Assembly: GCA_043228905.1 (NCBI GenBank)
Contig: JBHGNT010000005.1
Coordinates: forward strand, 7,750,001 to 7,814,000
Source: Azolla caroliniana
Taxonomy: Eukaryota; Plantae; Polypodiophyta
Reading direction: 5' to 3'
DNA length: 64,000 nucleotides
The stretch's first letter is position 1. The number at the start of each line of letters is the position of its first letter. Position numbers and translations under genes: made by a program. The notes under the pieces were generated by a model. The model did not search any database. It was not told the DNA's origin and worked only from the letters and a program-made list of their open reading frames with translations. Of this stretch, positions 1 to 64,000 are shown piece after piece.

Positions 1-526
1 AACACAAATTTAGGGTAAATTGTTGATTAAAAAGCTTAGTTCTTTTTAAGAAACTATTCATACAAGTTTACAACTTTTGTCTATAGAAGGCACACATTTA
101 ATGCTTGGTGTAAGAAATTTCATACACATTATACCCATAGGCTATAGGTTTAAAAATTTTATCATTTTATACCCATAGGCCTGAGCTTTGAAAATGATAA
201 GTATGAATTTTGTATTATTATTAGAAACAATGAATCAAATTGGATCTTGGATAGCTACTATTCAATTTGATTACCTCCTTATCCGGTAGTTTGAAAGCTA
301 ATTCTTTTCAAAGAACCTATTTAGCAGTTTATTGCGCACCTCTATTTGGATGTACAATGTGGAGCAAAAAAGATAGCGTTTATATTGCTCACGCAATTGG
401 GGAGGCCTATATTTCTTTGAATAAAATTTGATGGAGTGTCATCTCTAGTGAATCATTATTGTAATTTTGTAAGTTATGACTACCATATATCTTGCGCCTT
501 AACATTGATTAACTACTTATTAACAG

Positions 527-3500
527 ATGGCAGAATTACTTGAAAACATTATAGAGAAAAAGGAGGTTCATATGTTGCCAATTAAGGGGATTTTTTTGGA
601 CAATATTCAACCAATCTATCTTCGTTTATCTGTAAGATTAAGTAATAGAATTCCATTATTTTGGTTGATCATCTATTGCTTTATTATAATTGCTCTTATT
701 AACACCTATGAAAACTGTTTTAATAAATCAAATTTACCATTGTCATTGCAACGAAGCTCTATATAAGGACAAAAATAAAGCTAATCTCTTTGAGTCTCCT
801 TTCTAAAGAGTTACATATGTACATGCCTAAGTAAGAGAATGTTTGATGCAAGGTTCACTTGCCACCTTGGTGATACAACTCAACCTAAACCATGACCATG
901 ATATGAAAAAATCTTGTAGACAAAATGATCATTTTATATGAAAGTCACTCACCTTATAAGACCCGTCCACACACCAAAAAACATCATAAAGATATAGTTC
1001 TTCCATGATTTTTTCCCGATCAATTCTTATTACTGTGCATGACTAATATTTCATTATTGTCTTTGATTAGACTTCATTAGATATTTTGTCTTTCATTTTT
1101 CTTCTATAACAGGGTTTATACTGTAGTTGGAGGGCTCACGATGAGTTCCTTTTTTATGATCAATGTGGTATATTTAATCGTTTCCATAGGTTGATTAAAG
1201 GAGTGATGGTACAAAAGTTTCTCTCTCTATAGTTCCCCTAGATTTTGACGCACAAGGAAAGGATTGTTTGTTATTTGGATGCATAACATGTTTAAATACA
1301 CAAAATCCATGGTGTGACAATCCAAACGTATGTTTTGTTCATGTACTTTATGATTGGTTAGCCTCTTAGTGTCATATTGGTAGTTACGTGCTATAAGTGG
1401 TTTTTTGATTTTGTATCTTAGTGACATATATGTAAAAAAGACCTACATGAACGAATGAAGGAGTTTTGTGTTGATGCTTGCATAAGGACTCAAGTTTTGG
1501 GACGAATCAAGCCCACTTGTTGTGTACATTCCACTTTAGATTATGCCAATGGTGCATATTTTGAAAAGAAAAGCAACAAAAATACTTAAGAGTAGTAAAA
1601 ATATTGATAAATTACATTACACATCATCATATATTAGATGCAATAAACGTTTGATGAAGGTAGATATTCACGAGTTCTTTCTTTCTTGATCGATTGCTTG
1701 TCTACTTTTGCTAGTGTCAACTCATCTTCCATCTACACTTTTCCCAATTTGTGAGGGTATTTTGCATGTCACAAACCCCATATGTACTTGATTGTTGTTA
1801 ACAATCGGCAATGATTTGGTGCGGTTTGAGTGTTAGAATCGAACCCTTTAAAAATTGAAACTTGAACTGAACCGAACTTAACCACGAAACCGTTGAACTG
1901 AACAGTTAAAAAAATTCAAACTGATAAACCGTAAAAATAGGTATTCATGGTTCAGTTTCAATTTTCAACTAAGGTCAAATTTTAAAATTTAAAATATTTC
2001 ATTATTTTAAATTTTAAAATTTAAAAATTATAACGATTTTCCTAATATGTGAGAATAAGGCTTGAAAATGAAAAGATTGTTTAAAAACAATTTTTTTTTT
2101 AAAATTGTAGAAAATTATAAATAATAAATAATAATAAACCACTAAACCGTTTTAACCATTAAGTTGTTAAACCACGGTTCGGTTCAGTTCAAACCGAACT
2201 GTTATCGACTGTTAATTGTTGCTTGAAGTTGACTTCTTGGTCAATGCCCCAACTCTTCTTTCTCGACATTTCCTTAGTCTTTGTTATTGTTGGTGTAACC
2301 ACCTTTCATTCAACTATCCTATTCATTTGCAAGCTTTTATCAATAAGCTAAATATATTTGTGAGAAGATAAATGAATGTACTTTTTTCTTAGGTGTAGTA
2401 CATACAACATCTCATTGGAAATATTAATTAAATAAAGTCACAAGGCAACATCATTCATAAATATGACTCATATTTGGTACTACAAAAATTTTCTTATATA
2501 TGTTGGGGCATATGTTATTTTTTTCACTAGGACAACATGATGAAATCAAGAGAGAAGTCATACTCAAAATGGAGCAACTATGATGACTTCAACGAGTGCT
2601 TCTGGTATGCAATCTCCCACGTCAAATCAGGTCGATTTCGAAATCTTGTTGTCACTATTACGGAAACTTGGTACTAGTTTTACTAATACTTTGTTGTGTA
2701 CTACGTACGGTTGAACGAAGGTCATCATCGTGTCTTCAGCTCGAGTGGCCATGGCCATCCTCACCAAATTCTCCGAGTGTAAGAGCAATCTGTATTTAAA
2801 GTAGATGTGGCATTATGGGCGCGCATGCATTTGTTTGTTTTGTCCATGGTTCGAGATGGAGGTCGAGTTTCCGTGTATGAAGAAATTGAAGGTGCCTCGG
2901 CGCAATGGGATGGCGATGTTTGGTGTTTTGGAGAGTGTTCTATTTTTTCGTTCAAAGGAAAGAAATAATATATATGAAGGGGATTTTGTTGTTGCCATTG
3001 GAATCGCTCTTCTTCCATTCCATGTACATATGATATGTATGCATGGAAGTGTGGAACAGAAGAAACAGTGGTCTCTCAAATAGACGCCGTTCCCATGGCC
3101 CTTGTGGCCACTTTGCAGGCTCTGCAGAGCGTAGTCTCGAAACCATCTAGTGGTAGATTTTCTCCCTGCTGTCGTAGGATGCCACTCAATGTAGAAGGCC
3201 AGCAAGCAACCTTATGTTTTGACGCCTCTCTACATTGCAGAGAGTTAAAGAAAGGGTGAGATACGGAGGCTTTCCATGAGAGTAATCGATAAGGATGCTT
3301 CTGAAAGTTTGATAGACTTAATAATGTGCGGATATGCAATCAATGATTCCCGGTGCGAATAGTAAGTTGTCGTCGTTCATCAGCGAGGATTAATGATTTG
3401 TTGGCTAATTGTATGTGCAAAGGGGTCCAAAATGATGTACTATTATCTTCTCGTGCCTGCACCATCATCATCTGAGGGTTTGATTTAGCATGGAAATTCA

Positions 3501-6500
3501 TGATAAAATTATCATTCACTTTTAGTTAATATCTCTCGATATTTTCTTTTGACAAAAATTTCCAGAATTTTGTCAAAATTTACTGATATCACCCGATAAG
3601 ACACTAAAATTACTTTGATTTTGTTTTCTTGCTTACTCACAGCTGTTTTTTTGTCTTATGATCGGAACTACTTGCCATATTGTTGTCCAGGGTGAAAGAG
3701 GGTACCAAAATCACGTACAAGTGTTAAGCAAAAAGAACTCATTTGTTGAGCACAGAACCTACTTACACTTGTACCACAGTTTTCATCGACTTTGGATATT
3801 GCTTATTTTGGCATTTCAGGTTTGATGCCCCAACCCAACTTCGCTGCTTGGCATACAGTAACAACGTTTTCTTTTTGATGAATTGTTCTAAGTATGACAT
3901 TTGTGTTCCTCACTACTACTGTACTTCTATTGGTTTGGACTTGGAATAATCAGGTGTTGGTGGTTGTGGCATTTTCCAACCATTTGAGTCTTGACAAAGT
4001 GAAACTGTTGTTAAGTGTTGGTCCGACATACTTTTTGATGATGTTTATCAAGTGTATGTTCTAGACAAGTATAATTGGTTTTTGATTCAGTCTTCAAATA
4101 AATGCTCATTATTCCATATTGTGAAACTCTCCGTTTGCAGCTGCTCTAGACCTGTATATGATGCTTGGAGCATTTGCACATGCACAAAGCATAGCCAAAA
4201 TCAGAATTATCTTCCATCTTCTCTGGTTTGGAGGCTGCTCTGTAACAGTTTGCTATCTATATTTGTAAGTGTTGGTTACACTTAGCATAGAAAAGCATGG
4301 ACCAGGATATTGTATAAAATTACTTGTGCTCATCCCTAAAACAAATAATAGAAACGAAAAGAAAACTAATATCTGGGAAGGGAAAGAACACTTTCTCAAT
4401 GATTTAGTGTACAATCTTCATGCAATGTTCTTTCTTTGTAAAAGAGACATTTCTATGGAGTTTGAGAATGTCGGCAGCATCATGAGAAACTATGATCTGT
4501 TTAAACTGTCTCTATTAATGCATTCACCTGACTTTGTGGGAATTATTGAGTGAATCATTAAGATTGGACAATTTGCAGGTTACTTCTAATGGAAGAGGGA
4601 AAACTTCTCCTTGGTACTTCAGTCAGGAATTTATATACTATCCTGCTTGTGATATATATAGTTTGCCATATTCTGGCAAATATACTACTGAGGGTATCCA
4701 CTTTTCGATTTTGGATGAGAACATGTGATCATTGGGGGTTTGCAAGATTGATCAAGTGGCTGCATAAAGTAAAATATTCTTTATTTTGAGTAGTCTTTTA
4801 AGGTATATAATAAGAAAATACATATTAATTAGATCAAAATCCTTTCAGGAACACTATTATATTGGGCGAAGACTTTATGAAGAAACATCCAGTTATATAA
4901 TGTAAACATCTCAAAATATAGTTTCTCTTAGTATAAGAACGGAAAGAATATTGAGCATTATCCAAAATGAGTGAATTTATATTGCAATGCTATCAGATAT
5001 GCTCTGTTTTGGATGGTGGTTCTATCCTTCAAGTTTATTTTCAGCTACTTTTTCCAGGTAAGAACACATTAAAGTGATATGAAAAAGGTGTCTTTTATGC
5101 ATCCCATTGATACTTTACATTAAATACAGATAGAAAGCGTTGTAAAAAAATGGATATTAAAGGCATGCCATAGCTTCTGAATACTGTGGGTTTACCATTA
5201 TCTCGTGTTAGTGGGGCCTGGAGTTTGCTGTATCCATTGGCATTTGTTATATGTCCTATTCTAGTCATCAATTAATAAGATGAAGTTGGGAGGTAAACAA
5301 TTATAGGCCTTCCAGGTAACAATCGGCAACGGTTCGGTTTGAGAGGGTCCAAACCGAACCGTTAAATTTTTTTGAAACCTGAACCAAACCGAACCGAACC
5401 GCGAAACCGTTCAACATTTTTCAAACCGTTAAACCATTGGAAGCTTTTTCCTTGTCATGATACATGATGGCAATATTGCTTTGATGAGGTTGTGTTGTTT
5501 CTTGGCAAAATTTAGACAGCATGACATGCCCCACTATTGTGCTTTGTTATTGAAAGATGCATCTCTAAGGCCTAGTCCATCAATTATGCTATGTTATTGG
5601 AATTTTGTGCGTAGGGTCACACAAAAACATTTTTGCAGCCACTTTTCTACAACAGTCAATAAATTTGGAGTCAGATCAAGTTCTTGAGAGATAGAAACAA
5701 TCGAATCCTTTCCAATATCTGAATAGCATCCAGTTTTGTCTTTGGATTTGACTAGGGTTGCAACAGCTGGGCTTATGTTATGAAACAATGGAGAGAGGGT
5801 GCTAGACCATAATAATGAGATGCTGTCTTATTATTCTGTTCAATGATGAAATTCAATCTCATGGCCATATAAATATTCTGTTCAATATGATCTAATATGT
5901 TACCCCTTAGCCTGGATGTGACAGTTCTTATCTGTTGAGTCTAGGTTTTGCTGTTTTTCTGAATGGGAGAGTTATTTTTCTTGCTATCTAATCATGTCCC
6001 TTCTCTAAAGTTTCGATCAGCAGTATAAGCAATCAGTGTTGTAATATTGTCAATTTGGAATAGAAACTCAGACAGTGCTCTAAAATAAGAAATTTGCCTT
6101 CGTAAATGGTAAATACTTTGAGTGTATACATAAACTTCAGCTGCCAATAATTTGTATGTGGTATTGGTGCATCCTTCTAAATGTTTTTTGTTTTGTGTCT
6201 AGATCAAGCCATTGGTGGAACCTTCAATTAACATTGCTCATTATAAGGGGTTCATTTACCTTTGGCATGATTTTGTCTCAAAGGGTATGCTTCTTGATTT
6301 ATAATATTATATTCTACATCATAAAATAATAGTGGTTGTAGATAATAAAATAATAGTGGACACTTCAGACAGAGTTTGTAACTTGAGAGTCCAGACAGTA
6401 CTTTAGGTTAGTAAGGTTAGAAACAATAGCATTATCAGGTAGGCAGGCAGACACGAGATGGTCAACATATAGGAAACGAAATTTTATTTTAACATCTTTA

Positions 6501-9500
6501 GAAGCCCAACTGACCTAGGAGACCAAAACTTACGTCCATGTGAACGTTCTAGATGTTTTGCAAAGGCAAATTAAATTGTATCTAAAACAGTAAGTATCTA
6601 TATGTGACAAGGCTGTGATCAAAGCACATTGATATAGGGATCATGAATACAAGTAGTGTGGATGATACACTATACAAAATAAATATATATCTGGGAGAGG
6701 TAGAATGTCAGAGGATCAGCCAATGTACTCTCTCATATGATTATGCATATGACATCTATGTTCTCTGTAGTGGACCAATTGGGCAATTGTGCTTGATATT
6801 GGGCAATATATTATGTACCCTCCAATGTAGGTAACGTCTTCTATGGATGATAGGAAACCAAATCAAGTGCACGGTCAATCAAGATCCTTTTATGAGGTTC
6901 TGGCTGTTCGTGCTTGAAATCCCTTAGAATGTATTCCAAGATGTTTGACATCTGCCCTTTTAGTCCTCAGCATAGACTCTAAATTTATGGATTTCTAGCA
7001 AGAACAATGACCCAGGAGAATGGGTGAATCCCTGCCTAAAAGAGTTTTCTTGAATCTTGCAGTGAAATCGACAATGGCATATGTAGAAACTGTTTTGTAT
7101 AGCATGTATAAGATATCCTTTTCTCTGGGGAATCTATGCACTCTATGAATCCGTCTTCCAAGGGTTTGTCAGAGGCGGTGGCTAGCACCATCAGAGTGAA
7201 GCAAGGATGCCCACTATCACCCACTCTCTTCGGTCTCTATATAGATGAGGTATCACATTACATAGAGATTCGGGGGTTCAGGAGCATGCCTAGCACAAGT
7301 ATAGCTATACAAATATTACTATATGCTGATGATATTTTGTTTATTTCTGACTCTCGGGAGGGACTACAAAGACATCTAAATGCCTTAAAACTATTTTGTA
7401 CGCACAAAGGTTTGTTGATAAACATGGATAAAACTAAAGTGATGGTGTTTAACACCACTCAAGCATGGGTAACAAGATCAAAACCGGAAAACTATTTTGT
7501 ACTAACAAAGGTTTGTTGATAAACATGGATAAAACTAAAGTGATGGTGTTTAACACCACTCAAGCATGGGTAACAAGATCAAAACCGGAATTCTTCATGG
7601 GAGAGGAAAAGGTGGAATACACATGCCTAGGTTCTCCTTACAGGAGGCTGCTTGTGCCTGACTTTCTCGTGGATATGCAACCCTTGGTGCTCTGGAGAGA
7701 CAATGTGCACATTTGCAGTTCCAAGAGCTACGAACGAAGCTGTGGTTATTTGATACACTTGTCACACCAACTCTTATCTATGGAGTAGAAATGTGGGAAC
7801 TGAGTCTTAACAAGGCAAATCATTGGAAAGATTTAGAGAGACCTTTAGTGTCAATGATTGCCCACATGATAAGGAGCAAAGCTTCGGTATAATTTGGGCA
7901 GAAATGGGAGCAGCACCTATCATTACGGAGGCATAGTTCTGATTAGTGACATTTATACGACACTATTGTAACCAAGTTTAAGTGTCTCAGTTGAGAATCC
8001 ACTGTTGTAGCCCCTTGGTTGACTGGTAGCACGAGGAATGGTGTGGCTAAAGAAAGTCAATAGTTATTTTTTGTTGATGACCTGTTGTGGTTGTATTGTT
8101 GTCCAACAACTTCTCTTTATGTCTCTTAAAATACATTAATATATCTTTCTTTTTTTCTTTCTATAGTTCTAGCAAGAGCAGTTCTAACTTGAGAATCTCA
8201 CATGTGCCGAAAACTAGTTTCCCTCGTCTCTTTTTATCTTATTTACTTTTATATTTATGGAGTAATATTTATTTTATTTTGATTTGTTGATTTGTTGCTC
8301 TCAAAGACGAGACAACACTTAAGATGTAATCTCTTGTTTGGTCTTATAGGCCATTTTGGCCTCTTAGAAGACGTTAACATATCTTTCTTTCTTTCTTTCT
8401 ATTCCATGATCTGGCATAGTGGGTCAAAGCCTTGTTTGGGGAGGCAATTGATCTCCTTATTTCATAAAAAACGCTGCATTGGCAAGATGATGACTAGGGT
8501 GATGAGGGCATGTGCAGATGGTCGTAGCCTAGATGCACAACATATTGCTATTCTGTGATCTATTGTAAACACCATTTGAGTGCCTCATCAAGCCCCACTT
8601 GTGTAGTCCTTGATTGACTAGTAGCATGAGGAGTGATGGAGCTGAAGAAAGCTGCGATTGTTCTCTATTGATGAGATATTGTGGATGTATTGTAGTTTGT
8701 CAACAATTTCTCTATATGTCTCTTAAATTCTAGCAAGGACAATCCCAAGCACAGTTGTTCTTCATATTCCATCACCTTGCATAGTGGACAAAAACCAAAT
8801 ATTGTAACTTGCTAATCAACCTTGTCCTAGGGATTGTGGCAAAAAGGTTGCAAACATACTTGAATCAACAACCAATGTTCCTCTTATGGGTTCTACCCTG
8901 TTCAATTATATAGGGTGAATATATGAGTAGAGAATCTCCTTTTGAAATCTATGGACTACAAGTGACCAACAATTGTAATGCGATAGCCAGCTTTCAAGGC
9001 AGGCTCCCTTCACTTGACTATAGGCAGGATCTTGGTTGTACTACCTGAACGTGCCTATAGTCAAGTCAGAAGGATCAAAATTACACACCACCTCAATGAG
9101 ATTTTTGTCAAAGTTTCACTGCTGGTAAACATTTCTAGATCCTTAGATGTATCATTAAACATTTAAGACATTGTGAACAATAGTGACTATCTAAATAATT
9201 AATTAATTGTTCAAACTATTAATCTTCTATTTGCTGTATATGCAGGTAATCACAATGCTCTGACTATTTTAACTCTATGGGCTCCTATTATTTTGGTAAA
9301 CCCTTTTTTCTCATGGTGTTCATATACTTATGCCACAAATTTACTTTTGACATTTGAAGCGAAGATAAACTGAATCATAAGAAATTGAAACACAAACTGA
9401 AATAGGGGAAAGAATGGACAAGTTAGGCAAAAATTGTAGAAGAAGACCAAATTGCACAGATCAAAATTGATACTACCATTCTTTGTAAAGTAAGGAGAAA

Positions 9501-12500
9501 ATTCTCCCTCTTCCTCTCAAGATGGAATAATAAAATTGGAGACCATGTTAATAGACAATATAGAGGCTGCACATATAGTGGTCAACACACGTTTATATAG
9601 TGCTTTCTTTTTTTCTCTAGGTGTTTATAGCTCCATCATTTCTATATTTCTCATCTTCATGCTGCTTACATTTCTGCTAGGTCAACAAAGGATCTATGCA
9701 CATGAACTTCTTATTGTTAATCAGACTTTTTAACACATTAGCCAAGTTGTCTTTAGTATGCATTTTATGTATATCCACACTTTATTCTTCTACCGTCTTA
9801 TGAACGAAGTTATACTGAACTCATGCATGTTTTATCCTCGAGTGAAATGCTGGATTATTATCTTCCATGTGGGAAGCACTCTGGCAACCACAGAATAGAG
9901 GAATCTTCTCGTGTTTGTGTCTGAACCCTTCTGTTAGTTTTTACCACCAGATTGCCTCTTTGCTAGCTTGTGTACTGCAACATATTCTGCCTCCAACAAA
10001 GTAGTCACAATAGCTCACAGTTTTGAAAGCACACTTACATAAACTGTTGTGGTCTTTATTATTTTCAAGATAACTTGCAAATTCTTTATCAATATAGCCA
10101 ATGACAATAAATTCTTATCCTCCATAACATAATGTGGCATTTAAGGTACCATTACCTTTGGCTTATCAAGGATCCTCTTTACAGAGGATTGATGATGTAT
10201 TGAATACTGCCTCCATTGCCCATGCGGTGTCTAACCTTGTACATACGTTAGCAAACATTAAGCTACCCATTGCTGATGTATAGTGTACTCAATACATTTC
10301 TGTGCTTTTTGCTTCTTTTTGAGGACTCATACATGAGGATATCTCAAAATTTATTGAAAGATGGGCAGAAATTGTATTATTCTTGAATGATGAAGAATTG
10401 CAAGATTTTCTTCAAGCAGTTATCTTGAGAAAGCTAAATCATCATGATGTTTCCATCTTAGTAAATTTGCATTCCTATAATCTTGTTTCCTGGTTCGAAG
10501 TCCTTCATTTCAAACTCCTTAGCCGTTGTGCTATCAAGTCTTTAATATGTTGGGGCTTGCTACCAACATGTTGTCAACATACAACAGAAGAACAATAAAT
10601 CATCACCAACTCTCCTTTTGTAAGTACCAAAATGCAAACTGAGATGTATGTATCCAAGGCTCATGATGAAAGATGGATAGCATGATTGGAATAAAACAAG
10701 GATTCCCACTATCTCCTACTCGCTTCAGGTTTTATATAGATGATATATCTAATTAAAAGCACCAAAATGCAAACTGAGATGTGTGTATCCAAGGCTCATG
10801 ATGAAAGATGGATAGTATGATTGGAATAAAACAAGGATTCCCACTATCTCCCACTCGCTTCAGGTTTTATATAGATGATATATCTAATTACATAGAAAGA
10901 GAAAGAAAGATTGAAAGGTGTATTAACGTCTTTTAATCGGCCAAACAAGAGATTTACATCGTAAATATTATCTCATCTTTGAGAAGGACAAATCAAAACA
11001 AATAAATGCTACTACGTAAAAAAAAGAAGTAAATAAGATAAAAAGAGACTAAAGAATCTTGTTATCTATGCATGTAAGATTCTCAAGTCAGAAAGAAAGA
11101 TATAGACGTCTTTTAAGAGGCCAAAATGGCCTAGAAGATGAAACAAATGATTACATTTTTAAGTGTTGTTTCATCTTTGAGAACTACAAATCAAAATAAA
11201 ATAAATGTTACTAAGCAAAGACAAAATCAGATAAAAGAGTTCCAAGAATCTTCTAATCGGCACAGGTTGTCTCAAGTTAGATATATTGTCACTTGTCTTG
11301 GAAAGATCTCTAGCATAGGTCGATCCAGAATGGAGAGGTCTCCAAAGCGCAAGAAGCACTTGCAATGGAGGGAGGAAATGGCGTTTATCTGTTGATGACA
11401 AGGGTGATGAGATCGTGGTCCATGGGATGGGGGCCTATGTGCGCGACTAATTGTTATTGCCCGATCTATTGTAACCCTTCACTATGTCCTGGTTGGGAGC
11501 CCATTTGTGTAGCCCTTGATTGACTTGTAGCAACAGTAGGAGTGATGGGGCTAAAGAAGAAAGAAAGAAAGAAAGATATATTAACGACTTTTAAGAGGCC
11601 AAAATGGCCTATAAGACCAAACAAGAGATTGCATCTTAAGTGTTGTCTCGTCTTTGAGAACAACAAAAAAGAAGAAGAAGTAAATAATACTCCGTAAATA
11701 TAAAAGTATATAAGATAAAAAGAGACGAGGGAATCTGGTTTTCAGCACATGTGAGATTCTCAAGTTAGGTGTATTGTCGCTTTTGTCTTCGAAAGATTTC
11801 TAGCATAGGTCAATCCAAAATGGAAAGGTCTTCGAAGCGAGGGAAGCACCTGCGATGGTGGCAGATAATGGCTTTTATCTGTCGATGACAAGGGTGTCGA
11901 GGTCGTGATCCATGGGGCCGAGGCCTACGTGCACGGCAAATTGCTATTGCCCGATCAACTGTAACCCCTTTGTTATGTCCTGGTCGGGAGCCCATTTGTG
12001 TATCCCGTGATTGACAACAACTTTTCTCGATGTCTCTTGAGCTCTAGCAAGAAAAGTCCTAGGCACCGTTGGTCCTCATATTCTATTACCGTGCGTAGTA
12101 AAGAGGCAATGGCATCTCCCTCTGATTTCATAAAAGACACTACAGTAACAAACATAGTGTTCTTCGGATTGCAAATTCTCTCTTCTTTCTTCTTCTTCTA
12201 GAGGTAGTCGGGTATATCTGCCTACCTCGATCTGTAACTGATGTGATGAAGTTCGTCGCTGCCCTATCACACTACGCAGTACATAGGATAGATGCATGTC
12301 CATATAAGGTGGCCTAATGATGAATCCATCCTCCAATGTGTGTAAGAAGTGTTTTATTGTGGGCCATCTTCGTACCAAGTGATATTTTGGGGCTGATCCA
12401 TGTTATCTTGTTTTCCAAGTTAATAATATCAGTTCGGATCACTCTATTCTTTTCCACTTTGGTCACATTTAGATGGGGACAGTCCAAGCTATATTGGAAC

Positions 12501-15500
12501 GGGGGTAGTGCATCTATACTCATGCCACGTGACTTGAACCATTGCTGCATTTCAGCATACCAACAATAAATGTCTCCATTTTTAGCCAGTTGTCTTGACG
12601 ATGAACTACCTTGGGTACCTTTGTTTAGGGAGCTCCCAAAGACGTCGTATAAATGTCACTGATAAAAACTATGCCTCGGTAATGATAGGTGCTGCTCCCA
12701 TCTCTGCCTGGACTATACTGATGCTTTGCTCCTTATCATGTGGGCAATCATTGACACTAAAGGTCTCTCTAAATCTTTCCAATGATTTGCCTTGTTAAGA
12801 CTCAGTTCCCACATTTCTACTTCATAGAGAAGAGTTGCTGTGACAAGTGTATCAAATAACCATAGCTTAGTTCGTGGCCCTTGGAACTGCAAATGTGCAC
12901 ATTGTCTCTTGAAAGCACCAAGGGCTGCATATCCACGAGAAAGTCGGGCACAAGCAGCCTCCCATAAGGAGAACCTAGGCCCTGCAAATATTACTCCTAG
13001 GCATGTGTAGGTGTGTGTGTATTCCACCTTTTCGTCTCCCAAGACGAATTCCGGTTCTGATCTAGTTAACCATGCTTGAGTGGTGTTAAACACCATCACT
13101 TTAGTTTTATCCATGTTGATTGATAAACATCTGTCCGTACAAAATAGTTTTAAGGCATTTAGATGTCTTTGTAGTCCCTCCAGAGAGTCAGAAATCAGCA
13201 CAATATCATCAGCATATAGTAATATTTGTATAGCTACACCTGCTAGGCGTACTCCCAAACCCCCAAATCTCTCTATGTAATGTGATACCTCATCTATATA
13301 GAGACCGAAGAGAGTGGGTGATAGTGGGCATCCTTTTGGATTGTGCTAGCCACCGCCTCTGGCAAACCCTTGGAAGATCACACTTTTCCTGACACAGATT
13401 CATAGAGTGCATAGATTACCCATTGCATATCTGTAGGAACACGAAGGGCTTCTAGGCGCTGCATATGCCGAGCACGTGGCACAGTGTCAATAAGGGCCCA
13501 CAGGGTGAGTATGTGATCCAAAGTTGTGAACCCCTTCCGAAAGCCTGCCTATCCAACTGAATGGCAGCCATTCCGCTCTGCCCATATACTCAATTCTGAT
13601 TCTAGAATCGAGCCATATAGTTTAGTCAAGTAATGGCCAATCATGATTGTCCTATAATTGCTTGGCATCATGGGGCCTCCACTCTTCAGGAATGGAACAA
13701 TGGTATGCTGAGTCCATCTAGTAGGGAAACCTTCACACATGGCTCTATTGAAGATGTCTGCTAGCAATGGGAGCAAGGTGTCACGGGCATAGATAAAGTG
13801 CTCATCCACCAATCCATCATGATCTTGGGACTTCCCAAATTGTAGCTGATCAATGACATTTCTTACGTTTTGTGGAGTAAAAAAGGTTGATTCATGTGGG
13901 CATGAGCCATATGGGTGGGGAAAAGGAGGTTGCCCCGGGATGTCATATAGAACCTTTGCATATTCATGCCACACCTGAGGTGAGGTCAGTTGTGTGGTAG
14001 GTTGCCTCTCATTAAACATTTTCCATACTCTTTTACTTTCTTGTCCTAGAAATAAGCGATACAAATGATCTTCAAATTTAGCCAAATACAATCTCTTCTT
14101 CTTCCTTACAAGGCGTTGGAAGGTTGCTCTCGCTTGTTTGTGTGTATAAATGCCCCGAGTTACATCACGTTGCAAGCATCTCCTTATGTCACGACATTCC
14201 TCATCATACCAACTATTTTGTATTACTCTACCAAGTTTGGGGGGATTGGCTGTTGTGTGAGGAAAGGCATTTTTGGCTGCTTTATGCAATGATTTTGACA
14301 ATCCTTGGGTAAGTTCTTCAAGGGGTGCGAAAGGATCCAAATCGAGGATGCCATTGTATACACCACAACTATACACACAATTGTCTCGCGAGTAAATAGA
14401 TACTTAGCCAGCCCACTCTCCTTAGCATATACATCCTTTGTGCATCTATCATAGTTATTATCTTTTGTAGATTTGATAATATCACTTAAGGTATGCTTAA
14501 GGTACATTCTTTGTGGTGAGGCTCGTTTACTCCAATGACTTTGGTCATGTGTGGCTTGGGCTCATTACAACTCCAGGAGTCTGTAGGATGCTTCTACCCT
14601 AATATCAACCGCATGAGAGGAAAGAAGGCATTATTCCACGTATCTTGGGAGTATTCTCGCATTCCTTTTATAGGTCTCAAATTCTCCCCATGTTTGATTG
14701 GACACTCTGGTCGTTGATTCATTCGTCATGGATCCTCAATGCTCACGTAGATCACACTGAGATATGATTTGTGTGGTACTTGTAAATATTGATTTTGTAT
14801 AACCAGGGTTTGGCCATTTGCCATTTCCGAATTTTTTGTAGCTAATTTTCTTAGTGAAAATTAGGAATTTCTAATTTCCTTTGGATATCCATATTATATT
14901 TAAATCATTAGTAGATTTTGCCTTCTCCTCTTTTAAAGGGTTCTTCTCTTCATTCAAACTAGTGGAAACAAGTTTAGTTTTTTATTTCAGCTTTCATTTT
15001 TTCTTTGTGTTCTCAGGGAGTGTGGTTTTTACGATTGATTGGTCATGTATCATGTTTGTCTTATGTGGACTCATGTTTGCCTCCTGATTTCTTTCTTTTG
15101 TTCTTTCTTATAATGTTGCTTTGTATCTTTTTTATTAATCATACTTTATTTGAATTTGCTCATCCTGAAAAGCAGCAATGCTGATTAATCTTAATGATGG
15201 GGCTTAGAAACATTTTTTTCATATTGTTAATTTGAAGCCTTGTACTAAAACAAGAAAACCTAATACCCACACGTTTGAGAGTATCTCAAGGGTTTATAGT
15301 GTAGAGATTTTGCTTCTAGGTGCACTTCTCTTGGTTTCTAGCTTTATTACATCTATGCTACAACCCATTGTGATCAGGCACTGTCTAGTATGACCATCTG
15401 ATGGTGTTACAGGGTATAACCTTGCTTCTTTGATTTTCTATGCAGATATATTTAGTTGACATTCAAATCTGGTATACATTAGTTGCATCTATTCTAGGAA

Positions 15501-18500
15501 GCCTTATTGGTGGAAAACAACGTCTTGGAGAAGTATGTATTTGCTTTTGCTTTTGACCTAGATAGTTCTGCATGATAAAATTTGAAACGATAGTACATTT
15601 GCACCATTATTACATCAAATTTGCTTTATTATAAAGTATGAAAAATCATAAAAAAACAAAAAATAATCTAATGGGATATTCTAGAGAATGAATTGCTGAA
15701 AAAATGATCATTGTTAGAATGTCACCCACATAAAGATTTGCTGCTATTATTTTTACTACAAACTTCCATGTCTTTTATAACAGTATCATATTATTACGAG
15801 TTATACAAATAACTGCCAAACTTTCTTTTTCCTTGAAAAAAGATACACTCAATCAATATGCTTTGGCGTCATTTTCATGAATATCCTGCTGCATTAATGA
15901 GAAATATGGATCCACAAGATCGACCAATATCGTAGGTCTCTTCTAATCTATAATTGTGTTTCATTGATGTGAAAAGAATTTATAAGACGTTTCTTGATTT
16001 TGTAGGCGTTCTACTGGTGAACAGGCGTCAGTTAATGTAATTTTAACTTGATTTTCAGTTAGTATTTTTAGCCTTTCTTTTGAAAAAATTTCAATGTCTC
16101 TTTCTCATTCTGGAACTCTTTGGCTATTTTGTGGCGGTTTGTTCCCTTTTAGGAAAAAGTGTTTGCTTCATACTGGAATGAGATTATAAGTTGTCTTAGA
16201 GAAGAAGATTACATCAACAACAGGTCAGATAAGATTGGATTTTCATAATGTAGCACTTTGAATAACTTTTTGGACTATTTATAGCCAACTCTTAGTAGTA
16301 ATGTTATCTTGGATTTCTCTGTTAGGCTATTCTCAGTTAAAAATTTCCTGCAGCAAACATTGCAATAATACGACATCTGTTCTTTTTTATAAAAGGACAA
16401 ATGATATATTAATGTCTTCTACGAGGCCAAAATGGCATACAAGGCCAACCAAATGATTACATCTTAAAATGTTGTCTTGTCACTGAGAACAACAACCAAA
16501 ATAAATGTAACTAAATCAAATTAGAGGTGAATAGAGAATCCCATGGTGTACACATAAGATTCTCAAGTCAAATGGATTGTAATTTTTTGTCTTCAAAAGG
16601 TCTAGCATAGGTTGTCGATCCAGAATGGAGAGACCTCCAAAGTGAGGGAAACACTTGCAACAGGAGATAATGGCCTTTATCTCTCAATCACAAGGTTTAC
16701 GAGGTCGTGGTCCACAAGGCTAGTGCCTATTTGCATGACAATTTGCTATTGCCCGATCTATTGTAACCCGTTTGCAATGTCCTAGTTAGGAACTCACTTA
16801 TGTAGCCCATGGTTGACTCGTAGCGTGAATAGGAGTGATAGGGCAAAAGAAAGTTGTGATTATTTGTAGTTGATGAGATTGTGTGGTTGTATTGTTGTCC
16901 TTCAACAACTTCTCCATGTGTCTCGATTTCTTGCTAAAACAGAATGAACACCATTTGTCCTCATCTTCCATTATGTTGCGGACTGGGCCAAAGACATGCA
17001 TAGAGAGGCAATGGTATCTCCTGCTTATTTCATATAAAAAAGTTACAAACAGTGTTGATACGATGCTTGAGTGGTGTTAAACACCATGAACTTATCTTGG
17101 TTACCAACAAACCTTTGTCTGTGCAACATGATTTTAAGGCGTTTAGGTGTCTTTGCAGTTCCTCGAGAGAGTCAGATATCAGCAGAATATCATGAGCATA
17201 TAATAATATTTGAATGGCTATACTGGCCAAGCATTGCCTGAACCACCAAATCTGTCTATATAATACGATATCTCTTCTATATAGAAACCAAAGGGAGTGG
17301 CGATAGTGTGCATTCTTGTTTTACTCTGATTGTGCTAGCCATAGTGTGAGATAACCCATTGGGAGATTGCATTTTTCCTAACACGGATTCATACAGTGCA
17401 TAATTTGTCAATTGCATATCTATGGGGTGACGGAGGGCTTCCAACTGCTGCATGAACGAGCATGCAGTAGGTTGTTTGGAAATTCACTAAGCAGCAATAA
17501 ATCTCTTTTTTTGAACTGCAGTAGGTTGTTACCTTCAAACAATCACTGGAAGAGGGGTTGCAATAGATCACACACGTAGCATGTGCAGTGATGTAGGCTA
17601 CAACCGTTTGAACCACATCCTGGTCACCCTTGTCATTGACAAATAAGGCCATTGTCACCCTTGTTTCAAAGATTTCTCCATCTTGGAGTAGTCCGTGTTA
17701 GAGATTTTCCGAAGGCAAAAGTTTTTGTCTATCTATGTCTAGAATTTTAAGTTTTACATATCTAGATCCTCTGGTACCTTATAATTCATTAGCTATATTT
17801 ATTTTGGTTTGTTCTCAAAGGCGACGAAACACTTTAAGATGTTTTTGGTATCATAGGCCATTTTGGAGTCTTAAAAGTTGTTAATATATCTTTCTATGTG
17901 TTCTGCACATATGCCATGGCTATTTGAACCATGGCCACATTACGTTACCGACAAATAAAAGGCATCATCACCCAGTTCCAAAGGTGCTTCTTCTTTCCAT
18001 GTTGGTGATGATCTTTTGAAGACAAGTTTCAATCTATCTAAGTTCTGAAGCATGAGTGCACAGATAACAAGATTCTTTAGTATCCTATATTTAGTTATAT
18101 GTGTTTTCCGTTTCCAGTTCTCAAACACGAGACACATTTAAGATGTAGTCTCTTGTTTTCTCTTATAGTTCATCCTGGCCTTTTAAAAGAGGTTAATATA
18201 ATATATTTTTCTAATAATCTCTTGTTCAGTCTTATAGGACATTTTGCCTCTGCCTTTGAGATCTTTCCATGTTGGTGATGATCTTTTGACGACAAAAGTT
18301 TCAGTCTGTCTAAGTTCTGAAAAGCTTGAGTGCTCAGATAACAAGCTTCTTTAGTATTTAGTTATATGTTTTTCTGGTTTGCGTTTTTCTTGTACAATGT
18401 ATTTTTTTTACATTGACCTATTATTCCTTTCATAGGTGAGACACATGAGTTCACCTGGCTTAATACAATGTAGTTTGCTCTTGATTTCTTGCTAAAGAGA

Positions 18501-21500
18501 TGTTGTTTAGGAAAATTCTCAACTATATTTAGCTCCATCACTCCTAATGCTACAAGTTAATTCAAAGGCTACTAAAGTAAAGTCTTGATGACAACACTTG
18601 TTGTGTTACGGGCATGACCATATAATATCCTGTGGTAAGATTATACCGTAGTATTCTATACACGTGGATAAAGTGTGAGGGTTAAACGAGAAAGTAAAGA
18701 GGGAAGGATTACTTTTAATCCTTGGGATTGAGACAACCCATTAAGGTCAAGTGTGAATTTGCCTGGGGGCCTTAGGTCTAGCTATAAACATGAGACCTAG
18801 CTACCCTCATTGGAGATATTCGATTACATCGAGACTTTGCTTAAGTGGTGATCAAACTCTTGTAAGTGAGCGCGCCAGTACCAGGTATGACTTGATGCCA
18901 TGACGGTGGTATGGGACGCCGATCAAGGGTCGAGTCCCTCTCGATCCCTTCGCTCACGGGTGGTCGGGTGGATCGGCACCCTTCTTTTTGTCTCGCCTTT
19001 CTTTTCTATCTATCTATTATATCCTTATCATATGCTTACATTAGGATCTAGCTCTAACATGTTGGACTACAATAGGGGGTGTGGAATCGAAAGAACACTA
19101 TACCTGCCATTGTGTTTTTTATAAAATAAGAGGGAGATTCCACTGCGTCTTCAAATAAGTCTTGGCCTCTACGTAAGGTCATGGAAAATGAAGACAAATG
19201 GTGATTGGAACTCTTCTTACTAGAACTCAAGAGACATGAGAGAAGTTGTTGAAGTATAATAATACAACCTCAGGAGCTCTTTGTTCCTTGGAATATGAAG
19301 ACTAATGGTGATTGGAACCTATGTTTCATTGTTATTACTCTGGTTTGTCATTTTGAAAGATGAAAAAAGACTTTAAGATGTAATTCTTGTTTGGTCTTAT
19401 AGGCCATGTAGACCTCTTAAAAGATGCTAATATAGTTTTCTTTCTTTCTGTCCTTGTTTAAAACTCACTTGCCTTTGTTCTTGTTAAAGTTGTGACTTAT
19501 TGCTCATTCTGAACAGTTGCATTGTACTTAGATCTTGTTAATATATTGGGTGTATAGTGAAAAAGAGTTCCTTTCCATGCCGGAAGCTGCAAGAGATTTG
19601 AATCTTCATAATCATCAGAAATACTTTGTCAAATGGCCATTGTTCCTCCTTGTTGGTAAGGTATAAGGGGCTTAATTATCTTTAGCTACAAATTACTGGT
19701 TCTATTTGTTATAATTTTGTTTGGAAAGTTCTTTTGAGCTCATAATGCAAAATAATCAGGTTGATCAAGCAGTGACAGCCACGAAAGATCATGAAGGTAG
19801 TCCAGAAGAAAAGTGGAAGATGATAGAGAAGGATATATATATGCGATCTGCTGTTTTAGAAGCATATGTGACATTTACAGATATTTTACTACAATTTCTG
19901 AATGATCAAAGGTAAGATCATCGTATGAAATTAATGTGTAACTATAGTTCATGTTACTAACATCAATTTTTCTCGATGTTCTGCAATTATTCAGCTTAAA
20001 AGGCAAAGAATTTGAAATTGTGACGAATTTTAAGTTTAAGGAGCTTCCAAATGTTGTAAAGAATGCGTCAGAGCTTCTAGAAGCCCTTCTAAAATTAATC
20101 CTGGTGCACATTTTAACACCTTTTCTTAATATTTATCAATTTCTGAGAAAGTTATTAATATTCCATTTTCACGTCCATGAACTAGGCATCTAAGTTGGCT
20201 TGTTTTAATCTTCTGTGCTTTAATTTAATTTTGAACTATAAACTAAATACAAGTTACCAACGAGTATATTTAGCTAAGCACCTTATATCTAGGTATTCTT
20301 CTTTTGTTTGTTATTCTCAAAAATGAGGCAACATTTAAATATGTAATTCCTCATTTGGTCTCATAGGCCATATTTGCCTCTATATGTATATATATATAGA
20401 AAGAAAGAAAGAAAGAAAGATATATTAACATCTTTTAACAGGCCAAAATGGCAGAAAGAGAAAGAAAGAAAGATATATTAATGTCTTTTAAGAGGCCAAA
20501 ATGGCCTATAAGACCAAATAAGAGATTACATACATACATACCTATATAGATATAGATACATATATATTCCACATACCTATATAGATATATATAGGTATTA
20601 CAAAATGGCAGAAAGAAAGAAAGAAAGATATATTAACGTCTTTTAAGAGGCCAAAATGGCCTATAAGACCGAATAAGAGATTACATCTTAAATTTTTCTC
20701 GTCTTTGAGAACAAATCAAAATAAAGTAAATATTACACAGTAAATATAAAAGTAAATAAGATGAAAAGAAAAGAGACGAGAGAATCTGGTTTTTGGCACA
20801 TGCGAGATTCTCAAGTTAGATATATTGTAGCTTTTGTCTCCGAAAGATCTCTATCATAGGTCGATCCAGAATGGAAATGTCTCCGAAGCGAGGGAAGCAC
20901 CTACGATGGCGGGAGATAATGACTTTTATTTGTTGATGACAAGGGTGTTGAGGTCGTGGTCCATGGGGCCAGGGCCTACGTGCACGGCAAATTGCCATTG
21001 CCCGATCAATCGTAACCCCTTTGTTACATATATATTCCACATGGCTCACGCCCACATGAATCCACCTTTCTACTCAAAATATAAAGAAATGCATTTGATC
21101 CATTACAATTCTGGAAGGCTCAAGATCATGATGGATTGCTAGGTGAGCGCTCTATCTATGTCCATGACGTCTTGCTCCCATTGCTGGCACACATCCTTAA
21201 TAGAGCTATGTGTAAAGGTTTCCTTACAAGCTGGACAAAACATACCATTGTGCCAATCTTCAAGAGTGGTAATTCCATGATGCCGAGAAATTATAGGACA
21301 ATCATAATGCAGAGAGAGAGATATATACATACATACCTATATAGATATAGATACATATATATTCCACATGGCTCATGCCACATGAATCCACCTTTCTACT
21401 CAAAATATAAAGAAATGCATTTGATCCATTACAATTCTGGAAGGCTCAAGATCATGATGGATTGCTAGGTGAGCGCTCTATCTATGTCCATGACATCTTG

Positions 21501-24500
21501 CTCCCATTGCTGGCACACATCCTTAATAGAGCTATGTGTAAAGGTTTCCTTACAAGCTGGACAAAACATACCATTGTGCCAATCTTCAAGAGTGGTAATT
21601 CCATGATGCTGAGAAATTATAGGAAAATCATAATTAGCCATTCCTTGACTCAAGTATATGGCTAAATCCTAGGATCAGAATGAAGTATGGCCTCCGTTCA
21701 GTTTGACAGGCAGGCTTTTCAAAAGGGGTTCATAATTTTGCATCAAATATTGACCCTCGGAGCCCTTACAGAGGAGGGCACCCTAAACATTGTACTTCAC
21801 TCTAAGCTCATGTTAGAAGCTTGAAGCCCTTGGCGTCATCTTATATATACAATCGGGAGTCTATGAAATGTTTGAATACGTGTCAAGAAGAATGTGATCT
21901 CCCATTAAGTTATTAGAGGCTGTGGCTACCACAATCAGAGTAAAACAAGGATGCCCACTATCACCACTGTTTGGTTTCTATGTCGAGGATCTATAATAAC
22001 AAACAACTCTCAGCAATGGATATCTTTGCTCTTGCAATGATGAAAGCAAAATGCGATACGTGTTAGATATAATCAATGATCAGCCCCAAGTTGTAAATCT
22101 ATCCCCATATGTGCTCTTAGAGTGCACATTTTGTGATAGCGCCCCAAATGAGGAGCGGCTAGTGTGCAACTCGACCATATGGGTCGATAAGGTGTTAATC
22201 TAGGAAACCGTAGATGCGTAGGACACAATATATTTAGGAAAGAGAGAAATAGATAAAAGGATTGGCTAATCAAGTCAGCTAGAATATTTTGTGGGCAAGT
22301 TACGATGTACTTAGTCTTGAAGTATGCGTCATTGACTTCAAGATAAGTATTATCTAGCACTAGCCTGTACCTAGGGAGTTGGGTCATATTAAATGACAAG
22401 TCAGTTGACAGAAAAGGAATATCTCCACTACTGTCAACTGACTTGCACATTTATACTAAGACCAAACATAGATTATAAGTCACTTTTCTCACACAGTGGT
22501 CAGATTGATCATTTGTCCCCACTAATTTTGTAGTGAGCCGGTCCATATCCTATCTAAGCTCTAAGGTGTGAGCGCATGGGAAAACTACCATTTTGAACTA
22601 CTCTCATATGTAATAGAAATTCTGTTTTCATATATCCATCTCTGCAGTTGTAACTCTATATACCTATCTACTCGATTCTCAATATTTCTAATAATACGCA
22701 ATGTGAATTGCCGAATTCGGATAATTATCAAGTCTTTGAACGTGACTTGCGCCGGGGGCTTGTCCAAGGGTACGTCTGCCTAAGCGTCCTCATGAACCCC
22801 ATGCCTCTCCCACCATTTGTTGGGATGGAGTGGAGGGGATGATGACGTATTGCATTACATAGACAGATTTGGTGGTTCGTGATTGGCCATTACTTGGCTA
22901 AACTATATGGCTCGATTCTAGAATCAGAATTAAGTATATGGGCAGAGCGGAATGGCTGCCGTTCAATTGGACAGCCAGGCTTTCGGAAGGGGTTCACAAC
23001 TTTGGATCACATATTCACCCTCCAGGCCCTTATTGAGGACGGAAGAGTCCAATAAGAGAATTTATTGCTGCTTTGTGGATTTCTGAAAAACCTTTGACAT
23101 TGTGCCACGTGCTCGGTTTATGCAGGGGTTAGAAGCCCTTGGTTTTCCTACAGATATGCAATGGGTAATCTATGCACTCTATGAATCCGTGTCAGGAAAG
23201 TGCGATCTTCCAAGGGTTTGCCAGAGGCGGTGGCTAGCACAATCCGAAAGGATGCCCACTATCACCCACTCTCTTCGGTCTCTATATAGATGAGGTATCA
23301 CATTACATAGAGAGATTTGGGGGTTTGGGAGTACGCCTAGCAGGTGTAGCTATACAAATATTACTATATGCTGATGATATTGTGCTGATTTCTGACTCTC
23401 CGGAGGGACTACAAAGACATCTAAATGCCTTAAAACTATTTTGTACGGACAAATGTTTATCAATCAACATGGATAAAACTAAAGTGATGGTGTTTAACAC
23501 CACTCAAGCATGGTTAACAAGATCAGAACCGGAATTCGTCTTGGGAGACGAAAAGGTGGAATACACACACACCTACACATGCCTAGGAGTAATATTTGCA
23601 GGGCCTAGGTTCTCCTTACGGGAGGCTGCTTGTGCCCGACTTTCTCGTGGATATGCAGCCCTTGGTGCTTTCAAGAGACAATGTGCACATTTGCAGTTCC
23701 AAGGGCCACGAACTAAGCTATGGTTATTTGATACACTTGTCACAGCAACTCTTCTCTATGAAGTAGAAATGTGGGAACTGAGTCTTAACAAGGCAAATCA
23801 TTGGAAAGATTTAGAGAGACCTTTAGTGTCAATGATTGCCCACATGATAAGGAGCAAAGCATCGGTATATTCTGGGCAGAGATGGGAGCAGCACCTATCA
23901 TTACCGAGGCATAGTTTTTATCAGTGACATTTATATGACGTCTTTGGGAGCTCCCTAAACAAAGGTACCCAAGGTAGTTCATCGTCAAGACAACTGGCTA
24001 AAAATGGAGACATTTATTGTTGGTATGCTGAAATGCAGCAATGGTTCAAGTCACGTGGCATGAATATAGATGCACTACCCCCGTTCCAATATAGCTTGGA
24101 CTGTCCCCATCTAAATGTGACCAAAGTGGAAAAGAATAGAGTGATCCGAACTGATATTATTAACTTGGAAAACAAGATAACATGGATCAGCCCCAAAATA
24201 TCACTTGGTACGAAGATGGCCCACAATAAAACACTTCTTACACACATTGGAGGATGGATTCATCATTAGGCCACCTTATATGGACATGCATCTATCCTAT
24301 GTACTGCGTAGTGTGATAGGGTAGCGACGAACTTCATCACATCAGTTACAGATCGAGGTAGGCAGATATACCCGACTACCTCTAGAAGAGAGAATTTGCC
24401 AATTGTGCCATCAAGGATCAGAATCCGAAGAACACTATGTTTGTTATTGTAGTGTCTTTTATGAAATCAGGGGGAGATACCATTGCCTCTTTAAACAAGG

Positions 24501-27500
24501 CTTTCGCCCACTACGCAAGGTAATAGAATATGAGGACCAATGGTGCCTAGGACTTTTCTTGCTAGAGCTCAAGAGACATCGAGAAAAGTTGTTGTCAATC
24601 ACGGGATACACAAATGGGCTCCCGACCAGGACATAACAAAGGGGTTATAATTGATTGGGCAATAGCAATTTGCCGTGCACGTAGGCCTCGGCCCCATGGA
24701 TTACGACCTCGACACCCTTGTCATCGACAGATAAAAGCCATTATCTGCCACCATCGCAGGTGCTTCCCTTGCTTCGGAGACCTTTCCATTTTGGATTGAC
24801 CTATGCTAGAAATCTTTCGAAGACAAAAGCTACAATACACCTAACATGAGAATCTCACATGTACCGAAAACCAAATTCCCTCGTCTCTTTTTATCTTATA
24901 TACTTATATATTTACGAAGTATTATTTACTTATTTTTTTTATTTGTTCTCAAAGACGAGACAACACTTAAGATGTAATCTCTTGTTTGGTCTAATAGGCC
25001 ATTTTGGCCTCTTAAAAGAAATATATCTTTCTTTCTTTCTATCTATCTGATTGGAAAGAGATCTAATTACTTCATGGGCCAACACATAAACTCCTATGTT
25101 TTTGTGCATGGGCAGAAAAATAAAGAACTTGATGCAACAAAGGTCCACCAGTAAATTCCTTATACATGGTTTTGTTGATATTTCTTGCGATTCGCTCATG
25201 GTTTTGTTGATGTTTCTGGAGACCATCTTTTTGGACCTACAATTATACCTTTTGTCAATTCATTGATGTTTTGTTCATGGCCAGGAAAATAAACAACTTG
25301 AGGCAGCAGAGAGGTCCATCAGTAAATTCTTTGATATGCTTGAGAGGTTTGAAGATAATTTCTTTCTTATGTTTGCATAAATGTGTTAATAGTAGATGTA
25401 TGTGCTTTTGTGTGTTGGAAGATTTTCCTCATTAATAATAGTCAATAAGGTAATCTTATAGTCAATCCTTGTTTTTAGATCGTTTAAGATATATCCTGAG
25501 GTCCTTCGGAGTACTTCGCATGAGCTTCAGTGGCCTACTGAAGCTCACAAGGTGGTAGGTATCTCCTGAGGTGCATCAGCTGAATTATACAGATAATGTG
25601 TTGAAAGCTATTTTCTTTCTGCAATTATATATTAACAAACTTGTGAACTGAATTTTCTCATCATGTGAAATTGTGCTCATGTAGTGTCGCTCAAAAATAG
25701 AAAGGTTACAACACCTTCTAAAAGGAGATGGATCAGAAAGTATCCCAAAGAATCCGGAAGCGCGTCGTCGATTACAATTTTTTGCAAATTCGCTATTTAT
25801 GAATATGCCCAAGGCTAAATCTATTGAAACAATGAGATCCTTCAGGTATGTATTTGAACCTGAAGTTTTTCTTATTTTCTCCTGCAACCTCATTCTTGTC
25901 AGATTCTTCCTCTGATGTTTTCCCTGTTTCCAATCCGAGTTTTCCTTTCTTTCGGTAGTGTGATTACACCATTCTCTTCAGGGGATGTCATATACACAAT
26001 TGAGCAGTTGAATAAACAAGAGGATGGCATTTCATTGCTATTTTATTTGCAAAAAGTTTTTCCAGGTGAATTACAACTTTATGATTCTAGGTTTTTTTTT
26101 AAAAAACGAATTCCTCCTGTTTCAGCGATTCATATTGTCATCCTCTTCTACACTAGTTGGAGGGACATACTGTTTACTATGTTTTTGAGACAAGTCTGCA
26201 TTTCTTTGAACTTTTAATGTTTTTGACAAGTTAACGTAAAAACTATTTCTAAGAATTGAAATATGGCGTTTCGAAGATGCAAATAGAACTATCTTGATTT
26301 CTTTGTAGCAGAAAATGAGGCCATTTTTACCTGGCAACAAAGAAGTTTTAATCTATTTAAGATCTGTTGTTTCTGGAGTAGTTAACAAGAGTTTTTGGTA
26401 ACTTAGAGCTAGTTATATTTATGTTAGTTTCTTTGTAAAGATGAGGCAATATTTTAAGGTGTAATCCTTCATTTGTTCTTGTTGGATATTTTGGCCTCTT
26501 AAAAGATGATAATATCTTTATTTCTTTGTATTAATCTGATGGACTGAAAGATATCTGCATTAATACTGCTGCTTTGGTTTTGATTCTTCAAAATTGTACT
26601 GAAATCAAATGATCTAGAATGTATGGCTGTCCTAGAGCTGAAGTGTTCTATATAAAACTATTGAGCCAAAACCACTGTAAACTGTTTTTTTTGCTTTTAG
26701 ATGATTGGAAAAACTTTTTGGAAAAACTGAAAATGAAAGAGGATATATTGATGATGAGAGTGAATGAAGATAAGACTTTGCAAGTAGCTTTGAAATTACG
26801 TTTGTGGGCCTCCTACCGTGGGCAGACATTAGCAAGGACAGGTTTACAAATGATTTATTGTTTTTTGCTGTAGCATTAAATGCTCTTAGAATTCTAGCCA
26901 ATTTAAATGAATGCCACCTTTATACAGTTCGGGGAATGATGTACTATCACAAGGCCCTTCAAGTACAAAGACTTGTAGAGATTTCAGCTTCTGAAGGTTG
27001 GTACAAAGAAATGTATTGGCCTATATATATAATACTGTAAGAGGTAATGACAGTACAAAATTTCATTCATGTTAATTCTTTTGCATAAAAAAATATTGCA
27101 TCAATCAAGATGTAGGTAGATATTACATCTACAACAGTTTTTTCATATGCATCCATCTGGTCATCTTGACAGGCTGCATGTTTATAAAATGCAGATAAGG
27201 CTGCTAAAAGTGATCAAAATGCAGATAAGATTACTAAAAGCGATGGAGATCCCAGATCACAGAGGGATCAGGTGCATGCAAACTTGAAGTTTACCTATAT
27301 TGTGACATGTGAGATAAGCATGCAACAAGAACAACAAAAACAACAGAAACGGGATATTCTCTATCTGTTAAAGACGTATGAAATACGCTGTATTTTTACA
27401 TGTATTTTTTAAGGATATAACTTCTTGTCGAACCATCTATCAATTATCCTTGCTGCAGGAATAAAGCATTACGAGTGGCATATATACACATGTCTGACCG

Positions 27501-30500
27501 GAAAGAATATTTCTCAAAGCTTATTAAAGCCAATGTTAATGGCATAGAAGAAGTAAGCTTACAGTCCGCAATCGTATTAATCACTTCAATCAATTTTTGA
27601 AACTAATCAATGGATAAAATTTAGAACTCTTTATTCAATGAAAGCAATGCTCCATTTGAAATCTTCTGCCCACACCAAACTGAGTTATATGAAATCATAT
27701 ACGTCCATCATGTGTTTCCTCTTCTGTAATCTTTTAGCATTTTTCAGTATTACACTCCTCAACAGATGCTAGAACTATTCCAAGAGGCATCTTTTGTAAA
27801 ATCTTAACTAATGGAAACAATACTATGATTGTTCAGTTAAGTTACCCTGTCTAGATATTATGTCAAAGTTAACATGTTAAACATACAATCTTCTAGAGGT
27901 TTGAGCATATTTGGTGTACTATGTATTATCAATTAAAGAATTGTTTACCTGTGTTTGACATTCTAAAGTAATTTCCAGGAAATCTACAAAATAAAACTCC
28001 CTGGGGATCCATGGTTGGGTGAACGAAAATCCGAGAACCAAAACCATGCTATCATATTCACACGTGGTGATGCACTCCAAAGCACTGCTGCTGACCAGGT
28101 GCAACTTTAGAGCACATTTATAATTAAGAGTTTGAATTAGCATTTTGTAAAGAAAGCTGCCACTTTGGTGCACAACACATGTTTACAATGTGTAATAGCT
28201 GTTGCATGATAGTTGAGAAATGGGTTCATTGTCATAAAATAAACAAAAAGGCATAGCTTGAAATTATGTGAACTTTAGAGCACATTTATAATTAAGAGTT
28301 GGAATTAGCATTTTGTAAAGAAAGCTGGTACTTTTGTGCACAACATGTTTGCAATGTGTGCTAGCTGTAGCCAGGTACTTAAGGAATGGGTCCACTGTCA
28401 TAAAATAAAAAGAAGGCATTGCTTGAAATAATGTGATCTTTGAATCTCTTATCCCTTTTCCAAGGTATTAGTTTTGAAAAGTTGACATGGTTCCTGTCAT
28501 GTTTTATATGGTTCCGTACATTACTGTCTCTTACTATAGGACAACTATTTTGAAGAAGCGTTAAAGATGCGGAATCTGCTCGAGGAGTTCAGTTGCAAAC
28601 AGGGGTTATGTCCTCCATCAATCCTTGGAGTTCGAGCGCATGTGTTTACGGGAAGGTGGGTCCATTGTACTTAATATATTCACTCTAGTTTACAGTTTCG
28701 TAAGGCACATGTATTGTTATGTATTAAGACCAGATCCCCCAATGACTGCTCTTCCACTGGTTCCTACTTCCAGTGTCTCGTCCATTGCATGGTTCATGTC
28801 AAATCAGGAGGAATGTTGGGCTACTCTTGGCCAGAGAGTTCTTGCTAATCCTCTAAGGTATATTCACAATAGGCTGCAGAATTTACTCAAATATCTATAT
28901 TGACAGGCAATTTATGAACCTAATAGGGTACGAATGCACTATGGAGATGGTGATATCTTCGATAGGATTTTCCATATAACTAGAGGAGGAATAAGTAAAG
29001 CATCTAGAGGCATCAATACCAGTGAAGATATTTTTGCAGGTTTCCTTTTACCCTCTTGAGTAGTAACTGAATGAATATATAGAGCCAAACTTTATATCTG
29101 AATGAATATTTTTCTTTATTGATGTAGGATACAACTCAATTCTCAGAAATGGAAGCATCACTCATCACGAATATATCCAGGTCAATTCAGTGTCTTCTCA
29201 ATTAGTAAATTCATTAAGTATCAATGCAAAGGCCAAGAAAATGTTCTCCATTATCCTCCTTAATTACTTATATGTATGTGGAATGCTCAAATATATGTAC
29301 TTGCATTTGGACAAATATAAGTGATAACAGCGGGTGCCTATTTCCGTTTTCATTGACAATGAGTAACATCATCCCCTCTATGTACCCACCCTCAAGCACA
29401 CCTGTTATTCCATACAGAGGATAATTGATGGTGGCGAAGAAAGAAATGTTTACTTTCTTAAGAGGCCAAACTGGCCTGTAAGACAACTTAAAATGTTCTC
29501 TTGTCTCTCAGAATCAACAAAAACCAAAATAAATATAATTAAGTTACTCATAAACAATAGAATACCTCCTAAACATTCGCAAGGTTGGCAACCCATGTAG
29601 CCTTGAACATGATCCCAGTATGAACACAAAAGTGGGTCCCTAAGAATGCAAATTTTGCTATTGGTATGTTCAATAGCGGTTGTAGCTAAACAACACTTTA
29701 AGACCACTGGTGCTGCCGAAAAACAAAGTCGGTTGACCTTAGAAAGCATGATCAGCGAACCAACATGACACAACCTCCCCTGAGAAGAACTACACTCAAT
29801 CTTCCAAGAGTCCCACCAGAGGGTCACTTTCGGATGTTACTTTTACTCCTGTCCGGATATATTTGCTTTCTACCCCTATTTCCTCCAACATAAATTGGAT
29901 ATTTCAGGAAGTGCGCCTCACAACCCTTTCCAGCTGTTTTCCCCCTCCCAACGGCAGGTTCTCACACATTACTCACCCATCCGCCACTGGAAACACCATG
30001 AAGATGCTTCCCGTCTGACTTGCATGTGGTTCAGACTATGATTATGGAGATTCGGTAATTGGGTTTAATCAATAAACCCACGGTCACTTCGATCCGACAA
30101 AACTATCGATTACAGAAATCCAAGTTTACTTCGTCGATTTGTTAGCGTGCTCAGTAGGTCTAATTCCTACTGTATTTTTCGGAATGCACAAGAGTTGTTG
30201 AAGCTAGTGTATTGGAAGATCAAAGGGCAGAAGAATTGTAAATGCTTTACTGGTCGCTAAGATTCTCACTACGCGTTCCATTTATTTACAGATATCGATA
30301 GGGTTTCTTTGTGCACGCAGTACAAAGATGAATCGAGTATTTCAGAATAGCCCCTGGTTGAACTAGGATGCCTGACGTCCCTTTTAAGAAGGAAATATGT
30401 GCAGATGTGGCTGGCTACCCACGCTCTCACATGAGATGCCGATGGTCACCCAACCCAATCCACTAGCCATTGATTCCCACACCTGCCAACTACGAGCTTG

Positions 30501-33500
30501 CATGTCAAAGAAACGCTGGAACGACCTTTGAAGATGCAAGTTCTAGGAATTGGCAATGGCTTGGCTCAAGCCTAAACCGAACCATCAAATCGCGGTTTGG
30601 CGGTTCTGTTCGGTTCGGTTTAGACTTGAGCTTCCTTAACCGGTTTGAACTTGGTTTGGGATTGCTCTAACCAGTTACCAAGCCGGTTAAGGCTTAATCG
30701 GCTTGTCCAAACCGGTTTAGAAACCGGTCCGGTCCAGGTTTGGAAACCCCCAAACTGCAAACCGTTGCCGATTCCTAGATGCAACGCTGACAGAGCGCCA
30801 AAGCCCTTCATGCCACCACGCTGACGACTGCAATCACAGTGCTACTAAACCTCGAAGTTCATTCTGGAGCATTTCAAGACACGATGGACGCTATCACCAC
30901 TGTCTATGCCAGACTTGATGCACTTTCTTGGGCCAGTGCTGAATATTAACATCAGGTACAGCGCCTCATGCGACAAAATGCTGAACTCTCTGCCCAACTC
31001 AAGGCTGCCAAGAGCGAGTCCACTGCCCACACATGTGCCTACAAAACTGCAATGAGTTTGTGAAATTCCCTTGCTAACCAATTGGCCGAATCAGAGTTAG
31101 ACTGCCACAGACGTTTAGAAGAAGCCCTGCATACCACCACCATGCAATGGCATACACAAAGCAGGCTACCTACTCATGCCGAACTCAGTGCCACTTTTGT
31201 GCAGTTTACTGAAACCTTTCAACAAGAGGAGACCCTGCACACTGAGCACCCTGCCCAGCTTGAGGCGAAACTAACAACTATGGAAGTGAGCCACAGACCA
31301 CAACTCACAAACTCAACCAGGGATTTGATCATCTTAGTGGAATCCTCCCTACAGGGATTTAAGACCCTGAGGACGTCTAATGATAATGTTCTATGTACGA
31401 AGCCAGGGGGACACCAATCGAGCAGCTGCCTATTATACTCTTCCTACACTAGATACATGTGAGTCAAGTTGCACAAGGAAACCAGTCACAAAGATAGAAA
31501 CATATAAGCAAGAGGCAAGAAGAATGAGAGGAGCTGCACAAAAATCTGGTTTTATAGTGATGTGAAACGAGCAGATGGGTTTATCCTTGTCATAGTGTTG
31601 ATCATCATCTCTCCCCAAAGTGTTGTGGATGACGAAGTCAATCAGACCATCAGTAATAGTGTCAATTGCCTTTCAAGCTATGAAAAGTCTATGTACAAGC
31701 ATAAAACCAAACCTGAAATATGTAACATGTGCATGCATGCAATTGTTTTTAACTGAATAAAATGGTTGTTATTTCAGGTTGGGAAAGGTTGTTCTGTGGG
31801 CTTGAACCAAATAGCTATGTTTCAAGGAAAAGTAGCTTGTGGAAATGGTGAACAAAGTTTGAGCAGAGACATGTATAGACTGGGGCAGCTTTTTGACTTT
31901 TTCCGGATGATGTCCTTTTATATCTCATCTATAGGCTTCTATGTATGCTGCATGGTAATGCGATATCTTTGTCTATTATGTCGTAAACTATGAAATTCCT
32001 TAAGCATGACTTCGAGACTGATTTACAGATGATGGTGCTTACTGTTTACGTCTTTCTTTATGGGAGAGCTTACTTGGTCAGTTCTTCAATTTACATTTCA
32101 CTTATTCAGTGCATGATTCTTATGGTGTTTTCACTTGACATTTGAGTTATTGTCTTACTCTTAGGCTTTTTCTGGAATTGGAAGATACCTCAAAAGTGAC
32201 ACTGCAAGCCCTGCTACTGATACTGCTCTGGAAACGGAGTTTCTATTTCAGATAGGTGCCATTGCCATAATACCAATTGTCACAGTGCACATACTTGAAG
32301 AGGGTGTTTTTAAGGTCGTATAAGCATAAGATTATGTCATTTATACAGGATCCAATATTATGTTTCTGATTGTCTTCGTTCATGTAGGCCTTGGTAAATT
32401 TTATAACAATGCAACTTCAACTGTATTCAGTATTCTACGCTTTCTTGTTGGGCACATGTACACACTATTTTGCGAGAGCTATTTTGCATGGAGCTGCCAA
32501 GGTATCTGCAGATCATTTATGTCTATAGTTCAAAGCTAATCTCTAGTAAAATTTTATAATTCTTCACTGAGAATCAACAAATAAACTGCAGAACCAGGAA
32601 ACAGGAAGGGGTTTTGTGGTTCAACACACCCGATTTGCTGAAAATTATCGCTTATATTCCCGAAGCCATTTTGTAAAAGGGTAAAATGTTGTTTACCTAT
32701 CCATCAGAACCAGCAACAAGAATTTGTAAATAAATGAAAAGAATGTAAACACTTAACTATAGTAACGATCTGAATATTATATCAGATCCCTAGAGATATA
32801 GTGCATGTAATTGTATACATTTGAATACCTTGTATCTGTACATTTTTGCAAATATTGTCATCAATACCACATGTCCTTTGCCATTTCAGACTAGAAATTT
32901 TGATGCTCTTGCTGGTTAACATCATATATGGATTTGAGAAAACAAGAAGCAGCTATATTATTCTGAGTTTAGCGAGTTGGTTTCTGGCAGTATCTTGGCT
33001 TTTTGCCCCATTTCTTTTCAACCCTGCTGGTTTCGAATGGCAAAAGTATATTTTTCTCAGATTAGATTATCTAAAGGTTTGAAAGAAGAATGAGATTTGT
33101 TGACTTTATTGTAGTTCTCATAGTCTCTTTACGCCAACTGACCAGGACGGTTGAAGATTTTGCTGATTGGACAAACTGGATTTTATACAAGAGTGGCATA
33201 GGAGTGGATGTTAGAGAGAGCTGGGAAACATGGTGGAATAATGAGCAGGTGAAGAAGATAAATGGAAAACTACACTACTGATTTCCAGCCTTTGAGATTG
33301 TGGCATACTCTGTTTGTACGAAGCTTTGACTCCTGGACAAGATGATTATTGCATTACAAACAACCAAACTTAATAATAATCGATTCACATTTTGTACCAT
33401 ATATCCCAAAATTTACTATGTGACAGGCAAGTTTCAGGCTCTGAAACCAATAGCACAGTGAATCATAACACATTTCAATTCCTAAGAACCAACCATAGAG

Positions 33501-35095
33501 CGACACCAGCCACACTAGTGCTGTTACTGATGTTTTTGTTATTTTTCTTATGAAGAAGTTTCCTTTGAATGGTTCTTGAGACGATATTTCTGAACTCACT
33601 CCAAGCTTCTTTGTCCATCTTATTTGCGTGCAGCTCCTTGCACTGACAACATCTAAATTATACAATGTCTTTGTGATGCATAAAATTAATATTTTACAGT
33701 TTATGTAAATATTTAAACTCTCACCATGCTGAAGAAGTTGATCAAACTGTTAATAATCTTTCTTCTTTTCCTAGTTCAAATATATTAATGGCTCTAAGAT
33801 CAATCAACATATAGTCAAACTTAGTTCATGGTTTTTATTTGAAAGATGACCTTGCCAAAACTACAACTTTTCTTTAGTTTCTTTTAGTTTTTTGCATTGT
33901 AAAGTTGCACTGCATCACATATTATTGTGCCATTTATACTTTGTACTTATCCAACTTTATGCTATTTGTGTTCAAAACCAATACTGCAGGAGCATGTTCA
34001 CAGTTGCGGTGGAAGAATTGTGGAGTCCATATTATGCTTGCGGTTCTTCTTCTTCCAATATGGTGTGGTCTATCAACTACATGTTGTAAATGGAAATACT
34101 AACCTACTTGTAAGTGTGATTCAACATTTTGCAATCCATTTGAGATTTATGGCAGATTGTGAATGTCACTATGGAACTTTGTAGGTGTATGCTTATTCGT
34201 GGCTGATATTTTTCATAATTCTTATTATTTCAAAGGTTTGGAAACCTCTCTTTCCTAATGTGTAAAATATTATATGGTTACCTCTTCCTAATTTTATTTT
34301 AACAATTCCCAGGTTTTTACAGTCAGTCAAAAGATGTCTGTTAATGTTCAACTGTTCCTACGTCTAGTACAGGGAATATTATCTATGCTTTTGGTTCTCA
34401 CAATAATTCTTTTGGTCATATTTACGAGCATTTCGATCAGTGATATATTTGCCCTTTTGTTGGCGTTCATTCCAACAGGCTGGGCTATTATTTCTGTAAG
34501 ATTCTCTCCTCTTTTTCTTTTGTTTTTTCATGCTTATAGAAGAAACAAATGGAACAATGAGATTGCATATCATAGATACCCAAACAGAGCTGCTTTTAAT
34601 ATCAGATGATGCAACCACTTCTCTTTGTGTGGATATCAGAAGTTTTTTATAATTTAAAGAATGGTTCATGTATTTAATTAACATTATCTACTCACACCTG
34701 AGACTCTCAGTGTAGTTTTCTGTCTTACTCTTTTATTCTTGTTGAGGTAATGAAAGGGGTGTCGAGATCTTGTGTGTGTACTTTGTTGTGACATACAGAT
34801 TGCTATTTTATGGAAACCACTGATGAAGAGATTAGGTGTATGGAGGCACGTGCGAAAAATGGCTAATTTCTATGATGCAGTGATGGGGATGTTATTATTC
34901 ATTCCTCTGGTGCTCTTGTCATGGTTTCCCTTCATTTCCACTTTTCAGACACGCATTGTGTTCAATCAAGCCTTCAGCCGGGGGATGGAGATATCCCTCA
35001 TCCTTGGTGGTGAGCAAGTTGCACCCCCATCTCCTCGGATTCCCAGGACACCTAAATCCTCAGCGTCATCCAGAAACCATGCCAAACTCCAGTGA
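527..35095 (+). CDS. CALS: Callose synthase / 1,3-beta-glucan synthase-like (GT48), GSL8/GSL10-type intron-rich gene, 5'-partial, divergent active-site motifs
   Basis: 42 phase-compatible GT-AG exons, 4530 nt, no internal stop: 527-631, 2531-2604, 2721-2778, 3691-3819, 3954-4053, 4141-4264, 4579-4768, 4849-4901, 4997-5057, 6203-6284, 9246-9295, 15446-15532, 15843-15931, 16006-16036, 16153-16223, 19558-19660, 19760-19911, 19995-20103, 25285-25346, 25479-25551, 25685-25845, 25959-26065, 26701-26841, 26928-26996, 27195-27375, 27459-27552, 27979-28098, 28540-28655, 28774-28857, 28927-29039, 29128-29180, 31778-31954, 32029-32076, 32165-32314, 32388-32501, 32592-32680, 32890-33045, 33146-33248, 33990-34109, 34185-34235, 34313-34495, 34799-35095. 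Family motifs: [126 protein letters not shown]. Confidence 0.95.
1799..2214. mobile_element. hAT-like MITE in callose synthase intron
   Basis: Imperfect terminal inverted repeats (TAACAATCGGCAATGATTTGGT ... AACCGAACTGTTATCGACTGTTA), 8-bp TSD ATTGTTGT/ATTGTTGC, many subterminal AACCG(A) motifs and an AT-rich core. Confidence 0.75.
5318..5435. mobile_element. One-ended fragment of the same hAT-like MITE family
   Basis: Starts TAACAATCGGCAACGGTTCGGTTTG and has AACCGAACCG repeats matching 1799-1930; no second terminus found. Confidence 0.6.
7136..8400 (+). mobile_element. RTEX-clade LINE fragment (RT region plus 3' end), frameshifted, with internal duplication
   Basis: [17 protein letters not shown] and LLYADD RT motifs; ~87-bp internal duplication ([23 protein letters not shown] twice); family 3' end with (CTTT)n tail near 8290-8400. 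Confidence 0.85.
10626..10890. repeat. Two-copy tandem duplication, ~135-bp period
   Basis: ACCAAAATGCAAACTGAGATGT...GATGATATATCTAATTA at 10626 and 10761, nearly identical. Confidence 0.9.
10895..11555 (-). mobile_element. Stacked 5'-truncated RTEX LINE 3' ends
   Basis: Two head-to-tail copies of the family 3' UTR, each beginning with (GAAA)n on the + strand (about 10895 and 11090), followed by the TTTTAAGAGGCCAAAATGGCC-type core or a shortened version of it. Confidence 0.8.
11556..14720 (-). mobile_element. RTEX-clade LINE, longest copy, frameshifted
   Basis: ORFs 13549-14376 ([14 protein letters not shown]) and 12713-13258 (LLYADD), C-terminal [18 protein letters not shown] motif typical of RTEX, and (GAAA)n tail at ~11556-11575; 5' limit approximate. 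Confidence 0.9.
16395..17500 (-). mobile_element. Older, internally deleted RTEX LINE remnants
   Basis: Diverged 3' UTR (16395-16850) and RT piece [27 protein letters not shown] (17030-17230). Confidence 0.75.
18604..19059 (+). mobile_element. Solo LTR inserted in LINE-derived intron sequence
   Basis: Termini TGTTAC...CTAACA, perfect 5-bp TSD TGTTG on both sides, internal TATAAA; homologous inverted copy at 46288-46583. Confidence 0.85.
20395..21025 (-). mobile_element. Three stacked RTEX LINE 3' ends
   Basis: (GAAA)n + GATATATTAA..TTTTAA(G/C)AGGCCAAAATGGC units at about 20400, 20455 and 20610; the last extends ~400 bp into the 3' UTR. Confidence 0.85.
21035..21985 (+). mobile_element. RTEX LINE RT fragment with ~326-bp tandem duplication
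   Basis: [17 protein letters not shown]...NYR appears twice (21136, 21462), followed by degenerate RT sequence up to KQGCPLSP; the LINE resumes at ~22842. Confidence 0.8.
22001..22788 (+). pseudogene. 5.8S rRNA pseudogene (with probable short ITS1/ITS2 flanks, ~21986-22841) split by a solo LTR
   Basis: 22001-22060 AAACAACTCTCAGCAATGGATATCTTTGCTCTTGCAATGATGAA-AGCAAAATGCGATACG and 22699-22788 CAATGTGAATTGCCGAATTC..ATCAAGTCTTTGAACGTGACTTGCGCC..AGGGTACGTCTGCCTAAGCGTC match the two halves of plant 5.8S rRNA, with CG>TG/CA changes and a small deletion. Confidence 0.88.
22061..22693 (+). mobile_element. Solo LTR inserted in the 5.8S pseudogene
   Basis: Termini TGTTAG...CTAATA (one mismatch from CTAACA) and perfect 5-bp TSD ATACG (22056-22060, 22694-22698); strand tentative. 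Confidence 0.85.
22880..25040 (+). mobile_element. RTEX-clade LINE, 5'-truncated, frameshifted
   Basis: RT ORF 23325-23927 (LLYADD), [33 protein letters not shown] zinc-knuckle-like C-terminus, 3' UTR and (CTTT)n tail; near-identical reverse complement of 11560-13643. Confidence 0.92.
25096..25170 (+). other. Degenerate duplicate of callose synthase exon 25285-25346 with its acceptor
   Basis: ATGTTTTTGTGCATGGGCAG|AAAAATAAAGAACTTGATGCAACAAAGGTCCACCAGTAAATTCCTT aligns with ATGTTTTGTTCATGGCCAG|GAAAATAAACAACTTGAGGCAGCAGAGAGGTCCATCAGTAAATTCTTT; a 2-nt deletion gives an early stop. Confidence 0.75.
28099..28435. repeat. Intronic tandem duplication, ~169-bp period
   Basis: AACTTTAGAGCACATTTATAATTAAGAGTT...GCTTGAAAT occurs twice. 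Confidence 0.85.
30543..30778. mobile_element. MITE related to the 1799-2214 family (hAT-like)
   Basis: 21-bp TIR CTAGGAATTGGCAATGGCTTG versus CTAGGAATCGGCAACGGTTTG (18/21); interior rich in AACCGG/CCGGTT; no clean TSD. Confidence 0.7.
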
Positions 35096-38000
35096 TCAAA
35101 TTCTCCTCATTTTACTGAAGTTCAAATCATCACAAACTTTGCTAATGTGAAACCCCATTACCTCTATTAATCAAGTCCCACACACCTTAAACTTATACAC
35201 ACCCGTATGGAACTCGCATCATCAAGCTGTTCTATTATACCAGGGTTCAAATCTAGTCAAACTGTCCTGTACACAACTCAAAATTATCAATTTGGATCTC
35301 ATATGAAAGAATCATGCTGAGGACATATTCCTTGGTTTTGTATTTCTGGAAGTTTGTATTAAATATTCAAGAATTATAGTGACAAATTACAATATATAAA
35401 AGAGAATGACAATGCTCGATGGAGTAAAATTTTCCATCTTTAAAAGAATATTCTGGGGATTGCCAGTTCTTTTATCTCCAGAACATGTGGTGGCATGTTT
35501 TACCACTCTTGCTCTGATTAAAAGATGTTGCATATTTTCTGATCATAATGTGTGACACAACAAATGTGGCGATTCATCAGTTACGGGTACTTGGAAATTG
35601 GACCATATATATTTTTTTAGCTAATGGTTTTTTAGCTTGCATATATTTATCTTTACTTCAACTTAAATATAAATTTTCTGGTCTAAAGCCTACACGCAAT
35701 CATTCCTTGGATTTCAGATTTCAGTAGGAGCAATATATGACCACTCATATTGGAAATTTGTGCAAAAAGGAATATGGCCGAAGATGGAAACCTAATCTAA
35801 ACAAGTAAAGAGTGTAGAGAAAAATTAGAAAAGATATGTCGGTTGAAACTCGGTTCCATGATCCTCTTTCGGCCCACCCTATGGAAATTTTGATTTTGGT
35901 AAAAATTCTAGGCTTTGTATTCGCACAGGGGAAATGTATAATTTTGGCATTCGTATAATGCTTAACTTGGCCCTACATTTAAGACCACACTTGTGAATAA
36001 ATGTGAATGCAACCTTAGTGTTCTACACATAGGTTCATACATAATTTGGGCTATTACATTGATATGAAACATAATACAATTTTATGGATGCAACTTATAA
36101 ACTCGTGCATTTCTTTATCCAAGGTAGAGCATTGTATCAAAGTGTGATACTCAAACTCCCAAACTTGTGGTAAAGAATGCACAGTTGGTTACTCTCATCA
36201 CTTCTACCCCAACCCCTCATCTTACATTGTAGTGAATGTGAGCTAAGAAGTCACATGAAAGCAATGGTTTGGATGGCAAACAATGGATGGGTTCTAATTT
36301 TCCTATGTCATGATATATTAGCATTGCAAAATGACTTATTCATAAAGTAATCTAATGATGCATTATGAAGTAATTGCATTGCATTCCATTTTCTAAACCA
36401 TTTTCCATATCTTTCACCCAACAAGAACACAAAAGTTTGTTTTATTTTATTTTATTTTTGATTGCTTCCTATGTGATTCTAGGAAGTTGATGCGAGGGAC
36501 TTTTTCAAACTTTAAGCATGTATTCACCAACCTTTTCCATGGCCATGAATGATCTCAATGGGAAGTGATCCCATCTCAAGAAGTTGAAGAGTGTGTAGCA
36601 TTTGTTTCTTGACTCAAAGAAACTTTGTGAGAAAATGCATTTGGATATTTTTTTACGATTTCCAAGTAGACTTAGGGATGTTATTGGCCCATACTTCCAC
36701 CCCCCATAAAGAAGCATTGGTCTCAACCAAGTGTCTAAAATGTATTTCTTAAAGACCCAACACTTATATTCTCCATGATTGTATGTGTTTGTATCTTTGA
36801 TTGTATGATGGTTTGCTAGTTGCGTGCACATTATTTTCTTTTCTGCCTTTATACAAACATTTGATCCAATTTGTAGTCCAATCATAGGGCATCCCATGTT
36901 GCAATGCATGATTAAACATTCACTTATCCATGCATGCACTTCCTTTCCCATCCATTTGAGTGTTTTGACCTTTAGATATTGAAGATCTCTTGCCTTTCAA
37001 GATGCCAATTTCTTAATCCCTATGCATACATTTTCAATTGTAAACAAAGGAAGCATATATGAAAGACAACTATAAAAGATCATCTTTTTGGCAATTGGCA
37101 ACTCATATAAATTCTATGCCACATTCCACATTGCATGGGATTCCATTGTAATCCCAATAGCATAGTTGTAGAAAAAGTGAATTAGTCGCAAAGATGTCCC
37201 TATTTGTTTTTCATCTTAACCACATTTTTCAAATTTTCTTCGCGTGATTTACAATGGGCCTGTTGTTGTGAGATATAAGTATGATCTTCACTCACAAATC
37301 ATTGTGTACCTTTGAGGTTCTCCCAACTATTTTCAATTGTGATTCTTCGCTTTGTATCGTTGACCATTGTGCATACAATAGGCCTTTCTTTGAATTAGCA
37401 ATGCCTTATTTAATTCCCAACTTAGTATGACCCGTACATATTCACATACCCTAGTGCATACTAAAGAATTTAACAATGACCTTGCCAAGGGATGCAAGTA
37501 TTTCCATGCTCTCACTCCCATAGATTACAATGTTTTTCAATCTTCATTCGCATTCTTTCAATTTTTGGACATTGTTTTCTTGATTCATCAAATGCATTAA
37601 TAGTTCAAGAGTTACAAGATGAATCCCCAACACATGCATTAACCTATGACTTTGCTTTGCATATATTTTTCATCTCTCACATACCGCCTCATCATATCCA
37701 TTATTTTCATCATTTGTTGCTTCCTTTTACCTCAATATTGATTAAGCTCTCATTTGTTTTCAATTAGAAGCTTTCTTACATTCTTGAATCTTATCCTTAA
37801 GTTTGGCAATTGTTTGCTTAAGATTATCGTTCTTAATAACAATGGTTTGTAGTTTTGCATTCTCCTTCATGAATGACCTAATCTTTAGAAGTCCCCCCAC
37901 ATTGCAATTGAGAAGGGCCCAACAATTGGGATGGCCTTCTTTGGATCAAATAATGTTTGGGATAGAGTGTTTGTAGTTTATATCAATGGATACTTGAGGC

Positions 38001-38590
38001 TTCCACATTATCATATACTCGAGTCTTCAATATTATCACCATAACATTGGAGAAATGACATTGATGATGGAGTTGGGAATCTCTTTAATGGCTTCCAACA
38101 TTCACCAAGTTTGTTTTATATGGCAACCGATATGCCTCTTAAAACAAGAAAGCATTTGAGGGAGGGGAGGGGGGGGGGGAACTTTTTGCTGCAAATGTGA
38201 CGAGAGAAAGTCCGAGGCAATGAAAGTGTGTGTGTGTGTGGGGGGGGGGGGTTAGAGGGCGATAAAAGTGCGGGGAAGGAAAGGCTTGAGGCGGGGAGGA
38301 AATTTATCGAGCACTACAACAAGTAAGAGAAGAAGAAAAGGTGAATAGAAAGGAAAGAGAAATGCTCTTTGAGAATCATGGAGCCTTCCATCTAGATGCC
38401 ATGAGGCAGAGGTGGCATTCCAGTTTGCATGGGGATTTTTGTTTGGGTGTGGGGGGGGGGGATATACAAAAAAGACCTAATATTTTTTTGGTACTAAATA
38501 TATATGTATGTAAACAGTAAATCCATATGTATGTCAATATACATATATTTGTATTAGGTCTTGTGTTCAAATCTTGGCAAAGGATATTTA

Positions 38591-38809
38591 TTATAAAAGA
38601 AAGCTTTTAGGGTGAGAGAGAGAGAGAGAGAGAGAGCCTCATCTCCTCTCCTTTCCTCCCATCCATAGGGAGACCAAGAAGCAGGGGTACTGTACTCCCT
38701 CTCCTGTCGTTCTACCCCCCCCTCTCTACCTTTTGATTTTTTAGGTCTTTGTTTTCTTGGCTGGAGTTTTCCCTCCTAAGCTTAGAACTGCGAGACAGCA
38801 CAACCACAG
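38591..38809 (+). promoter_or_regulatory. Probable promoter and non-coding first exon of the PABP gene
   Basis: TTATAAAAG at 38591, (GA)n at 38614-38636, CT-rich leader, donor CAG|GTATGG at 38809/38810, matching acceptor TGTAG| at 41110, 45 nt before the ATG. Confidence 0.55.
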
Positions 38810-41110
38810 GTATGGTTTTCACTCTTTTGTTGTTGATGAGGTAGAGAGAGAGAGATTGTGTTTGAGTATATACATGTGTTTGTGAGAGATATATTTTGCA
38901 TTTTCTAACATTTTTGGGAACTACGCATAATTCTTGTGAAATTCTTCCTCATGGAGTAGGGTGAGTTTGCAATCTCTGACACCCTATACAAACTAACCGT
39001 GGTTTTGTCATGGAAAAATGTCCTGAGAAACTCTCACAAATGGAAGATTGTCCTGAGAGATATGGAGATGTGGAGGGGGGAAATGAATTTTTCTTTTTAA
39101 ATGCTGTTTTGAAGAGGCGAAAATGCATAAAGCTCGAGAGTGATTTGAGAGCATGACAATACATCCCATCCTCGCTGCCTCTTACACGTGGTAGTTCTGT
39201 GTGGAGGAGGAAAAAGATGAGAGGTAGGGATATTATCTTAGAAAATATTATATTTTGTGTTAAGCAGAGTCAGATTAACGCAGTTGGGCACACATTAAGG
39301 AGGAGGGAGAAATATGTTGAGGCAAAAAACGATGAGGGATAAGATACCCTTTATGTGTTAAGGAAAATCAGAGTAACGTACCATATTAAAAGTAAGAAAC
39401 AAGAGAAACGAGACATATATCAGGGACATTATTATAACGCCATCCGTTAGGTACAGTGTAAAACTCAGTTTAAATCCATCTATTAGGGAGAGGGTGAGGT
39501 ACATTGTAAATAAATCTAGTACATTTTGAGGATCAAACAAAAACAAAAGTGAGTCAAGATCACATTGCAAGGAGGTAAATGAACCCAAATCATTTATCAG
39601 GTAAGAGAATAAGATACATTGTGAATGAATATAGCACAGGTTGATGAGTAGAAAACAAGAGTGAGAGAACAACAAAAATGAGACAAGTTCACATTGCAAG
39701 GAGGTGAAATGAACCCAAGACATCTATTGGGGATGTGAGTAAGATACATTGGATATGAATATCGTATGTTGATGAGTGAAAAAAGAGAGTGAGAGAAGAT
39801 CACACTGTGAGAGCCAGAAATGAAATGAAATGTTGTATCGACATCTTCAAGTTGACAAATTGACCTGTGATCTGTGTGTTGTGCATATGATTCTTATAGG
39901 ATGTATGATAAAACAAAGGGACATTGAATGGTAAACCTTGGGCAACCAATTGAATTTTACCTACACTAGGTAGCTGCCTTATATAATTAGGCTATGATGA
40001 AAGTATAATGATGGAACATTTGTAACATGTAATGTGGGGGGGATACAATCAGTTATATATATGGCAGTGGTGTTAGTTGAGTATCTGGATCAGCCCATGA
40101 ATGCTGCTGTCATATGATAATTCTGTATGAAATCAATATCCACTGTAGTCAACCACCTGGGGGATTTTACTTGATTTCAGGCAATGATGCCATGTATTCC
40201 CTCATGCATCCAAGATCTTTTATGAGAATTTAGAGAATGAGCAAGTGACATTGCAATACATCTGCCTTAAATGCGTGATGCAAGATGAGCTTTTATAACC
40301 ATATCATTTTATATTGTAAGATAAAGTGTCGTTGTAAAGCCATCTCCTTTTATATGTTAAGGAGGAGAAAGGAACACTATAAATCCATCTCTTTTTACAT
40401 GGTAAAGAAGAGAGGGAGACAGAAGATAAGAGCGAGAAGGATATTGTAATTTGTAAGAGGAACTGTGAGTCAGGATGACAATTATATTGTAATTTGTCAA
40501 ACTATCTATATTTGCTTATGAAGGTTGCGAAGACAGTGACACACTAATAACATCAATATCTATGAGTCAAAGGAGGAAAGCTTGGCACTTGACAGGAGAG
40601 TGGGGAATTGTTAAAAGCCATTGTTTATTATGTGTGAAATAGGGGAGATTACTTCTGATTTCTCCCTTCTCATAATGCGATTTTATTAAATCTATAATTG
40701 ATTCTTGAAACGAGAGCATTGGCTAGAGTTTTTTACAATTTGGTGCATTTTTACATGTTATAGGGGAGGGGGGACTTTAAACTCTCTCTCTCTCTCTGTG
40801 ACATTTAAGCTCTAAGCCAATGCATTTTCATATATAATGTATGGACGGGAAATAAGTTGAGAATCACATTATCACTATAATCACTCTCGAAAGCTATATT
40901 TATTGTACTGTAAGGTGACATAATAATGAAATTTTACTCTGTCTCTATGTGACATTAAAGCTGTAAGCGATCGCATTTTCACGTACAATGGAGGAACAAG
41001 AAATAAGTTGAGAATTACATTATCATTATATCACTCTCTAAAGTTATATTTATTATATTGTAAAGTTTTCATATCTTAGTGATACTAAAACTACTTTGAT
41101 TTCATTGTAG

Positions 41111-44833
<3,723 letters not shown>

Positions 44834-45710
44834 TAGCCACCACTGATTTTTTGTCTCTATTTATTGTTTTTCCGGTAGTTAACTTTATGCTTCATGGCTT
44901 ATGGAGTAGTGAGTGAAGAAGAGAGAATGCGGTTTAGTTAAAAAAGCTTTTTAGCCCTTTCTAGCCCTTACTGGTGGCCAAATCTCTACTTGTGATCTGG
45001 ATTTATCAGCTGTGTAGGATAATTTTGGTTTTTAAAATTCATTCTTTGCAGATCTTAATGGTTTATTTATGTGAACCATTTGTTTTCTGATTTGGGGCAA
45101 CAAATGTACAACTTCATGGTGTAAGGTCTTTGTGTTAACTTCATGTCAAAGTGTGGGTTGGGGCAACAAATGTATTGACTTCATGGATCAAAGTTCAATG
45201 TATATAAGCGATTTGTTTTCTGGTTTGGGTTAACACTTGTATACGTTCATGGAGGAGATTCTAAGGTTTTTTTGGGTGTAATCTGCACTTAAACGTTTAC
45301 TTGCCTATTTTTTTGTTGTATAAAGACGAAATGCATTTTGTTCTGAACTAATTTGTTATACTTTATATTTTCTTAGGTTATTCAAGTTTTTCTAAACATT
45401 AGACAAAATCGTTAATTTAAAATGAATTAACTTGGGTACCAAATTTGAAATCTTAACTCTGCCAATAGCAAGAGGTATTTGTGAAGTTCTTAGTCTTCTA
45501 GTTAAATGCACAGGCTCTTGCCAATAAGTCATTCAACCTTGGTCTTAGTAATGCTGGTGATGTTGAAGGTTAAGATGAGTGAAATTGATGATCAATATTC
45601 AATAATATGTTGATGTGTGAATCAAGCGTTGAACATAGCTACAGCTGACCGAGCTATGTGAAGATGAGGTTGAGAATGGGATGCAAGTGCCTACCTTATA
45701 TGTACATTAG

Positions 45711-46645
45711 AGAGACAAGCACGCTAGAGTCTTTTGCAGACTTTATCATCATTTGGCAATTTATAGAAGGGACCTCAGTGGTCATTGCTTGTGCTGGCCA
45801 CAACACATCACTTACCATAGATGTATCCACTTTCAACATGCCTAGGAGTCACCATTGGGTGAGCAAAGGAATGCCGCCAATGATGATGTAGAATTTGTTA
45901 ATTGAAATACAAGGCACACAACCCATACTAACACTAGGTCATGGATATCATTGCTCACCATGTCTGCTTAATGTTATTGATGAACTTTCCAATTAGTCGA
46001 TCAGGAGACAAGGATGCTAGAGTCTTTTGCAAACTTTATCCGCATTTGACAATTTATAGAAGGGACCTCACTGATCATCACTTGTGCTAGCTTCAAAAGT
46101 GATAGGGAATCAACCTTGATATTAGCACATGGGATGCAATGCCCACAACACATTACTTACTATAGATGTACCTCCACTTCAACATGCGTAGGAGTCACCA
46201 TTGAGTGAGTGAGCCAAGGAATGCCACCAATGATAGATGTAGACTATGACAATTGGCATACAATGCACATGGCCCATACTAACACTATGTTAGAGCTAGC
46301 TACTAATGTAAGCATATGATAAGGATTTAATGAGTTGACCCACCACAATGACGGAGTCTCGACGTAGTCGATAATGTCCCAAATGAGGGTAGCTAGTCCT
46401 CGTATTTATAGCCAGACCTAAGGCCCCCAGGCAAGTTCACACTTGACCTAATGGGTTGTCCCAATCCCAAGGATTAAAAGTAATCCTTTCCTTTGTTACA
46501 CTCTTGTTTAACCCTCACACTTTATCCACATGTATAGAATACTACGATAAAACTTACCGCAGGATATGGTCATGCCCATAACACATTAGGCTATGGATAT
46601 AAAATTGCTCACCATGTCTGCTTAATGTTATTGACGAACTTTTCA
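45711..46645. repeat. Diverged ~280-bp direct duplication; second copy interrupted by a solo LTR
   Basis: GAGACAAG..GCTAGAGTCTTTTGCA..GTTATTGA(T/C)GAACTTT at ~45711-45990 and ~46006-46645. Confidence 0.8.
46288..46583 (-). mobile_element. Solo LTR, same family as 18604-19059
   Basis: TGTTAG...ATAACA termini, TSD CACTA/CATTA; the empty site (AACACTAGG) survives in the upstream repeat copy; reverse complement matches both ends of the 18604 LTR. Confidence 0.8.
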
Positions 46646-47698
46646 CGTTCCCACCAACATCTCCTACCATGTCTCACCAACACATTGTAGTAATGCTCTT
46701 CATAGTTTTGGATAATCTAAGGAATAATTACCGAATTGTTTGGTCTAGATGTGGCTTTGATTAAACCGCGCATTCCCCTAATATGTCTCATCACAAGCCA
46801 TTGAACTACGTACAACCTTATCTAATCACCCAATATTTTGCTCACGCTTGCAGCACACACAAGTCTTTTTTGACAAAACTTCTTGTTATTTTTTCTTTTC
46901 TTTGGGCAGCATCAAATTCAAACCAAGACTTTCGAGTTGTTGTAAATTGACCTTGTGTATGAATGGGGAAGCCGAGAATTTCTCTTCTCTTGGAATTGAA
47001 GCCACAAATTACAATATCATCAGAGTGTATAACTTCCTTCAAATTGTCAGGTATGAGTCCCTATCAGAAGAAGGGTATATATATATATAGGGACCTCTCT
47101 TCTTTCAAGCACATCATCTTCAACCCCTCAACTGTCTCCCTGTTTCTTCAGGTATTTACTCTTGTTTCTTTGCTTTCCTCTCTGTTGTGAATCTCTCTGT
47201 TCTTGTTTTCTTGTTTCATTTACCCATTATGATGTGATGATGTTGGTATCATGTCATGGCCTTCTTTAGAAAGCATGAAGGGACTCTTAATGCTCTTCTA
47301 CAGCTGCTATAGTCGTAGAAAGTATACACAATACCAATGTCAGCAACTGTAATCAATGACATCTTATGCAAAAGTATGCGCTACTCAATACCATTGCTTA
47401 CAAATGCATTCAAGCAGAACTCATTATCTTATGCACAATGGCATCTCCTAAAGAAAACGAAGAGGGAGTATACTGGTTTAAAGAAACTTCTAAACTTAGC
47501 CAATTAAGGTATGTTTTGAGAGGAAGTATAGCTAATACAGATAAACTTCAAACCTCCTTGACAAGGTACAATGCTAAGAGATACCCACATGAAACATATA
47601 ATACTCCATACCTTTGTCTTAAATAAACTTTCAATATTACCCAACAAGATATAAGTGGAGATACCCAGAGGAAATATCCTCCATCCCGTGGACTTAAT

Positions 47699-49792
47699 TT
47701 GTTAAGTTACCTGACAAGATATATAATTGGTCATACTCATCCTATGGTGGTGCTTGAAGCATCTGGAGCATCGCCAATATGCCTGCCACCAGATATTCCA
47801 TCTATAGAGAGCATTATATTCACTCTCCGCAAGGTTCGAGAGAAGAGAAGTCCAGAGGGTGTCAAGAAAATGCATGTACATATAAGCAGCTATGGTTTGG
47901 ATTCTCATCTCGCTCTTGGAAACTACCTACTCTCGTTATATGTAGAATGTGGGCATCTATCTGATGCAGAACAGATATTTCGATCTTCAGTTGAGCGGAA
48001 CGAATATTCTTGGACATCTCTAATACAAGGCTATGTTGACGGTGGTAAACCCAAACTTGCCTTTGAAATGCTTGACGCTATGAAAGAGGAAGGTTTCTGT
48101 CCGAGCACTTACACATTTGTAGCATTGCTAAAAGCTTGTGGAAAGATGGATTGGGTAGAGAGAGGTCAAGAACTACATGCCGAGATTGTCGAGGAGGAGT
48201 TTAACCTGGATCTTTTTGTTGGCAGCAGTTTGGTTCACATGTATGTCAAATTTGGTATGCTGGATGAAGCACGAGATATTCTCGATAGTCTTCCGGAGCG
48301 AGATATAGTTTCATGGACTGCATTAATTACAGTTTATGTGGAACAAGGTTTGTGTAGTGAGGCTCTGCTTTGCTTGAAACAAATGCAACTTGAGGGCATG
48401 TCTCCTGATCCTGTGACTTATGTCTCTTGCTTGAAAGCTTGTGGCATCCTTGGAGATGCAGATAAGGGCTTGGAAATACATTCACACATTGTCATGATGG
48501 GTTTTGAGGAGAATCTCATTCTTAACAATGCTTTGATAGACATGTATGTGAAATGTGGATTGCTTACAAATGCCAGGGAGGTATTTGACAGGGTAAAATA
48601 CAAGGATATCATCACTTGGAATGCATTAGCTGCAGGATATGCAGAGTATGAACTTGGTGAAGAAGTATTAGACCTATTAGAAACAATGTGTTTGGAGAAG
48701 GTACAGCCAGATGAAATTACATACATTTGTGGATTAAAGGCTTGTAGCAGTATTGGAGACTCCAAGAGAGGACAGAGCTTGCATGCTGAAATTGTTAAAG
48801 AAGGGTTTGAAAGTGACCCATTTATTGGTAGCGCCTTGATTGATTTTTATGCTAAGTGTGGAGCACTTGCAGAAGCTCGTGAGACGTTTGATGAAATGCC
48901 TGTGCGAGATTTGGTAACATGGACTGCATTGACAACTGGTTATGCAAGCCATGGGCTTGATGAAGAAGTGCTTGCTTGTTTTTGTCAGATGAGACAAGAG
49001 GGTTTGCCTTTGGATATGATTTTGATAAATACGGTCATGTTTAACTATGCTGAGCAAGGAGAAATTGAGAAAACTCGCAAGTTGTATTTTCTTATGCAAG
49101 AACAAGGTTTATTACCAAATAACAGTGCCTTTGTGGGAATCCTCATAGCATGCGGCAACTCGGAGGCCCTTGAAATTGGGAAAAGGGTTCATGCTCAAGT
49201 CCACACTATGGGCCTCTCTGAACCTATTTTGGCTACTGCTATCCTTGATATGTATTGTAAGTGTGGGAGTATGAGCTATGCTCATCAGTTTTTTGATGTG
49301 CTTCCAACAAGAGGTGTTCCAATCTGGAATACATTGCTGACAGGATATGCTCACCATGGCATGGCTGAAATTGTTTTCCAATTGGTTGATCAAATGAACG
49401 AAGAATGCGTAGTGCCTGACAAAGTAACATTTCTTACCATTATCTCTGTTTGCAATCATTTGGGCCTAGTAGATAAAGGTCTTGAATACTTTGAGGGGAT
49501 GAAGAAGCATAGCATCATTCCAGCAATGAAGCACTACAGCTGTGTGGTTGATCTGCTTTGCCGTGTGGGAAGGCTAGAAGAGGCTGTGAGCATGGTGGAA
49601 AAGATGCCCATTCAACCAAATCTTGCGGTTTTGCACATTTTGTTGAGTGCATGCCACAAGTGGGGCAATGTAGAGATTGGAAGACGTGTATTTAATCATG
49701 CGATGCGCTTAGATGAGAATCATGGTGCAGCATATATTTTAATGTCCAACATATATGCAGATTCCAACATGTGGGAAAGTATGCTAGAGTGA
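47699..49792 (+). CDS. PLS-class pentatricopeptide repeat protein with partial E domain, no DYW
   Basis: Uninterrupted ORF of P-L-S triplets (SWTSLIQGY, TFVALLKAC, NALIDMYVKCG), HYSCVVDLLCRVGRL, LLSACHKWGN, YILMSNIYA, then stop. Start uncertain: the listed start is TTG, so either ATG 47743-region MVVLE or an upstream exon 47366-47508 spliced to 47719. Confidence 0.92.
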   Translation: MLSYLTRYIIGHTHPMVVLEASGASPICLPPDIPSIESIIFTLRKVREKRSPEGVKKMHVHISSYGLDSHLALGNYLLSLYVECGHLSDAEQIFRSSVERNEYSWTSLIQGYVDGGKPKLAFEMLDAMKEEGFCPSTYTFVALLKACGKMDWVERGQELHAEIVEEEFNLDLFVGSSLVHMYVKFGMLDEARDILDSLPERDIVSWTALITVYVEQGLCSEALLCLKQMQLEGMSPDPVTYVSCLKACGILGDADKGLEIHSHIVMMGFEENLILNNALIDMYVKCGLLTNAREVFDRVKYKDIITWNALAAGYAEYELGEEVLDLLETMCLEKVQPDEITYICGLKACSSIGDSKRGQSLHAEIVKEGFESDPFIGSALIDFYAKCGALAEARETFDEMPVRDLVTWTALTTGYASHGLDEEVLACFCQMRQEGLPLDMILINTVMFNYAEQGEIEKTRKLYFLMQEQGLLPNNSAFVGILIACGNSEALEIGKRVHAQVHTMGLSEPILATAILDMYCKCGSMSYAHQFFDVLPTRGVPIWNTLLTGYAHHGMAEIVFQLVDQMNEECVVPDKVTFLTIISVCNHLGLVDKGLEYFEGMKKHSIIPAMKHYSCVVDLLCRVGRLEEAVSMVEKMPIQPNLAVLHILLSACHKWGNVEIGRRVFNHAMRLDENHGAAYILMSNIYADSNMWESMLE

Positions 49793-50121
49793 AATAACTA
49801 GTGCAGGCATGTAAGGATTAGATGATAGTGCCAATGCGCATATAAGGTTGTTGGTCAAATTTAATGCCATGAAGGTAGATCGTATTGTTGGTCTTGTTTG
49901 TAGTCATTATTACCTTAGCTACCATAGCAAACTTCATAGAAACTCAATTTCTTTAAATATTATGTTCTCTAATCAATTTCTGAATACTGCATTAGCATTA
50001 TTGTGGCTAGAAGATGGCTCTACTGACTATGAATTATTTGAATACATTGTGCAAGAATAAATGAGCTGCACAAACATTTTTGATCAGCAGAAATATGTAC
50101 AACTCTTATGCAAAGGCTTTT

Positions 50122-50265
50122 ACTGGTAAGAAAGACTTGGAAGGTAATCAGAAATTTATGTTGATTGTGTATATGCACTTGGTTTGGAAGTAACTGGTAA
50201 GAAAGCCTTGGCAGGTAATCAGAAATCTATGTTGATTGTGTATGTGCACTTGGTCTGGAAGTGGA
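50122..50265. repeat. Two-copy ~71-bp tandem repeat between convergent PPR and bHLH genes
   Basis: ACTGGTAAGAAAG(A/C)CTTGG(A/C)AGGTAATCAGAAAT..GCACTTGGT(T/C)TGGAAGT occurs twice. Confidence 0.85.
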
Positions 50266-50714
50266 CTGTGACCTGAGCCATGTGAACCATAAATCCATGA
50301 AAATCATAAACAATTGAAACGAGTTATAATCAATTAATCAAATATACACAAGAGAACTTAACTCGGTTTTTAATTAGATGGTGAGAGTGGGGTGAAGAGC
50401 TGGCGAACACAAATGAGAAAAAGGATATAAAGTGTCGATTTGTAATCTATGCCAAATATAGGAAGCTGAATGTCTGATTTCTAACAGCAAGTTTCTCGAG
50501 GTGCTCCACATAACTAGCAAGATATGATGGGGGGAACAAGGAGTACGTACCAGTGGATTTAGATTTATTTTTTTCCATGAAGGAAAGGCTCCACTTTCTC
50601 TCATATTTCTTTTGGAAGTTCAGCTCTATGAACTTATAATTTCCAGAATCTCATAACTTTAGGTCCTAATCCACATGGGAATAAATCACCGTGGGAGAAT
50701 GTCTAAAAGACTGA

Positions 50715-51365
50715 CTACTTCATCGAAGTTTGCTGATCAGTGTTGATGAAATCCTTCCATTTCTCACATATAGTGTCACTTCTTAGGACTAATTCCGGGT
50801 CTACACCATGATATAACTGCCAAACCTGATGCTGGAGAAACCTCACATATTCTAGGGTTTGTCCAAGCATGGAAACAGTATCAAGCTTCCCTGCATTTGG
50901 CACAAGGCTCTGGAGGATTCGAATTCGAGCACTGAATCGCTCTCTCCTACGTCGTGCCGCTATGCTTTGTGGATCCATTGCTGTCCCTATATGGTGATGC
51001 CTAGTTCTCCTCACCTTAGAAGGAGGGAGGTTGATGAATATATTCAATTCTTCATCTAGAGAAGAATGCTCATCTTCTTGTATGATATTGGAGTAATAAT
51101 CAAATCCTTCATAGTGAATACTACCCCTTTCGACCTCATTATGTGAAGGTGGTGGCTGCGGATTGTTTAATGATGCATAGCTTGTGTCAACAAGACATTG
51201 TAACTCATTGATGGGCACCTTTGGATATTCAACAATGCAATTGATCATCTGATCACTATTACTGTTGCTCTCAAGGAGTACTGGTGAGGATAATTTTGGG
51301 GCTGGATATGGATGGTGCGCATTGAATATGGAAGCTAAGCTACCAGGGTTTGGAGTAGACTCCAT
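50715..51365 (-). CDS. Intronless bHLH transcription factor, subfamily VIII (VIIIa BONOBO-like or VIIIb HECATE-like), 216 aa
   Basis: DPQSIAARRRRERFSARIRILQSLVPNAGKLDTVSMLGQTLEYVRFLQHQVW: DPQS.AAR.RR basic region and K.DT.SML loop/helix 2 are subfamily VIII hallmarks. Confidence 0.9.
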   Translation of the reverse strand: MESTPNPGSLASIFNAHHPYPAPKLSSPVLLESNSNSDQMINCIVEYPKVPINELQCLVDTSYASLNNPQPPPSHNEVERGSIHYEGFDYYSNIIQEDEHSSLDEELNIFINLPPSKVRRTRHHHIGTAMDPQSIAARRRRERFSARIRILQSLVPNAGKLDTVSMLGQTLEYVRFLQHQVWQLYHGVDPELVLRSDTICEKWKDFINTDQQTSMK

Positions 51366-51776
51366 ATATCATTTTGGAGTAGACTTCCCTGCAAGGTATG
51401 ATAAAGTATAATGATGGAACAGTAGTTCTTAGGGTTTCTACTATGGCGGAGAAATAGGCATGGGATGAGCAGGGGAAAGGATTGGGATTAGGAAGTGAGT
51501 ATTATAAGGGCAATATGGTGGTTTCTATTTGATGCAAAATATAATCAATGAGTATGGAGTAAACTTGAAGCAAGGTATTATATTATATTTGTAAAGCCAT
51601 ACATGAAGGAAAAAAGGGGTCTTAAGGATCAGAGTAGAACAGAGGTGAAACAAAAAATCTTTGGAAAGAGCAATGGCATTCAATGGTTCTGGATCCAATG
51701 CAAAAAACAAGAACAAAGAGAAAAACCACTCTCTTAACTCTCCACAAACAAAGGTTGTATCACTTGTGTTCAAAAT

Positions 51777-52058
51777 AAGCACATTCCACTCTCCATGGAT
51801 TACTCAGATTTACACTCGGATTCTACATACTATGCTAGGATCAGAACTATTACCTAAAAATGATGGCTAGTGAGCTTATTCTCCACTGGAGAAATGTTGG
51901 AAAAAAATGTTGGGTCCATACGATCAAGCACATTCCACTCTCCATGGATCACTCAACTTTATACTCGGATTCTACATACTATAGTAGGATCAGAATTATT
52001 ACCTAAACATGAGGGCAAGTGGGGATCATTCTCCACTGCAAAAATGTTGGAAAAAAAC
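51777..52058. repeat. Two-copy ~149-bp tandem duplication upstream of the bHLH gene
   Basis: AAGCACATTCCACTCTCCATGGAT...AAATGTTGGAAAAAAA at 51777 and 51926. Confidence 0.85.
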
Positions 52059-55000
52059 TTGTGCCCTTAAAGATCCCTTTCCGTTGGTATGTGAAGCATC
52101 ACATGTAGAATACCATATTCGTGCACTTTGAGAAAACATGAGGGATCTTTCTCACATGACAATGTCTAATAAACTCTTATATGTTAGACCATGCTCTCTT
52201 GTGAGATTGTATTGATTAAATAACACTCTACTTGAATCTCAGACATTTATGTTGTATGCAACATCATGGATAAATGATATGGATATATTATGTATATATT
52301 GCTTGCATCGATTTGTCTTTTTGACACTTACAATTTTCGACAAAGTATGAAGTAATGCTTAACAAGGTAAGTATGTTTTTCAATAATCGTAAAAACAACT
52401 TGCACTACATAAATTTACTTAACAATATCCAAGAAATCTTGACATCTTCCATTTGTTCATATTTCTAAAAACTGAAGTTTTTTATTCCATGTTCCCTTAC
52501 CAAACTTTTCATATTGTATACCCACTCCAAGGACAATGCTCTTCTAACTTTTCTCCTTAATGCTCTCTTTAAATCCATGTGTGCAAAACGATATCATTTT
52601 TTGTAGCTACCCTTGATCTTCCATAATTTAAAAATCGAAGATGTTATGATCATCAAAAACTCAAAAACACACAACTTACATACAAACACCTATTGGACTT
52701 GTAGAAAATTACTATTGCACAAAATCAGATAATCGGATTATATAATCAATTTCCCCTTAGAATATGCGAAAGTCTCAATTCTCAAAACCTTTGTCATATG
52801 TGATTCCTCGATTGTGACACTCAATTCAATGATATGATAGTGATTTATCCTTAAAATGCATCGGAGACATTGTTTGCCTTTGAATTTACTAATAATTTTA
52901 CATACCAATGGTGCACAGGGTAACCAAAACGTAGATGCAGGGAAGCATATCCTTAATAGAAGGGTAAATATAAATTCTACCCATTGTAAATATTAAATAC
53001 ATCATTAATGTACATTAGTGATAAACCATCTTGATTGATCAAATTCACACTCTACTTCACTTACAAGTCACATGCTTACCCCCCCCCCCCCCTCCTCTGT
53101 GTGTATGTGTAGCTAAAATTGAGAGAGCAAGGACTAATTTGAGAGAGATAGATTATTAGAGGGGTAATTGTGATATATTCAAAATAACAAGGGGTGGAAA
53201 TGGTATTAACCTTATCACATGGCTATCCTTAGTTTTGTTATTTCTAACCAATCCACTTATCAAGAAACTTTAAATAGAAAAAGACCAATAAAAAATATGA
53301 ACTAGTTCGGCAAAAACCTATTGTTTATGCTACATCAATATTTCGTAGCCGAATTGTTTTCATTTTGAGAGATATGATAACAAAGAGAGAAATAAAATAA
53401 GAATTGCAAGTACAAAGTCCAACTCAATTAAGAACTTGACAATGACCAAGATACATGTGCCTCGAAATTGATACGTAAAGTAGGTGCCAACTTGTGATAG
53501 TTGGTGCAACTTTCTATGCAAGAGGTGAGAGCTCCAATCAAGTATATATTGAATTATTTGTGAAATTAAAAGGTCAATATTTTAACATTAGAACTATTGA
53601 CCCCATAATGATTGGAAATTCATGCAATGATAGTGTTAGGTGTTGCCTAACATGTTCTACGTCTCCTCACATGCTAGGATAAAATGGAACTTAGTTGGCT
53701 AAGTGATGTATTGACTATGATTCACATAGACAATTCCAAGAATCAATAGTTTGCTTGGAAATGTAAGTGCATACCACAATGCACTGGAAAGTATCAAGCA
53801 AGTACCTTGGACTGGGGTCTGTGCTATATATAAAATCTTGAAATTGTAACACTACTGGAATAAGGGAAAATAGAAGAATGAATGGATATGCACAAGAAGG
53901 TAGCAAACTCTTATATATCCATGGACCATGTGCATCGTGTCTAGACCACAAGTACACATATTGTACCTATAAACCAACTCCTAAATTTGTCATAAAAAAT
54001 CTTATCTCTTGATTCATGTTTGTTTTGCGAGCGGTCTCCTGTGCTTCATTGGAGGACAAATATAATTAGTAAATTTAGGGCTTCCTCAAGGGAATGTCCA
54101 TAGCCCAACTCCATATTAAACATGCGTGATGGGCTCATAGGCCCAAGTGCTTTTCTTGAAACACACTACATGATCATAAGTGTCTTTGTACCCTAGGAAT
54201 TTTAGGACCAACATACTAATCTGGGTCGACTTACCACTCTCACTTGTGGATCAACTAATTATTTAAAGAGTAGTAAGCAATAGAATTAAAATAGAAAAAT
54301 AACTTGTGGTTGAACTAGTGTTATTATCTATTTTAATGCTAGTGCTAATTTTGTGTTGGTCATGGAAGTTTCTTGGAGACCATTCTCTAGGGTGAGTAGT
54401 GTGTTCTTGGCTAACGTTAGCACACTATACTTTCCTTGATAGAGCCAATGAGATGTCTCTTGTAAAAATCTATTTTACCTCTTCAAATGTTAGTGGGGGT
54501 TGTGTGTTGCCAAGTCTACTATTACCTAGAAGCAAACCTTCAATGATAAGAGATTATTATGACACCTATTCAAGAAATAGAACATTGAATTTTTTAGGCG
54601 GACTAGAGATATACCTCTTTTTTGACAACTTTGATTTCCTAGAAGACACCCTTTTCATTATGTCATAATATGCCGTCATCTATATTAACATATCATCATA
54701 TTTAGGGGTTGTAGCAGCCAAAGTGCTAGTTGAGCCATGTTGACTAACATCTTTGCTTTGGTTTAAGTCTAGTTGTGCTTTCACTTACTTTTCATAACTT
54801 TGATTGCTTGCCTTGGGAAGTCCTTGTAGCAACACCAAATTAAATGTGTTGGCTCAAGATGGGTACACTATGTGCATGTCTTAACCTTCATCAATTTTAT
54901 GCCTCCTTGTTGCGATTGTGTGCGGAGCTAGAATATTATCCATATTGCTAGCAATATGGGTAGGAATGATCATTAATCATTCCTAATCTACAAACTCAGG

Positions 55001-57430
55001 TAACTGAGCAATAACTTACTTTACCTAAGGACTTAATCTAAATCTTTAAAGTATTTAAGTGGCAAGAAAGAACACAAAGAGGAACACCACAATCTCTATT
55101 GCTTAAGTTAACAACACTTATTTGAAGTGATCTATCGCAAACGTCTCTTTCCATAGGTCAAAATTGGTCTCTTTATGCACGATAAAAATTCTAATTCTAA
55201 TTGGACTAATTGGGGTGTCTCAACTTTGCATTTGAAAACCTACTGGAGATGTATTTGGGCATTCAAGGGGCCAACTAAATTTATTCTCTTCAAATGTCTA
55301 TCAGTGCATGTGGCATTGCCAGTTGGTCATTCATTGAAAGGGAATGTAACACCCAATCTTAGGCAATGTGGCTTTTGTTATGCAACTTAGGAGGCTACCC
55401 AGCATGTCCTTTGGTCTTGGCTCAACAAGTATGGAATAAAGTTCTTTCTTTATTCCTAACGAGCAATGTTGGTTGCTTGTTTTCATGGGGATCGGTGATG
55501 TGGGGAGTTTTACATTCCAACTTGATGTAGTATGAGGTAGATGATGTTCCCAAGGCCATGATGGTACATAATAGAATATTGATATTAGTTCGCCCCTTTC
55601 AGTAACCTCAAAAGCAGGTGCAATCTGTCCATGTCTGGAAAACAATGATTGTGGTAACATTATGGGCATTAGGGAGATGTAGATGTAACCGACTTTATGA
55701 CGCAATAGATCTTGGTGTCTCATATGTATTGCTCTAGATATGGGAGAATTTGCTTGCAGTAGTCTGTGGTTAGTATGACAATATGCATGGTTCTCTAGAG
55801 AATGTTAATAAGAGAAGGAAGAAGCGTCTTCACTTGTGAAGAAAAATTGACTCTCTTTACAGTGTCAAATCAAGGGTCTCAATGGAACTATAAACTTCCA
55901 TGAACCCTTTCTTGATTATTAGTACACCATGGCAATGTACATCATTAAATTTCAACACCCTTTACAAGTTCCTATATTTGGTCTTAGGATAACTGTACCT
56001 CATTGTACATAAAATATTGTAAGCTCCTAGGCAGATAACTTCAAGTTGTAGCCTTTGGATGTTTTTCTTAGTACTATTGACGAAAATCTTTCTATATATA
56101 TATAATTAATGTTAATCTTATGAGAGAGAGAGAGAGAGCAAACACTCAAGTTTAGAGATGCAAGCCCTTTCCTAGGTTTTACATGAACTATGTCTCCCAT
56201 TACATTGTTTCTTCTAAAGGTAGGGCTTGGAGGATTGCGGGTCATTTTGGAGGGTGTGAGTTAGAGAGAGAATTCTTGTACATCATATTGTACATAGTAT
56301 TGTCATACTGAAACCATTGTCTCTTGTGTTGTGCATTGGTTAAACGTGACCTTTTATCTTTGTGTGTTTGTGTACATGTTCTGACCTTGTTTGTGGCCTT
56401 TGAATTGTATGTGGTTAGCTAGAACATTTGATTTCCCTAACTCCAATAATTCAAGCTTAATAATACTCCCTATCAAACCATTTTTTCTTTGAGCTACAAT
56501 TAGTTGTGTCTTTGCAAGGCACGTGCTTTCAAATTGCATTCTAGTGTTTCTTCATTAAAAATTCTCCTTTATAACACGCTCCCAACCATTTTGATATATT
56601 AGATGCTCTTTTCAAAGTCTATACAATTTGAAAGGTAATTGGCTTGTGAACTTATTTATGCATGCGATCCAAGATACCTTACAAAATAATATGTAGTCAA
56701 TCAAACTATTTCTCTTATGTTTTTATTAGCAAAACCATAACTAACATTCCATAAAGATACACAATTTGCAATGAGCGTTTCAGTACTATTGCACATTTTT
56801 TAGTAGCGACAAATGTTGATATTGATCTTTTTCATTCACCGAAGAGTGACCATACAATATATATCCCGATGTATCCTTAAGAGATGTAGCATGGAATGTT
56901 GTATGTCATGTTGTAAAAGTTGTATACAAGCAATCATGTTACCAAAGACTAACATTTCTAGATTGATATAAGGTTTGCCTTTATTGAAACAAGCATAAAA
57001 GTGAGAATCATGACAAGGTCTAACTACAAAAGTGGGATTTGAATTTTTTTTAATGATATGTAGCATTTATGCTTATCACCTTTGACAATAGAGACGTAAT
57101 CTTCCAATTCTTTCTTAATCAAACATATTACCCCTTTTTTCTCTCGTCATTGTCATAAAGTTTTATCTATATCAAAGTGTACAACCCAAAACTTGATCCT
57201 TTGTGTATCATGCCTCCAAGTTTCAATGAGAAGCATAATCTTTCATTCATAGGCTACCTCACCTTGTTAATTCCTACATTCCATGCATATCCATTGCAAA
57301 TCCAAAAACATAGTTGTAGAATGTGTGAGCTAGTTCTATAGGTCAAGAATTTTTGCATTCCATGTGTATCCATTGCCAATCCAAATACATAGTTGTAGAT
57401 TATGTGAGTTAGTTTTATAGTCAAGAATTT

Positions 57431-57778
57431 TGTTGAGTGAGCAAGCTCAACTGGATTCGGATCGGCTAAAGAAGCCTGAGCCGGATCGACATCTAGAAGG
57501 ATGAGCCGGATCGGTATCCGGATGGTATCCGGAAACAACCGGCCGGATCGGGGAGCCGGATTCGAATGGGAACCGGAAGCCTAGTAGTAGCCTAGACTAC
57601 CAGGTAATCATTGTCTTGTAGTTAGTGTCAGTCGCACGTAGGAATATTGAAGTACTTGTTAGTACTTTTGTCAGTCCTTTATGGACTTGTATAAATAGTG
57701 TTGTTTAGCATGTTGTATGTGCAGAATTTTAGAGTGATATTTTGAATTGAGTTTATGTTATGCTCTCTTTGTGCTCAA
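57431..57778 (+). mobile_element. LTR-like sequence lacking the final CA
   Basis: Starts TGTTGAG, has a CCGG-rich U3-like part and TATAAATA at ~57690, and ends GTGCTCAA (expected CTCAACA); no PBS follows. Confidence 0.6.
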
Positions 57779-59751
57779 TTGTAAAGAGGTTCCAAGTATG
57801 AAAGGTGCAATTGGAAGACATGTTATTGGTTGGATGAAAAGTTAGTTTCAGTTAAATTGTGAAGTAATGCTCACTACAGGTAGGATGCACCTCTTTGATA
57901 ATTACACACGTCGGGAAGTTTATGATGTCTATCAATCAAATATGGTGGGCTCACGTAATAAATCTGTCACATATAGCCAATTCACAAGATTATGGAGAGC
58001 TCAGTTTTCAAATGTTATCATTCCACGTAAAGTACGCATGGGGTATTGCTCCATTTGTGCAAATCTTAAAAGTTTGGCTAAAGGTGCAAAGACATCAATG
58101 GAAAAGGATATGAGTAAGAAGTTACTACACGAGCATCGTGAGGCACAATCGTTAGAACGAAAGAAGGCAATACATCATAGAGAGAAGTGTTTGAAGAGGC
58201 CCGAACAATACATGTGCTTAATGATAGATGGCATGGACCAGAAGAAGACGTGCTTGCCGCATATGCGGAGGCTCCCCAAAGACGTCAATGATGAGTGCCT
58301 TGTTCAAATGCACTTGGTGGGATGCTTGGCTTATAATAGGTCAGTTGGATCTCACGTCTTCATTACATACCCCAATGTTCACAATGACCCTAACCTAACA
58401 GTTACATTGATTCGCCGAGTTTTGATGTCTTGGGGCCAACTGTTCCTCCCTGTTTTATACATTCAATCGGACAATACTACTAGAGAGAACAAAAATTCAA
58501 TTGTGTTTGGCTATCTAAGTATGTTGGTCAACCAAGGATTGTTTAGAAAAGTGAAAGTCAATTTTCTTTTGGTTGGCCACACACATGATCATATAGATAA
58601 GATGTTTAGCACATTCTCTAGGCAGTTGTCTCGGCATGATGCTTTCACATTACCAAAACTATTTGATGTCATTTGTGATGCATATACACCATGCCCAAAA
58701 GTGTTACACTTGAAGGAGGTATATGATTTTAAGAGATATATATCAGATGAGCGTGTTGTGAATGTTAAAATGCTCACAATATTCATCTTCTACAACATGG
58801 GAACCTAGAGGTGGTTGCTAGTTATTACTTTGTATGCTGAGTACAATTGTCCATGGAGCTAAACAAATGCCAATTGATAAGAAAGGACAATTGCATAGTG
58901 ACTTGGTATCGGAACAAAAATGGTTATGGCTCCAAGCCTTAGAAGAAAAAAGAAAGCATATTGAGGCCGTTAAGAAATATGTCGCACAACAAGACACGTC
59001 ATGGTGGGATGTATTTTTTAGTGATCAGAAAGGAATTATAGACAATTGTGTATTTGGTGATAATTGGAATTTGGAAACGCCATTCACATGGTCGCTACAA
59101 CATGATCATGTAAATAAAACTCCAGAGCAACCAACAAATGTGATTAATGACAGTTTGGTCCATCCACAACAAAGAGACATTTATGTGGGACCAAGGATGA
59201 CCAAAGCAGTCGAAGCTAGATGGCAAGGCAATTTGCAAGAGCTCGCGGCGAGGATGTTGATTGCAATGCCGGCTGATGAGAACTCACATGGCCACCAATT
59301 TTGGGTTGGTAAAATTCTAGAAGTGCTAATGCATGAAATAGAAAACACAATCAAGTCTATAAACGTTCATTGGTACAACACTAGAAGTGCAAATGCTTTT
59401 ACAAGTAAGTATACATTGGAGATGATTGAATGCCCAACGACAAGGGGAGGTAGGAAGAGGAAGCGAAACATTCCTAACACCTCGACCCTTGATATCTCTG
59501 ATGTGGATATCATTGTGTATAGCTTCACGCTTACAAAAGCCGAACGATTAACGAAGTCAACAATAGATATAATAAAAGAAAAATTATCAGGTCTACAAGG
59601 TGGATCGCGTCGAAGGCAAACAAGATCTACTACATATAATCTAGAGTCAAACCATTTGGTTTATGACGAAGATAATGCACTGATTGGTACATCCGAGGAG
59701 TATGAGGAGGAATCGTCATTGTATATTAGTTATAGTAGTGATTCTCCGTAA
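57779..59751 (+). mobile_element. Sola-like (DDD) DNA transposase remnant, 5'-truncated and split into two ORFs
   Basis: ORF 57867-58808 has CxxC (CSIC) and three acidic motifs MIDGMDQKK, QSDNTTRENKN, VGHTHDHIDKMFS. ORF 58834-59751 follows in a shifted frame (FWVGKI..VHWY, RKRKR basic patch, acidic tail). In-frame stop just upstream (GWMKS*F). Superfamily assignment is by motif recollection, not a search. Confidence 0.7.
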
Positions 59752-60119
59752 AGGAGTGATCATGAATGTATTTTTGGCTATTAAGTGTAACTACATTCCG
59801 CTTGTAACAAATCGAGTAATATAAAAGCATGTGTTTTGAGTTCTTATGATTTCTAAAAAATCGTTTCTTATAAAATAACATTGGTTGTAAAGTTTGTGAT
59901 ATAAATTGAGAATGTAACTTTTTGAAATTCCTCTTCTTCTTCTTTTTTCTAAATAATGAAAATAGTGGATTTTTAACCTTTTTCATTGTATATTTGAACA
60001 TGTATGATACTGGTGTCAATGTGTTTTGTAAAATCATTGAAAAAGTACTAAAATCAATCAAAATATTCCTTATCCTTCCATTTATGCACGATCCTTCCAC
60101 TTGTGAACTTGAACGTGTT

Positions 60120-63100
60120 ATCCGGCAAAGAGACATGTCGGTTACGGATTACACCACCAAGATAAAGGAGATTTGCGACGTGCTTGGGTCCATCAACGTG
60201 ATGGTGGACGAAGACGAGATGGTACAAATCTGCCTCGGTGGTCTAGCGCAAAGGTATGGACCAATCCGGAGAGCGATCTGCACCTTGGAGAAACCATCGT
60301 CTTTCTTCGACTTGCAATCAATGTTGATGGTCGAAGAAAACCACGTGAGTGGGTCAAGGACCACTCAATCGGACGGCCGGATGTTGTACACAGAGACAAA
60401 TCAGCCCCATGGACGTGGTGGACAAGGTGGATCAGCACACAATGGAGGCAGCCGGCAAGACTAGGACCGAAGGCACAGAGGTGGTGCCGATAGCAGTTCC
60501 GAACCCTCCACAAGCAGGGGGAGTCAAAGCGGCGCCAGGAACCGGCAAGGAAAGGACGACACGGAATGTTGGTACTGTGGTAAAAAGGGCCACAGGAAAA
60601 GCGAGTGCTGGAAGAAGCGCGCTGATTCGGACAAATCCGGATCCGGAAAAACCGATCGGGAGAACTGGCAAAGCTCTCACTACGCGGAAGGATTGGATGG
60701 ATCCGAAACCAAGAAAACCGGTACAGGGCCAGCCTTCGTGATGAAGCACAAGGCTAACTCGATGAAGAAGACTACTTCCAATTTGGAGGAAGTATGGTAC
60801 GTTGATTCTGGAGCGTCCAACCACATGACGAGCCATGAAGAGTGGTTCTCTTTTTTGGAGAAGCCGGAACAACCAACGATTATCGAAACTGGAGACGACA
60901 CCCCTCACCTGATTGTGCATGTCGGAGAAGTCCCTTTAAGCCATGTCGGACAAAAGGGGAAGCTGATGAACATACTACACGTTTCGACTATCACAAAGAA
61001 CCTGGTGTCAATTGGACAAATCGGCAACCAAGGGATGTAGGTGCGGTTTATGCACCTAGGGTTCTTCATCGAGGAAGAAGGTCAGATAATTGCGCAAGGG
61101 TGTAGAGAAGGGAGGATGTTCATCCTCAACACCAATGACGTTGGCATCGCCATGTTTGCCAAAGGGCGGAAGATCGAGTCGAACATCGACCTGTGTTACA
61201 AGCAGATCGGCCACGTCAACTACCGAAGCCTTTAAGACCTGCAATCGAAACAAGTTGTCTTTGGTTTGCCAAAATTTAGCGGCCAAAAGGCCGAAATTTT
61301 GTGAAGCCTGGCAACTCGAGAAGCAACACCGGCTTCCATTCCCCACCAAACGAAACTGGAGCCGTAACAAGCTCGGTCTAATACATTCGGAAGTATGGGG
61401 ACCGACACAAAATGTTAATCTTGGCGGGAGTTGATACTTCGTCTCCTTCATCGACGACTACAGCCGGCACACGTGGATCTACCTCATCGAACGGAAGAGA
61501 GAATTCTTCAAATGTTTCCAGAACTTGCAAAGCTTAGTACAACGGGAAATGGAGAGGAAGTTCAAGTGCTTGCGGTCAGATGGCGGAAAGAATACTTTTC
61601 CGTCCAATTCAAAAGTTATCTGCAACAGAATGGAATTCAAAGAGAATTCAGCTACAGATACACGCCGGAGCAAAACGGTGTGGCTGAAAGGAAGAACCGG
61701 TCGATTGTCGACGCGGCAAGGGCAATGCTAGAGGAGAAGAGCATGCCCCAATTCTACTGGGCTGAGGTGGTCCGAACGGCCGTCTACATCCAAAATCAGA
61801 TGTGAGACAAGGTGTCATCACATGAGTTGTATTTCGGGCGGAAGCCGAATTTGAGACACCTTCGGATATTCAGTAGCATAGCATATGTGCATGTACCGGA
61901 TGAGAAGCAGAAGAAGCTAGATCCAAAGTCGGAGAAATGCATCCTAGTCGGCTACTTGCATGAGCAGAAGGGGTATAAGTGTTATAACCCTCGGACTAAG
62001 CAGGTCTGAGTAACCCGAGATGTGGAGTTTGATGAGACGGCATCATGGTACTCCTTACCGACTCCAACTCCCGACAAAGACCCGATTCCGGAAGTTGAGG
62101 CTAGTGAGCCCGAGGAGGTTCAAGAAGAAGATGAAGACTTCGGCACTCTAGAAGAGAGTCTGATCTCATTCCAGCGTAGTGGACCGAATGAGCGGCTGAG
62201 TCAAGATGACTAGTCGGATGAAGAACTGGCGAGTAGTGGAGACTCTGACGTGCTCTCCCCGCGCAAGGAACCGAGGAGATGGTTCAAGCGCAAAGAGAAG
62301 GGGAAGTAGAAGATGCGGATTACGAAACCAGCAACGTTGAGTCGGATTGGAGCGAATACGACTCCGGAAAGGATGAAGGCGGATCTTCAGGAACGAAGTC
62401 TGAACCGGCCAAGAAGGGCCCCAAACCGGGTGATGACAAGTTACGCCGGTCTTCCCGCTAGAAGAACCCCGTTACGCGGTACGGGTACAATGAGTACATG
62501 GCGCATCACTATGCATACATGACCAAAGTGGCAGAAGTGCATGAGCCGGAGAGCTATGCAGAAGCGGCAAAGAACGCAAATTGGCATGCCGCTATGGAAG
62601 AAGAAATGCGGCCACTCGATGCCAACGACATATGGGACCTCGTTGACCCTCCCCGACACTGTAAACCGATCAGGTGTAAGTGGGTGTACAAGGTAAAGTA
62701 CAATGCCGACGGTTCAGTTAACCGGTACAAGGCCTGGTTAGTGGCGAAGGGATACGCACAGACCCACGGAATCGACTACGACGAGACCTTCGCTCCGGTA
62801 ACGAAGATGACGACGGTTCGTGTGGTACTGGCGGTTGTTGCGGCAAGGGGGTGGCATCTTCACCAGATGGACGTGAAGAATGTGTTTCTTCAAGGTGACC
62901 TTGAAGAACGGGTCTATATGATCCAACCTCCCGGTTTTCAGTCTGAGATGAACAAGTCGACGGTGTGCTGGATTAAGAAGCCGCTTTACGCTCTGAAACA
63001 AGCCCCCCGAGCTTGGAATGCGAAGATTACGCACTGGTTGCATAAGATGGGGTTTGTGACCTCTAAATCGGACTCATCGTTGTTCATCCGGCAAGGTTCA

Positions 63101-64000
63101 GACAGTCCGGTTTGCATCCTACTTTATGTTGATGATTTAGTTATCACCAAACCCAGACTCAATGAAATTGGTCGAATAAAGTCCCAGCTATCAAACGCAT
63201 TTGAAATGAAGGACCTGGGGGACCTTCATTATCTTCTTGGGATCGAGGTGATTTGAACCCCCAATGGCATATTGCTCTCATAACGACACTATGTGTTGAA
63301 TATGTTGTACAAGTTCGGCATGACGGAATGTCGACCTGTGTCCACACCCCTGGACCGGAACCAGAAGCTCTGTCCCAACTCCGGACTGGCCTACGATGAG
63401 AAACAGTTCCGACAAATTGTCTAAAGCCTCATATACCTGACAATCACTCGACCCGACCTCAGTTACCCAGTCGAAGTGATCAGTCAGTTCATGCAGAAGC
63501 CGACCGTCGAGCACCTTCAATGTGCACACCAGATACTCTGGTATGTACGCGGCACAAAGGATCGGGGACTGTTATACCGACACGGTATAGCTGGGAAGCT
63601 AGTCGGATATACCGATGCCAACTAGGTTGGTGATGCATCGGATCGTCGATCCACCTCCGATTACATGTTTTCTCTAGGTAGCATGGCTTTTGCGTGGAGC
63701 AGCAAAAAGCAACCAACAGTGGCGCTATCGAGTAGTGAGGCTGAGTATCGGGGTGCTACCAATGCCACCTGTGAAGCCATCTAGCTTCGGCAACTACTAC
63801 AAGACCTGTGGATTGAGGTACCGACCCTGATCCTTATCTACTGTGACAGCATGAGCAGCATTCAGCTCGCCAAGAACCCCATGTTCCATGCTTGGACGAA
63901 GCACATAGAAGTCCACTATTACTTTGTGCGTGAGCGGGTTTTGAGCGGTGAAGTTGAACTTCGGTATGTTCAGACGGATAGGCAAGTTGTCGATATCTTT
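60120..64000 (+). mobile_element. Ty1/copia LTR retrotransposon internal region, decayed, 5' gag missing, runs off window
   Basis: gag (MSVTDYTTKIKEICD; zinc knuckle CWYCGKKGHRKSEC), protease WYVDSGASNHMT, integrase (HSEVWGP, LRSDGG, PEQNGVAERKNR), RT (WVYKVK, HQMDVK, LKQAPRAW, LLYVDD), RNase H (SKKQPTVALSSSEAEY, KHIEVHYYFVRE) in copia order, with many stops and frameshifts. Confidence 0.96.

Follow-up and report, generated by a model that had tools for sequence, protein, structure and literature searches.

An intact clade-B callose synthase gene of Azolla caroliniana with an altered active site encodes a likely pseudoenzyme

Results

Structure and family of the gene

The window, a stretch of 64,000 nucleotides of the Azolla caroliniana genome, carries on its + strand most of a gene of the GSL8/10 clade (CalS clade B) of plant callose synthases. 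The gene model was built by spliced alignment to fern homologues and translated; 19995-20103, 25285-25346 and 25479-25551 were fixed manually. The coding part in the window occupies 527..35095 (42 of the 51 exons) and ends with a stop codon at 35093-35095. The nine other exons are found upstream of the window, at a distance of 43-4618 bases, so that the gene starts ~4.6 kb before it. The complete coding sequence is 5706 nt long and encodes 1901 amino acids without an internal stop, and all 50 introns are GT-AG. An earlier note on this DNA had reported 42 exons splicing in frame without a stop; exactly 42 are in the window, but the whole gene has 51. For the nine upstream exons and every exon before 24900, the basis is homology and splice signals. 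Mobile elements are abundant in the introns, and candidate exons that the first spliced alignments put within LINE insertions were discarded in favor of hand-built ones. Rfam gave no match anywhere in the window.

Judged from its sequence, the gene is by descent a GT48 plant callose synthase of clade B. In a genome search, exons of the window matched PF02364 (Glucan_synthase; best E 1e-18), and the GT core is 68-69% identical to fern callose synthases. Full-length alignment placed FKS1 domain 1 in an upstream exon (LYLLIWGEAANLRFLPECLCYIF) and a membrane block on each side of the cytosolic GT domain; a crude hydropathy scan found 13 segments, the same as for P0024. The exons at 19558..25845 (+) encode the plant-specific helical region from TM6 to the GT core, which we took as Bag-like. 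With its boundaries inferred in this way, this region is shortened, contains deletions and is 32-36% identical to fern relatives. In a tree, the gene was nested among fern clade-B orthologues (SH-aLRT 100), which include Ceratopteris KP509_20G078000 (P0107) and Adiantum L7F22_064331 (P0127). The clade, to which Arabidopsis GSL8/CalS10 and GSL10/CalS9 belong, has the same length (~1900 amino acids) and domain order, and the clade-B paralogues have ~50 exons at positions shared with this gene. Identity to P0024, P0002 and P0107 is 51-55%.

The gene differs from these relatives in its rate of change. Its branch length is 1.14, compared to 0.08-0.26 in relatives (at least four times longer), and the protein differs from its nearest relative by ~45%. 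The GT core and channel half are accelerated 2.3-2.6 fold, and TM1-6, the FKS1 domain and the Bag-like region 1.6-1.8 fold; the Vta1-like N-terminus, where the model is uncertain, has the greatest acceleration (2.9 fold).

Nine of 19 pocket residues are altered

We mapped the substrate pocket on S. cerevisiae Fks1 (GT48; PDB 7XE4 and the 9PE1 series) and found that nine of 19 residues are altered, compared to none in five clade-B relatives. The role of Y849/E851 in uridine binding is as given in PMC12715860 and bioRxiv 10.64898/2026.05.05.722910. All 15 motif strings quoted in the earlier note were located: 14 read directly on the + strand at 25966-32615, and the last straddles the 28098/28540 exon joint, with QSTAADQ before it and DNY after.

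The exons concerned are all on the + strand. The TPFSSG exon (25959..26065) carries Y849 to S (25975-25977) and E851 to G (25981-25983). In the CEISM exon (27195..27375), the family-invariant Q and G are altered, and there is a short tandem duplication of the acceptor. The exon at 27979..28098 encodes GERKSENQN, in which K1082 and N1085 are retained and G is changed to R, and STAADQ, with D1102 to A (28087-28089) and N1104 to D (28093-28095). The GVRAH exon (28540..28655) has E1155 to A (28636-28638), and the IF1 exon (QEECWAT; 28774..28857) has F1176 to W (28817-28819) and retains E1173. H1195 is changed to D (28946-28948) in the HYGDGD exon (28927..29039), which also holds the catalytic ED pair (E1221/D1222), intact at 29024-29029 within SEDIFAG (29021-29041). 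The exon at 31778..31954 encodes VGKGCSVG, with R1248 to C (31790-31792) and K1246 retained, FQGK, with F1258 and K1261 retained, and TM7. Finally, the latch-loop exon (NQETGRGF; 32592..32680) has Y1424 to N (32592-32594) and retains R1429. F1297 is also retained.

The Azolla and yeast proteins thus have the ED motif and basic and other pocket residues in common, and differ at Y849, E851, D1102, N1104, E1155, F1176, H1195, R1248 and Y1424. Of the uridine site, K1082 and N1085 remain with S and G at 849/851; the DxN motif (D1102/N1104) reads AAD, where 200 of 204 database proteins have the plant DMN; and the K1246/R1248 pair and the Y1424/R1429 latch loop each keep one residue, K1246 and R1429. 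Four acids are lost (E851, D1102, E1155, D1249).

Some of the substitutions first listed are ordinary. LRVAYIH in place of LRVAYID is not a lesion: H is found there in 82 of 204 database proteins and in the canonical paralogues C16 and C18a. Three others are weak evidence because of the residues that yeast has there: the S of GERKSENQN equals Fks1 S1083, the second A of STAADQ equals Fks1 A1103, and Fks1 has T at the FEGK glutamate position. Calling the site systematically rewritten was too strong, since ten of the 19 sites are retained and eight of the nine changes are one nucleotide step from canonical.

The pocket changes exceed chance. Among 195 database callose synthases covering at least 17 of the pocket sites (9 of 204 were dropped for coverage), 189 had no change at the same 19 sites and six had one. 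In the Azolla protein, 8 of 18 invariant pocket sites are altered, compared to 41 of 363 other invariant sites (Fisher p=0.0007). Altogether, 335 of 384 family-invariant columns are unchanged; of the 49 changes, 42 are single nucleotide steps, and further ones line IF1, TM8 and IF3. The rate of change in the pocket (47%) is below that at variable sites (64-76%), indicating that the pocket was partly constrained or was released late.

The gene is intact, spliced and constrained

We compared the gene with read contigs of relatives from 4 of 13 listed runs over 24900-35300, in the 3' third of the gene. Contigs from two studies are spliced, over 25500-35264. Transcription is read from exon joints in the contigs; no dataset with the sequence is registered as RNA, and the RNA label of the runs is an automatic guess. 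P0001 resembled a transcript product but was rejected as evidence of expression, as it reads through the same DNA without splicing.

Exons were ~3-4 times less divergent than introns in three relatives: 14/813 versus 29/491 differences in X1, 12/563 versus 81/1309 in X2, and a fitted 2.4% versus 10.3% in X3. Among the 21 variants listed, nine were synonymous and 12 nonsynonymous (pN/pS 0.37, p=0.023), which is looser than in pairs of paralogues. When the coding sequence was mutated at random to 10% protein change, none of 300 trials left a stop-free copy. We conclude that the gene is not a pseudogene because spliced contigs come from two studies and exons are ~3-4 times less divergent than introns. 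The earlier note had allowed for a young pseudogene, which does not agree with the lack of stops, frameshifts or broken splice sites, or with the pN/pS of 0.37.

Assembly error was ruled out: the X1 and X12 contigs and the metagenome contig L083 agree across the motif exons. X1 and X12 show no differences over 27193-27375; in L083, exon 31778..31954 is identical and 15 of 1590 aligned bases differ elsewhere.

Other callose synthases, in this genome and beyond

The genome has 16 callose synthase copies, 12 of them canonical. Four copies, in three separate lineages, lack some pocket residues and are intact; the three besides the gene described here have different active-site damage. One duplicate pair, C5b and C2, has ED changed to EH and a dN/dS of 0.13 at dS 0.84, comparable to canonical pairs (0.06-0.13). 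C16 and C18a form a canonical sister clade-B lineage. No duplicate partner of the gene was found in the genome, and dS between it and its own paralogues is saturated. Two alignments of exons on scaffolds were set aside, one being misaligned and the other dominated by canonical sequence.

The same changes occur in near relatives and in L083, the sole carrier among 80 loci in a metagenome scan; beyond these, short-query or partial searches did not reveal them. There were none in two exon searches of 90% protein clusters, none among the best 120 of 1183 matches to P0002 residues 330-1000, and none among the best 150 of 436 matches when exons were searched against 1.84 billion representatives (142 of these 150 had the canonical GEGKPENQN). 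A pattern scan for HYGDGD gave no matches. We found no report of an active-site-degenerate plant callose synthase in the literature searched, which excludes most subscription journals.

Discussion

We think it probable that this gene encodes a callose synthase pseudoenzyme maintained by selection. The protein has likely ceased to make callose, nine of its 19 key pocket residues being lost, and likely works in the membrane as a non-catalytic partner of active synthases. From known mutagenesis, normal 1,3-beta-glucan synthesis should cease when the uridine site (Y849, E851), three of the four residues that grip the incoming glucose (D1102, H1195, R1248) and two of the five phosphate contacts (R1248, Y1424) are lost. 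Mutant data, from yeast Fks1 and Arabidopsis CALS1, are consistent with this. According to PMC13249079, Fks1 R1248A and Y1424A abolish growth in yeast, and D1102A (the same substitution as in the Azolla protein), N1104A and H1195A reduce it. PMC10499315 describes E851L, E1155L, H1195L and D1102L/N1104L as not complementing. The gene is intact, under purifying selection and, from spliced contigs of relatives over 25500-35264, expressed, as a pseudoenzyme should be.

The sister clade-B lineage (C16, C18a) may supply catalysis, which would have freed the pocket of the Azolla copy part-way along its branch while fold and membrane segments were kept for a structural role. The simplest such role would be as a subunit by which the callose synthase complex is modulated or positioned. 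Plant callose synthase trimers have been reported in a preprint, for clade A enzymes; binding between GSL8 and GSL10 is also reported, and GSL8 has been proposed to have a role that is not enzymatic. GT48 paralogues in fungi, Candida albicans FKS2 and FKS3 and S. cerevisiae FKS3, are negative regulators of FKS1 or add little activity according to PMC12715860; the likeness is to their described roles, and they belong to a different kingdom. Arabidopsis beta-amylase 9, a paralogue without catalytic activity, is described as regulating an active enzyme; being of a soluble hydrolase family, it is an analogy of principle only. Of the roles suggested earlier, a non-catalytic regulatory or scaffold paralogue is the best fit to the intact frame, spliced contigs, constraint and loss of Fks1-critical residues. 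C5b/C2, where ED became EH under constraint like that of canonical pairs, is a parallel case. Several observations run against a pseudoenzyme. The ED pair, K1082, K1246, K1261, R1429, N1085, E1173 and F1258 are retained, and a dead enzyme needs none of them. The pocket changed less often (47% of sites) than variable sites did, and the pN/pS of 0.37 is looser than in the paralogue pairs. Also, proposed interface regions have no special conservation: the Vta1-like N-terminus is fastest and the Bag-like region has deletions.

The retained residues might instead indicate an active glycosyltransferase with an altered donor or product, in which base and phosphate-binding residues are kept and nucleobase and sugar contacts replaced. 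We consider this unlikely. The changes do hit uridine and glucose contacts, others line IF1, TM8 and IF3, F1176 to W preserves an aromatic stack, and E1221, D1222, K1082, K1246, K1261 and R1429 are all present. According to PMC13249079, K1246 and R1248 stand in for Mg, and in one version the new acids at N1104 and H1195, with loss of R1248, could rebuild a metal site. However, to single out six given sites that survived a 47% change rate is post hoc, 42 of the 49 changes at invariant sites are the single steps expected from drift, four acids were also lost, and R1248A or Y1424A alone is null in yeast. In the other damaged paralogues different residues have gone, the catalytic Asp among them, a pattern that suggests loss rather than a single new chemistry. 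Altered donor or linkage specificity, as first proposed, has the ED pair and basic residues in its favor and no other positive evidence. Somewhat more doubtful is the joint conjecture that the fern lineage repurposed callose synthases at least three times independently and that, in the Azolla copy, GT48 has its first enzyme of another chemistry, one that makes a non-callose wall polymer with the ED pair and phosphate clamps kept and new nucleobase, sugar and metal contacts. The link once suggested to non-callose wall glucans of seed-free plants gained no support from our analysis.

It is improbable that the protein is a weak yet real callose synthase with mutually compensating changes. The ED pair and the RxTGR arginine are intact, some changes equal yeast residues, several yeast single mutants merely reduce growth (PMC13249079), and CALS1 F1395A is statistically comparable to wild type in yeast. 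In contrast, nine pocket changes are present at once, two at individually null yeast positions, and the 195 database proteins have one each at most.

Equally improbable is a redundant duplicate under relaxed selection, drifting toward a pseudogene with no present role: the long branch (1.14), acceleration in every region, pN/pS of 0.37 among the 21 variants listed, lack of a duplicate partner in the genome and element-laden introns would fit, but 1901 codons without stop or frameshift and 50 intact introns despite ~45% protein divergence, exon conservation across three relatives, splicing seen in contigs of two studies and 335 of 384 unchanged invariant columns argue against it.

Plant callose synthase active sites are near-invariant: across the 19 sites, each of 195 proteins has no change or one. 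New here are three further intact, differently damaged paralogues in the same genome. Damaged, intact copies are a natural test of whether callose synthases have roles beyond catalysis, as proposed for GSL8, and of whether callose synthase complexes can include inactive subunits through which callose is adjusted at plasmodesmata or cell plates. If the Azolla protein were active on another substrate, the chemistry of GT48, known here only for 1,3-beta-glucan, would widen.

Structure of the gene

We found that the window gene is an intact callose synthase (CalS)-like gene of 51 exons. Splice-aware alignment to homologues placed 42 exons in the window (G000:C5:7750001-7814000, within a 523-Mb genome) and nine upstream. 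The 42 exons reported in the earlier note hold for the window, but the gene starts ~4.6 kb before it. Every intron is GT-AG, and the 1901-aa product has no internal stops; three exons were set by hand where LINE insertions misled the alignment. Of the 15 motif strings quoted previously, 14 were located on the + strand (25966 to 32615) and the last spans an intron.

Two introns carry LINE-like insertions of ~1.96 kb, 95% identical and in opposite orientation (window 11558-13490 and 23094-25044). Further introns hold extra copies of this LINE and a 400-450 bp repeat. Local duplications occur at two splice acceptors. Exon 25285-25346 has a degenerate copy of itself immediately upstream (25100-25345), and the 27195 exon carries its acceptor in tandem (27186-27240); sequencing run X1 uses the first site and the joint in run X2 is further in. 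The intron at ~29780-30370 contains short, organelle-DNA-like fragments, and contigs of each of the four aligned runs reach very high depth on them. Part of these fragments presumably resembles 16S rRNA; no Rfam family matched at gathering score. From visual inspection of open frames, we take the neighbouring genes to be poly(A)-binding protein-like (42088-44830, +), an intronless PPR gene (47627-49789, +) and a bHLH gene (50718-51368, -). Transposase-like frames and then a presumed broken copia-type retroelement, judged by motifs, occupy 57846-63253 (+).

The substrate pocket is altered

We compiled 20 plant-alignable pocket sites from the available parts of PMC13249079, PMC10499315 and PMC12715860, in yeast Fks1 numbering verified against the PDB sequence. 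F1297, which varies in plants, was left out. On this post hoc list, compiled after sequence inspection, the window gene was changed at 9 of 19 sites: Y849S, E851G, D1102A, N1104D, E1155A, F1176W, H1195D, R1248C and Y1424N. D1080 (E in plants), K1082, N1085, E1173, E1221, D1222, K1246, F1258, K1261 and R1429 are retained. Three of four active-site features tested fail. Of 195 database proteins scored (of 204; at least 17 sites covered; mostly angiosperm clade B), 189 had no pocket change and six had one.

The changes are concentrated in the pocket. Among 384 family-invariant columns (70 reference sequences), 8/18 pocket columns were changed versus 41/363 others (p=0.0007; Y849 failed the invariance filter). 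Within the GT and channel region the counts were 8/18 versus 23/215 (p=0.0007). Not all of the motif changes first listed carry weight: three give the yeast residue or lie where yeast differs, and LRVAYIH is no alteration, with H there in 82 of the 204 database proteins.

The observation in the window gene is real. Short-query searches of protein databases, a pattern scan and a metagenome scan found, among the matches listed, no further carriers beyond near relatives. Database proteins P0001, P0004 and P0005 were rejected as unspliced read-throughs of the same plant DNA in metagenome assemblies, an annotation artefact with TGA read as W. Our literature search, over a collection short of most subscription journals, found no report of such active-site-damaged CalS proteins, and the available parts of PMC10879339 and PMC5683620, which treat CalS phylogeny, do not mention damaged active sites.

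In the available text of PMC13249079, the substrate-bound yeast structure holds the incoming glucose by D1102, H1195, K1082 and R1248, and the phosphate by K1246, R1248, K1261, Y1424 and R1429; R1248A and Y1424A abolished growth, and D1102A, N1104A and H1195A lowered it. E851L, E1155L and H1195L did not complement (PMC10499315, in part). In the model of an Arabidopsis CALS1 study (preprint 10.64898/2026.05.05.722910), the E851 equivalent contacts uridine and that of D1102 contacts Mg; its NQD and ED (E1221/D1222 equivalents) mutants are reported inactive in yeast. Since glucose- and phosphate-contact residues are lost and mutants of the same sites are impaired, normal callose synthesis by the window-gene protein would be unlikely.

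Family placement

By descent, sequence comparison indicates, the window gene is a clade-B callose synthase. P0024 and P0002, the closest relatives in the database, share 55% identity with its protein; the clade-B paralogues in the same genome, C16 and C18a, share 49%. In a tree of 20 sequences it grouped with P0002, P0024, P0126 and the orthologues of Ceratopteris (P0107) and Adiantum (P0127) (SH-aLRT 100; support for its position within the group 41-58), on a branch of 1.14 versus 0.08-0.26 in these relatives. This grouping places the plant among the ferns. Grouping with C16 and C18a was rejected (AU p=0.002, with long-branch caution and 5000 replicates, which the program called too few). The genome has 16 full CalS loci (three clade B, seven clade A and six clade C, the last with an intronless C-terminal half), besides one contig duplicating C18a. 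The window gene is the sole member of its fern lineage found there.

Spliced contigs and constraint

Four of the 13 runs listed were aligned to window 24900-35300. Contigs of X1 and X2, which come from two studies and bear two organism labels, are spliced across at least six of the modelled introns between 31954 and 34799, and X2 has more joints near 25554, 26993 and 27375. The CEISM exon had no differences in X1 and X12, and exon 31778-31954 is identical in a metagenome contig (L083).

Exon-only pieces differed by 1.7% (14/813) in X1 and 2.1% (12/563) in X2, and intron-only pieces by 5.9% (29/491) and 6.2% (81/1309). In X3, a DNA run, the values were 2.4% versus 10.3% (Poisson fit). All three contrasts had p ~1e-4 or less, although repeat copies from other loci may be among the intron pieces and would exaggerate the difference. 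This comparison used 26 of the 32 pieces listed (2101 lay beyond these); six X12 pieces were removed as repeats, organelle-like DNA or paralogues. Among the 21 listed exon variants (547 rows lay beyond these), from low-depth orthologous contigs with intron and high-depth paralogue rows removed, nine were synonymous (expected 21.5%), giving pN/pS 0.37 (p=0.023). None of 300 CDS remained stop-free when random mutation to 10% protein change was simulated.

The window gene is constrained, more loosely than canonical paralogue pairs. A silent gene or a young pseudogene with neutral dN/dS (~1), the outcomes named in the earlier note as refuting, is at odds with the spliced contigs, with this pN/pS and with exons differing less than introns.

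Other damaged CalS copies

Three clade-A paralogues with open frames carry different active-site damage. C5b (G000:C5:17166186-17183200, -) and C2 (G000:C2:7489086-7505701, -), together loci L071-L076, have ED changed to EH, F1258A, K1261R, HYGHSD and LAEAR, and their latch loop carries inserted residues. This duplicate pair has dN/dS 0.13 at dS 0.84, and canonical pairs 0.06-0.13 (NG86, C-terminal half), so both copies lacking the catalytic Asp have been retained over a long span. The dS values of four paralogue pairs fall within 0.72-0.90, which fits a single genome duplication. Judged by sequence, C5b/C2 would be a stronger dead-enzyme candidate than the window gene. The long-branched C7 (G000:C7:~2830000-2862825, +; L065-L068) has TPYYMQ and the latch loop YQTTEHSF, equivalent to E851Q and R1429H. 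The remaining 12 copies had no change at covered pocket sites. Short intronless fragments with frameshift or stops (G000:C18:~12.89-12.90 Mb; C1196; C12:7724385-7724528) are likely processed pseudogene pieces.

Possible role of the product

CalS is reported to be a trimer joined via a plant-specific Bag domain. GSL8 binds GSL10, and roles beyond catalysis have been proposed for GSL8 (PMC6249969, in the part available); a negative regulatory role has been ascribed to fungal FKS paralogues (PMC12715860, likewise). In the window gene, acceleration is 2.3-2.6 fold in the GT core and channel half, and lower, at 1.6-1.8 fold, in the Bag-like region, TM1-6 and the FKS1 domain. Single nucleotide steps account for 42 of the 49 changes at invariant sites. 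Two features count against a partner role: acceleration peaks at the Vta1-like end, and the Bag-like region has deletions. The pocket may instead be under residual constraint or have acquired new chemistry, because its change rate (47%) is below that at variable sites (64-76%). Most likely, we infer, catalysis was lost in the window gene once a sister lineage met the need, and the product would have been retained as a membrane protein partnering active synthases.
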